Shown here piece after piece: positions 1 to 64,000 of a stretch of DNA of 64,000 nt (positions within the stretch are counted from its first letter, which is position 1; every line of letters starts with the position of its first letter). The position numbers and the translations under genes are program-made. The stretch is from Tubulanus polymorphus. Lineage: Eukaryota; Animalia; Nemertea. The notes under the pieces were generated by a model. That model was not told the origin of the DNA, did not search any database, and worked only from the letters and a program-made list of their open reading frames with translations. The stretch is taken from positions 10,749,950-10,813,949 of the forward strand of contig NC_134026.1 in the NCBI RefSeq assembly GCF_964204645.1, written 5' to 3'.

Positions 1-3000
1 AATTTGGAATGGAGCAATTTATTTACAAGTTTGACCAAAAATCGAGGACTGCTCTGTGTGCAGAAATAGAAACTGCTCTGATTTCAATCCATGTTGCGTC
101 TAGTGGGCCCAGTAATACAAGCGGATTATAAAACATGTGCAAACGCCCATGTCTGGTTCGGTCAGCTTAAAATTGTTGTTTCAGGAATGGGCCAATATAG
201 AATGAACTCACTGGAGAGCGTGAACGTGGCTATATCATTCTATAAAAACCTCTTTTACCTGCATACACCGAACAGTTAAACTCAGTTTAAGGAAAACAAG
301 TTTCGTGAAATCGATCGTATAAACCATCTACGATATACAAGCTTTATGAGCGACTAACCAACTAGAATTCTCATAAGTATAATATTTCTACACGACTTGA
401 TTACATACATTTAGTGAAGTAAACTATACTTTTACTCCCAAAGCTTTATGTGCTATGGGCATTTTGTTAGTGTAGTCAATATTTGCCAACATTAGTGGCT
501 TATGTTTGCATACCAAGCAGTCAAACAGGTTTTTCTCTGTTACCTCTGTTTTTGTTTTTGTTTCTTTACATCTTTAATTTGAGGAAATGGCTATAGATTC
601 TTGCACGATTTGAGTTAAACTGAACAATTGAGTTTTGATAAAATCAAGCATTTGTTACCACTAATGACATGATCATTCCAAAAAGATACAATTTGTCTAT
701 GTATACTAGTTGCATACATAATATATACCTTATTTTGTTTGATTCAATTTTAGCAACAGGCTTTTCCATCAAACGCAGAAAACTCTCTGGTTCAGGCATA
801 TACATGCTGATAAGTATGTGTTTTGTAATCCACTCGGCAAAACGAATATCAATGAAATACTAACGTTCCCAATCAAATCGATTGCATATTTTCATAGAGC
901 ATAATCAAGTTTGTGTACATGTACTCCGTCAACTAAACTATTCAATATTCCTGCGCTAGCCAAATATCCAATAGTGAAATAATGCGAGAAAAGCATGTTC
1001 TTATTCAGGTGACACCGCAATTTTTGAAATATACGCCTGAGTGAAATCCGAATACATGTAACACTCTGGATAACATTTAATGATGATGAAGATCATCAAT
1101 AACAATAAGTTCACTGACTAGATAAACAAGATTGAATAATTAAGCACTGTTGTCGCTATTAATTGAGGACTTAAAGTCGTCACTGTGACAAGCAAACATT
1201 GCTTTGAAAGACACCCTTACAGATTTCACAGAGTAGTGGTGTTACAATGTATCCCTATCAACTAAACTAATCCATGGGTATATTCACGTGATATGATTAC
1301 CAGTCATTGCCTCGTACGTAAGTAACTTTGTATGTAACATTCGTAGCTATAAGAGTATTAGAAGTAATTCGATTGATTGGTAACCACGAAGCGGTTTTAT
1401 TTATCACCGGTCGGCATGTCGAAGTAAGTTATTAGTCTTTCGTGTTGAGGGACGTCAAATTTCTCAAGAAAATGCAATTAAGAATGACTCCTGAACAATC
1501 AATGATTGATATCGTGGGAGCCAAATATCAATTGAACTATTTAGAAAATAGAGAGCTCTGAATAACATCAAGGTCTATGAGGTGTTTGTGCTGATTTACA
1601 CAAGGAATATATAACTCGGGTCAAAAATGATAATTTCAGCTCTAGTTCGACGGCTGAAATATCATTCACTTCCATTTCAAATCTATTTTCACAAGAAATA
1701 CAATTACCGGTATATACTTTTATTTGTGTGCTCAAAATGCACTAGATTTCTTGAGTTTTTTGGGAGTATTTTTGTCAAAATAGGGATATGGAGTCGAGTA
1801 AAACTACATACATTTACTAGTAATACTAAGCCTATATCTGTATCTAACAGGGAAATTAAAAGCATTTCTGATGGATAAGCTTGGACGGGAAGATCCTAAA
1901 TGACAGATTATCACCAGCCAGTTACTTATAGACAATGTACGGAGGATACCAGATGGTTTATTGACCAATTTTACCTTAACTCACTTTATTACATAATCAG
2001 GGTGGCCATTTTTATTTGACTTGCTTTCTCCCTGACTATTCATTGACATTGACATTGTTCTTCCCCCCCCCCCCCCCCCCCCGACTTGATCTGCTAAGAA
2101 TGCAATCAATTGACACAGTCTAATATGTAAGACATAAACAGAAACTGTTTGATTTTGCACGCGATCTAGCAATCTCAATCAATTTCCCTGACTTATCCCT
2201 GATTTTTAGGTATTTTTAAATGCCAGTCAGGGCATTTTAGTAGGTTCGAGAAGATTTATCTCAAACTTTTGACAAAGAAATTCTGCTCATATAACACCTG
2301 ACTGGACCCCGGCAAGTAAATATTGGTCTAAAAACAAGCCCAAGGATTCGCTGCGGTAGTCTGTGATGAATCAGCCAGTGTGCAATGTAAGTATTTAACA
2401 TAGCTAAATGAAAATATTTTTTCTCAGCTGCAGACAGGTAAAATTGCATAATGAATGTTGTATCCGTAGATATCATATGTTTTTATGTTAAAATAGAAAG
2501 GATCCAACAATTCAAATGAAAAGAGACTTTATTGGAAAAGCCCTAATGTATCAGCTTTTTTTCAAATAATCAAAATCGTCCAACCTTATACTAGAATATA
2601 AAACAGAATTAAAAACAAATTATGAAAATTTTGAATCAAAGAATTACAGCGACATAACAGTGGTGTTGGAAGTGCCACGACTGCAGCAGCGAAAGCCACA
2701 GCAATAATTCACTGACTGATATTTTTCTTTCTTTGAATACATTTAAAACTGTAAAAAATCGGCAATTTGCTGTGGCTATCAAAAATTACTACCAACGTGC
2801 CTGCATAATGCTTGTTCTACATACTACATACAGACCATTGTCAATTGAGAAATGTTGTAGTAATTTTAATTCTTTGATTCTAATCTGATATTCTTTTAAT
2901 TCTGTTTTTGAGTAACATGATACATGACTAACTTCTTGGTTGGATTTACGTCAATAAACTTGAATTAGTTTATTACCCCATTTCTTTATCTTTGGAGTAA

Positions 3001-5202
3001 AATGTGGAACCGATTTCATTGAAGTTTGTAAATATTTAGTTAGCCATGTCATACTAATTATTCCATTCAATAAGGGTCTCTTTTCGATTATTTTTTCATT
3101 GTCAGATACTCAACATTTCCATACATATCTACTTACCCCATGTTCCAGTTGAATTGGACGTTTGAATCTAAACAAATTTCACAGAAGGCATATCCATAAA
3201 AGTTGATAAATAATTATAGCATCTTCAATCAATTCCGGATGATTGAAATTAGGAAATGAACACCAGAGAAAACATCAAATCGCTATCGGTCTATCTGAAG
3301 TTTTAGTTATAACAAGATATCAATCCAACGACATCCACCGAACACAAAAAAACAGGAGCTACATCAGCAGTTATGGGTTTATATTTGACTCTAGGGTTAA
3401 ACTGTAACAAAAGAAATTAGAACTAATTTCAAATCTGAACCCAGCTCCGCATGTGAGTAAAATGTTTCAAAACTCTAAAAGTAGAAAAAAATTTCCTAGT
3501 CCAAGTATAAGTTCTTTTCAAACTCCAAATCGACAAGCATGCAACTAGTCCTGTCTTCGAAGCGTCTAGCCTCCTGGTTCCACAGTTTGCTTTCAAAATT
3601 TCAATTTTTGTCTTCTGACTGTTTGAATGTACAAACCGAAATCCTTATGATAAATTTACGACGCTGGTTCATGCCCCGACTTAAAGTACGCTTTAATTGC
3701 CAAAATTTGAATGAAATCAGTTGGTAGGTGAATTCACGTGTAATCCAGTTCAATCTATTTATACAAGTACGCATTGCCATACATAGAGCCAATTTTTACA
3801 CCGCTATCAAATGTAGTAAATATCAGTCTTAAAAGGGCGCCTGCCATCAATACTGATGGCTTCAAAACACACCCACGGCAAATCATAGTCTTTAAAGTAT
3901 ATATCAGGTATATATCGCACGTATAGAAATCTAGACCGTTTTTGAATGAAATATCTTTATGAACAATACGAAATGACTTCTCAACGAGTACTTATAAATT
4001 GAATAAATCAACGCAGGCAAACGAATACACGGAAAAGAAAAGGCTTTTATTATGTGTAAAGATAATTGACTGATAGGGTTTATTTGGTTCTTATGGCAAA
4101 ACTGGTTTGATTGTGTGAAAGTGAACAAAACTCTCTTTCATTGCCATGGTTGAAGGAATCATAACCTTTTGTTTTATATCGGTGATCAATTTTCAAACAA
4201 ACTGTTGGCATTGAATGAATTGTGAAGGGGAGAATTACTGTGGGAATTAGGAATTTAACATCACTATACGCAATGCCGATAATAACTGCATTTCCTTCGT
4301 TGTTACAATTATAAATATTGTCGTCATTGTAAGTGGAGCAAAAAATCTCATGTACGTGGAAGTGGCCTTTTAAAGCCTGTAGGCTTCCCAGGGCCTGCAT
4401 AGCGTATAATGTGCATATATTGGTAACAGGTAAACATTCCCTCAGTAAAAATGCCCCAAATCCAGTTTTTAAGCAATCAAATTAGAGTTATTGGGTGGTA
4501 CCTAGCAAACTTGAATGAACTGATAATTATCGTCTCCACCACGGAGGTTCAGGGTTTGAATTTCAGAATTTGTCCTCCACAGCAAGTTGCTTTCAGAAAT
4601 GCTGTGGATGGCAGAAACGATCCATAGCAAGTCTAGCTCTCACCACAGCAAGTGCCTATCTTGAAAACAATACCCCGTTAAATATGTATTCCATGAAAAT
4701 TGAAAACTAATTCTATATGAGAGTCAATGTTATTTGATTACTTGACTTAAACATTTAAATATATATAAAAAATATATAAAATAAATTATAATACTGTCAA
4801 CAATATTTGTAAAAATTAAACACTAAAATGAAATCATTAGAGTTGGGTCAGTTCATAATGATATGTGATTAAAATTGAATAATTGATTACTAAATTATTG
4901 AAAGAACTTATAACATAGTTATATTCTAATAATCTATAATTTCTCAAAGATACGTCAATGGCTATGTACAAATACATCATCGGCAAAAGCCGTCGATTGC
5001 CGTCGTGAAATTCGAACCCTGAGGTTATATTTTGCGGATGTTCATCTGTCTGTTTGTCGGTATGTAAGCAGAATTTTGTCCAAAATAACGCAAAAAGTAA
5101 TAAATCGATTTCCCCACACATCAGCAAGTGCTCTTAAAATCAAGATAGATTCCTCTTTGAATGAAAATAATTCGTTTTCAGTGACCACTCATAATTCACC
5201 AG

Positions 5203-5310
5203 GACCTAGTTCCATAGTTGTGAATTAGAGTTAACTCTGAGTTAAAGTTAGTTCATTTTCAATGACTTAACTCAGAGTTAAATCTTAACTCGGAACTGTG
5301 GAACTGGACC
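5203..5310. mobile_element. Tiny palindromic Harbinger-like MITE
   Basis: CAG TSD; ends resemble GG.CC.GTTCCA; internal GAGTTAA inverted motifs. Confidence 0.6.
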
Positions 5311-5591
5311 CAGTAGTTTAATTCTACCATAGAACTCAGTTTATATGATTGTAAATGATTGAATTCAATCAATCAACTCGTAGAATCAAGGCCTAGGGAT
5401 ATTTACTCATGGTTCCCTCAGTTTCATATATCATCATGCTGCAGTCAACCTTTTAGTGGTTGCTGGTTGGTTTGCAAGGGAAATTGCTGAAGAAAATTGC
5501 CCTTGTAGATGTAGATGAATTTCCCATATATTTCCAAACTGGGAATTAGTGTTTCAAAATCCCCTAGTTTTTCACAATTTCCCAGTTCTGT

Positions 5592-5917
5592 CATCCTCGC
5601 TTGCCAGGGGTCCGGTATCACTCCCGAACTCGCTTCCACCAGCCCCCTTGCCTCACGAAGCGTGATTTTACTACTGGCGCTGTTGCGCATGACGTCATAT
5701 ATGGATTTGCGAAATACATACTTGTTCGGTAAAACGTTTGCTGATTGGTCCATTTAACGGGAAAACCAACAGAAGCCTATTGTTGTTTGTTACAAGCGCA
5801 GTGATTGGTAAAACCGTATTCTGGTTGGCTAGTAACGATTCCAACGACTCGTGAGGTCAAGGGGTTCGGGGAACAGCTTTAGCGTAGTGGGTTCAAATCT
5901 CTTAACTGGTGAAGATG
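5592..5917. mobile_element. ~325-bp element with CATC...GATG ends (copy 1)
   Basis: Flanks CAGTTCTGT/CTGTTCTGT; same sequence family as 36768-37091. Confidence 0.8.
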
Positions 5918-7479
5918 CTGTTCTGTGGGAACCATGTTACCTACATTTGTATATATTATATTGTACGTAATATTTTCTGGTAAAAATTAATAAAATACAA
6001 TGTATTGTATTATATTGAATTAACCCTCTTGTTATCGATTTTTAAGCAAATTTTTTAGCACAGTACCTCAGCAAAATTAGTCGTTTCAGTGCTCACTGAA
6101 GTTAGCATTTTAGTATTCTACACAACTATACACGCTTGTGCAGGATCGATCAGTGGCATTGGAACTGCAGCGACGAAAGCCGCGGCAATAATTACAGAAT
6201 GACGTTTTTCTTTCTATATCAGTACTATGTTTTTGACGAAATTGAAGTAAATTTGTCGCGCAATATTAGAACCTGTCAAAAATCGGCCATTGGCCACGGC
6301 AATCAAAATTTGCTTCGAAAGCGCCTGTCAATGTACCTAATGCATAAGGAGCAAGAGAGTAAAATAGATCTTACTACAGTTGTGCATTTTGCAACTTTTG
6401 TGACTTTATATTGATTAGAACAATGCATACCAAACACAGACCTGCCAAAGGTGCACGCACAGGAGTACATTTTGCGTTGCGCTAAGTTCATACGTATTTA
6501 GCAAAGAGTATAGGCGCACCCGCACGCTAGCCGAAAAATGCGCTCAGCAAAGGGAGCTGTGGCAAGTGTGCATGCATCATACAACCATATCTACTGCCTG
6601 TTGCCACTCTGGGGTTCAATTTTTTCACCTTTAGGGGCACTGAAGTTGCTATGCTTTATATTGTCATTTTGTTCATACATGTCACCTAAGACATGTCTTT
6701 CTCTCAGAAATCATAAATACGATATACAAAAATAACTATAAGATTTTCTTATTTAGTCCAAAGATCTTACATTATCGAATGTCTGAAATCTTGTTACACC
6801 ACTTAGATTATCATTGTTGTCAGTTGCTAGGCAATGACATCCAAAAAACTGCAGAAATGCATCAAAAACTGTATAAGTGGGTGTCTGAAGTTCTGACTTC
6901 ACAATTGGTATAGAATTACCTTAAGGTGATAGGAAAAAGTTAATCTAAAGGCACAACCGAGATGACCCCTACATTTGAAAAATGGCAGCTTTTCAAAATG
7001 GCCATAACTGCCACTACTGAAAATCACATTTCCAACCATGATTTTGCAACAAAGTAACCTAGGCTAGTAAAAACAACGCCTGTACCTACTAAATCATGGT
7101 TAAACTATCAGATAAAACCCTATTCAGATATCACCAACAATTTGGCCAATTTCAATATGGCTGCCACAGCCATTACTGAAAATCACTTTAAACCATAACT
7201 TTCCAACCAAGTTACAAATCAAAAATCAAATCAAATCTGTTTTTTACACACTGAATGAAATATTCATTTCACTAGTGCTATGCTAGCTAACCCTCAGGCA
7301 ATAGAAATATTTAACAAAGGAATATCAACTTATGAAAAAAATGGTAAAGCCTTAAGAAATTTCTTCTTGCAGAACTTATCTGATCAAAAGTGGCCAACAG
7401 GTAGCCAACTATGATATGGTATCCAAACTAGAGTCTGTTCAAGTGTGCTCCAAATTTGGTATTATAACCCCTAGCCTTT

Positions 7480-7706
7480 AACTCTATTCATGGATCAGTT
7501 ATCTCTCCCTGGGGAGAAGTAATATCCGAGCAGCTGCTAGGCGCTCAGGAGTCATCTATCTGGCCAAGTACCCATTTACCCCTGGGTGGAGAGAGGTGAT
7601 GAGGATCAGTGTCTTGCTCAAGGACACTACGGTAATGTATGGGGTTCGAACCCACGACCTAGCTTCCCAGAGTCGAACGCTCTATCCACTCGCTCACACC
7701 GCTCGC
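7480..7706 (-). mobile_element. tRNA-derived SINE with conserved central domain
   Basis: On -: AGCGAGTGGATAGAGCG...GGGTTCGAACCC, then GTGTCCTTGAGCAAGACACT...CACCCAGGGGTAAATGGGTAC. Confidence 0.75.
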
Positions 7707-9214
7707 ACGTTAAGAAAAGAAATGTCCTAAAGTGTACAATTAATCTCATTTTCCTATTTTTGTCTTTGAAATTGTATTATTCTACCACCACCTGCACTAG
7801 CATAGGGAAGACAAAATTCTCGTAAAAACAATGCTGATATCGTAGATGTTGTCTGTTGTATATCGAGTATAGGTTGTATAAAAAAATCAATCTTCCTTGT
7901 GAGAGCTTATTAAAGGAATTGAAAGTATATTGATTTGATGTAATTAAATAACCCGGTACTGTACATTATTGTAAGAAAGTCTTAATTACATGATCATACA
8001 TAATTTACGTATTTGAGGTATTCCAGAGTTAGTAGATCTTCAGCCAGACATTTTAACCCTACAGACCAGGCAACCTGATATCTCTAATCGTAGCTGTTTT
8101 CACAAAATATCAGATTCTGATTTTGAGAATATTTTGATATTCTAACCACGAGGCGCAGATCCAGGGGAGGTGCTTTAGGTGCAAGAGCACCCTAAAAAGG
8201 CTCGGAATGCATGAAAATGAGACTACTTTAACAAGATTTTCTAGAGAATGACCAGCAGAGCACCCCACATGCAAAATCCTAGATCTGCCCCTGAACTAGC
8301 CTTATAGTTCTTAAAAACAAGTGAAATTAGGCTACTCCCAAATATGTAGGCCTAGTCGTAGTCAGGTCTGACCCCACCATTACAATTGATTATGGAGTAG
8401 GACATTTAATGGTCTCCCACGTATATCTGACCATTTCAATATGCAATGCGCCCTGGTAAACATATATCGAAACCAATTACCTTGGAACTCATCCAATCAT
8501 CAAACATCTCATGAGCTACAATTTTGCAATTGATTGAGGTGTATGGCTACATATGTATATGGAAACACAATCTGATTCCAATAGGCCTATATACTATATG
8601 GGTGCTAGGGCTATGACCCAAGTGGGCAAAAAGCTGCTAACTTAAGGACATTAGGATGTTTCCAATTTCTAGGTGCCATGCTGTGTTGGTCCATACGTTC
8701 CCATTGTTGCAATAATTATACCGAACTTTCGTGCAATAAATGACAAAATAAATCTCCTGATATCTATATACGGAAACAAACAACTAAATCAGAGGATAGG
8801 CCTATGTAAAGCGCTATTTCAAAAATGTATGCATGGCACTATTTTAAGCGCGGACTATGTGAAGCGCTATTTCAAAAATGAATGCGTGGCACTGTATTAA
8901 GCGCGGGCTATTTAAAAAATGTATGCGTGGCACCATTTTAAGCGCGGACTATTATTTCGGCAATATGTAATTAACCAAGTAACAAAAATTCACCATATAC
9001 GAACTCAACATTCTATGTTTCATATTTAAGCAACTGTTTCAGACACGTACGTGGCGTTAAACGGACGTAATCGTTTGATGTGACGTGTACTATGTACTGT
9101 CGTCCTAAAAATATTTAGATAAAATTCGAATGGGTGACTAAATATTGAAAGTTTTCGCAACCTCTTCCAAAGTAGGGCCACGGAAGCTAACTCACTGGTA
9201 CGGTCAACTACCGG

Positions 9215-10827
9215 TAGGGGTCCAGGCAAGCCATGCCCACTTGGGAAGGAGTTTCGAATGCTCAACAATCTAACCATTTCAATATTCAATGCCCCCTGGT
9301 GACCATATGCAAAACCCAATGAACTTGAAACTCACCACAATCATAGAACATATCATGAGTTACAACTTTGCAATTGATCATGGTAACAAAATATGCTTAG
9401 GTAACAATAGAATAAGGAAATACTTAGTTATTCTTACTATTCAACACCCCCAAGTGACCATATAGAATAACCAATGTCCTTAAAACTCACCACAACCATA
9501 GAACATGTCATGAGCTACAACTTTGCAATTGATTGTGGTAACAAAATATGCATAGGTACAAATATGATATAGAAATACTAAGTTATCGTATTAACGCCCC
9601 CTGGTGGCCATATACACTAGGGGTCCAGGGACACCATGCCCACATGGACAGTGGTTTAAAATGCTCGACAATCTAACAATTTCAATATTCAACGCCCCCT
9701 ATGATTTTATAATTTATTGTGATAACAAAATATGCCTCGTTACCAAATTAATATGGAAATACTAAGTTATTCTACTATTCAACACCCCTTGGTGACCATT
9801 TGCAAAACCCAATGACCTTGAAACTCACCACAATCATAGAACATGACATGGCCTACAACTTTGCAATTGATAAGGGTAACAAAATATCCCTAGGTACCAA
9901 TCTAATAAGGAAATAATTCTAATAATTATAAGTAATTCTACTATTCAACGCCCCTGGTGACCATATAGAATAACTAATTTCCTTGAAACTCACCACAATC
10001 ATAGACGATGTCATGAGCTACAACTTTGCAATTGATTGTGGTAACAAAATATGCGTAGGTACAAATATAATAAAGAAATACTAAGTTATTGTATTATTCA
10101 ATGCCCCCTGGTGGCCATATACAAAAAGCAATGACCTTGAAACTCACCTAAATCATAGAACATGTATTGAGCTACAACTTTCCAATTGATTGTGGTAACA
10201 CAATATGCTTCGGTATCAATATAATGTGGAAAAACATTTTCCCACCTATGAATGAGTACTGATGACAGCAAGATGGCCGCCAATTGCGCCATAATTGGCT
10301 GATCCAAAATACCTGTCTCAGGCATTAAACATCCCTTTCCAAAGAATACCCACCACAAATTGCAATGAGAAATGGCTAACCAGTAGGAAACTACAGGACT
10401 CAGAATCAGGGCCATAATTGACATTTTTGGGCACTAAAAAGGTCATGGGACGGCCGTCTTGAGTCCGATCGACCCAATTTTTCTTAAGCTGATGGGCCCT
10501 TGCAGGATTCAAATACATATGAAAGATAAAGGTAATTGATAAAAGCGTCTTCAAAATTTCCCTCATAAAGTTCAAAAATGTGTAAAAAGTGCTGATTTTG
10601 GCGAGCAACAATGGCTGCCAGTCGGCCATCTTGATTCTGACATGGCCAGTTTTTGGGCTGAAGATGTGTCTAGGGTACATACATGTGTAACCCAAATATC
10701 AAGATATTAGATTGAAGCGTCTTCAAAACTTCCCAAAATAACTGGATTCCGTCTACGGACGGACGAACGAACGGACGAAAAGTGAATGTAATAGCTGGCT
10801 GGGACTTAAGTCCCAAGTGGGCTAAAA
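9215..10827 (-). mobile_element. Helentron-associated (HINE/DINE-like) element, two nested or tandem copies with ~120-bp internal tandem repeats
   Basis: 5' TTTTAGCCCACTTGGG subTIR, GTCC microsatellite, repeat array, 3' CCCAAGTGGGC + hairpin + CTAGT. Further fragments at ~12060-12492, 13744-14140 and 20025-20210. Confidence 0.75.
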
Positions 10828-11577
10828 TCGGCGTATGTAGGTGGATCATTTCAAACCCTGGATTTAATAACTAAAATATTGACCTCAATTGATACCCTGA
10901 GCGAAACAATAGTTCGCTGCTAAGTATTTTCAAGCCAATTAAATTCACTTGTAGAGATGACCCCCCCCCCCAATCAAGGTCATTGCAATTTCATATGCGA
11001 GAGCTAATAAAACTTCCTGCCAAAAACAATTTTACCAAGAACTTAAACTAAGTTGACCATCCACGGAGCTTTCGAAATTGAACGGGTTAACACTATTTCA
11101 AATGACTCCAAATTCAATGACTTTTGGATCCATCCTTTTTTCATTCACTCAAGAAGTCACACCCAAACATCTACCACCAATGTTTTATGGCATAAATACA
11201 TACTCATAGCGGTGCTACATTTCCAATCAGTTTTTTCAGTAATTTTCTTGTTTAGAATTAGACAGTACACGCATAGAATCCACTCGTTCAGAGAGACTGT
11301 TTTATTTCTGTCAGAATCAATTTTCTATCATCTAGAAGCTGTCACCTCTTGAAGTCAAATTTGATAGGAGAAACATTTCATAAAGTTTATACTATTTCTT
11401 TTCCACCTTTTTTGGTTCATCAACGAAAAATGTGGAAAAGGAACAACAAGGATACTCCATAGAATAACAATCGGGTTTTCTGCCAAGTAGCAGGTATTCC
11501 AAAATGGTTCTTAAAAGAAAATGAAATCATCTTGAGCACATGCATATTTGATCAATTTTAGAAAATGTGAAACTTAC

Positions 11578-14500
11578 CACTTATTCATATTTAATAAAGA
11601 TGATTGTCTCTTAGGTAGACTAATTATCACTCGTTTAGGTGAGGTAGGTCGTTTGTTTTCTAGACGCAAACAAGGACGTATAGCTGGTTTCTCAGCTTGC
11701 ACTGGATGTGGCAGTGGTTGTTTCACCAGTTCTTGTTTCGGTGTTGGGATACTTGGTTGGACCCATGGTTCAGCTGGAGGGGCAACAACTGGGATAACAG
11801 GTTTTTCTTTGGGTGGGGATGGCTTCACCTCATCCTGCCAAACTTTCATGGGTTCCAAAGGTGGTTTTGACTTCTTGCCAATTTTTAGTCCTACAAAAAT
11901 ATCATCCCATATTTACTAGTTGGCGCGAATTGTTCATCCTGATTTCAGCCGTTAAGAATTTTCTTACCTGGAACTGGTTGTTTTGGAGCAGGTTTTTTCA
12001 CAATTACCTCTGAAAAAATAATGATCATCAAAATTTATGGGGGTCCTCATCTGCTGATGACCTGGAAACTCTTCATAATAATAGAACATGTCACGAGCTG
12101 CAATTTTGCAATTGTTTGTGGTAGCAAAATATGCATAGGTACCAATAATATATGAAAATACTAAGTTATTAGGCTATTTAATGCCCCCTGGTGACCATAT
12201 TCAAAAACCAATGACCTCGAAACTCAAAGACAATAATGCAATATGTTATACGCTACAACTTTGCACTTGATCTTGGTTAAAAACTATCCATAGGTACCAA
12301 TATAAATAGGCAAATTGTATATAATTCAATATACAACTCCCCTCAAGGGATTCGAACTCACTAAGCTAAAGCCAATCCTCAAAGCTTCTTCAAAACATAC
12401 CAAAATTACTGGATTCCATCCACAGACGAATGGACAGATGGATGAAAAGTGAATGCAAACCCGCTGGGACCTTAAGTCCGAAGTGGGCTAAAAATGATTG
12501 AACCGAAGCTGGTAATCAGTTGTATTAATCAGTATGACTCTCCTAACAATCAAGTATTGACAAAGTGATTTCTCTGGAAATGATTTTGCTGTTTTTGCGC
12601 CTCTCGGCACCGGTATCCATTCGCACTATTAAGTGATGTAGTCATTTGCATATTTATTGACTTTGTAAATGAATAAATATCAATGACTTTATGACAATGA
12701 TAAACACTTAAATGATTGTGATCGACTATCATCATCATTCGGTGTGATATAGGCCTAAATGATGTGAAACGGATCTAACAAACGATCGGATATTACGAAC
12801 TTTTTGTTTTTCCCCCAGCGGTTCGTTAGAACCAGGTTCCGCTGTATATACAAGGGATAAGCATTTAAACAGGTTTAATAATCAAGGAGGATTAACCGAA
12901 GTTGACTATACAAAACTATCCATATGCATTAATGCATCCTCCCTTGGCAGGGATCGAAACCTGATAGCATCAAGACTTACTGGCCAAATAGCCCCAGCAG
13001 CTCAGGGTAAAAGTATATGATATCAACTACACACCAATGATTTCCTCAACGTGCCCCGACTCTTCAGCTTCAGCCTGTGATTCCACATCATCAGAAAGTG
13101 ACATCTGTGATAGTTGTTCATCGGAAATAACGATCTCATCTAGGTCAACTCCTAGGTCATCATCTTGCTCTGAACAGCGCGATGATGGAGGCTTTGGTGA
13201 AGATGTATGTGAGTGAAGCTCAACAGGACGAACAAAATTACAGAAGTGCACAACTCTTCCACGCACCAACTAAGAAAAAAAAATAAATATAACTTTTGTG
13301 TATCAGTTCCTGTATATGGCTCAGCACTAAGTTTTAATAGGCTATAAGGTGGTCCATGAAGTAGATTAACATTTAATGAAGAATAATACCAGGAAGATAT
13401 CAAAATTTAGTGAATATCAAATAATTGTCACATCGTATATTTCTTGAAGCATAGTTTAAATCATCAAAGCTACAGAGTGGACTGTTTAGCAAGAAATAGG
13501 GAAAACTTCATTTCTTTAATAGGGATAACAAACACATTGTGAAACCCATATGATGTAAATATTCTATAATAGTCTAGCACACAGAAATTATTAGAAATCA
13601 TTGAAATAAGACAAGACATTGAAGTATTACCACAAACAAATCCATGGAACTTTCAATTTCTTTTGAAATATGCATGCAAAATCTCTATCTTAGCATTTAT
13701 CCATCATGAAAATGTGTAATTTCAAATAATCATAATAAATCTAGCTTGGGGTCTAGGGACACCATGCTCACTTGGGAATTGGCCTGAAATGCTTAACAAT
13801 TTCAATACCCCTGGTGAACAAATACAGTAAACAATGACCTTGAATAAGATAAAAATCCACTATCTACAAATTTAAAGAATTCAAAAACAAGAAATTTATT
13901 TATTCGGACAATCTAAAATATATAAAATCCACGACGTTTCGATCTCACCCTAGAGATCATCGTCCGGTGTGACCTTGAAACCCATCAAAATCAGAATTTG
14001 TCATGAGCCACATTATTCCACTGTTCACACTCCCCTGGTTAAGATGTACTGAAAATAATGACCTTGGAACTCAACACAATCATGAAATGTCATGAGCTAC
14101 AACTTTCAATCGATTATGGTCACAAACTATGGATAGGTACACAGATTGTATAATTAGGGTTTCTGCTGCGTCGGCAGAAACCCTATTGGATTCCTGCTGA
14201 TTATTATTTTAACATATTTTCCACTGAGTTTCGTCACATAAAAATCATCTTTTATTAGAGTTGACTACTAACAACTTTGAAATGAAATGTTAAACTGATA
14301 ATAATATAACAGTCTCTTTCTGCGCGTAGTTTCTATGGATGTACTGTGCTTCCTATTTTAAACTCGAAGTTACTTAAAGATAACACCGGTGGAAATAGCA
14401 ATCATCAATCATGGCACGCATACTGGCGCGAATCTGAAAGTTTGTGACGTTATTTCATAAATAAATAAAGAAGGAAGGCTCCGAGAATATCCAAATCACA

Positions 14501-17500
14501 GGTTACTGTGAATAACTGGGGTTGGACCATTCACAAGTTAAAAATGTACTTCCTTGTTAGTGAAGTAAGTTTATTCATACTGTTATTAAAAGCAGTCTAA
14601 AAATCAACAGCGGTTTATTTATTTATTGTACCGGTACGCGTTTTCTTAATCGAATTGAATTGGTCTCGTCCAAAAGGCAGGTTATACTAGTTAGCGTCAG
14701 AAAATGTCAGCCTCGGTGATACTTTGTTATCGCTGATATTAAACAGTCTAAAGTCAGTTTATACATCACATACATAACAAATTGGAGGTCCCTTGTACAT
14801 GTTCATCACATCATGACGCAGCGGCGATGGTAATGTCATAGAAGAACAAAGTCAGGTGAACATACCTACCCACTGCACCGATAAAGAATGATTGCTAGCA
14901 AGAGACCAGTGACAGTCTGTAATGGGGAGTGATGGTACCGTTCGTGATTATGTTTTTATAATGGTTATTGGACGTCAATTTCATATGTGAATTGCAGTCC
15001 CCATCTGATCGCTTGACTTGTCACTGACATAATAACCGAATATGCGCTTAAACTGTCACTAGGGAATGGTAAAAACACTGTAGCTTCGTTCTTCTCGATG
15101 TTATTTCCCCCAAAACCTGGCACATGAGTACTTTGCGCGTAGTAGCACATGCGCGTAGTAGCACATGTGGGTCAACATATCCATGTTGTGAGCTGACCCC
15201 TAGGTGGCACTCTTTCAAAAAAACGGAATGTAACGAACTGATTTCGGGTGAAATCTTTGCTCGCATCCCTGAACGACATTCTATCCAGAATGGCAGAAAC
15301 CCGTTATCGCTGCTTGCAGCTATATTTCAATGTTTAACTTACCCATATGAAATGTATCTTATGAAATTGCTAATACGGTACAGCCTAGGTAAAACTTCCA
15401 ATGTGGATAAGACCAAGTATTATGGTGCATCCGCAAAGCTAACACTAGAAAGCAATTTTCTAAGAGGACATCGTACCTACATGTCATGAGAAATAGGTTC
15501 ATGTATAACTTGAAGCCTAATAATTGTCAGTTTCCGGGGAGTGCGTTGCTACGTGTATCCAAATGCTCATACATGCGACGGGGGAGATTTTCCAGATCTT
15601 ACTTTTTCAAGTAACTAGGTATCTCATCATTCATACCTTACATCACTGAATGTCTCTTAAAAGCAGATAAAAGCAGCGACAATAAAACTCATAGAAAGTG
15701 AAAATAAATTGCCTATGGGCAAAGTGTGGTTTACCTTGAAAGCTAAGAGGTTGTTTGGAATAAGAGCATTGCTTGAAAAATCTTTTTAATTCGTGACTTC
15801 AAAGTTCCACAAGTTTATATTGTATTTTATCTTTCTTAAAGAATCATTTTGTAGTCAAATAAGATATACATATGTGCATGCTTTTACGTTACCAGCTTTA
15901 ATATAGTTACTATGAGAATGAATGGTAGCTTATTGGAACACTGCCGGTTTCCTGGAAAACTTAAATAAGGCCACATGTCAAGGCATGTTTTCACACAATG
16001 CACACTTGAATTCAAACACACGTAGCTCATACGTTGGCAGTAGGGGGTCGGTCGGTCGGCCGTTTTTATAAAAAATAAAATTTATTTCAAAGAATCCCAG
16101 AAAAAAGTTTTCACTTGGTACCTTTGAAGTTGGGTCGGTCGGGTTACGGCAAACAGACCATTAATATGGGATGGCCTAGAATTCATATGATGTCACATAT
16201 CACAGGGTGGCTGAATAATGGGCCTTGGAAACCTCTTCCAATGTTGGCCGCGGAAGTTAAAATACTGGAACAGAAGAAATCGGCGATTAGATCGTTTTAA
16301 ATCCTGGAATTTATGACTACAATATTCAGACCTTGACCTATACTTGTAGTTTGCTGCTTAATATTTTCAGGTCACAAGAAATTACAATGTATTACCAATT
16401 CTATCAAACAGAAAACACAGCACTCATCTTCTGCTATGATTATTCAGCCTATTTTCATGTCAAACGTGCACGCGTTACAGCATCACCTTTAGTAGTACGA
16501 GCTTGTGTGTGTGTTGTGTAGCACTCTGCGCGCACATGGAGGCCTCATGTAAGTGAATGTTCGCTTACACTTCAATGTCAATCAAAACAATCACTGGGTA
16601 TTAAAATAAAACAATACCTATGGCGGATGTGTGAAATAATTACATCCAGCAATGAGCATTTGAAATTTGCACGTATACGGCACCTAGTCCAATGAAACGT
16701 ACGCCATTCTATGGCTTTCCCATAATTATTTTAGTAGCGCCGGAATTCCCCGTATATCCCAAAAACAGCCAATCCCATTCGCTCGTTGAGACGACGCCCC
16801 CAATCGAGGTCATTGCAATTTTATATGCGAGAGCTAAGAATTTTCCCGCCAAAAATAGTTTTTCGCAGAATTTTAACTCATCGATTATACCTTGTTTAAG
16901 CTGAGAACCAATGCAACAAATGATCACATAAAAAAACGTACCACAATTTTACATGAATTGGCTCAATGCCAACATCATATCGCTGACAAAGGTAAACCAA
17001 AATGGTTGTATCTTAACATATTCAAACTTCTCTTCAGAAATCTCTTCTAAAATATTACAATATTAGATGTTTTAATCATAATTAAACAATACATAAGTCC
17101 ATATGGCGTTTGTAATAACAAGATATTTGTCAGCTCAAACAAAATCATGACTTTTAACAGCATCAACAAAATATCTTTTTATTTATCTTTATTTTTTAAT
17201 TTGGAACCGAGGCCTAAGTGTTCAACCCAAACACATTAACAAAACTGTCTTTGTTGCTTATATGATCATTGATTTGTAATGCAGTCACTGGTATAGCGTG
17301 TGTAGTGCCAGATGACACACACACACGCACGCACGCACACACGCACGCACCACCACGCGCGCGCACGCACCACCACGCGCGCGCGCACGCACCACCACAC
17401 AAGCGTGCGCACATGCACACGCACACGCACACACAGCAGCAACTGCAGTGTCCGCCTACAATGCTTCGAGAAAATGAAACGCTCCTTTACAGTTCATCAA

Positions 17501-19835
17501 TTAGCGAACAATAGTGTTGTCGTTTATACCATCACTCACTGTTTGAATAGTCAATTGACAATGTCGTCTATCCTGAGAGTCGGCTATCATCAGTTTCATC
17601 TGAGACCAACAGAGGGGAATGTCCCCCTAGTAAGGCGAAAGTAGCGCCCGAAAAATTCTAAGTCTTTCACCTTTCATATTTGGTAGTTTCATTCTTTTGG
17701 GAATTATTTGGGGGATCACATCCGAGCATTTCTTTATACTGCCATTCACGTTAAAACGCCAAAATTAACCAGGTCGTTGGTGGCGTTATAACAAGATTTG
17801 ACTGTAGTCATGGCTTTTAAGAGGCGATTTAGGTGCGTCTAGTACACACTCGCATTTAATCACGCTTGGAACAAGCGCATAACAAAGCTGTTACTGCGAG
17901 TGAAATAAACTCATTTTAACTGCGATTTATACGCGTTTTATGGGATGTTTTTATCTAGGCTGTTGATATTTTCATCAAAAACCTTTTTTCATCTACGAGT
18001 GAGGAATGGCAGTTCAAAAACCTCTCGAATGTGTTAGAGATCACTTCCCGCAGGATATCCATCACAAATTTCAATGAAAAATGGCAAACAAAGGAAAGGA
18101 CGAAAAGTGAACATAATCACATAGCTGGGACTTACAACAAAAAGCTTTGGGCCTATCAACAAAACCATTCTCTAGTTCCCATAATTACCTTTCCATAGGG
18201 AAGGCCTGCATAGTCTTGTCTCTGTAACGAAAAAATATTGGCCTACACATCAAATTATTATTATACATCAAATCACGTTATACAATCAATCAAATGTACT
18301 ACATCTTAGCTGGTAATCAAGAATTACAATAAGAATCACATTAGAATCCAAATTCAACACTAATAGGTCAATGACCTGTCTTTCAGTCATAATTAATGTA
18401 CTGAGGAGAGGAAAAACTTTAAAAATAAGACTCAGTAGGTTGCTTCAGCGTTACAGGATAAAGGGTGCAGACTACTGAGAATCTTCAATCTTCGTAGAGC
18501 AGCTGTGTGAACCAGGTGTAGAATGAATACGAGATGAGTAAGGTTAACTATTCTATTAGACGCTGAAGCGTTCGCTACTTAGCCTATGTAGCAGCTACTA
18601 TACAATAGTAGCAAAAGCTAGTGCGTCAAACAAAATAGTTAACCTACATAGTACCACTCGTCTCGTCTTATGGCAGGGATGAGAACCAGGGATTACGAAA
18701 AAAGTGGGACTTTTGATGAAAATTTCTGTTAATTACTGAAATTGCAGCTAAACTGCAACATAGGCACTAAGCTCAAAGTGGGGGTTCCCAGCATGATTTC
18801 CTCAACAGCCTTTTTTCAATTCTAGATGGCAGCACGAACTGGTTATTTTTTCACATTTTTTGGTTAGTTTATATTGGCAATACCAGATGGTAGCACATAA
18901 CGAAAATCTTTGGGCGATGTACCGTAGCATGCTAAAATACTCTTGTGAGCCGAAACATAATGCCAGACACAGCAAACCTTCCACCCCCCCCATCAATTTT
19001 TCAATGGACCTGGACAATTTGGAAAACTTGGTTTTTTTAAATTTCTCATCACAAAAAAGCAGGAAACCGCCAAAAAGCGGGAAATTCTCATCCCTGGTAT
19101 GGAAACATGACCTAATCCTCATTTCCTACTTACACTTGATGGAGCCGTTCTAGGTCGTCGCCGCCTGATACCGATGCGTTCATGCAATGCTGGTGACGCC
19201 GTGTGAAGAAACGTGCTGGTGTGCTCGGTACCGCAAGATCGTGCGGCGCAACCATCACCAATCGCGCGTGGACGTCGACACAACAGGTGAGCATGCAAAT
19301 GGTCATGTCCTAAACAATGCGCGTGCCGGTCTAAAAACCGATAATCGGGATCGGGTTGAAAATGCTTGCTATTTTCAACACGAGATCGCGATAACGCAGA
19401 GAATAATCGCCGAACATTCTTATCATCATTGTTATTATTACTTTTATTACTGATATCACCCCTTATAGTTCCTGCGCTGTGAATTCTACGTTTAGGAAAT
19501 GCATTTGGGTGAGATCTTTTCGACGAGATAATAGACGATCGACTGATTATTCCATTCTTATGAACAGGTGTTGTCACTGGAGTGGTAAGCGGTGTTACTG
19601 ATTGCTCTATGTCTTTAACGGTTATAGTGGCACTTTTCACGTGGCGTTGAGAGTGTGGTGATGGCGATGTTTGTCTTACAATCCCAGAATCATCTTTTGA
19701 TCGCGCTGTTCTAAGTGTAGGTCCGGGTGACCGTCTGCTGCGAGGGTTTTTCCTTGTATTTGAAAAACTCATGAAGGGGCCTCCATTAGCTCGCCAACCA
19801 TCAGCAACCCATGGAATACTCGGATGCAAATTCAT
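11578..19835 (-). CDS. Uncharacterised Ser/Arg/Pro-rich host protein, partial; exons ~19835-19134, 13269-13035, 12009-11968, 11890-11578
   Basis: 262-codon ORF ends at a GTAAG donor (phase 0). The following exons have pyrimidine-tract AG acceptors with compatible phases (0/1/1/2). The donor at 13034 (GTGTGT) is weak, and the start codon and 3' exons are not established. Confidence 0.6.
14153..15327 (+). mobile_element. Second Helentron-like non-autonomous element
   Basis: 5' ATTAGGGTTTCTGC..GCAGAAACCCT hairpin; 3' GGCAGAAACCC + GCTGCTTGCAGC hairpin + TATATT. Confidence 0.65.
16670..17000 (+). repeat. Dispersed repeat, also at ~20220-20570 and partly at ~10950-11070
   Basis: Shared CCAATGAAACGT...CCCATAATTATTTTAGTAGC.CCGGAATTCCCCG...GCTGACAAAGGTAAACCAA. 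Confidence 0.7.
17314..17433. repeat. (CA)/(CGCA)-type compound microsatellite
   Basis: Directly visible. Confidence 0.9.
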
Positions 19836-20896
19836 TTTCTCATCTAAAAACGAAGACTGAACATTGTTAGAAGGAATATGCATGTAGAATTTCTTTTGGA
19901 TCCCCAAGCTCTATAGGCCTTTGATGGACACCTATAGATAGTCAGGGATATTTCGAGTATTAAGTACGGTAGGGCTACATGCCACGGGGGTTTCAGGCCC
20001 ACCCCCAAAAAAAGGTTTGAAAACTAGGGGTCCAAGGACACCATGTCTACTTGGGCAGTGGTTTCAAATTCTCAACAATTTCACTATTCAATGCCCCTGG
20101 TGACCATATACAATAACCAATGACCTTGAAACTCACCACAATCATAGAACATGTCAGCAGCTACAATATTGTAATTGATTAAGATGATAAAAAATGTCTA
20201 GTTACCAATTTAATTCGCACATTTACGGCACCAGTCCAATGAAACGTTCGCCATTAATGGCTTTCCCATAATTATTTTAGTAGCCCCGGAATTCCCCGTA
20301 TATCCCAAAAACAGCCAATCACATTCGCTCATAGAGACTTTGCAATTTATGCGCAAGAGCTAAGAATTTTCCCGCCAAAAACAGTTTTTCGTCGAATTTA
20401 AACAAAGTTGACCATGTCATCGACGGAGGTTCGTCATGTCATCAATCACTTCGATTAAGTCGTTTAACCCGAGAACCAATGAAAAAAATTCTCACATAAA
20501 CAAACGTACCGCGATTTTACATGAATTGGCTCAATGCCAACCTCATACTGCTGACAAAGGTAAACCAACGAGTAAGAATTCTTTTTCAGAAAGGTTGATC
20601 ACCACAGCCATATCGGCACGGAAAAGTCAAGGGATATCCCGATATGATATCAGGAGGGAAAATTTTAATCTTTTTACAGAATTCCTTCAATTTCTTCTTT
20701 CAGAAATAAATTCATTCTTTCTTTTAACAAACTCAGGAAAGCGCAACGAATTTCAGACTAACTGAGCAAGTTACAAGGCTATCTTATGTCAAATAACAGA
20801 GAAAACTGGGAAAATGAAGTGCAAGTCGAACCACTAAAACATCGCAACCCGACCACAAAAATTCAAATGAAATTGATTAGAAAATATATTCATTTA

Positions 20897-21677
20897 CAGT
20901 AGACTCCGCTTACCTCGGAATTCTTGGGACTGGAAAATTTTTTCTGAGGTATGCGAATTCCGAGGTATATAAGGTCCGCAAATTTGGTCATAAAAAAAAT
21001 TGTTGCTGACACGTGGGCTCAAATTATCCTTCTTATACTAATCTATGTTGAATAAACATTGTATATGTACCATATCTGCCAGGTTTTTATTGTTATTTCA
21101 ATCAAAACCTCATATCCCCCGGGAGATTTGACTTGTCATCTTTTATATAAAAACATCGTACTGTAGTACACCAAGTAAAGCCTCCTTCCCAGTTGAGAGA
21201 ATTTAAAAACACGTGGGTTTGATGTGCAGTGACAAGTCTATAGCTCCGCCTACATCCATTCAATTGACTATTCGTATTAAAGACAGCTGAGAACTAGCGC
21301 GACTGGCACGCTTCCAATTCTTACGATCATCAGCATATCTATCGCAATACACGTGGTAACACAGTACAGATGTTGATTCACGTGGCGTCCAAGAACAGGT
21401 ATTGATTAATCTGTTTCAAGTTGTTATGCAGTAGGCTAGGGGTGCGTTTTTGAAAAAATATTGTCGTGACGATGTTCAGAATTTCCAAGGTACACGATTT
21501 TAGGACTCAATTTATAAAAAAATCATTCTGAGGTATGCGATATTCCGACGTATGCAACTCTGAGCTACTCGGAGATTTTCATTTAAGAAATAATTGCATT
21601 AAGAAAAATATTTTAGATTTGTTCTGAGCTAAGCAATATTCCGAGGTGTATGACTCCGAGGTATGCGGAGTCTACTG
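20897..21677. mobile_element. Tc1/pogo-like MITE
   Basis: TA-CAGTAGACTCCGC...GCGGAGTCTACTG-TA. Confidence 0.85.
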
Positions 21678-21854
21678 TATTTACAAGAGAATAACATAAG
21701 GTACTCGAATTTACATAAGGCTAGTTATAAATGAGTTAAAAGATTTAAGAACTGGGTCAGACCTGTGAATTTGAACTTTGAAGAACAATTGATAGAAGTG
21801 ACTGAAGTTTGACATTAGCTAGGGGATATCATATATTGATATATATAGTTATGC

Positions 21855-22135
21855 AATCGCTGCAATAGCCAATAGTAAGAGGATAGCAGAATCATAGAAT
21901 CGTGAAATAGAATCATAGATATGATGAAAAATGCGATTATCATAACTTAGTTGGTAGAATCGCTACAATCGCAAATAGTAAGAGGATGGCAGAATCATAG
22001 AATCGTGTAATAGAATCATAGAAATGATGAAAAATGCGATTATCATAACTTAGTTTTTAGAATCGTAGAATCGCTACAATCGCAAATAATGAGGATCGCA
22101 GAATCCTAGAATCGTCAAATAGAATCGTAAGCGAC
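21855..22135. repeat. ~110-bp tandem repeat rich in AGAATC
   Basis: AATCGCTACAATCGCAAATA.T.AGAGGAT recurs three times. Confidence 0.7.
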
Positions 22136-23336
22136 AAAATCGCCGAGAAATCGCCTAGTGTGGTCACTGGCAACCATTGTCGGCCGACAAATTGTCGCCG
22201 GCGACAAGATCGCTCAGTATAGCATGCTAGATATTTGGCGACAAGATCGCCGAGGATCGGCAGCAAATCGCCTAGTGTGCGGCTAGTAGCGACGCAACGC
22301 TTTGAATTCAATCAAAAACAGCCAATCAGCGCCAGTATAGAAATCATGTGCATTCATAAAATGGTGACCCCCCATAGCCGAAAATGAAATGTGGCCATTT
22401 TGTAATCATGTGGCACCACTTCACGACCTGTGATTTATCCTCAATTGTCAGGGTTAGATTTCCACGTGTCGGGGCTCACGTCAACAAAAACCCTGGCCGC
22501 ACACCCTTCATAATAATGGTTAAAAAGCCCAAGATTTCTTGGGCGGACAGGTTAACACTCATTGCCCTCCAGTCTATATATCTACCAAACAGATGCATTG
22601 AATTTTCCCGGCAGGTTTGTTCTATATAATTACCACGCATCTGATTTGTGGACTGAAATTTAGACTGGTGGACGCTGTCCGGCCAAGAAATGGGCAATGT
22701 AATATACTATAGATAATGAGGGTTTGCGGCCAGGGTGAGCTCCAGTGGACGGGAATCAAGCCCCGGCAAGCGAGGATGCCTGCGATTCGGTGATAAAAAT
22801 CGTCTAATGTGCGGTCGCTGACGACGGACGGCGATTTTCATGAAAATCGTCGACGATTTAAATCTTTCTACTGGCGACTAAAAATCGCCTAGTGTGCGCC
22901 CGGCTTAACCCTATCAAAACCCTAACCATAAACCCAATATAATGATTTTATTGTTACTTTCATTAGTTAACACTACATACGTACGTATGTACGTACATAC
23001 ATACATACATACATACACACATACATACATAGTTATAATGTTCGGTAAAATAGCGGTAAAATACTTTGCCATATACGGCTAAATATCCACTTCGTTGTAG
23101 AAATGATGAAATATGCGATTGTAATATTAACTTAGTTTTTAGAACTGTAGCGAATGTTCGACACCGCACCATTATATTTATGGTGTTTTGATCCAACAAC
23201 AAACAATAAATTTCATTGGCCGGGCCAGTCGCAATTTCGAGAATTTCAACATCAAGCATCTGTGGGGTCTTCTTTTTCTTCTTCCGTTTACTGTCAGCAT
23301 CAACTTGTTCTGTTGATGAATATTATACTTATAGCC

Positions 23337-23840
23337 TACTGTCTGTCACACCTACTCTCCGTGCGACGTTTTGGTCCGTAATTTCGTTAATAATCGGTTT
23401 ATCTACCTTTATTATGCATCAATTTGTTCAGTGAGGAATTTGCATTCAGAAATAAACAACAATTTTTACTAAAGTTGTTTTTGTTTTCATTTATGAGCGA
23501 TAGTTTACTCAGCATACGCTCGCGTAATGCTGAAAAATCCGCTCCGCGGACGCTCGGAAACGTTACAGTGACGTCATCACCTGCTCATTAGCATATCAAA
23601 ATACAGTAGGTGGCGCTACGTGACGGGCCATAAAAGCCGTTTTTCAGCATTACGCGAGCGTATGCTGGGTGAACTATCGCTGATAGATGAAAACACAAAC
23701 AAATTTATGCCAGTTCATGATTTATTTCTGAATGCAAATTCCTTACTGAACAAATTGATGCATAATATTTACAGATCAACCGATTATTAACGAAATTACG
23801 AACCAAAACGTCGCACGAAGAGCATGTGTGACAGACAGTA
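23337..23840. mobile_element. Foldback MITE with ~200-bp inverted arms
   Basis: TACTGTCTGTCACA...TGTGACAGACAGTA; the arms pair to GCGTAATGCTGAAAAA. Confidence 0.8.
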
Positions 23841-24769
23841 GTTTTAGTTTTCGTTCGGGTGTAAATTTAAAATTGAGGTATCTAGCTTTGATTTTGAATC
23901 CGGAGCTTCATGTGACGAAATATTACCTGAGTTTTAGGACGGAAAAAATCACCCGAGAGATTTATGAAGACTGAATAGACATTTTAATTCAAAGTGTCAA
24001 AGTTGCTAGGGAAGCGCAGCGTTAGTTGCTGTAGGCATAGCCCTAAACGTGGAGCATTAACGAGAAAGTGTAAAACAGGGTCACGGCATCGGACATGGCT
24101 AGGTCACGATACGTTCGACACCTTTCTCATGACCATGAGATGATTTTCAAAAACAAATTTCTGCGTGTTTATTCTCAGAGAAAAGTCTTATTACTTTTTA
24201 CCCACGCTATGTCAGATTAAAATACAATACTTGGTTTTAACGTGACTTTAAAACGATGTGTTAAATTGAAAAAATAAATAAATATGTGACGTGCCCCGAG
24301 TCGGCGTCAGCCAGCATGTGTTGTCTTCTATGAATTCATTTTCTGAGAAAATCATGGCAGAATGTATGTATTATGCTTTTCTGTGACAATATTCAAATAA
24401 ATCCAATAGATCTCAGTACGGTAAGGGGGGGCCGACTAAATAAGGCGTTATTCAGTTTTGCTGTGCCACCCTAATTTAAATCAAAATCGATAGAATTTAC
24501 CCCAAACGAGCATTCAGGAGCGGGACGGGTGTGTTGTGGCGTGTGCACATCTCCCCTAAAATTTGTTTGCCCTTTTTCCGACCCGCTTTTTTTTAATATG
24601 TTTTCACAAATTCCTTTCGTCTTGAATTTCCCATAACATCGATTAAAAATAGTTTATAATTGTTTTTCGGCCACTTCTTGTTTGGGGGATGGGTGCGATA
24701 TCACCATCAATGCCGATATGCGAGATTCAAAATGAGTTATGCAGCACTGTATTTGGCGATCCCAAGTAA

Positions 24770-25792
24770 AGCCTACCGCACATCGACACTGCGATTGGAG
24801 ACAACTAGTTGCAAGGCAGTTTTCGGCGCATGAGAGGAACTGGCTGGATACGATCAGTTGCTTGAATGTGTCGATGTGAGCGAGCTTACGATTGGTAAGC
24901 GTCGATCTATCTCCAGTTCCAGCCAGTTGCCCATGTTCTACTTTTGAGCAACTGGTTGTACTCAATCGCAGTCATATCCGTCGATGTGCGCGCTCTGGAC
25001 GTATCGGCCCCACTCCGCGCGGTTCCGCCACCGTGCGGGATTTACGCGAAGCAGCAAACACAAACATGGCCACTCTCTCAATTTTCAATGATAGAAATCG
25101 TGTGTGCATTTCAATTATTTCGGCTGTTAGGGTTTTAAGGCACAATATAAGTTGATGATGTGATATGGCGATGTTAATTAATGATAATTTCGCAGTGAAG
25201 CTAGTCACGAACGGTGCCGATTGAGTGTACAGCTGCCAAAAACACTGAAATGTGCGTAGTTGCGAAACTATTTGCAGTGAATTGCAGACGAAACATGAAG
25301 CTTTGACGGCCGTTTAAAAAAAAATTATACCAATCGCAATTGTAAAATAAAAATGAGATAGAACCTAAGTTAAAATTCTGGCCATTTCTAAAAATGTTAT
25401 TACTAATTTTTAGTCAGTGCCGAACGTTTAGTTTTCCAACAGTAATGAGGGGTGGTAGGTAGTCATGCAATTCAAGTCATCATTTATTACACGTTACTTC
25501 CGTGTTGTTGAAAATCTCGCGAGTCCTGGACCAAACCCCATTGAACAATGTGATCTGTGTGCTGGCCACAAATGCACACAGATCACACTACACTACCCAT
25601 TACAAACTCCAGTAACCACAGCTTTCATATATCCATCCAAATATTTAGAGTGTCTTTCTTCCTGGATCTCGACGATCGACACGCGCCATGCAGTTGCTGC
25701 AACTGACCGGTTGTATAGATTTCGATGTGCGCGGGGTAATCGTTCGGTAGCAACTAGTTGTCTCCAATCGCAGTGCCGATGTGCGCTAGGCT
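24770..25792. mobile_element. Harbinger-like MITE
   Basis: ~43-bp TIR AGCCTA.CGCACATCG.CACTGCGATTGGAGACAACTAGTTGC, flanked by TAA/TTA. Confidence 0.78.
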
Positions 25793-26071
25793 TTAGTGCT
25801 TGTGAAATTATGTGCCTTAAGTAGAGGCCTATTGTTTTTACCTTTGTGACGGTTTAAAATTTCACCTTAGTACATGTTGTAGCCATATCCTGATTTAAAA
25901 AAATAAATTTTCTTTGTCACTAAAAATAGATTCAAGATTCTCCTGATTTTAGCCTTCGTATGGTGTCTTTGCTGGTGTTTTGAGCAGAAAAGAGGCCCCG
26001 AAGGTTCACTTAAAGAAATCTTGATTTTTCACAAGATTCTTGAGAGTTTAAGTGAAATGGAGTTAGACAAG

Positions 26072-27424
26072 CAGGGCGGATCCAGGGACCACTGTCGAGA
26101 GTAGCACAACTTATAAAAAAGGGCATTATGAAACAAAAGGGTATTTTAAAATGAAAAGGGCATTTTGAAATCAAAAAGGGCATTCTGAAATTGAAAATCT
26201 GCTTTTTTGCTGCGATTTCCAAGCAGTCCTGACACGAAGTGCTTTAGCAAATTAACTGCATTGAGATGTGGTTTCCAGGTAATAAAGATCAAATCATGAA
26301 GAATTGTGTGCTTTTTGTTCAAAATTATCCACCTCATCTTGTAAAAATGTGTCCTTTTCTACTTTGGGCATGAAAAAAGAGCTGCACGAGATTTTCGCGA
26401 CGGTAGCTGCTGCACGTGCCTACCGCCTGAATCCGCGCCTGACAAGATTGTTCTGTACAAATTCGATTCGATGACCTCGGTGAACTAAATGTGCAACAAA
26501 CTGAGCGTGTTTCATGGACCTTGACGAATTCGCCAGTGGAACTGGGAAATAAGTCTCCATCACGGTCAATGTAGAAGACAGAGCTGCTCGCATCGAGATT
26601 ATCATTAATCTGGGGACGATATGCCGTGACGGAAGTGAGTACCAAAATCACCGCCTTATTTTTCTATGAGCATTTTTAAAGTTCATAGTACCGGTACGAG
26701 TCTTTTACGCCACATTCAACAGGCATAGCGCACCACGCAACCGGCCTCCAAAAGCACCCGACTCCAGGTGCCGGGTCCGGCCTTGTGTCAAGGGCGTGCT
26801 CACCGAATTTTTCTCAGCTTGTAATGATTTCATTCTTCGCCCTATTTTCCTCATTCCGCTTACTTATTCTGAGTTGACGGTTGAATAAGATCGGTTCATT
26901 TTTTTTCATCCTTTTCCGATGATGTATACCCCGTGCCTGCCGGTACTTGGCCAGGAAAAATTCCAAAACACACGTCAATAATATTATAATTTTATGAGTG
27001 AACGGAATAGGTATGATGAAAAAGTAAAAAAGAGGAAAAAGTAAATAAAAACAAAGTGCGCCATAAAAAAAATAATTGCTTTTCTGTACTAGGCCTAAAG
27101 CAAAATGAGAATGAAATAAATTGCCCAAAATCATAAAAGGCAATCTAAGGCAGTCTGTCTAATTCAAAATGTTTTTAAAGGGGCACTATTCTAAAAGAGA
27201 CATTATTGTTGCTCTATAAATTTAATCGAAAAAGGGCAAATTTCGCCAAAAATCTAAAACAAGGCATAAGCAAATTGAATGTGAAGGCAATTTTAGTGGC
27301 ATGATACCAATGAATGGCACTCAAACACAAACTCACTCGCTGGGCATTAATACTGGCCCTTTCCCTAAATTGGTGCCTTTTTTCACTGTGCTGTAGTCAC
27401 TGTATGGCCCTGGATCCGCGCCTG
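26072..27424. mobile_element. hAT-like non-autonomous element
   Basis: CAGG(C)GCGGATCCAGGG inverted ends; TSD not clean. Confidence 0.55.
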
Positions 27425-27852
27425 GAACAATCTTGTCCGAACCGACCTTAACAACATGAGACAATTGTAGTTACAAATGGAACTCCATTCAATTCGAAAC
27501 GATAAACTGATGCGTCTTAACTAGGAAAAATAATCACCAGTCATTATAGAACAAATTGAACCAGTCAACCCCGCATAAGTAGTAGTCCTTGGGACTGACA
27601 ATTCTACTTCGACTTATGTGATGTATATGGTGGCTGATAAGGGCCGTGAAAATATTTCCAGACAAAAAATAATTTTGTCATAAAAAATTATTTTACATCG
27701 AAAAATATTCATGAGTGAAAATAATTTCATGAAAAATAAATTTCTATCGAAAAATATTTCGTGAGTGAAAATAATTCCGCTATGAAAAATAAATTTTCAT
27801 CAAAATATATTCGTAAGTGAAAATAATTTTCTTATGAAAATAATCGCCTTCA

Positions 27853-28037
27853 TACGGAAGCCCCTAGGTGACATACGAGAAAATTATTTCACAATTTTGA
27901 CTTATTAAGTCGAAATTCGACTTAATTAACACGAAATTCGACTTACTATGTCGAAATTCGACTTATTATGTCGAAATTCGACTTAATATGGAATTATTTA
28001 AAAAAATTATCTCATATGTCACCTAGGGGCTTCCGTA
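27853..28037. mobile_element. TACGG-ended non-autonomous element (IS3EU-like)
   Basis: TIR TACGGAAGCCCCTAGGTGACAT, TSD CCTTCA, internal ~21-bp tandem repeats. Confidence 0.85.
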
Positions 28038-28646
28038 CCTTCAAAAATATATGCTAACAAAAATAGTTCTGCTATGAAAAATAAATCGCCTTCCTTCAAA
28101 ATATATTCCGATACTAAAATATTTTTGCAGTGTAAGAAATAATCGTGGGTTTTCCGCTAGTGCGCGTGTGACGCGTGCGCGCGCGCGTTTGTCGATTGAA
28201 CTGTCTCACTTGAACTTATTTCATCCATGCTACTAGCCCTAAGTATAGTATCGCAGTAATAGGGAAAGCACACTCTCCCCAACCTTTAGTTTGAAAACAC
28301 ACTTTCCCTATTACTTTTCAGTACTTTCATGTGTTAAATTCTTATAAAAGTAACGAGAAATTAACTAGTGAAATAATTCATATTTAAATCAGTGAATATT
28401 TATATTTATATGTGTTAAATTCTTGATTTTAACATAAAAGTAACGAGTAATTAACGAGTTGAAGAAAATATCAAGCAAAGGTCACAAGGTCGAAAGAGTA
28501 GAATGTGAGTGAAATAATTCATATTTAAATCAGTGAATATTTATATTTATATGTGTTAAATTCTTGATTTTAACATAAAAGTAACGAGTAATTAACGAGT
28601 TGAAGAAAATATCAATTTTAATTTTAATAAAAAATTTAGTATTAAG

Positions 28647-30190
28647 ATGGAAGCAAATAAGAAGTACTACTGTCCAACGTGTAAAATCAATATAGATAAA
28701 TCTCAAAAATCAAGACATAATAAAACTAAAACACATTTAGAAAATAAATTAAAGTTAGAATATAAAGATGTTATATTTGAAACTAAATTAGAAGAATTAA
28801 AGAATGAAAAAGAAATATATAAATGTGATACATGTAATCAATCATTCAGTGAAAAAAGATATCATAAAGAACATTTAAAGAACATTTAAAGTCTAAAAGT
28901 CATATTAGAAATATGAATAAATGAGTTAAATAATATAAAAGATAACGAGTAATTAAAGAGTTGAAGAAAATATCAATTTCAATTAAAAAATGACTAATAA
29001 ATGAATGAACAGATACTACAGTTTAAAGATATCGATTTAAATGAATTAGAAAAATATTTAACAGTTAAAAATTTCATTCCTATTAAAGATTTGATTAAAA
29101 CTGCACGTTTTCGTTTTCAAGTGAAAAATATCACTGAATGTTTAAAAATCATTATCTAATAATAGAGTTATCGAATGATAAAGATAAAATCTTATTCAAT
29201 ACAATAATTCCAAAATTCACAACATTTGAAGAAATAGATCAACATTTAATAATTACAGATGAAAAATGCAATCACTTATTAATAATGAAAATTCACATAA
29301 ATCTTTATTTTTACACTTACGTTATTGCCCTTTCAGAGAATGCTATGTAATGTTTTTCAGAGTAGAGGAAAAAAGATTTACCCCTGATATTCCAAATGAA
29401 AAATCATTCAAAGATGTTGGAATTCAATGTAACTTAGGCAATGAAATCGAAACACCTAAATATGAACCTAATGAAAGCGTTTTATGTAATTGTGGAAAAT
29501 ATTATACTCGAAGCAATAAATCACACCATCTTAAATCAAAATATCATAACTCAAAAATAATAATTCAACTCTAAATATTCAAAATAAGATATTTCAAATT
29601 ACTTTTAATCTTTTTCTCAAATAAATGGACGGTTTCAGCATTCCAACTGGGAAAAGTGATTTGAAACATTATCTTATAGCAGGAGGGTTAATATTGGCTG
29701 CGCTTTTCTTTTACTATGAAAATATTAGTAAAGATTTGATGAATGAAAATATAAAATTGAGTAAAAAGTTTAAGAAGTTAAATGGAAACAATCATTGAAA
29801 TAAAAAAGTTAATGATTTAAATGATTTGGAGGATTAAAACAGCATCTTTTAATTTAATTCATTTTATATATTTTAGCTATAAAAATGAGTGAAAGTAAGG
29901 TATTAAATTTATTACATCTAATATATAAAAATCAACAGAATATTAAATCAATTATCATGCTTACAGGTTTATTTTCTTTTTCAATTTATAGTATAAAACA
30001 GTTGTTAGAATTCTATGATTCTTATAAAATTAGATACGCTGAATTAAAAGAAAACATTGATTATTTATCAGATAGAATTAATAATATTAAATGCTGTGAA
30101 ATATGTAATAAAAGATATAAAAATTCAAAGAGTTTAAAAACTCATAGACATATTCATGAATTAGATGAGAAATTACATAATTCAAATTAA
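28647..30190 (+). pseudogene. Cluster of short AT-rich virus-like ORFs with C2H2-type zinc fingers (starts 28647, 29001, 29625, 29885), partly frameshifted
   Basis: CPTC...RHNKTKTH, CDTC...HL, CNCGKYYTRSNKSHHLKSKYH and CEICNKRY...H...H; intronless and co-oriented. Confidence 0.6.
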
Positions 30191-30228
30191 GTTTTTTAAT
30201 GATATTTTAATAAAAATATGTATGATAA

Positions 30229-30985
30229 ATGGAACAGCCGCAAACTATTGATATAAACAATAATACTGGGGTTATAAATATTTATCAGAAGAAATGTTGG
30301 AAGTGTAAAATAACTGAATAAATCATTATCAGAATATTATAATCATAAAACTCAGAAAGATGGTAAGCAAAGTTATTGTAAAACTTGTAGTAAACTATAT
30401 GTTAAACAATATTATAGAAATAATATTGAAACACGAAAAGATAAGATTAAGCAATATCAAGCAAATAATTCAGAAAAATATAAAGCACTGAAAAAACAAT
30501 GGATAGCTAATAATGGAGAACATTCTAATGAATATTATAATAATTATCAAAAAGAAAGGCGTCGAACAGATTTTAATTTTAAATTGAAACAATGTTTAAG
30601 AAAGGAGATTATCAAATTCATTCAGTAAAGATACACACTCAGAAACACTAACAAATTTATTGGATTGTTACGATAGATTTTTAAAATCATGGATTATATT
30701 TCAGTTCAATGATGATATGAATATTAATAATTATGGAAATTATTTTTAAATAGATCATGTGTTACCGGTATCTAAATTTAACATGAATGATGAATACAAC
30801 CAGAAATTGATATGGAATTGGAAGAATCTAAGGCCCCTCGAAAAGAAAGAAAATAAAATTTTAAATCTAACAAACTAGATTCACAATTATATTTGGATCA
30901 ATTAGATAATGCAAAGAAATTCATTGAATAATGGAACAGTGACCCAAATAATGAACAATACATTGAATCTTCATTAAGTGGTTGA
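30229..30985 (+). pseudogene. NCLDV-type HNH / endonuclease VII-like gene, disrupted
   Basis: Manual translation across frameshifts: KKCWKC..., KDG..SYCKTC, KERRRTDFNFKL, FLKSWI.FQF...M...NYG..F*IDHVLPVSKF...WNWKNLRPLEKKEN. Confidence 0.75.
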
Positions 30986-31626
30986 TAAATTATATAATTC
31001 AAATTAAGAATAAGACTGTTAAATTGGTTGTAATATTGTAGAAATAATATTTCATTAAAAATGGGGGGTTGAGGTATTAATGTATTAGATACGTATTAAA
31101 TACCTATTAATGTATTAAATACGTATTAATGGTATTAAATACATATTATGCTTTATTTCTGAAATTCAAGTCACAGAAGTAATTAATGTTTTAATTTATT
31201 CGTATATGATATCGTGATTTCTTTACTCGGAACTAGAATAATACAAGAGTGATATTATTTAGTTGATTTATTCAATTAGAGAAACAATAAAATAATACAA
31301 GATTGATACTAAGAGTTAAAGTTATTTAATTTCTAGTCAATAATCTAGTAAATTCTAGTCAGTCTATTGTTTAACAAGAATTCAAAAAGATTTAAATAAA
31401 AAAACAATAAGTTACTTTACCTAATACTAATTTATTTAACTTATTGTTTTTTTTATTTGAATCTTTTTGAATTCTTGTACTCGACGCTCGATCCCAGCAT
31501 GGTTCGTCATGTCCCCGGTCATCGTATCATGAGCAGATCCTATATCGCTCAATCAATCGATTAAAGCTGCAACGTGCACCACGCAGACAACGTCACAAGA
31601 AAGTTACATTGTAACTGTCTGAACAC

Positions 31627-32300
31627 TATGGTGGCTGATTCGGGCCATGTAAAAAAAATCACAAATGGTGCAAATTTTTTTTTACAGACGCCTAAAAGTC
31701 GTTTTATCGCGCAATAAAACGAGAAATTACCGTGTTAAAACAAGAAAAAGTCGTTTCATTGCGCAATAAAACGAGAAAAAGTCGTTTTATCGCGCGATAA
31801 AACGAACTTTTTCGTTTTATTGCCACGTTAAAACGAAAAATAGCGCGATAAAACGAAAAATTAACGCAATGAAATGATTTTTCATTCGTTTTACATCGTC
31901 ATAAAACGAAAGAACAAATTCCGCTTTCTCCATTTTTCGTTTTAACGTGGCAATAAAACGAAAAAGTCGTTTTATCGCACGATTAAACGATTTTTTCTCA
32001 TTTTATCTCGCAATAAAACGACTTTTTCTCGTTTTAACGCGGTAATTTTGGTTTTATCGCGCTATTTTTCGTTTTAACATGGCAATAAAACGAAAAGTTC
32101 GTTTTATCGCGCGACAAAACGACTTTTTCTCGTTTTATTGCGCAATAAAACGACTTTTTCTTGTTTTAACGCGGTAATTTCTCGTTTTAACGTGGTAATT
32201 TTCGTTTTATCGCGCAATAAAACGACTTTTAAGCGTCCGCAAAAAAAAATTTGTAACGTTTGTGATTTTTTTTATTACATGGCCCGAATCAGCCACCATA
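31627..32300. mobile_element. TATGG-ended non-autonomous element (IS3EU-like)
   Basis: TIR TATGGTGGCTGATTCGGGCCATGT, TSD GAACAC/GAACAT, palindromic repeat-rich body. Confidence 0.85.
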
Positions 32301-33608
32301 GAACATTAACACTGACAATATTGTAGCGTATTTTCTATCTGCTGCCGGCATTTCGGGCACGCGATGTATTTTGAATGGTATCAGAAGATTTGGCTTCTAA
32401 AATTGATACGACTTACGTGAAAATACGAGATTTATGAAGTATGACTGAAAATAAAACATATGCAAACTCGAAGGGATCTGGCTGATTCGTGCCATGTAAA
32501 AATCACAAATGGTGCAAAATTTTTTTTACAGACGCCTAAAAGTCGTTTTATCACGCAATAAAACGAAAATTACCGCGTTAAAACAAGAAAAAGTCGATTA
32601 TCGCGCGATAAAACGACTTTTTCTTGTTTTAACGCGGTAATTTTCGTTTTATCGCGCTATTTTTCGTTTTAACGTGGCAATAAAACAAAAAAGTTCGTTT
32701 TATCGCACGATAAAATATGGCGGCTGATAAGGGCCATCGTAAAAAAAACACGAATATGCAAATGAGGGCGACATTACGACAAAACGACAAAACTAGAATA
32801 ACGCGACAAAACAATAATTTTGGTTTTGTCGCCCGCGACATTTCATTATTTTTGTTTTGTCACCCGCGACAAAACAATAATTTTGGTTTTGTCGCCCGCG
32901 ACATTTCATTATTTTTGTTTTGTCACCCGCGACAATTCAATATTTTTTGTTTTGTCGCCCGCGACAATACATTATTTTTGTTTTGTCGCCCGCGACAATT
33001 CAATATTTTGGTTTTGTCGCTCGCGACAATTCAATATTTTTATTTTGTCGCCCGCGACATTTCATTATTTTTGTTTTGTCGCCCGCGACAATTCAATATT
33101 TTTGTTTTGTCGCCCGCGACAATTCAATATTTTTGTTTTGTCGCCCGCGACAATTCAATATTTTTGTTTTGTCGCCCGCGACAATTCAATATTTTTGTTT
33201 TGTCGCCCGCGACAATTCAATATTTTTGTTTTGTCGCCCGCGACGATTCAATATTTTGGTTTTGTCGCCCGCGACGATTCAATATTTTTGTTTTGTCGCC
33301 CGCGACAATACATTATCTTGGTTTTGTCGCCCGCGACGATTCAATATTTTTGTTTTGTCGCCCGCGACAATTCATTATTTTTGGTTTTGTCGCCCACTTT
33401 ATTAGCTTTTGAATAATTAGGCCAATTAATAACGTAATAATTCGCCTATTTTGAAGTTGATTAATCTGATATTGTGTCGATTATTAAGGTCATTTTGGCA
33501 GATTCTTTTTTCTTAATAAAGTGATATTAAAGCGATCATTCAAGTGATCCTACTTAATGAAAGATCACATATCATTTCTTTTTCTAAAGATGTACGGAAG
33601 CTTATATG

Positions 33609-34024
33609 TACGGAAGCGATAAAGGGCCTCGAGATGTCGCGTTCAAACTTGACAAGTCGCCATATTTATGTCGATATATCGCGATATATCGCGTCCAGTC
33701 GACATGAATATGTCGACATATCGTGACGTTTTCACGACAAATTTCGCTTTTTCGTCCATTTTCCTCGGGACAAGCCATCATTTGAAGACATGTCTAAATG
33801 TAAGATGAGGACACCAGTGATATGACGACTGAGTTTCAAGTCGTCATGAATATGTCGACTTGTCGCGAGGAAAGTGGTCGAGAGAACGAAATATATCGTC
33901 AAAACGTCACGATATATCGACATATACATGTCGACTTGACGCGATATATCGCGATATGTCGACATAAATATGACGACTTGTCGAGTTGGAACGCGACATC
34001 TCGAGGCCCCTTATCGCTTCCGTA
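33609..34024. mobile_element. TACGG-ended element copy A
   Basis: TIR TACGGAAGCGATAA(A/G)GGGCC; TSD TATATG. Confidence 0.88.
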
Positions 34025-34164
34025 TATATGGGACCCGTACAAAACCGTCGCGACCTTTTATCACGACGAAATTATGTCGAAAAAACGTGATATATCGCGA
34101 TTTATCGACATTACTAAGTCGGTATATCGTGTTAATATCAAGTCGTAAAATCGTTATACGGATC

Positions 34165-34579
34165 TACGGAAGCGATAAGGGGCCTCGAGATGTCGCGTTC
34201 CAACTCAACAAGTCACCATATTTATGTCGATATATCGCAATATATCGCGTCAAGTCGACATGAATATGTCGACATATCGTGACGTTTTCACGACAAATTT
34301 CGCTTTTTCGCCCATTTTCCACGGGACAAGCCGTTATTTGAAGACACGTCAAATGTAAGATAAGGACACCAGTGATATGACGACTGAGTTTCAAGTCGTC
34401 ATGAATTTGTCGATTTGTCGCAAAGAAAGTGGTCGAGAAAACGAAATATGTCGTCAGAACGTCACGATATGTCGACATATTCATGTCGACTTGACGCGAT
34501 ATATCGTGGTAAGTCGACATAAATATGGCGACTTGTCGAGTTGGAATGCGACATCTCGAGGCCCTTTATCGCTTCCGTA
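34165..34579. mobile_element. TACGG-ended element copy B
   Basis: Same family as copy A; independent TSD CGGATC. Confidence 0.88.
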
Positions 34580-35047
34580 CGGATCACTCCTTTCACCAAT
34601 GTCGACGCGTGTATCTCAACATAACCGTACCGTCGACATAATTTTCACTACTTTAGCTAAAATGTCGTGATACGTATGGCAATTTATTGAGACAATATCG
34701 CAAAAAGTCGACATAAAAATCACCTCATTTTAAATAAGGTCTACCTAGTTACATCGATATATTGAGATAGTTAACCTAATTTCAATAAGGGGACGCATAC
34801 TCAATGATGTTTAATGTTAGATGAATATGAAAGAAGAAATAAGGTTGGCAGAAAACTTAAAATGACTTTATCATGACCAGAATCTGGTGGACATATGGAA
34901 TGTTGGGGTTCAAGTAGAATGACCCCAAATGCTGGGGCACAATAATAGTATTCGCTGATTTGCGGCATGCGACAAAACCAAAATATTGAATTGTTGCGGG
35001 CGACAAAACGAAAATAATGAATTGTCGCGGGCGACAAAACCAAAATA

Positions 35048-36257
<1,210 letters not shown>

Positions 36258-36549
36258 GTATTGTCGCGGGCGACAAAACCAAAATAATGAAATGTCGCGG
36301 GTGACAAAACCAAAATTATTGTTTTGTCGCGTTATTTTAGTTTTGTCGTTTTGTCGTAATGTCGCCCTCATTTGCATATTCTTGTTTTTTTTAAGCATGG
36401 CCCTTATCAGCCACCATAATAAAACGATCACAAAAAAGTCTCGTAAAACGAAACACTTGCGGTCAATCGAAATCCAAGCTGGATCTGATTTTTTGAGAGT
36501 TGAATTGGCTGAAGATGGCAGCACTAGCTGGGTACTTTGCGCGAAGTAA

Positions 36550-37720
36550 ATCCCGGATAAAAACGATTTCGAAATTTATGTTTGGTGATCAAGAGTTAGA
36601 GGTAGTTGAAGATTATGTTTATCTCGGAGTAAAATTTAATTGGAATGGTAACTTTGCTAAGGCAAAAAAGTTTTACGATAAAGCCATGAGAGCTATGTTT
36701 TCGATCGTTCAAAAAGGCAGACGTTTTAAATTGCCCATAGATGTTATGTTTAAATTATTTGATACGTCATCCTCGCTTGCCAGGGGTCCGGTATCACTCC
36801 CGAACTCGCTTCCACCAGCCCCCTGGCCTCACGAAGCGTGATTTCATTACTGGCGCTGTTGCGCATGACGTCATATATCGATTTGCGAAATACTTCCTTG
36901 TTCAGTAAAACGTTCGCTGATTGGTCCATTTAACGGGAAAACCAATAGAAGCCTAACGTCATTTGTTACAAGCGCTGTGATTGGTAACCGGATTCTGGTC
37001 GGCTAGTAAGGACTCCAACGACTCGTGAGGTCAAGGGGTTCGGCGAACAGCTTTAGCGTAGTGGGTTCGAATCCCTTGACGGGTGAAGATGTGATACGTG
37101 TGTTGCTCCAATAGCCATGTATGGGTATGAGATCTGGGGATACGAAAATCTTGATTTATTAGAAAATGTTCATTGCTTCTTCTGTAAAATCTTAATGAAA
37201 GTGACGAAATATTCTCGCAACTTACAAGTTTTATCAGAGCTAGGACGTTACCCTTTGAATATAGATGTTAGACGCAGGATGATTAACTTTTGGGTTAAAA
37301 CAGTATCTGGAAAGCAAACCAAACTTAATTCAATACTTTATAAAATATCTTTCAATTTATTTTTAAGGGATAAATTTAAGAGCCCTTGGTTATCATATAT
37401 AAAGAAAACCGTCTTTGATGACTGTGGTTTGTCCTGCATTTGGACGCAGCAATTCATGACTAATAGTAAATCTTTTTCAAAACGAATAAAACAGATACTC
37501 CGTGACCAGCACCTTCAAGAAACTGTATCTGCCATAAATACTAGTCCGATATACACTAACTTTAGGCAATATAAAAATGATATTAGGTTAGAGAAGTATA
37601 TAATAGAACTTGGTGTAACTTAGGAACTAGTTTATTTGAATTTAGGGTCGGGTCCTATATTTTACCTGTGAACAAATTTTCAAACCTTCATATAGACAGA
37701 GCCGATAGAATAGTGTTGTT
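36550..37720 (+). mobile_element. LINE 3' fragment (RT C-terminus; RTEX/CR1-like) split by a MITE
   Basis: YVYLGVKF...KLFDT | CVAPIAMYGYEIWG...ELGRYPL; the frame resumes after the 36768-37091 insertion. Confidence 0.8.
36768..37091. mobile_element. ~325-bp element with CATC...GATG ends (copy 2)
   Basis: 8-bp TSD TGATACGT; homologous to 5592-5917. Confidence 0.85.
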
Positions 37721-37959
37721 TTGTAAATATTTGTATATACATGTGTAATAGTTTTCCTCCATATACCATGGAAATGGTTGGAGTGTAAATAAATCGTAAT
37801 CGTAATCGTAATCGTACATGTACGTTATTATCCCTATGGAGTGAATGAAATAAAATTCCGAATTGAACAACTGGCCGGTCCCACGACCGAAGCCGATACC
37901 CAAAGATTAGGATTTAACGGGTTTTGCAGAATGGCATTGAATGTTCTCCACAACGTAAG

Positions 37960-40900
37960 ATGGCGAGCGAAGTCGCTTTACAAACTCTGCAAAAACAACT
38001 CTCCCGAGTCTCTAGAATTAATTTGCCGGGTAATGTCTATGACAAACGACCCAGTTATTTTCTTTCTTATACGAGAGCAGTGGGTAAAAATGTTAGATGT
38101 GCCAATCTGAAGCCAGTGAAAAAAATAGAAGTTTTATTCGACCCGTATCATCAGCTATGTCGCTCGGCCAGGTGAGTGTCTTCGACACCGCAAAAAAACC
38201 ACCGCCGGTGTGGTACTCGTGCAAAATCTGTAGATCTCCGATGTCTCCGTTTCTCTTCACCAAGAACCTTTAAGACACGAATGACATTTTCTCGATACCT
38301 TTAAATCACTGACTTATGCACCAGTCAATAATGAAATCCCCGCCTGGGGGTCGGGAAACGAAAATTGGCGCAAATTAAGGATCGCTCAATTGGGTCTTTT
38401 TCCCCGCTACCGGTAACGTTATTTTTATCCCTGTTGTAGCGCTATGGATCGCCTACACACACAGGGATTCCTGCGTTAAGTATGCGGGGAATTGTGCGCC
38501 ACAGATCCCTGTGGATGTGGTATACGGGGAATACTTTTACTGAATAAAATCAAACTACAAAGCTAGGTATGTTCATGTCCGCGCGGGGCGCCACTATCGA
38601 TTGTGACGACCATTATTGATTAGGAAAAGTGTGATGCGCGTTTTTACTACGCGTTTTGACATCGCGTAGTAAAATCATTCATAAAACCTGTCTATCAATG
38701 CAAATAAGCTAAAATCTTTTGGAATCAACCAATAAGATCGATCTTTATCACTTGGGGGTTGGTTTAGTGTATAAATCCGCATTTTAGTCGAAGAAAATAG
38801 AAATCGAAATATACCCTTTTTCAAGAGCAAAATTCGTCAGCTTAGGACCAGGAATAAGCGACTAATCATCAGGGGCCGGTTCCATTGTCGAGACTTAAGT
38901 CCAAAAAGTGGTCTTAAATCTTAAGTCTGGTCTTATTTTCTTAAGACCGAACGTTTTCTGTTCCAGAGAGAAGACTTAAGCTTAAGCCACAGTCTTAAGT
39001 CTGATATTTTTAAGTCTGTCCATTAGTGGACTTGAATATTTAAGACCGGTCTTAACATCTAAGGAAAAATACAAAATGGCGCGTTTACTTTTGGGTATAA
39101 TTTTGCCAGCTCGAAAAGAAAGAGAAATTCGTCGGTTAGGTAACCCATTAGAGGTTTTTACCGCTGATGAGTTGAAAGAACGGTTTCGATTCAGGCCAGA
39201 GGGCATCGATTTTCTTGTGAGAACATTCGGAGACGCGTTGACGCCTATGCAGGATAACGAAAGAGGGAAACCAATCTCAGTAGTTTGGCAGATTTTAATC
39301 GCGCTTCGGTTTTATGCCACAGGGCATTTTCTGCAAGTAATTGGGGATACTTTTGGTATAGCGAAGAGTTCCGTTTCACGCATAATAACTCGAGTAACAA
39401 ATGCAATCTTTGACCAAATACCAAGATTTGTAAGATGGCCAACCGACGAAAATACAAAGCGCGAGATAATGCAAGGATTCTATGACATAGCCCATTTTCC
39501 ATCAGTTATTGGGTGCATCGACTGTACACACATCCGAATACAAAGACCACATCATCACAAAAATGACTACGTAAACCGCAAGCGGTATCATTCATTGAAT
39601 ATTCAAGCTGTTTGTGACAACAAAGGTAAACCCTCACCAAATTATTGGCATATTCATATTTTCGTCAATCCGAAGTTGATCAAAGAAATATTGGTTCATA
39701 GAAAATTGATATTTTCTAGGTCGTTTTACTAATGTAGTAGCGCGCTGGCCAGGAGCCACTCACGATAGCCATATCCTGCGAACTTCACAAATCGTGAGGT
39801 AAGTTTCACATTTTCAAGAATTGTAATGTAGAATTGTGAGGTGATTTGACTAAATATCCTACGTATAATAGGTATTTTGAGGGAAATCCTGCAATCGGAG
39901 GATTGAGAAATGGACTGGTTTTGGGAGATAGCGGCTATCCATTAAAACCGTACTTGATGACCCCATTTCATCAGCCCGGAGACAGGTCCGAAGAAAGTTA
40001 TAATAGGGCTCATAAGATGACTCGTAGCCTCATTGAAAGAACATTCGGAGTGTTGAAGCGTCGTTTCCACTGTCTTCATGGCGAAATTCGTATGGAGCCA
40101 GAAAAAGTTTGTAAGATATTTTCGGCGTGCGCGGTTTTGCATAATATAGCGATCAACTTGAATGAACCTTTAGATTTTGATGAAAACTTTGAAGTCGATT
40201 TGCCAGAACAAGAGGCTGTTCGTGAAGTACTTGGAAATCGCGGGCAAGAAACAAGAAATCACATTGTTCAAGAATATTTTTTGTAAATATTTAACCTCAA
40301 ATATATTTTTTTTGAGAATATTTATAACATGTATCGTATGGTAATATAAATTCAAAGAGTTAAACATAAAATAAATCATAACAATAACAATATGTTAATT
40401 GGCATTTGATTAAATTTAAATTTCTTGTTTTTTCAGTAGATTTAATTCAATTTTAATTTTTTCTATTTCGAGGTCAGTCTTCATCATCTTTCTTTTCACA
40501 TACTCCATCTGAAGCTCGATGAGATCTGCCTGTGTCGCCGTTCTCTTTTTCTTGTTGCCTATAATCAAATAGAATATTAAACTAAGCGTTCTATTCTAGT
40601 TCTTCAAAATTTCATTCATTTAAAAAATATCTACCATCAGCCTTAGATGAACTAGCTTGCTCTGTTTCTGCTGCCTGTAGTAGGCCTACTCCTGAAAAAC
40701 ACGTATATAATATCAAGATACCCAGTCGGGTTGCAGATGGAATACAGTATACCGGTATGTAACGTTTCCAATACTTACCTCCTTCAATCATGACATGCGG
40801 GCCATCTCCCATAGCTGTTTCAATCAGCGTTACATTTTTATTTGCTTGGTCATCTCCTTTAACGGTAAGAATATACTATTTATTCATGAAAGATTGAATA

Positions 40901-43900
40901 ATTTCATACGAGAATACCAATAGAGCTAAAAATAACTCGAAATACAATTTGTTTTATGTAGCGTACTAGTACTACTTGTCTATTTTTCAAACAAAAAATA
41001 CACTGGAATCATTTAAGCACTGTAAAAGAACTATATGTAAGCTTTACCTAGATTATTTGTCGTAATTGTGGGCAGAGGTATTGCATTGGGAGCTTCAATA
41101 TTTCGGATTTGCTCCGCTCCATCGTCTAAAATTAGAAACAATATGAATTTACGGGATTCGAACTATGCGTCAATTTAGCTTAGAATGGGAATATACTTCA
41201 TGGGAAAGAGCTGTCGCCTGACACTACGGTTTACGACGATGAGTTTATTAAATCATGTTTAATACTCGATTGCTATGGATTTAGCCGGGGATACAGTTCA
41301 GTCATGCAATGCTAGATTGGAATATAGTTAGATATATATGTGGATAAGTCTTCCAATAGCTGTCAAGGTAGGAATCTTCCTATAAAGTCAATTAGTTTGG
41401 GATTCGATTCAAATGTTGCCAGTTAGCAGGTGCGCGCCAGTTAGCAGGTGCGTGATCAGATGACGTACTAGGTCAGGGTCACCTTTGTTTACACACAGAC
41501 GAAAATGAGTTAGGGCAGGCTAGACTGATTCTGATAAAACAAACAAACTATGAGCTCTAGACAACTAACAAACACCCCACACCCTCACCATTCTTAAACA
41601 AATGGTGAATCGTGAATGATTTAAATCCAAAAAGATAGAAACAATAAACTTACTTTGTAGAATGAACGTTTCGACGCCGTCGATCCCGCACCACGTTGGA
41701 TTGTCACACCACAATTCGATCACGTTCTGAGTTGCCTGGTCCAACTCAGAGGGTGGAGGTCCTCCACCGGTTTTGGAAATCAAATTGTTTTGTTTAACGA
41801 ATTTCTTTTTCGCCTCCCCTTTGATATTCTTCCACTTTTTCTTGATTTCATCGACCGTTCTTCGCGCTACGCCGATCGCGTTCACTTTCGAGCAGATTTC
41901 TTCCCAAATTTCGCGTTTTCGTTTAGCGGTTATAGTATTGCTAAATGCACCCGATAAAATTGCGTTATTGTCATTAACTAATTTAACTAAAAGATTAGTT
42001 TCATCCGTCGTATAATTGAAAGATCTCTTCCGCGCGATACTGTCATTTAAAATCTCCGCCATTTTGGATTCAGTCTTAAGTCCTTAAAAAAGGGCTTAAG
42101 ACTGTCTTGACTAAGACCAACACTAAGACCACTCTTTGGAACGCAAAATTAAGACCAACTTAGCAAAGTCGGTCTTAGAGGATTTAAGACAAAAAATGAC
42201 TTAAGACTAGACTTATTTTAAGTCTCGACTATGGAACCGGGCCCAGGAATCGGAAGGTTTAGGATCTTAAAATTCAAATACTGAAGACCGCGTGATTTTA
42301 TTTCGTGTCGGGGCTTAGCGATCGCTGCCGGAAAAGTCGATGTCTAAGTTTTGTGTTGAAGCGAGCGATACAGAATGGCGGCCGGCACTTGTTATTGAAT
42401 GACGACGCGCCGCGCTGCTCGTGATGAGATCAATATTCAACAATTATTCATCGGTCTAGCGGTGAATTATTGTATTTATTTTCCGATTCATAATTATCAC
42501 TATATTTCTGAATATTAGGACAGATTTAGCGAAATGATCGGCAAAAAAAACATTTTTTTGAGCGCGGATCGCCACTACGCTCCCGTCGGTAAAGCGGCTG
42601 TTGAAAGAGGGAGGCGTCTAATGGGATGAATTGAGGGTTGTGACGGGCAAAAATAGAGGCGCGTGATGGGACAATGAGGCTCCCGAGGGGATTTTCCAAA
42701 AGCAGCAAAATTGAAATATATATAAAATATTGTGGAAATTTAGCTCAAAACAAAACAAATGGATTATTATTTGGTTATTATTAGTAGTATTATTACTATT
42801 GCTTGGTTTATGTTTCTAAACTGATTGATTTTATTATGATATCATGGATATATTTCAAATTTCAGCGTTTTGAGCTAGGCCAAGCCTGATTTTGTGCTTT
42901 TCTTAACTAAAATTCATTTAGCAAATAATATATAAAATTGGCATATTAAATCAATTTGCAATAGGAGCCTATGGCTATAGACCTAACTGACAGGCCTTGA
43001 TAATCATGTTTATTCATTTCAAAAATTATGTAGTGAAAAAAAGAATTTCAGCTGAAATCATATCAATATTTCTCAATATTTCACATTTTTTCTTGCCGTT
43101 ACCATGGAAACCTAATAATAATAATCTATATAATAATAGATATTCCTAGATAAACTTAGGGCAAACATAAACTATTGATAACTAGTTATTCTATCCCCTT
43201 TCTACATCATAACTTTTGATCTAACATCGATATTTTCATTATTTTACCATTTTTCGGCTGGTTTCCATGGAAACCATAGGCATTTGGAATCAGATAAAAA
43301 TTTTGGGTCTTTCAACTGTCACCTGAAAGTACTATGAGTGTATTGCTCTTTAAATTTCTAGTCTATCTCTTTTAGTTTAAGAGATATTGAAGTTTGTTTA
43401 CATTAAATATTGCCTTCTTAGATCACAGTTTTTGTGTATTGAAACATGAAGACACTTTTCGCTCAAATTTTCAAACTTCAATTTGCAATATCTCGAAAAC
43501 TACTGAAGATAATTCAAAAATTTAAAAAGCATATTGTTATTTGAGCCCTCCTCATTCCAATAAGCTTTCTTTCATTAAGATTGGAGCTATTTGAATTTTT
43601 TATGGATATAGCTAACAAAGCTTTTGCAAGTATTTGGCCTAGTTTTCTCCATTAAGATTTTATATATAACAGTGCTTCATCTAGCATTAAAAAAGGGCAG
43701 GGTGCTGATTTCTAATAAGGGCATTTTTACGCGTGATTCCATTGGAGCAAGGGCACAGAATAACGCACTCACGTCCGTTTTAGGGGCAACCTGCAATGTT
43801 CCCTATTGCGTAGAATCGAGGTACCCCCTACTACAATTGAGGACTAGAAACTATGTTTCACTCTTGCCATGAGTGACACACTTGACCACAGTACATCCTT

Positions 43901-46900
43901 ACACCTATGCCTGTCAATGAACAAAAATAATCAGATAGGGCTTTCAAAATTATTTGGAAAACCAGTTGCAGACAAAAATGGCAGAAAAAAGCAATCTCAT
44001 AAAGCAAATGATACAGCGAAAAAAAGCCAGCAATAGTGTATAGGCCTACATGAAATTGCATTTTTTAATGTTAGAAATATCAAATTAATTGATTTAAATT
44101 GATAGTGTTAGTGATTGGCAAGTGTCTGTTGATAATTGGTAGGCAGCCAGCTTAAGAACACATTATTGCTATTAGGCCACTCAAACTAAATTGTCTCTGC
44201 AAGTCTCTCTGTGAGTTCACCGCAAAAAGTTTTTCACCTTGTGTATATAAAATTTGTCTAATAGTCTAGATGCATCACGATGTGTTCAAAACGAAACAAT
44301 CCATCGAATAGGCCTATACACTACCAGCTTTACAACGGCAGTCGCTAGAATGATTGGCAGTAGTTTGGAAGGCAGCCAATTTCTTGGAAACTAAAACTAG
44401 GCCAAGCGTCTGAGGCACGTTTTCACACGATGCACACTGACTGCAGTACATTTAAATATAACCACTGATCACATGAACTACTATCGTTGATATCATACGA
44501 GATATTTCATAGCCGTCGCACGATTCTTACTAACAGTCGGGTGTGAAAGCTTATTTTGAAAGCCCTGACTGATTACTCGTGACTCGAGGGCGGACCTACG
44601 GCAAGTGATGAGGGCACAAGGGCGAGCATGGGACACATCTGAAGGGCACAAGGGCGGCTATTTTCGGGGGCGGGGCGGATAGCCCCTCCATTTTTGGCTA
44701 GATGAAGCACTGTATAATTTCATAATTATTTAAAGATTTGTTCATTAACACTTTTCAGTACGAAAACACATTATACTTTTGGAAAGGTTGAAAAATATCA
44801 AACAAGGAATACGTTGCAGAGATGTTGGATGGCGCAGTGGCTGATTGGTTTAAGCCGCCGGTCACTGGTCTCGTCAATCCAGGGTTTATGGGTTCAAACC
44901 CTGGTGGCGACAGAGTTTCTTTCTCGAAGGTTCTTCTCTGGTCTCTCCCCGATTGGGAAAAAGAAACATTGAACCTGCTTATAATGCCCTGTGTGGCGCT
45001 TAGCGGGTTGAGGGTGTTAAAAAAAAGAGATGTTGGATTTATTGACGGGCGTATGATTTTAAATATTGGATATCGGATATTTGAAAACCATTTCAACCAT
45101 TAGTCTACGATGAAATTCGCTTTCTCAAGATTAAATGATATCATAAAAATATTACAAACCAATGTTTGAAAAAGTGATCTAATTGAGCTTTTAAAAACGG
45201 TAAAAATATGAATTTATCGAAATAAAAAGCTCGTTGTTGAAGATGGCGCTAGCTAGCGCTGTGGATTGCTCGGATCAGCATTGCGGGTGAGGACGTTAGC
45301 GCTATTTGACGCTGTGGATCCGGTCCGTATGCAAGGACTAGTAGCTAAAGCTGCGCTGTTACCGGTATGCGAGCCACTTTTTTCGCTGGATCGCCTCTGT
45401 CCTGGCACTAATTTGCGCTAATTTTCGTTTCATGGTCCCCGTAGGGCGGGGACTTTCATTGACTGGTGCATTATGACCACCAGAAATCCAGTTTCACTAA
45501 ACGGATTGTGTAAAATAAAGGCAGTACCGGATCCGGTCACTGACTTTTGAACGCTATTTTGCCGGATATCGTCTCTAATTGGCTGATTTACTCTGCGCAT
45601 GCGCAGAGAGGTGCGCGACTTAGAAAATTTGAAGGAAGTGTGGAGAACAGAGTTTGAGAAAATAGGGAGAGACTCGAACACGGGCCTGTAAATTACTAGC
45701 GCAGCATCATCCCAATGGACCACCGAGCTCGCTAAAAACCACTGGAATTTTTTAACTACATATAGCCTCACCTTACCCTAACTCTATCCCTTGTTGTGAA
45801 AGGGAACCCTCTGGACCCTCTTCTCACCCTCTTGACACTAACCCTACCGAAACCTAGTCAGTAACCTGTCTGTGGTTTAGTTTCACGATTGGATATTTTC
45901 ACAAACCACAGTCAGGAATGGGAAGGTCATTTTTGTATGCAATCTTCGTGAGTCAATTTGACTCGCGAGTAATTTGTCTCCTAAGATATCCGTCTAATTT
46001 TTGTTGTAATCAACGCACAACAGATTCGTAGTTTGTTTGATACCTATAACACATCACTTGACGATCTTAATCAATGTGCAAATCGGCCATAAAGTGAGAG
46101 TAAATTAAGAAATCAACACTAATTCATATTTTTCTTCAACCAGAATTTATGATTTCATTATTTATTATGGAAAACATGAAGATTTGAAATATATATGGAA
46201 AAACCATTAAAAAAAAAATTGTCGTTTCATTTTGGAAGTTTTATATAAATCCTTGTAGGTCACCTTGTCTATCATGCCATATGTATGCAATACAGAGAAA
46301 TGGCGGTCTATGGCGGAATTTGTGGAGAAATTAATTGATTTCTCAAAATAATGTTGATTAATCGCTGGAAACATACATAAGATTGGATTAGGCCCTATTT
46401 CGAAAGGTACTGTGTTAGTTTGTGAATTAAGCCATTAATTATGCACTGAAGTGAATAGAAAGTATACTTTTGAAGTGTTACTTTTTTCAACTGTTTTGGC
46501 CCTTGTCATCCCTAATGTTGGTATAAGCCCATCCGATTATGAAAAGCTTACCACCAACGATTAGGTAACTAACTCATCGAAACCCTAACCCTAAACCCAA
46601 TAAAATGATTTTATTACATAATACATGGATCCGGCAAAATAGCGTTCAGAAGTCGGTGACCGGATCCGGCTAAATAATCACTTCCTAAAATAAACTCATT
46701 ACAAACCTCACACATTCGGTTTTTAGCTCCGCTGTGACCAACCAATTCGTTATGGTGATCCCTCATAGAGGACATCAAATTGGTAGCGACCTTACAAAGT
46801 TCATCCCCGCCTTTATGAAAACCACAGTCCGGAATTAAGACTATATTTCGGCACTTGCAAAAAGGGGACTATAAAAGTGTACTTCCACGTGCTCGCACCA

Positions 46901-49900
46901 TTGTCTACCACACTGATGTTTTGAAGTAACACGCCATATCCTGGGCGTATTATGGTTTCGGTCGGTAACGATCCCTGGATAAAAATCATAACTAGTGTTG
47001 TCCCTGAAAAAGTATAGGACACATTGTGAGTACAACGTAATTAGGAAATGGAACTACATCCGTCGTTTGTCCTTTTGCCTCCGAAATATCTCCAAGGGTG
47101 TTTTATCAATAAAACTATCTTCGAACTCCCATGTGCAATCTTTCATGCCACCTTCCATTTGACTAGGAATTGTTCATTTCCCCCTTATTAAAACGCGATT
47201 TCAAGATCTTTTCTACTGTAGGCCTATAAATATCATCTTCAAAATTATCCCCTGAATCATCGGAATCGGATTGATTCCCTTCATCCGCTTCGGTGTCAGG
47301 TAACGATTCGAATCACTAGGGTTGTGCACCTAGACACATCTTCTTTCCAAAAACTGGCCCTGTCAGATTCAAGATGGCCGACTGGCAGCCATTGTTGTTC
47401 GCCAAAATCAGCACTTTTTACACATTTTCGAAGTTTACAAGGGAAATTTGGAAGACACTTTGATCATTTACCTCGATCTTTCGATTATATTTGAATCTAC
47501 CAATGGCCTATCAGCATAAGAAAAATTGGGTCCATCTGACTCAAGATGGCCGTCCTATGACCTTTTTAGTGCCCAAAAATGTCAAATTTGGCCAGAATTC
47601 TAGGTCCTGGAGCTTCCTACTGGTTTGCCATTTCTCATTGCAATTTGTGATGGGTATTCTTTGTAAAGGGATGTTTTATACCTGAGACAGGTATTTTTGA
47701 TCTGCCAATTATGATGCAATTATGATGCAATTGGCGGCCATCTTGGTGTCATTAGTACTTATTTGTAGGTGGGAAAAAGTTTTTCGACATTATATTGATA
47801 CCTAAGCATATTTTGCTACAACAATGAATTAGAAAGTTGTAGCGTATAACGTGTTCTATGATTGGGGTGAGTTTCAAGTTCATTGTTTTTTGTATATGGC
47901 CACCAGGGGGCGTTGAATAATACAATATCTTAGTATTTCTATATTATATTTGTACCAATACATATTTTGTCACCGCAATCAATTGCAAAGTTGTATCTCA
48001 TGACATCTTCCATGATTATGGTGAGTTTTAAGGACATTAGTTAATGTATATGGTCACCAGGGGGCGTTGAATAGTAGAATAACCTGGTATTTCCTTATTA
48101 TATTGGTACCTAGGCATATTTTGTTACCATCAGCAATTGCAAAGTTGTAGTTCATGACATGTTCTATGAATATGGTGAGTAACAAGGTTATTGGGTTTTG
48201 AATATGGTCACCAGGGGGCGTTGAATAGTAGAATAACTTGTCAACCAGGCATTGTTTGTTATCACAATCAATTACAAAATCGTAGCTGCTGACATGTTTT
48301 ATGATTGTATTGAGTTTCAAGTAGTATACAAAATAGCGGTTCTGGCGCAGCCCGACCCCGGTTCTGGCGCAGCCCATCCTTACCCCGGTATACCGTGTTC
48401 CCTCTCAAAGCTTTATCTCCACCTAAATACCCTAAGAAGACAACCCCTGTGGACCGCGGTTCTGGCGCAGCCCATCCTTACCCCGGTATACCGTGTACCC
48501 TCGCATAGCTTTATCTCCACCTAAATACCCTAAGAAGACAACCCCTGTGGACCCCGGTTCTGGCGCAGCCCATCCTTACCCCGGTATACCGTGTACCCTC
48601 TCAAAGCTTTATCTCCACCTAAATACCCTAAGAAGACAACCCCTGTGGACCCCGGTTCTGGCGCAGCCCATCCTTACCCCAGTATACCGTGTACCCTCTC
48701 AAAGCTTTTTCTCCACCTAAATACCCTAAGAAGACAACCCCTGTGGACCATGGAAAACACGCCAAGGGGCCGGCAAACCCCCTCCGGCCCCTATAAACCA
48801 ACCGCTATAATGCACCTACAACAAAGTGTTATTTACATAGATATTTACAGTATATACAAGTATGTGAAACGCTCTGACCTGGAATTCACCTCTAAGCTGA
48901 CGCTATCAGCGGTGCGCTGCGACCTGATTGTCACTGATTGCGAAATAGCCTAGAAAGTTCTATGCTGACGCAGAAGCCGGCAAACAACCGAGACATCGGC
49001 AGGCAACCAGAGCCATGTCCCTTGGACATGGCCAGGCCCGGCCAACACACCAGGTGAAGCGCGTCTCGTGAAAGTCCTGGTTCACTCACCAAGGTGGATA
49101 TAGATTCTGCGTGGTCAGAAATGGACACAGATCTGATCTATCAAAACCTGGTGAGTGACATTAAAGCCAGGTTGCCGAAAACCCTGAAACAGCGGAAATG
49201 TGAATTACGGAAGACGCTGTTCAAGAATGAAGCCGGCTCGAAAGAATTCTTCGGCCTAGTGAGAAAAATCAGCAAACTCAACAAGGCAAATCGGTTCTTT
49301 ACAACAGCCAAGCAGATTATTACGGGTTCCCCGAGCAATCAAACGCTGGAGGATGCATTTCCGACTAAACGACGGGTGAAGGAATACTTCATGGACCTGT
49401 ATTCTAGTAAGCAGACCGGTCCTATTCCTAAGCCACCCGTCAAGAACGTTGCGTTCCCGTTCGATATGTCACCCATAACCGCAGCTGAAATCGAAAAAGC
49501 CTTGAAGAGCAGCAACCCAAAGTCCGCTCCAGGTCTAGACAGGATCAAATACGGACATCTCCGTCAGCACACCCATCGACTCGCGCGATTTTACAACGAC
49601 ATACTAGATACGGGAAGGCCACCTTCGAAAATCTCGGTGTGGTGCACCAGTGTTGTGACGCTTCTATTCAAGAAAGGGGACCGCCGGGATCCTGCTAACT
49701 ATCGTCTGATTGCGGTTACAAGCGTGATCTCGTGGCTCCTTCATCGGATAATGGCGAAACGCATAGAACGCCACGTCATTAGGAACGGATTCATCGACAC
49801 TGCCGTACAAAAAGGATTCGTGTCGGGTCTTCACGGGACACTGGAACATTCTGAATTATTAGAGACTAAAATCATCGAAGCCGAAAAAACTGAAAATGAC

Positions 49901-52900
49901 TCATTTGTGACTTTATTTGACCTTAAAAATGCATTCGGTTCAATCGAACACGAACTGGTAAGTGAAACGCTATCTGTCATTGGAATTCCCGCAAGTTGGT
50001 ATAGGTACCTAACGGCTCTGTATTCTCAAATTTCTAGCAAATTCAAAGGTCCTTGGGGCATGGTCGATATCCCCTACAAACGAGGGGTCTTTCAGGGTTG
50101 CCCTCTTAGCCCCCTAATTTTCATCCTGTGCGTAGAACCCCTCGTTAGAATACTGTCAACCGGGACATCCCTAGCCTATGCAGATGACACAACGCTGGAA
50201 ACAAAATCGGCAAAAGCCCACTTAGATATAACGTACGCGTTTAACAAAAAAGCCAAGGAAATGAACCTTGAACTCAGGCCGGACAAATGCGTTTCCCTGA
50301 GTGTTAGACGCGGATGAATTGAGCCATTCAAAAACGAGATAGAGGGCAAAGACACCGCGACCCTCACCGATTTGGACAGAACGTATCTAGGCAAAATTTT
50401 CAGTCCCAAGGGACAGGAAGGGGTGGGTGAAATTCTCCTCACAAAATTCAGGCAACGACTCGCAAACATAGATAACGCCGATATATAAAGCGGGACAAAG
50501 GTTCATATCGCTATAGACTATATGCTGAGAGCTGATTACCATGACCTCATGATCAACGACCTGTCTGATAATTGCTTGCAGTTAATCGACAGTGTCTTTG
50601 TAAACACGCTACATAAATGGGGTCACCGTCGATTGCTCACTTTTCGAGTACCGTCCACCGTATACCACTGGCTTCATGCATTGAAGGTCTACTTCCTTAT
50701 CACTTCTCCCGACGAAACAATCGTTGAAGTAGCCATCTCGAAATTCGAAAACAGCCATTATCTCGATCTCGCTTTCGAATCCCTCAACCATAAAAACTCG
50801 AAGGCGTTCATAAAACGCCACTACTTAGGAATATTCGCACACGCCACCCCCGACCCAGAAAAATTCCCCTGTAGCTCTAAGGCGTTTGACGTATTCGACA
50901 TCTATCCGGAGCATATACCCGAAGTGTATACAGACGGCTCGTGCATGAGAAACGGTGCAGACGAGGCTCGTGCGGGCTACGGCGTCTACTGGGGACCAGA
51001 CAGTCCCTTAAACACCTGTGGCGTCGTCTATCCACCTACCAACAACAGAGGTGAATTAACCGCGGTCGTCATGGCTCTCAATCAGGCCATCCAGCTTGGT
51101 ATTAACTCCTTGAAAATTTTCACCGACTCGAAATACGTTATAAACGGTATCACTGATTGGATCAAGACGTGGAAAGCCAGGTGCTGGAAAAACGTCAAAA
51201 ACCGCGATCTCTGGACACAACTGGATGGTCTGAATAACCGAGTCTCCGTATCTTTCAAATACGTCGGGGTTCACCAGGGGGTACACGGGAATGAGATGGC
51301 GGACCAACTAGCTAAATCGGGAGCAGCTCTCAATGGTAGTAATCCGGGGGTGACGTGTCTCTGTAAAACTCTAACGTTAACCTCCATCCAGCTTTTTTAT
51401 GATGGAAGCCCTGGCCTGCTCCCTGCCCTGCCTGATGAGGTCCTTTTTTGTAGCCTCGTCGATCGTGATCGACCCGTGTTTTTTACGAGCCTGTGACTTG
51501 ATATCCTGTTTCAAAGTCTGATAGTTCCTCTGTTCGGCTAGAATCAGCTTGAACTCGTCATCCGAAACAACTCCATCACTTATTGCCCTCGATACAAGAT
51601 CTGACACGGTGCTTAGTTTGGAAAAGGCTAACACTCGAATTTCGTCGTGCTTTTTAGCCTTGATCAGAAGCTTCCGACCGACTATCTTCCCAGACACGCC
51701 TAAGACACCTAGGACGGTCGCTACGGGGATGGTGATTATGTTTGTAAGCAAGCCAGCGGCTCCCGTAGCCGCGACTGCTATGCTAGCCGTCACGAAAGCC
51801 GCATCAAATCCATCTATGGTGTTTACCGCCCTTTTATACTTCTTGTAGAGCGCAGCGCGGGATTGTCCCTCGGACTCTAAAATTTTCTGGACTTCGCATA
51901 TTTTCTGCAGTTGGAAGTTCGACGCATCTTCGGTTGGAGCACTAGGCTCAGTTGGAACCATTGGGTAAAGTTAAGTGTCGCTATCCATGCTATATACTAT
52001 GCGGGAAAATGTCGAGCTCGATGTGGAGTGAAGCTATCGTAGCTATTGCTCGAGTAGCGGGCGATCTCGACGACTTGAAATTGATGACGTCGCCCTCGGC
52101 CAATTCGAGTGGTGGAGAGAACGTTTTGACCGCGGCTTGGAAGACTCCTTTACCTTGGGGTTTGATCGGGCCCTGTAAAAGCCGAGCCTCTTTCGTGATT
52201 TCTCCTTTTTCCACCCTGTTGACGGTCAGCACTACTGTGGTATTAGTTGTTAAGTCGCCACCGGAGAGGCTCATTTTTAGCACTCTCCCCCGACACATCA
52301 TCGTGTAGCCCGCGTACTGGGCTCGCGACCCATCACCGTACGAAAGTTCGTAACAGCCCTCACCAAGGGGTCCTTTTTCCTCGGCCCAAACGGTTGTCAC
52401 AGGTTTTGTGGTTGACTGTGTTTTCTCTAATCCCCTGTACAAGTTCATCTCTATTCTAATGCGAGCAAAATTTGGAGTGGTTCCTGGAATCGAATCTCCT
52501 CCATGTCCCGATTGAAAACCTTGACCACTACGTCGACGAAGCCGCCTTCCTTAATTGGTATCGGTACCCCGTAAACGTACTCGAATTAGTCGCCGTATTG
52601 ACCTGCTTTCAGATGTAAAATGGCGATCAGGTCCGAGGGCACCCCGTTTAGGAAGTTTCTCGATTCGTCAACGAGATTGCATGTTACGCGGTATTCCGTA
52701 TGCCTGGTAAACCTACATTCTTTCGTACCCCTTATGCTAACCTCTTTACCTTCGACGTTTGGGTAATATCCTTCCGGGACTCCCAACAGATCGGTGATGG
52801 AGCCGCTGAAGAGCACTCGGTACGGTTTTTTGACGTTGAGTTCGATGCGCCCCCTCGCCTCCACGTAGGCTATGTTAATGAAGCCCAGTTTGTGACCGTT

Positions 52901-55900
52901 TCGGGTTATGACTCGCTGAATTTCGTCGTTCAAACTCTCAACCGTGTAAAGTCCATTCCTGATAATCAAGTTGAACACTTTTTGTTGGTGCTCGTCCACC
53001 TTTTCTCTGGTCATGTAGCGAAACCTGTGGTTGTTCATTTTGTCGGAAACGTTGAAGTAAGCCAGAGGAATGACAGCCCGTCTTAAGGCCACAGTTTTGA
53101 AGCCACCCGTGTCGAGATGCGTTTTTAGACGCACGGTCGGATCCTTACCGTAACAGTGGATGACTAACATCCTTCCTATATCTAACGCGAGAATTTCTTG
53201 CTCAGGACTTGGAAAGACAGACCGACTGCAGCGATAAACAACAACACCAAGTGCTCGGCCACGAATCCGACTGCTTCTCCGGCTTTCCTCAACAGGAAGC
53301 TAACCACCGTTCCGATCATTCCCGGCAACGCGGCAGCTCCTTTCCCTGCGAGATATTTAAGAAACGCCGCGAACTTTTTCAGAGCTTCTCGAATCCTGGA
53401 CTTGGGTTCTTTTCCCGGTCCAACCGGCGGACTGGGTGTTACTACGCTTTTGAGCCCGTTCGTGATTGCGAGCCCGATGCTCGTGATAGTCATAACGACG
53501 GCCGTGACAACGCTCACCAACATAATCCCTTCCTGTTTGAACAACTCCCGGATCTTTACGCCGAGGGGCCGATTATCTTCGTTCTTCAGAAGCCTCTTCA
53601 ACCTCTCGATCTGAGAAGTCTCCCCCTGCCGTAGAGCCTCGTAGGTCCGCCTGTATATTGCTTCCTGAGCTTCGAACCTTTCTACTTCGTCGTCCCAGTA
53701 TCGGATGTCTTGTTCGGACACCGCGTCATCGCGCTCTTTCTGAACCTTTTTTAGTTCTCGTTGGGCCCATTCCACGTTTACAGCTGCTGACTTAATTTTG
53801 CTGGACGTAGAAACCAAAGTGGTAGCTACCCCCCGGAGTTCACGTCTGTCTTCTGGTCTCAGCGGAGCCCTGTCGTCATTGACGATGTCCTCTATTTCCT
53901 GCTGCAAACTCAATTCGTTATCCACCGGCAATCGATCCACGATAGATGGTTCCAACGGGTCTCGTTCCATTCTCACTGGTCTGTCCGGGCCCAGAGCATG
54001 GAAAAACTCAGAGCCCCCTTTCGCTTTCGAGATGGTACTATGCGCGAGTACTTGTACCGGTAAGTTTCACCCGAACTGGATCACCGTTCAGTTCCGTCTG
54101 AAAGAACCAGGTATCGTCTTGTTTTCGTAGTTGCAGGCGCATCAGGGCTCGCTCCATGTCGTCCAGGTTACCGCCGAATTTACCGAGCAGCGAGTCGATG
54201 ATGCCGTCTTTTTCTCCCAGGTTTTCCATGGGAATGAGCTCGCCTACTGCGTCATCTTGAGGCTCCACGTCCCAGTCTATCGGATCAACGTCGAATTCCG
54301 CCATCGTCTATAATTAACCCAGGAATTTCTGCAAGAATCGGAAACATCGAACTCGTCCATTTGTTTTTGGATCCACTCCTCGTACGCTTCCCACAAATTC
54401 CAGTTTTGTGCCAAAGCAAATTTCGACACTGGTTCTTTCCCGAACTTACGTTCCGGCTTTCCATGTAGCTCGAGGATTCGGTTTAAGAAGAATCCGTAGG
54501 AAAGGAAGTTTTTCCGACGAGGGAACTTTTCGAGGAAGAGTTGATAGACGTCGGCGAAGCAATATCTGATCGTCGCGCATGTAGGAATGTCGAGAAACCC
54601 ACCGTCCAAACCGAGGTTTGATAGTCGTAATTCGCCGGAGGGATGTGGACTTGTTTCGGTTTCGGAACCTTTTTGATCTGCAACCGAAGAGGAGGGTTTA
54701 CGTAGTCTTCGAGTTCTCTCTCGAGCCTTTCGAGATCAAACTCCTTAGGCAATATACCGTAGGGGTCGTCCATAACTTACAGATACTTGTACGCGATGAC
54801 ACCGGTCAGAATTACACCGCCTAATATAATGGCGTACTCACTGTTCAATTGGGCGTCTGAAGGGGTATAGAAATCGCCTAGCACCGGCCGCTGGCTCAAA
54901 GATAATTTGTCGTTCCTGGTACTGTTGTAAAGCCTAAGGGCCTCATCGACGTCCGAAAAGTCGGATTTTGTCTGCATCTCTTTTTGCAGCTCCCTGTTGA
55001 GGTAGTCCAGTGTCTTTTGCCGTTTCTCGTTCCAGGTCACCATTGCCGCGTTCAATCGCTCCATAGCCTTTTCGTGCCTCTCTCGTTCTTGGGCAGCTCC
55101 GGAGTCGCCTTGTACCGCTCTATAGATTGCTTGGCCTCCAGTAAATGCCACAGCGTTCGCTATGGCACCGCCGATGATAACCGCTGCAGTTGCCATGATT
55201 AGGTCCCTATATTTGGGGGCAGAATTTTCGACTTCTCCAGGTTATCCTTGGAGATGGTTGCTAAAGAAACCGCAACGGTGAGTTTCATAGCTTCGGAAAG
55301 GTCAGCCTTGGAGGGATCACCCACATCGAAGCGTAGCATTTTCTTCCCGAGCAGCGCGTACCCTATGGTCAGTCCGCTTAGAACGGCCGAGTGATAAAGT
55401 ACATTTGCGATTGTTCGATAGTCTGGATTCGTTGCCATCGTGCTATATCTATCACCAGAAAATTTAGGTCATCTCCACAAGGCGACAATTTAAAGGTTCG
55501 GGTGTTGGTTCCGTGTTTTCTTCGGGTTTCGGGGTTTGGTTTAGCGCCATTCTCTGATAGTATAGAGCTCCGAGGCCCACTAACAACCCGCCTATCGCGA
55601 TCCACATTTGCAGGTGTTTTGACTAGGCTCTGTTTTCGTCGTCGGAACCGACAATCGGGGCAGCCGTTTTCTTCGAGGCTCGCTGCTGCCTACTAATTTC
55701 GGCAAGCTTTTTGCCCCATGCGACTCGACCAGGGGACTTTTGTTTATGCGGGTTAGTCGTCACTTGTTCCACTTGTTCAAGTTCCATCCCTATATGCAAG
55801 AGCGGAAAATACGACTTACGGGAAAGTGGACAAGTTACTTATCGGCAAGTGGACTAGTTACTTGCGGACAAGTCACTTTCCTCAGAATCTGCCATATTCT

Positions 55901-58900
55901 TCCCGGTGATTACCGCCACGTTCGCGATTGCGAGTATGGGAGTCTTCAGAATCCTACCCAGATGGCCGAGCTGGTTTTTCATCTCGGCGGTGATAACAAA
56001 GTTTTCAGTCAACTCCTTGTTTAGCTGTTCTGCGTCTACGTTAGGTCTGAACCACTTGCAGAGCTTGGAATAACCGTAGAGTATGCTGTTGATCAGACTG
56101 TCGGAAACCGCGGCAGAGTAACGGTTTTCGTACTCCGTCCACACCCAAAGCGCTTGGCATCATCGACAGGCTGTCTAGGACGATAAAGGAGATCATTTTC
56201 AAGGATTTCACCGAAAGAGAAACCGTCGTGTGGTACGATCGTTTGCAAGATTACGTAGATGGCTACAACGCTACACCTCACGGGGTTATTTCAGATATGA
56301 CTCCCGAAGAGGCCGGAGAATCCCGAAATGAAGAAAGGTTACTGTTCGAAAATATCGGCAAATCCGAACCCCCTGAGAGCCCGTTCAAGCCAGGCAACAG
56401 CGTAAGGAAAAAGCTGAAAAGACCCGCGTTCAAAAAGGGTTACAAACAGATATGGGGCCAAACAGTGCACTCCCTCGCGTCTGTGGAAGGCTTAAAAGGG
56501 GTCCTCGATAATGGAGAATCAGCTAGGTTGGACGATCTGCAACTAGTGATACCTCCAGCTGAAAAGAAGACGACGTTAGACGCTGTGTCCGTAGCCGACA
56601 AAGAGCACAAGATAGGGCTGACTATCAAGCACAAGGAGGGTTTGTCACCCGAAGCGGTAATGCCCTCAAATAGCAGATACAGCCTGCGATCTAAAGCTCG
56701 TTGAGCAATTCCTCGACGTACTCGTCCAACGGAGTCCTGGCATTTTTGTGGCCGTAAGCGAGCGTAGCGATACGCGGCTGTCAGCGTAAAGCTCCCCTTA
56801 GCGGCTGACGCAACCAGTCTGTCAAGTGGGGCCAGCAACAACTGCACAGAATCGATGAACTGCAAATTACCGAGACTGAATGAGATGTACTTCTCCATGT
56901 TATTCGGGATGCACGTTATCTTTCCTTCAGTCCGACCGATTGCCTGCATGATGAGATGAGAGTCGTAACCGCGGAGGTTGTGAAACACGACCGGTATAGG
57001 CGTGTATTTCGCGGACAGTCGCAACTTGAGGTTGCACTCGTCGTGGGCCGGGCCCCGGTAGTCACCCGTTATGTGATCGTGATCCCTGACCCGATCCTCA
57101 TAGAGTGGTTTGTCGCATACGTAGCAATTTTCCGCTTCCCCGAATGATGTTTGCTCCTCCCGAGTAGTTACCATAGGCGCGGGATGGGCGAGCACACCCT
57201 TGATTTTCTCCTCTTCCCCTTGGAGGTGCTGAAGGAATACCGCCGCAGCGTCTTGGCCTCTATAAAGGACGGGTGGTTCGTGTTTACCGTCGCTTCTCAC
57301 TACCACGTACGAGAACCCGCACGCCTCGTGAAGTTGAGTCTTTTCGCTACCTTTCTGGTTCGGGTTCCTTCCGGGGCCCTCGAATTTGGTTGTAATGGCT
57401 TCGAAGTCGGCGTAGATGACGAACGGAATCTTGAGCTGCTTGTAATGATTGGTGAACCGCAGCACTTTGTCCTCCTCCGAGGGCATACTGGTACGCATCG
57501 GACGTCCGTTGACTCCTCGACAATCTGACCTGTGCCTCTCCAGGAGATCTTCTCTGGTGAAACAATGAAGGCACCGCTCGCAGAAGTGTTTCCTCCCTTC
57601 AAACTTACTCTGGGTGAACAACAGGCGATTGAGGTCTTTGATCCATGTGTAATGCTGTTTCTCACCGCTCTCTACGAGTAGCAAGTTAATTCTAGGAATG
57701 GGGGCCTGGCCATCGCTGATATGCAGTGGGTACACGCCTTTGTCATACCCGAACACGTTGATTGCCAGTCCGTTTTGTCGTTCGACCATAGGAATCTGAC
57801 TCAATGGTGTTGGTGAATCGATGCCTGTAAAGTCAAGCTGGTCCCAGTGATTCGCATACTTCGATGGCCTCTGGGGGTCTCTCTCTACGGGGTATTTCGA
57901 GGCCAGTATTGACCACTTAAGGCAGTAATCATCTCTATTTTTGACATTTACGACGGCGTGTAAGAACCGCCTCTCAACGGTTGATATCTGGCGATATTCA
58001 GGAATAGTTCGACTACCCTCTCTACAGCCCATCCGGAACCTTCTCTCATATAATTCTCAATACTCTGTAAAACCCTAGCTTCAGCTTTACCCAACTCCTC
58101 ATTTATGTTAGCCGCCTTCGATACAACGTATTGCTTCGACCAGAAGGGCGGCTCGACGTGCGCATAGGTGCCGTCGTTCTTCTCCTTCCTCAACGAAACC
58201 CGCAGAGCAATGGAGAATTTTACACCCTTAAGGTCAATGATCTCCTCGACTAACTTCTCCCTTACATTGTTCCGCTGTCCGCGCAAGAATATCGACGGAT
58301 CAGTCACATCGGTGGCTGGTCTCAAAACCCAGGCCCTCAGATAATTTTGGATAGCAAACGGGGCCCTATGAAACGCGGGTTCTGGCTCCGGTAGATTCTC
58401 ATCCCAAATCGGATCATCGTCCGGTATAATGTTTTCTACCTTGTACTTGGGTTTTCTGGGGGCGGGTTTTGGCTTTCTCGGAGCAGGCGTCGGTCTGCGG
58501 GTCAACTGGTTGATGGCATCGGCATATGTTGCGACAGTAATCTGCCCGTCTTGAAGTAAATCGGTCAGACTTTTTACCGCGCTGTCCATTTTGCTTTCGT
58601 ATATATGAGAAATGTATGTCTCCAAATGGAAATTTTTGGGGGGCCCCCTGTGAGAAGTCGGCACACGCCGTGTGTTGGCCGGGCCTGGCCATGTCCAAGG
58701 GACATGACTCTGGTTGCCTGCCGATGTCTCGGTTGTTTGCCGGCTTCTGCTTTAGCATAGAACTTTCTAGGCTATTTCGCAATCAGTGACAATCAGGTCG
58801 CAGCGCACCGCTGATAGCGTCAGCTTAGAGGTGAATTCCAGGTCAGAGCATTTCACATACTTGTATATACTGTAAATATCTATGTAAATAACACTCTGTT

Positions 58901-61900
58901 GTAGGTGCATTATAGCGGTTGGTTTATAGGGGCCGGAGGGGGTTTGCCGGCCCCTTGGCGTGTTTTCCATGGTCCACAGGGGTTGTATTCTTAGGGTATT
59001 TAGGTGGAGATAAAGCTTTGAGAGGGTACATGGTATACCGGGGTAAGGATGGGCTGCGCCAGAACCGCGGTCCACAGGGGTTGTCTTCTTAGGGTATTTA
59101 GGTGGAGATAAAGCTATGCGAGGGTACACGGTATACCGGGGTAAGGATGGGCTGCGCCAGAACCGGGGTCCACAGGGGTTGTCTTCTTAGGGTATTTAGG
59201 TGGAGATAAAGCTTTGAGAGGGTACGCGGTATACCGGGGTAAGGATGGGCTGCGCCAGAACCGGGGTCGGGCTGCGCCAGAACCGCTATTTTGTATACTA
59301 CTGTTTCAAGGTCATTGGTTTTTGTATATGGTCACCAGAGGGCGTTGAATATTGAAATTGTTAGATTGTTGAGCATTTGAAACCACTTCCCAAGTGGGCA
59401 TGGTGTCCCTGGACCCCTAGTTTTGGGGGGAGAGTACATTGCTTGCACGTGTTTCACTACGCGGCTACGGCCACAATGGTTGCGCTATCATAGGCCTAAA
59501 TCATTTCCAAACCGCATTGTTTTGATAGCTTTGACAAAGCCATGTTTATATACTAAAACAGCTTTCCAGGGTAATATTGCATGTGAGTCATTGATTGGTC
59601 TCTTGGCGAAAAGAAGCTGCTTCATTCATGATGTAATTGATGCATCCTCGCCTCATTGCACATACGTGCAATGGCTCATTTGAATAAAGAAATCAACAAA
59701 TACAAACAAAATGGCGGTCTTTCTCGCCGATTTAAAGCTCAATTTTCGAGAATATTCATCAATCCTTCAAAACAGTGTAAAATGGATATAAAAACTATGA
59801 TTTATCTTGACTGCACAACTCTGCTGATTCGATTAAGACCTATTTGAGGTATGCACACCCAAAATTAAGCGAAATATCCCAAAAAGATAGTGGACAATCA
59901 AAAATAAATAGTATTAAGTCCTACATTTTTCTTCAGATCAATTCCAAATTTAGTATGAATGTTCTATGGACCAAGGCCTATAAAGTTATAGTTTTTTTTT
60001 TGATTCGTCCCCCCTGGGGGTGGAATTTCTCTTTCTTCAAATCGCTACTAGTCCTTCAGTTTTAATCAGATCAAATTGAAATTTAGTATGAATGTTCTAT
60101 GGGCCAAGGCCTTTAAACTGAAAGTTATAGAGCCATTTTTAGCCCACTTAGGAGTTAAGTCCCAGCGGGCTATCGCGTTCACTTTTCGTCCGTCGTCCAT
60201 AGACGGAATCCAGTTATTTTGGAAAGTTTTGAAGACGCTTCAATGTAATGTCTTGATATTTGGTTTATACATGTATCTACCCTAGACACATCTTCAGCAC
60301 AAAAACTGGCCTTCTCAGACTCAAGATGGCTGACTGGCAGCCATTGTTTTTCGCCAAATTCAGCACTTTTTACACATTTTTGAAGTTTTTGAGGGAAATT
60401 TTTGAAGGCGCTTTTATCAATTACCTTGATCTTCCAGATATATTTGTTTCCCCCAAGCGCCCATCAGCATGAGAAAAATTGGGTCGATTAGACTCAAGAT
60501 GGCCGTCCTGTGACCTATTTGGTGCCCAAAAATGTAAATTTTTGCCTGAATTCTGAGTCCTGTAACATCCTAATGGTTTGCCATTTTTCATTGCAATTTG
60601 TGATGGGTATTCTTTGAAAATAGATATTTTATACCTGAGACAGGTATTTTTGATCAGCCAATTATGACGCAATTGGCGGCCATCTTGGTGTCATCATTAC
60701 TCATACGTAGGTGGAAAAAAGTATTTCCACATTATAATGATACCTAAGCATATTTTTTTACCACAATCGATTTGAAAGTTGTACCTCATAACGTGTTATA
60801 TGATTGTGGTGAGTTTCAAGGTCATTAGTTTTTGTATATGGCCACCAGGGGGCATTGAACAATGCAATAACTTAGTATTTCTATATTATATTTGTACCTA
60901 TGCATATTTTGTTACCACAATCGAATGAAAAGTTGTAGCTTATGACATGTTAAATGATTGTGTTGAGTTTCAAGGTCACTAGTTATTTCATACAGTCACC
61001 AGGTGGCGTTGAAAAGTAGAATAGCTTAGTATTTCCTTATTATATTGATACCTAAACATATTTTGTAACCATGATCAATTGCAAAGTTGTAGCTCATAAC
61101 ATTTTCTATGAAATCTGTGAGTTTCGAAGTCACTGGGCTTTGCATATGGTCACCAGGGGGCATGGAATATTAGAATAACTTAGTATTTCCTTATTATATT
61201 GGTAACTAGGCATACTTTGTTACCGTAATCAAAAAATCGTAATAAAAAAATAACAAACAGTAGACTCTTATTTACCAAGTACCAGCAATCTAATTGGTCT
61301 CTTTTCTTTATTAGGGAATTGGCGTATATTTTCACATTCAAGAAAATACGCAATACGAATTTAGGATGTGCTATGAAAACAACTGTGAAGTCGGACATGT
61401 CACCACCAGAAATTAAAATCCAATTCGGTACGTGTAGAAATTCGTATACATGATTTTTTGAAATTTTCATAAACGATTATTTTATCACTGGGATCAATTT
61501 AGACTTGCATGATTTTAAGCCCACTTTGGACTTTAGTCCCAGCAGGCTATTGCGTTCACTTTTCTTCCGTTCGTCCGTCCGTTAGACGGAATCCAGTTAT
61601 TTTAGGAAGTTTTGAAGACGCTTCGATGTAATGCCTTGATATTTGGGTTACACATGTATCTACCCTAGACACATCTTCAGCCCAAAAACTGGCCCAGTCA
61701 GAATCAAGATGGCCAACTGGCAGCCATTGAGTTCGCCAAAATCCCACTTTTAACACATTTTTGAAGTTTATGAGGGAAATTTTGAAGACGCTTTGATCAA
61801 TTACCTTGATGGTTCGTATATATTTGAACCCCATTGGTCATTGGTTTTTGTATATGGCCACCAGGGGGCGTTGAATAATACAATAACTTAGTATTTCTAT

Positions 61901-62549
61901 ATATTTGTACCTATGCATATTTTGTAACCACAATCAATTGCAAAGTTGTAGCTCATGACATCATCTATGATTATGGTGAGTTTTAAGGACATTAGTTATT
62001 CTATATGGTCACCTTGGCATATTTTGTTACCATGATCAATTGCAAAGTTGTAATTCATGACATGTTCTATGATTGTGGAGAGTTTCAAGGTCATTGGGTT
62101 TTTGCATATGGTCACCGGGGGCGTTGAATAGTAAAGCAACTTAGTATTTCCATATTAGATTGGTAACGTGGCATAGTTTGTTATCACAATCAATTACAAA
62201 ATCGTAGCTGCTGAAATGTTCTATGATTGTGGTGGGTTACTAGGTCATTGGTTTTTGTATATAGGTCCAGGGGCGTTGAATATTGAAATTGTTAGATTGT
62301 TGAGTATTTGAAACCACCTCCCAAGTGGGCATGGTGTCCCTGGACCCCTAGTTGTTTTCATAAATTTCATTATTTTTGTATCAAATTGACTTTTTAGCGG
62401 ATGATAAAAAAGTGATCTTCAAAACAGAAAACCTGAATTCGCTCGAAATATTGCAGAAATTCAACGCAATATGTCGGGAAAAAGAACCCGGATTAATACC
62501 TCCTAAGAAAGTCAAGGCTAAATCTCCATTCTGGGGAAAGAATGTCTGA
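37960..62549 (+). CDS. MRPL53: Mitochondrial ribosomal protein L53; exons 37960-38171, 61315-61427, 62398-62549 (158 aa)
   Basis: Exon 1 ...GKNVRCANLKPVKKIEVLFDPYHQLCRSAR, exon 2 ELAYIFTFKKIRNTNLGCAMKTTVKSDMSPPEIKIQF, exon 3 DDKKVIFKTENLNSLEILQKFNAIC...V*. GT-AG junctions are phase-compatible (2, then 1) and the protein matches recalled mRpL53 motifs. Confidence 0.9.
39076..40286 (+). CDS. Harbinger DDE transposase (HARBI1-like); exons 39076-39625, 39720-39798, 39872-40286 (347 aa)
   Basis: GCIDCTH, RWPGATHDS, LGDSGY and IERTFGVLKRRF motifs; both introns are GT-AG and preserve the frame. Confidence 0.93.
40416..42062 (-). CDS. Harbinger Myb/SANT-like (trihelix) DNA-binding protein, multi-exon
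   Basis: RKRSFNYTTDE...W...VNA...RTVDEIKKKWKN...KTGGGP. Donor at 41653; last exon is a coiled coil ending ...LLKKQEI*. Internal exons are approximate. Confidence 0.85.
44831..45025 (+). mobile_element. tRNA-derived SINE
   Basis: A box TGGCTGATTGG, B box GGTTCAAACC, A tail, and 13-bp TSD AGAGATGTTGGAT. Confidence 0.85.
45520..46685. mobile_element. Non-autonomous MULE-like TIR element
   Basis: Inverted CCGGATCCGGTCAC(T/C)GACTT.TGAACGCTATTTTGCCGGAT; 9-bp TSD TAAAATAAA. Confidence 0.7.
46700..47315 (-). pseudogene. Gypsy-like LTR retrotransposon relic: chromodomain at the pol end followed by an env-like N-terminus
   Basis: Frameshifted VEKILKSRF.KG..QFLVKWK...DCTWE.E, then a signal-like stretch and IIRPGYGVLL...WKYTFIVP. 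Confidence 0.6.
48320..49050 (+). repeat. Polinton left TIR (731 bp) with four ~98-bp tandem units
   Basis: Reverse complement of 58670-59302; unit CCGGTTCTGGCGCAGCCCATCC...CCCCTGTGGAC. Confidence 0.95.
49094..51496 (+). pseudogene. Reverse transcriptase (non-LTR, RLE-clade-like) fused to RNase H1; one frame with two premature stops (50315-50317, 50486-50488)
   Basis: SAPGLD, KKGD..DPANYR, QKGF, DLKNAFGSI.H, GVFQGCPLSP, YADD and YLG (after the first stop), then RNase H VYTDGSC/NNRGEL/TDSKY/GNEMADQLA. The ORFs at 49094 and 50522 are in the same frame. Confidence 0.92.
51377..51961 (-). CDS. Polinton accessory membrane protein (hydrophobic hairpin + coiled coil)
   Basis: 194-aa ORF with a central hydrophobic stretch and KKHDEI...KLSTVSDLVSRAISDG..SDDEF, resembling recurrent Maverick ORFs. 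Confidence 0.7.
   Translation of the reverse strand: MVPTEPSAPTEDASNFQLQKICEVQKILESEGQSRAALYKKYKRAVNTIDGFDAAFVTASIAVAATGAAGLLTNIITIPVATVLGVLGVSGKIVGRKLLIKAKKHDEIRVLAFSKLSTVSDLVSRAISDGVVSDDEFKLILAEQRNYQTLKQDIKSQARKKHGSITIDEATKKDLIRQGREQARASIIKKLDGG
51990..52448 (-). CDS. Polinton hypothetical beta-rich protein (possible fibre/decoration domain)
   Basis: 152-aa ORF (VWAEE.G...GYTM...GRVL...LELAEGDVINF...IELD) tightly packed after the minor capsid gene; function inferred only. Confidence 0.6.
   Translation of the reverse strand: MNLYRGLEKTQSTTKPVTTVWAEEKGPLGEGCYELSYGDGSRAQYAGYTMMCRGRVLKMSLSGGDLTTNTTVVLTVNRVEKGEITKEARLLQGPIKPQGKGVFQAAVKTFSPPLELAEGDVINFKSSRSPATRAIATIASLHIELDIFPHSI
52451..53170 (-). 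pseudogene. Polinton minor capsid (penton)-like protein, premature stop at 52586
   Basis: YFNV...N..F, GLYTVESLN, LLG and CNLV...NG.PS motifs. The frame continues past TAA as FEYVYGVPIP...LLALE*. Confidence 0.7.
53182..54304 (-). CDS. Polinton coiled-coil/transmembrane protein (264-aa ORF plus probable frameshifted N-terminus 54038-54304)
   Basis: Coiled coil followed by hydrophobic segments LFKQEGIMLVSV and AAALPGMIGTVVSFL. Confidence 0.65.
54277..54773 (-). pseudogene. VLTF3-like (poxvirus late transcription factor 3) gene, frameshifted
   Basis: RKNFLSYGFFLNRILELHG...W motif; split over ORFs 54483-54773 and 54277-54609. Confidence 0.65.
54777..55196 (-). CDS. Conserved small Polinton protein with hydrophobic N- and C-termini
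   Basis: MATAAVIIGGAIANAVAFTGG...ERERHEKAME...DFYTPS, a pattern typical of invertebrate Mavericks. Confidence 0.7.
   Translation of the reverse strand: MATAAVIIGGAIANAVAFTGGQAIYRAVQGDSGAAQERERHEKAMERLNAAMVTWNEKRQKTLDYLNRELQKEMQTKSDFSDVDEALRLYNSTRNDKLSLSQRPVLGDFYTPSDAQLNSEYAIILGGVILTGVIAYKYL
55199..55438 (-). CDS. Small Polinton protein (79 aa)
   Basis: Tightly packed ORF in the co-oriented cluster, ending ...KILPPNI. Confidence 0.6.
   Translation of the reverse strand: MATNPDYRTIANVLYHSAVLSGLTIGYALLGKKMLRFDVGDPSKADLSEAMKLTVAVSLATISKDNLEKSKILPPNIGT
55445..56144 (-). pseudogene. Decayed small Polinton ORFs (5'-truncated 55854-56144; KSPGRVAWGKKLA-containing ORF)
   Basis: Coding-like frames in the same orientation; the 56144 end abuts the integrase fragment at a deletion junction. 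Confidence 0.5.
56146..56704 (+). pseudogene. Retroviral-like (rve) integrase, C-terminal half
   Basis: KALGIIDRLSRTIK...W.D.L...V.GYNATPH....MTP...FKPG..VR......FKKGY...W; the N-terminal catalytic part is missing. Confidence 0.85.
56780..58588 (-). pseudogene. Protein-primed DNA polymerase B, N-terminal/exonuclease half with endonuclease VII-like Zn insert; frameshift near 57960, polymerase domain deleted
   Basis: EGSGW...YQPLRGGSY, HYTWIKDLNRL, YADFEA, CYVC...VRDHDHITGDYRGPAH..CNL, FHNLRGYDSH and FIDS motifs. Confidence 0.92.
58670..59302 (-). repeat. Polinton right TIR (633 bp) with three ~98-bp tandem units
   Basis: Near-identical inverted copy of the left TIR, exactly one unit shorter. 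Confidence 0.95.
60136..61230 (+). mobile_element. HINE-like family copy, 3'-truncated
   Basis: TTTTTAGCCCACTT start, GTCC repeats, ~120-bp array. Confidence 0.78.
61513..62352 (+). mobile_element. HINE-like family copy filling most of MRPL53 intron 2
   Basis: Both diagnostic ends are present. Confidence 0.8.
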
Positions 62550-64000
62550 TGTTGACTTTTAGAATATTATCTTTTCCTTAAATGCTGCAAAGAATTTTAT
62601 CTATAGTGTAAAAATAGTTGTAAAATAAATACTTTTCATGGTATATTTTTCTTTGTGTCACTGATAGTCATTGTTTGGTCTTTTCATTTTTTGAGGACTG
62701 GATCGATAGCATGCTGCCAGGAGTCTAGTCTATTTTCACGATCGGATATTTTTCGGTAGGCCTTGCTTCCGTATATAAAAGTTCCAGGGGCAGTTGACTG
62801 TGCCTGGGCATTGAATAGAAGACAAGGAAATGCATTTCTCATACGTCAATCGGACACATTAGCGAGATTCCATCCTCGGAGATATTGATACATGCCGGCG
62901 CTAAAAGATGCAAATTCCGAGAAAATGAGTGTCAAGTCTTGGCGAAAAGGGCAACCAGTGGGAAGGCAGGGATCCGCAGGAACCTCCCTGACCACCGCAT
63001 CAGCCAAACGTGCGGGGCTACGAGCGTATAGTGCGTACGGTTAATTTTGCCGTTTCGACATCTCCCCCTAGTAGTACGATAATTGTAGTAAGGTAGGCCT
63101 ACTTATTTTTGACCCCGACCGTGTACTGCATTTTAAAGGACCCCTCAACCAACTAATTGTACGCTGAGAATTTAATACGGTTTAATAGCGACGATGTGTC
63201 TAAACTTAGATACATCGTCGCTACCGTATCTATTTTAAACTTGTATGAATTAAATCTTATGAGTGCATGAGAGACTGCAATTTAATGAAAATAAATGGAA
63301 AAGGACCCCAGAATTTGTCGAAAATGTTTATTAACTTTTGATTACTATCGATCATCATTATATTCATTGACAGATTTTCAATAAGTTGTATGTGGAGGTG
63401 AAATTCTGGATATGCGCATATTTGACTGCGTACTATCACGATGTTTTGAGGGAGCGCAAACAATTTGTTTAGCGTTATCACTGTTGAAATGCGCAAGTAA
63501 GAATTAAAAGTGATAGGCTTGTAATGATTTATCGATATAAATGTTCCAGTTACAGAAAAATTTGTCTTTTTCTACCCATCTCCGATAGAAAGGTCAGTGC
63601 CATAACGCATCAATAGCTGTCCTCTGGCAGCCATCTCTGCTAGAAAAAGTTTTGTCACATGATAGGTTCGCACAGACACCCATCATTTCTTATGTCTGTA
63701 ATGAATATTTTGGATGTATGTTTTGATTGTTTCATCGCTTTTGACATTGGAATATCAATGTTTTTTAAAATCAGTACCATAACGCATGCATGGTAGAATG
63801 GTGTTCATAACAACTGTAGCCCATTTAAAGAAAATTGATAGATACCACATTTCTACGTCAGTCCCATATGGGAAAATATATAACGGGACGCGTATTTTTC
63901 AAATATAAGATTTCTTTTTACTATCCTTTGTCTCTAGATAGGTGTATACTGTGTTATTTAAATCCCCATTAACTTTTGCGATGAATGAACTCTTCAATCA

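Follow-up and report, generated by a model that had tools for sequence, protein, structure and literature searches.

A decayed Polinton of Tubulanus polymorphus with a probably long-standing reverse transcriptase–RNase H gene that lacks an endonuclease

Introduction

Polintons (Mavericks) occupy a position at the root of adenoviruses, virophages and giant viruses, and they have been described as replicating purely through DNA. Their hallmarks are long terminal inverted repeats (TIRs) beginning with AG and a 6-bp target site duplication (TSD). No reverse transcriptase (RT)–RNase H belongs to the Polinton gene sets in the available sections of PMC6431247 and PMC8502044, and the terms "reverse transcriptase" and "RNase H" have 0 occurrences in those of the latter, which agrees with the original prediction that an RT lies outside the recognized set. 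In the literature searched, the available passages describe RTs in Polintons only as nested retrotransposons. A Daphne LINE, a Gypsy cargo and Ngaro likewise lie inside the TIRs of Polintons, Polinton-like viruses or mavirus elements (PMC12220804; 10.1101/2025.02.07.637071), and some carriers are also without polB (10.1101/2025.02.07.637071). According to the same excerpts, these are recognizable as recent TE insertions by repeats of their own, a contrasting GC content or 95% identity with a family that is active.

Other RTs invite comparison as well. In oomycete Utopia, an archaeal-type RNase H is located upstream of the RT and the RLE endonuclease is kept (PMC4640811, available text), so that the gene reported here differs in RNase H position, RNase H type and RLE presence. 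The stand-alone RTs of MSV061, mimivirus, lymphocystis virus and "MegaRT" are, in the source sections at hand, likewise LINE-like RTs in dsDNA viruses without obvious retroelement context; they share 16–21% identity with our RT, belong to another virus group and have no fused RNase H1-type domain shown.

Here, we analyze a window of 64,000 nt of Tubulanus polymorphus NC_134026.1 (GCF_964204645.1), to which all coordinates refer. Our preferred reading, held with a probability of roughly 60%, is that it contains a decayed Polinton with a long-standing accessory RT–RNase H that lacks an endonuclease and likely reverse-transcribes RNA at DNA ends provided by the element.

Anatomy of the deleted Polinton

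The segment at 48320–59302 is a decayed, internally deleted Polinton with TIRs, a 6-bp TSD and remnants of a protein-primed DNA polymerase B (pPolB) and an integrase. The left TIR (48320..49050, forward strand, 731 bp) starts with AGTAGT and includes four 98-bp tandem units at 48354–48749 and a TATA-like hexamer at 48792, which may serve as a promoter. The right TIR (58670..59302, reverse strand, 633 bp) has three such units and differs from the left one by 11 substitutions. The TSD GTTTCA is found on the forward strand at 48314..48319 and 59303..59308, the left copy inside a 154-bp host tandem-repeat unit in which the hexamer occurs once per unit. Long TIRs with an AG start and a 6-bp TSD are thus present as in other Polintons, and with the Beta-class adintoviruses the element further shares an rve integrase and an Endonuclease_7-like insert in pPolB, with a penton as a candidate common trait.

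Directly inside the left TIR, the RT–RNase H gene (49121..51340, forward strand) runs toward a block of reverse-strand genes. The first of these is a conserved Polinton gene (51377..51970) with homologues in the metagenome contig L003 and in the contigs L098 and L099/L100, followed by an ORF at 51990..52500 with a homologue in the Polinton-like contig L098 (E 2e-16). The gene at 52460..53170, with an in-frame stop at 52586, likely encodes the minor capsid protein (penton); its product matches a 250-aa ORF of L093 (E 5e-7), and in the Atlas Adeno_Penton_B is the label on 18% of one cluster. A predicted gene at 53182..54310 with one frameshift near 54070, a frameshifted VLTF3-like gene at 54300..54775 (weak Pfam Pox_VLTF3 match below the cut-off, E 2.5e-4) and a small predicted gene at 54777..55200 complete the block, with more short ORFs upstream, up to 56159.

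The C-terminal half of an rve-type integrase lies on the forward strand (56093..56704) and matches its rve counterpart in L098 with E 4e-14. The 5' half of the gene was lost in a deletion near 56120, where two 5'-truncated genes are joined. On the reverse strand, pPolB (56691..58589) retains residues 1–607 of a 1131-aa relative and the last ~25 residues, while the polymerase domain is deleted at ~56770 and one frameshift is located at ~57960. It is 60–73% identical to PF03175 proteins of 1100–1300 aa, with Lineus longissimus (65%) and Elysia crispata as the closest named relatives. Neither a major capsid protein nor a packaging ATPase nor a cysteine protease was found among the ORFs scanned and the six-frame translations listed; together with the deletion near 56120, this identifies the element as a deleted, non-autonomous copy with at least two internal deletions. 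Compared with Polintons at large, the RT–RNase H is an extra, and the major capsid, ATPase, protease and polymerase domain are missing from the copy. The surviving C-terminal peptide implies that the parent element had a whole polymerase, and the RT was hence an addition; a replacement of pPolB by the RT is rejected for the parent.

The RT–RNase H gene

The original prediction had described a frame of ~800 codons with two stops, an RT with YADD and an RNase H. All of these features are present, except that the natural length is ~735–740 codons, comprising N-terminal helices, the RT core, a thumb/linker and the RNase H. The open frame spans 49055–51496, with premature stops at 50315–50317 and 50486–50488 that fit post-insertion decay (0.6–0.8 expected from TIR divergence), and its last ~50 codons extend beyond the ends of the relatives P0002 and P0003 and overlap the convergent gene. 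The start is the Met at 49121, 70 nt inside the left TIR edge. A 5' truncation at the TIR boundary, previously considered, is rejected because the intact protein P0003 starts at the equivalent Met and aligns from its residue 3 onward.

Pfam detected RVT_1 (E 1e-27) and RNase_H (E 2e-33) on the frame and no further domain. YADD is found at 50177, and the RNase H domain (~50920–51330) carries D-E-D-H-D at ~50933, 51053, 51125, 51272 and 51302; these five conserved residues, and tree neighbors that include a named nematode RNase H1, assign it to the cellular RNase H1 type. By sequence, fold and trees, the RT belongs to the RLE-type R2 group of non-LTR retrotransposons, and "Hero-like" is a label that we assume from its motifs. 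Relative to R2-group elements, it is without the N-terminal zinc finger/Myb, CCHC, RLE, UTR and tail, and an RNase H takes the place of the endonuclease; the absence of the zinc knuckle (CCHC) and the RLE was seen in both the motif check and Pfam. The predicted fold is closest to R2 RTs. In the AlphaFold model, confidence is low for the RNase H (pLDDT mostly <65). Retrons and defense-associated RTs resemble it as non-mobile accessory RTs, with DRT2 as a distant fold match, but the gene has eukaryotic non-LTR ancestry and no cognate non-coding RNA was found, with no Rfam match at threshold. The folding of the leader is only marginally more stable than that of shuffled sequences (z -2.0), of which 5 in 100 did equally well.

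As first reported, the gene has neither a poly(A) or repeat tail nor a TSD of its own: at the window locus, the RT strand has no poly(A) signal, and direct repeats of ≥6 nt do not flank the gene. Its composition is also like that of its neighbors, with a GC3 of 0.51–0.58 versus 0.50–0.61 in eight other Polinton frames, whereas two Harbinger-type genes in another part of the window have 0.35–0.45; CpG matches the Polinton genes as well. The 64-kb window holds one copy of the RT.

Intact relatives and RT phylogeny

The proteins P0003/P0122 are intact, 733 aa long and 40% identical to the window RT–RNase H over 90%, and the start of P0003 corresponds to the Met at 49121, while its end comes directly behind the RNase H. 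P0002, encoded on L003, reaches 50% protein identity. Seven RT-only proteins stop at a common EYP/DYP motif, which is the junction where the RNase H is attached. CCHC and RLE motifs were missing in all 10 clade members tested and present in both RLE controls. Within the clade, identities are 32–65%, and an SH-aLRT tree (IQ-TREE, no outgroup) separates it from 26 RLE elements by a branch with a support of 99. A 126-row tree gave 0.96 for the ten core clade rows, with RT-zf-RLE proteins of 900–1050 aa as the nearest neighbors; the tree included none of the stand-alone viral RTs named above, and the giant-virus RTs L001/L002 were left out as too short. In the RNase H tree, a single gain was not resolved (0.62). 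The clade comprises at least ten proteins, mostly in single records, and seems to be undescribed so far; it may have more members, as 80 of the 318 metagenome matches listed were kept. In prokaryote genomes, 11 of 36 matches were confirmed (best 29–36% identity), and those long enough for the tree were RLE elements.

These data suggest a course of events in which an RLE-type non-LTR retrotransposon would have shed its DNA-targeting and cutting parts to yield a 620–660-aa RT-only protein, one branch of which would have acquired a cellular-type RNase H at that C-terminal end and now resides in Polintons.

Could the gene instead stem from another DNA virus, such as a large helper virus, with the two-gene block as cargo and L003 as such a virus, so that it is no Polinton trait? 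Stand-alone LINE-like RTs annotated in entomopox-, mimi-, irido- and bracoviruses and the MegaRT described in the accessible part of PMC11071296 set precedents, and the neighboring gene has Atlas look-alikes that include one cluster labeled mostly Nucleocytoviricota, while L003 is too short to classify. Against this, three viral-contig scans gave two matches, both from giant-virus MAGs and 25% identical versus 32–65% within the clade (2 of 55 pattern matches confirmed in one scan for the RT, 0 of 48 in a second). The neighbor moreover lies in the virion module of L098 and L099/L100, contigs with rve, A32 ATPase, double-jelly-roll capsid and pPolB-like genes. We give viral cargo a small chance of being right. 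The inserted zinc fingers of P0313 were rejected as a sign of viral origin, with one weak match (E 0.04) among 88 Polinton-contig ORFs and none among 120 pPolB.

Gene neighborhood in a second context

Besides the window, the RT–RNase H has one other known genomic context. L003, an independent 2.1-kb metagenome contig, carries it tail-to-tail with a homologue of the gene at 51377–51970, which lies 65 bp beyond the stop codon of the RT–RNase H and aligns with the window gene at 34.5% over 113 aa (E 8e-12). It is the one locus of 81 for which the matches listed include another gene of the element. L003 has its own frameshift, and within 2.1 kb it shows no TIR and no pPolB, so that it is Polinton-like through the neighbor gene only; its sole poly(A) signal belongs to the neighbor. 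Identical fourfold sites between window and L003 are at chance level (13/40 in the RT, 11/31 in the linker, 6/42 in the RNase H and 4/17 in the neighbor), versus 67–77% identical second positions in the RT–RNase H. Judged from these aligned codons, the comparison shows purifying selection on the RT–RNase H.

A single nesting event of an ordinary non-LTR retrotransposon, shortened by the deletions of the same copy, would be in line with the documented nested cases and the internal deletions of the window copy. Yet synteny over saturated silent sites is not explained by such an event, both ends of the RT–RNase H match intact relatives, and no clade member tested has an endonuclease. Nested elements reported elsewhere stand out by their GC or share 95% identity with a host family that is active, neither of which applies here; the window RT is a single compact gene kept with its neighbor. 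L003 largely refutes this explanation, to which we give hardly any credence. The tail-to-tail synteny, the saturated silent sites and the intact endonuclease-less relatives instead support the idea of a domesticated RT–RNase H, and as far as these comparisons reach, it is quite probably an integral gene of a Polinton lineage.

The main rival view is that of a selfish, endonuclease-less retroelement specialized on Polintons, transcribed from the TIR promoter and homing by reverse transcription to the TIR-proximal slot via Polinton ends or nicks; selection on the protein would then reflect its own spread, not a benefit to the Polinton. The RT occupies the same slot in two elements, and the window neighbor is no more similar to its L003 homologue (34%) than to the homologues in RT-less contigs (33% and 41%), which fits a cassette moving between lineages. 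The distribution is also patchy: none of seven Polinton-like contigs with related pPolB carries an RT, and the gene is therefore dispensable for Polintons at large. Descent from the RLE group, whose members are often site-specific according to the consulted part of PMC4640811, and the endonuclease-less Penelope-like elements at chromosome ends (PMC8557442, in excerpt) add to its plausibility. On the other side, a 3' UTR, tail or target duplication is absent for the RT–RNase H in both the window and L003, its base composition is that of the Polinton, and the lack of DNA similarity between the two loci at the 3' junction indicates no conserved target or template signal. We consider this view unlikely.

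Scans for further contexts with the neighbor gene confirmed 0 of 601 matches in one case and 2 of 313 in another, both contigs already in the set, and a 30-nt TIR pattern had no match in viral contigs.

Proposed function

For the preferred reading of an accessory gene, a working model can be sketched, presumably along the lines of R2 biochemistry. RT–RNase H starts 70 nt inward of the left TIR and pPolB 80 nt inward of the right TIR, and both TIRs may act as the same promoter; in that case, the two proteins would be co-produced in the replication phase. With no nicking activity of its own, the RT would use an RNA template to elongate free 3'-OH ends. During strand-displacement replication or integration, the linear genome could provide these at its ends or gaps, and the template would be removed by the RNase H. 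The outcome would be RNA-templated repair and gene capture beside pPolB, not in its place. This role, drawn by analogy, is put forward tentatively.

A more far-reaching alternative is that the lineage, a jelly-roll DNA virus, independently assembled a retroviral set of RT, RNase H and rve integrase and passes its genome partly or wholly through RNA as a second replication route beside pPolB, with the whole endonuclease-less clade being a family of viral genes. The genes on both strands and the pPolB kept by the parent argue against it, and an LTR, a primer-binding site or an internal TIR-complementary region was not found in the window element; a DIRS-like internal complementary region was rejected, as one 12-mer within pPolB was all that matched. 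We regard it as highly improbable.

Conclusion

The endonuclease-less clade supplies natural, intact and compact R2-type RTs for biochemistry. If the conserved RT–RNase H holds true, a retrotransposon enzyme would have been domesticated by a DNA virus-like element across the class I/class II divide, and DNA replicators would have gained a means of copying RNA into DNA. This would offer a testable route for the uptake of cargo genes that lack introns, or for the repair of Polinton ends.

Structure of the Polinton and its surroundings

The Polinton is bounded by inverted terminal repeats (TIRs) at 48320-49050 and 58670-59302, both beginning with AGTAGT, which are 11 substitutions and one 98-bp unit apart in a global alignment. 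GTTTCA borders the element on both sides, and because this hexamer is present only once in the 154-bp host repeat unit struck by the insertion, it is a true 6-bp duplication; 6-bp target site duplications and AG ends are the rule for Polintons. We take the element to be of the Beta class. The unit struck is one of the 154-bp tandem units inside a dispersed host repeat family, which flanks the Polinton (47329-48319 and 59303-62243) and recurs at 9206-10761 (opposite strand), 12004-12313, and 20067-20221. The window also holds a Harbinger-type DNA transposon (39840-42083) with convergent DDE_Tnp_4 nuclease and Myb/SANT genes, arrays of a 31-bp unit in both orientations (31690-33500 and 34930-36330) adjoined by inverted repeats (33604-34580) and an (AAT)n run, and a low-GC tract of approximately 3 kb (28000-31000, 23-27% GC) that differs from its surroundings and has a strong A skew.

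The pPolB gene starts at 58589, just inward of the right TIR, and is 60-73% identical to PF03175 proteins of 1100-1300 aa (3549 matches among 6987 candidates). The named relatives suggest that the host is likely a marine invertebrate. The gene covers residues 1-607 of 1131 in one relative, and the C-terminal ~25 residues persist at 56696-56770, so the polymerase domain was removed by an internal deletion. Next follow the C-terminal half of an rve integrase, small genes, a VLTF3-like gene (54300-54775, minus strand, weak Pfam match), and beyond it a likely penton gene. If the match holds, a late transcription factor of this type may point to a link between Polintons and large DNA viruses. No gene for a major capsid, an ATPase, or a protease was found in the element, which is a deleted, non-autonomous copy.

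The RT-RNase H gene and its relatives

The reverse transcriptase (RT)-RNase H gene (49121..51340, plus strand) is, as originally predicted, a single frame with two premature stops (50315 and 50486), encoding RVT_1 and RNase_H and no other domain. The best solved relatives are R2 proteins for the RT and RNase H1 for the C-terminal domain; when P0003, an intact relative, was modelled, R2 structures again matched best, and the RNase H part of this model was poor. The predicted similarity to neighbouring genes in GC content and decay was confirmed, as base composition is equal and lesions are similarly spread (one stop in the likely penton gene; a frameshift each in pPolB, the gene at 53182, and the VLTF3-like gene). 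The two stops are unremarkable since 0.6-0.8 are expected from TIR divergence, a figure computed with 8 TIR substitutions versus the 11 of the global alignment. The possible 5′ truncation at the TIR boundary did not hold, as P0003 begins MADTDL and the window gene MDTDL at 49121.

A word-index search (216 matches of 7992 scored) yielded, among the 120 matches listed, P0002 and P0003, which are RT-RNase H fusions of 40-50% identity, along with 620-aa proteins that have the RT only. Among the best 150 matches of P0003 in an exhaustive search of 1.84 billion representatives, none besides these aligned over both domains in a single stretch. P0313, identified by a profile search, has two C2H2-like zinc fingers (residues 134-195) inserted directly ahead of the RT core; these fingers weakly match one ORF of the Polinton-like contig L097. 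Together with P0004-P0006, P0161/P0303, P0222, P0158, and P0230 (Logan/ENA records), P0313 belongs to an endonuclease-less, RT-only clade of R2 type (520-690 aa), which may represent a broader family of domesticated RTs. Its common C-terminal EYP/DYP motif, which ends seven RT-only proteins, coincides exactly with the RNase H junction of the fusions; P0003 itself ends a few residues past RNase H. The CCHC knuckle and restriction-like endonuclease (RLE) motif of the nearest retrotransposons, presumably Hero-like, occurred in none of ten members tested.

Ten rows were united with a support of 0.98 in a 136-row tree, and ten core rows with 0.96 in a tree that used 126 of 225 rows and a single APE element as root, where they nested among RLE elements at a weak 0.56-0.88. 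A quick 38-row IQ-TREE run with no outgroup placed 12 endonuclease-less rows together on one side of a branch (support 99). Long branches call for caution. The RNase H falls among cellular-type enzymes, including a named RNase H1, and was probably gained only once. Two giant-virus MAG contigs (L001:3551-5599 and L002), neither of which was placed in the tree, carry an RT that shares 25% identity with the query. Two bacterial MAG records (L082 and L083) contain RLE-type non-LTR retrotransposon ORFs, three in tandem in L083, which are likely eukaryotic contamination.

Conserved gene context

A metagenome scan (at least 600 pattern rows, at least 318 confirmed, 80 of the 318 kept) recovered the contig of P0002, L003. 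Here, the RT-RNase H stop at 1682 is followed by a 65-bp gap and an opposite-strand homologue of the window's convergent neighbour (51377-51970, minus strand). This neighbour is a Polinton gene, since two IMG/VR contigs have homologues of it within their virion module; one of these contigs also encodes an A32 ATPase, rve, and a double-jelly-roll capsid. The window and L003 share one 28-nt match and no further DNA. As fourfold sites are identical at chance level while second positions are 67-77% identical, the pair has been maintained under selection for longer than silent sites can record. With regards to the intact relatives and this shared neighbour at saturated silent sites, the proposal of an integral RT-RNase H gene is supported, and we assign it a probability of about 0.7. 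Its chief rival, a retro-parasite homing to a TIR-proximal slot, is considered unlikely. Of the 81 loci compared, L003 alone matched a second gene of the element. It is, on the other hand, a short contig in which no TIR is seen, its neighbour resembles the window's no more closely than do those on RT-less contigs, and none of seven related Polinton-like contigs (three represented only in part) contained an RT, which cautions against over-reading the shared context.

Comparison with reported RTs and possible role

The accessible parts of PMC8502044, PMC11071296, PMC12220804, PMC6431247, PMC4640811, PMC10294476, and 10.1101/2025.02.07.637071 report retrotransposons nested within Polintons or Polinton-like viruses and, in large DNA viruses, stand-alone RTs, whereas here a standing gene is proposed, with the RT fused to RNase H and located in a Polinton. 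Literature searches returned no account of Polintons that carry an RT as one of their regular genes, and a term search of the accessible text of PMC11296320 gave no match. An RT-bearing Polinton could be present among Repbase entries or in the genome maps that accompany PMC8502044 and PMC11071296.

The start codons of RT-RNase H and pPolB lie 70 and 80 nt past the left and right TIRs, respectively, which suggests that both genes may be co-expressed. The protein retains the RT core and, ahead of it, the PGxD motif, by which R2-type RTs prime on DNA ends and jump between templates. Target recognition and cutting are predicted to be lost, and the RT would therefore need a ready 3′ end. A linear genome that replicates by strand displacement could supply such ends, as could the gaps at its integration, and RNase H would clear the RNA template. 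Tentatively, and with clearly less confidence than for the gene being integral, the RT-RNase H may thus serve the Polinton as an accessory enzyme for RNA-templated repair and the capture of genes.

What the first reader, a model, noticed from the sequence alone, without database searches (positions are those of the whole stretch)
49500..51330. Unusual architecture: RLE-clade-like RT with cellular-type RNase H1 instead of a restriction-like endonuclease
Seen: RT signatures QKGF...G..EH and DLKNAFGSI.H; no CCHC finger or PD..D nuclease after the thumb region and no APE before the RT. The RNase H keeps the tryptophan-rich basic protrusion (ITDWIKTWKARCWK..KNRDLW) and the His loop (HQGVHGNEMAD). 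Known: these RT motifs resemble R2/NeSL/HERO-type elements, which normally end in an RLE, while RNase H in LINEs is mostly found in APE clades. Inference: a nuclease-free RT that depends on another priming or integration route, possibly the Polinton integrase or terminal protein.
Basis: partly seen in the sequence, partly recalled or inferred. Interest (0 to 1): 0.75.

Follow-up and report, generated by a model that had tools for sequence, protein, structure and literature searches.

The report
Polinton virus keeps nuclease-free reverse transcriptase
A virus-like DNA transposon (Polinton) in this genome carries a retrotransposon-derived reverse transcriptase fused to RNase H, with no DNA-cutting domain; a distant relative has it beside the same gene, so it is likely a long-kept viral enzyme that would copy RNA onto existing DNA ends.

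Summary
Observation confirmed and extended. The gene (49121-~51340, two stops in this copy) lies just inside the left inverted repeat of an 11-kb, internally deleted Polinton (6-bp target duplication). It encodes an R2-fold RT plus eukaryote-type RNase H1 with all catalytic residues, and no APE, CCHC knuckle or RLE. It is not a chance fragment: an uninterrupted 733-aa relative starts and ends in register; nine nuclease-free RTs form one clade (99/99) nested among RLE-bearing elements; six RT-only members end at a shared acidic-Tyr motif; a 49%-identical relative on an unrelated contig faces the same Polinton gene with silent sites saturated; read depth in other individuals equals that of the Polinton genes (5-10 copies); and it has the Polinton genes' ATATAG start motif and almost no 3' UTR. 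Best reading: a LINE RT that lost its nuclease and became an accessory Polinton gene (about 0.8), likely extending existing viral DNA 3' ends from RNA (about 0.45 overall). Rivals: selfish homing, protein-primed defence. Function untested; Polinton context shown for only two lineages. No description found in ten literature searches.

The parts
48314..48319 (+). left copy of 6-bp target-site duplication (GTTTCA), in a host 154-bp repeat
   Evidence: sequence; right copy at 59303-59308
48320..49050 (.). left terminal inverted repeat (~730 bp, starts AGTAGT, holds four 98-bp tandem units)
   Evidence: (I1, I2: 97-98% complementary)
49098..49103 (+). ATATAG motif 17 nt before the RT start codon, shared with Polinton genes
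   Evidence: 6 of 7 ATATAG in the element lie 1-17 nt before an ORF-opening ATG
49121..50900 (+). non-LTR-type RT: N-terminal extension, fingers, palm (YADD 50177), thumb and helical linker; two in-frame stops in this copy (50315-17, 50486-88)
   Evidence: fold of relative P0003 matches R2Bm 260-873 (Z 33.5, rmsd 3.8, 498 aligned)
50921..51334 (+). RNase H1-type domain with D-E-D-H-D and basic protrusion
   Evidence: relative's fold vs human RNase H1 Z 24.2, rmsd 1.2, 144 aligned
51377..51970 (-). convergent Polinton gene with two hydrophobic helices; same neighbour in L003
   Evidence: 36% to L003; 35-38% to L088, L089
51990..56159 (-). further Polinton genes, incl. VLTF3-like (54277-54735) and homologues of L088 and L083 genes
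56093..56704 (+). integrase fragment
   Evidence: 25-26% to rve ORFs of L083, L084; junction near 56146
56773..58590 (-). N-terminal part of the Polinton DNA polymerase with EndoVII insert; rest deleted in this copy, frame broken near 57960
   Evidence: (31-40% to 1,200-1,300-aa ORFs of 7 viral contigs); polymerase name rests on recalled motifs, Pfam shows only EndoVII
58670..59302 (.). right terminal inverted repeat (three 98-bp units, ends ACTACT)

Best explanation
This is a reverse transcriptase-RNase H gene, descended from RLE-type LINEs and lacking any endonuclease, that sits inside a Polinton and is likely a long-kept accessory viral gene whose protein would copy RNA onto DNA 3' ends that already exist in the replicating element. 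Shown: architecture, ancestry, position, copy number, conserved neighbour, purifying selection. Inferred: (1) it is expressed from the inverted-repeat side as a mirror image of the DNA polymerase, both starting 70-80 bp inside a repeat; (2) with no nuclease it primes on nascent strands, breaks or genome ends of the linear viral DNA; (3) RNase H removes the RNA from the hybrid so that a second strand can be made; (4) the benefit is repair of viral DNA and occasional capture of host messages as intron-free genes. The window copy itself is a decayed one. Odds: about 0.8 for a stable nuclease-free Polinton gene, about 0.45 with this mechanism.
For: P0003/P0122 (733 aa, 40% identity, 99% cover) start and end in register; P0002 ends in register. 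Pfam on the 11 aligned members: RVT_1 11 of 11, RNase_H 4 of 11, APE or zf-RVT 0 of 11. Careful tree of 50 chosen RTs: 9 nuclease-free rows one clade (99/99), nested in RLE-bearing rows (98/93, 97/96), apart from 6 APE-type rows. The 4 fused RNase H domains form one clade (92/85) among eukaryote-type enzymes. L003, 1 of 80 metagenome loci kept, has the same convergent neighbour (E 1e-11), a gene also in L088, which carries A32 ATPase, double-jelly-roll capsid and rve-chromo integrase. Window vs L003: 49% amino-acid identity, codon positions 0.60/0.69/0.36, fourfold sites 0.29 over 120. Depth in run X5: 61.7 over the RT, 65.1 over other genes, 144.6 on the repeat, 6-8 on low-copy host DNA; X1 contigs join repeat to RT and RNase H to the neighbour. 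Most X5 reads lack both stops and close the frame about ten codons after RNase H. No UTR, poly(A) or own target duplication; R2 needs its 3' UTR (PMC13580325 passages). Poxviruses capture host genes via LINE-1 (PMC9578705 abstract).
Against: No activity, template, primer or transcript was tested. Polinton context is shown for 2 lineages only (window species, L003); the other 7 lineages lie on 1.1-3.3-kb contigs whose DNA I could not read. 0 of 7 related Polinton-like viral loci carry it, so it is dispensable. No captured host gene was recognised in this copy. In cytomegalovirus the L1 endonuclease, the part missing here, is what is reported to aid replication (PMC11369119 discussion). Conserved position also fits homing. 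L003's own frame is broken near its 5' end. The RNase H tree is short and its clade is unstarred; RNase H-bearing RTs are not firmly one clade (80/82; P0138 joins them).
Confidence: 0.45

Rival explanations
1. Selfish homing element: the RT copies its own mRNA into one site of RT-less Polintons, using nicks or nascent 3' ends supplied by the Polinton (for example by the EndoVII insert of its polymerase or by its integrase), so its own nuclease became redundant.
For: Same site in two divergent Polintons; purifying selection; N-terminal RNA-binding extension retained in the fold; EndoVII domain in the polymerase; RT-less relatives exist.
Against: No UTR or folded RNA at either end (z -1.9 to +1.4); Polinton-type start motif; no joint skipping the whole gene among the 15 of 24 joints shown, and flat depth.
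Confidence: 0.22
2. Protein-primed RT used in conflict: a conserved tyrosine in the flexible acidic tail primes DNA synthesis without any DNA primer, as in bacterial defence RTs, giving a product that blocks competing viruses or host RNA defences; RNase H was added later in one branch.
For: 6 of 6 apparently complete RT-only members (5 independent) end in [ED]YP[ED], 0 of 329 other fetched proteins over 300 aa do; the tail is flexible in the model (pLDDT 36); DRT9 primes on C-terminal tyrosines (PMC12483538 passages); the neighbour gene gives a weak SLATT lead (0.79) and DRT10 has a SLATT effector (search listing).
Against: P0002 has Phe at the matching place; in fused forms the motif is internal; the neighbour gene also occurs in RT-less Polintons; no template RNA found; no coordinates were available to measure tail-to-active-site distance.
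Confidence: 0.15
3. Passenger: a LINE inserted once, lost both ends by deletion and is merely carried by the Polinton, like the Daphne LINE cargo reported in butterfly polintons.
For: Two stops in this copy; LINE and LTR cargo in polintons is reported (bioRxiv 2025.02.07.637071 section 13; PMC12220804 passages).
Against: Ends in register across relatives at 26-51% identity; saturated silent sites with conserved protein beside the same gene; no excess depth from free copies at 85% likeness or more; stops absent from most reads of another individual.
Confidence: 0.07
4. Retro-replicating hybrid: RT, RNase H and the Polinton integrase together copy the whole element through RNA, replacing the DNA polymerase.
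For: RT, RNase H and an rve integrase lie in one element, and this copy lacks the polymerase's catalytic part; loss of polB beside retroelement cargo was seen in insects.
Against: Reads from other copies run on past the 56773 and 56146 junctions, so the deletions are copy-specific; inverted rather than direct repeats; genes on both strands.
Confidence: 0.05

Closest known systems
RLE-encoding non-LTR retrotransposons (R2, NeSL/Utopia, HERO; five clades per PMC4640811 passages)
   Same: RT sequence motifs and fold (R2 structures rank 1-6); nearest tree neighbours are 880-1,090-aa proteins with CCHC and RLE motifs. The label 'Hero-like' for these neighbours is recalled, not tested against named references.
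   Different: No CCHC knuckle, no RLE, no N-terminal zinc finger/Myb, no UTRs or poly(A); C-terminal RNase H1 or a short acidic-Tyr tail instead; fixed inside a Polinton.
Oomycete Utopia, and RNase H-bearing I-group, plant L1, Proto1, Dualen/RandI (PMC4640811 passages)
   Same: non-LTR RT joined to an RNase H
   Different: Utopia's RNase H is archaeal-type (Arg for His), upstream of the RT, with RLE kept; the others keep an APE. Here it is eukaryote-type with His, downstream, and no nuclease.
LINE/LTR cargo in polintons and PLVs (bioRxiv 2025.02.07.637071; PMC12220804)
   Same: retroelement RT inside a Polinton-type element that stays mobile
   Different: Those are recent insertions, 95% identical to an active host family or flanked by repeats; this one is old, trimmed to gene size, under selection, with no free parent seen.
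LINE-type RTs annotated in large dsDNA viruses (entomopoxvirus MSV061, Hokovirus, Mimivirus, lymphocystis virus; 'MegaRT' of bioRxiv 2024.03.25.586562)
   Same: 480-710-aa RTs of similar fold in dsDNA viruses; two giant-virus RTs (L001, L002) fall in the same broad RLE group; MegaRT was suggested to drive gene duplication
   Different: Separate long branches outside this clade, no RNase H within those loci, no terminal motif; different virus class; none characterised in what I read.
Polinton/Maverick (adintovirus-type) elements
   Same: long inverted repeats, 6-bp duplication, EndoVII-bearing polymerase, integrase, shared small genes
   Different: RT-RNase H gene is not in the gene sets in the passages read or in 7 of 7 related loci; this copy lacks ATPase, protease and major capsid.

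Membership tests
RLE-type non-LTR retrotransposon | non-LTR RT of the RLE lineage | tested here: met
RLE-type non-LTR retrotransposon | CCHC knuckle followed by restriction-like endonuclease | tested here: not met
   relatives end at RNase H or at the Tyr motif
RLE-type non-LTR retrotransposon | 5' and 3' UTRs, own insertion signature, copies dispersed apart from a carrier | tested here: not met
   gap to neighbour about 10 nt (other copies) and 66 nt (L003)
APE-type LINE with RNase H (I group, Proto1, plant L1) | N-terminal APE and RT grouping with APE clades | tested here: not met
   (6 APE-side rows only; no named Proto1 or Dualen reference was available)
HERO clade specifically | RT groups with named HERO references | not testable with these tools
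   no named HERO sequence was returned by any search
eukaryotic RNase H1 type | D-E-D-H-D, basic protrusion, grouping with cellular enzymes | tested here: met
   donor lineage unresolved
Polinton/Maverick | long terminal inverted repeats and 6-bp target duplication (the 6-bp rule is recalled) | tested here: met
Polinton/Maverick | protein-primed DNA polymerase B and rve integrase | tested here: inconclusive
   fragments only; homologous to ORFs of Polinton-like contigs
Polinton/Maverick (autonomous copy) | packaging ATPase, protease, major capsid | tested here: not met
   none among 12 non-RT ORFs; this copy is a deleted derivative, other copies run on past its junctions
protein-primed RTs (DRT9, Abi) | covalent priming on a tyrosine of the RT | not testable with these tools
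   motif only

The most novel reading that the evidence does not exclude
An undescribed clade of nuclease-free, LINE-derived reverse transcriptases has been domesticated by Polinton viruses and primes DNA synthesis on its own C-terminal tyrosine, making it a eukaryotic-virus counterpart of bacterial defence RTs, with RNase H added in one branch.
Probability: 0.15. Interest if true: 0.9.

Novelty: new variant of a known kind. Interest (0 to 1): 0.7.

Why it matters
Polintons are DNA-to-DNA replicators with no known need for an RT. A lineage that has kept a LINE RT, stripped of its nuclease, long enough to saturate silent sites suggests a dsDNA virus can own the machinery that poxviruses borrow from host LINE-1 for gene capture. 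It also gives a testable, compact natural enzyme (620-733 aa) for asking what RTs in dsDNA viruses do, and a nick-dependent R2-type RT with built-in RNase H could be of use in RNA-templated genome writing.

Tried and rejected
No whole genome is held. IMG/VR scans with A1, P0002, A3 and the neighbour gene gave no family locus; the polymerase scan gave 7 loci, none with RT. Prokaryotic genome scan: 14 loci, distant LINE-like ORFs, none with RNase H or Polinton genes. No RNA holder was listed; run X7 gave only three short pieces, no evidence either way. RNA folding near the gene ends: nothing beyond z -1.9. Bacterial promoter scan uninformative. PHROGs and PDB sequence searches did not name the small Polinton genes or the integrase fragment. 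The first low-copy control stretch was mostly repeats; only 11 of 30 bins were used. Atlas search with P0003 gave generic RT-RNase H clusters at 0.90 or less. Earlier-finding look-ups gave nothing on this locus. Complex prediction not used. Literature searches found no description; Repbase, subscription papers and supplements (including the annotated contig files of bioRxiv 2024.03.25.586562) were not seen and could hold such a gene.
Full report
Observation. The frame opens at ATG 49121, is broken by two stops (codons 50315-17 and 50486-88) and in this copy reads on to 51496. I read 49121-51334 with X at the stops (P0001, 738 aa). Pfam finds RVT_1 and RNase_H and nothing else. RT catalytic motifs (DLKNAFGS, YADD) and the five RNase H residues are present; CCHC, RLE and APE motifs are not.

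Surroundings. The gene starts 71 bp inside the left arm of a 630-730-bp inverted repeat pair, 48320-49050 and 58670-59302, 97-98% complementary, with AGTAGT/ACTACT ends and GTTTCA duplicated on both sides, inserted in a host 154-bp repeat. GC is about 0.50 inside against 0.35-0.40 outside. The other ORFs match genes of Polinton-like viral contigs: polymerase N-terminus with EndoVII insert (31-40% to 7 of 7 loci), integrase fragment, VLTF3-like gene, and the RT's convergent neighbour (35-38% to L088, L089). L088 carries A32 ATPase, double-jelly-roll capsid and rve-chromo integrase. The window copy has none of ATPase, protease or major capsid among 12 ORFs scanned, and reads from other copies leave it at 56146 and 56773, so it is a deleted derivative. 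The polymerase starts about 80 bp inside the right repeat, mirroring the RT. Six of seven ATATAG motifs in the element lie 1-17 nt before an ORF-opening ATG; one is the RT's. That the host is an animal is inferred from the element types and repeat content.

Other copies. In raw reads of another individual (X5) depth is 61.7 over the RT bins, 65.1 over the other genes and 144.6 on the repeat; 11 low-copy host bins give mean 8.3, median 6.4; X1 contigs give 197 against 33-38. That is roughly 5-10 copies, with no excess that would mark free LINE copies at 85% likeness or more. X1 contigs span repeat-to-RT (49019-50916) and RNase H-to-neighbour (51065-51985). Most reads lack the two stops (33 of 43 and 59 of 59 differ there) and 72 of 72 close the frame about ten codons after RNase H, just short of the neighbour's stop. 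Only the best-supported rows were shown (40 of 370 differences, 15 of 24 joints, 23 of 116 loose ends).

Relatives. A word-based search (192 hits, 120 listed) gave P0003 (733 aa, 40%, 99% cover), P0002 (partial, 50%) with RT plus RNase H, and P0004, P0005 (620 aa) with the RT alone, ending where RNase H begins. An exhaustive profile search (best 150 of 143,466 hits) added P0132, P0138, P0141, P0178; a third (120 of 624) added P0291. No family member among those listed is longer than 738 aa; lower-ranked ones cannot be excluded. Six of six apparently complete RT-only proteins end in [ED]YP[ED]; 0 of 329 other fetched proteins do; P0138 and P0141, on 1.7- and 1.1-kb contigs, do not and look cut. 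Pfam finds no APE or zinc knuckle in 11 of 11 aligned members. The next hits are 880-1,090-aa proteins with CCHC and RLE motifs.

Trees. FastTree on 213 RT regions gave a 10-row nuclease-free clade (86) beside RLE elements. IQ-TREE on 50 rows that I chose from these (9 family, 22 near RLE, 13 other RLE-side, 6 APE-side; P0122, P0274, P0141 left out) gave the family 99/99, nested in RLE-bearing rows at 98/93 and 97/96; loss of the nuclease is thus derived if the root lies toward the APE rows. Group labels come from motif rules, not named references. The four fused RNase H domains form one clade (92/85, unstarred) within the eukaryote-type side of a 31-row tree that held only one LINE RNase H.

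Conserved context. Of 80 metagenome loci kept from 190, one (L003, P0002's contig) is a family member, and it alone of 82 loci matches a window Polinton protein: the same convergent neighbour, 36%, E 1e-11. Against the window, 524 codons show 49% amino-acid identity, position identities 0.60/0.69/0.36 and fourfold-site identity 0.29; the neighbour shows 34% and 0.24. Both RT and RNase H were therefore kept by selection after the two Polintons split, unless two insertions hit the same site. The DNA around the other seven lineages could not be read.

Structure. The P0003 model (pLDDT 79) matches R2 proteins first; residues 3-568 align to R2Bm 260-873 (Z 33.5, rmsd 3.8, 498 aligned) and 588-731 to human RNase H1 (Z 24.2, rmsd 1.2, 144 aligned), joined by a low-confidence linker. 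The RT-only P0004 folds compactly (pLDDT 88, pTM 0.85) with a flexible last ten residues; its nearest viral models are LINE-type RTs of large dsDNA viruses.

Mechanism. Shown: a nuclease-free RT with or without RNase H, gene-sized, fixed in a Polinton lineage. Inferred: an R2-type RT normally primes on a nick made by its own RLE and binds its 3' UTR (PMC13580325 passages); lacking both, it must use 3' ends supplied by the virus or a protein primer, and has no obvious dedicated template. I commit to end-primed copying of RNA on viral DNA, for repair and gene capture (0.45), against homing (0.22), tyrosine priming in a conflict role (0.15), passenger (0.07) and retro-replication (0.05). Against my reading: the gene is absent from 7 of 7 related viral loci, no captured gene is evident, and in cytomegalovirus the L1 endonuclease is the helpful part (PMC11369119 abstract and discussion).

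Literature. Seen as passages: PMC4640811, PMC5678591, PMC13580325, PMC12220804, PMC6431247, PMC12483538; passages plus one section: bioRxiv 2024.03.25.586562 and 2025.02.07.637071; term count only, zero mentions of RT: bioRxiv 2026.10.13.758929; abstract: PMC9578705; search listings only for DRT10. Ten searches found recent retroelement cargo in polintons and RTs in giant viruses, but no stable nuclease-free RT-RNase H gene in Polintons. Supplements and Repbase were not seen.

Verdict. Real, not an artefact of decay. Not a member of any LINE clade by the defining nuclease; best filed as a new variant: a LINE-derived RT family domesticated by, or homing in, Polintons. Interest 0.7.

Noticed in passing
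window 38986-42083: Broken DDE_Tnp_4 transposase on + and a Myb/SANT protein on -, the pair typical of PIF/Harbinger transposons (family name recalled).
   Followed up: no
window 36078-36575 (-): Fragment of another RT (RVT_1, E 1.5e-08), not compared with the family.
   Followed up: no
window 23300-23850 and 24716-25826: Two very high-copy repeats, about 200 and 500 times low-copy depth in X5, with sharp read ends at 24994 and 25667.
   Followed up: no
window 48354-48749 and 58971-59268: 98-bp tandem units inside the inverted repeats differ in number between the ends (4 and 3); no stable RNA fold.
   Followed up: partly
P0291: RT-only member with an insert of two C2H2-like motifs ahead of the RT core.
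   Followed up: no
L001:9587-11410, L002:4986-7049: Giant-virus contigs hold 607- and 687-aa RTs that fall on long branches in the same broad RLE group but outside this family: possibly separate captures by dsDNA viruses.
   Followed up: partly
window 51377-51970 (-): Neighbour gene belongs to large unnamed Atlas clusters (0.93-0.94) with a weak SLATT lead at 0.79.
   Followed up: partly
P0275, P0276, P0280: Stand-alone 153-157-aa RNase H1-like proteins of moths are among the best matches to the RNase H domain.
   Followed up: no
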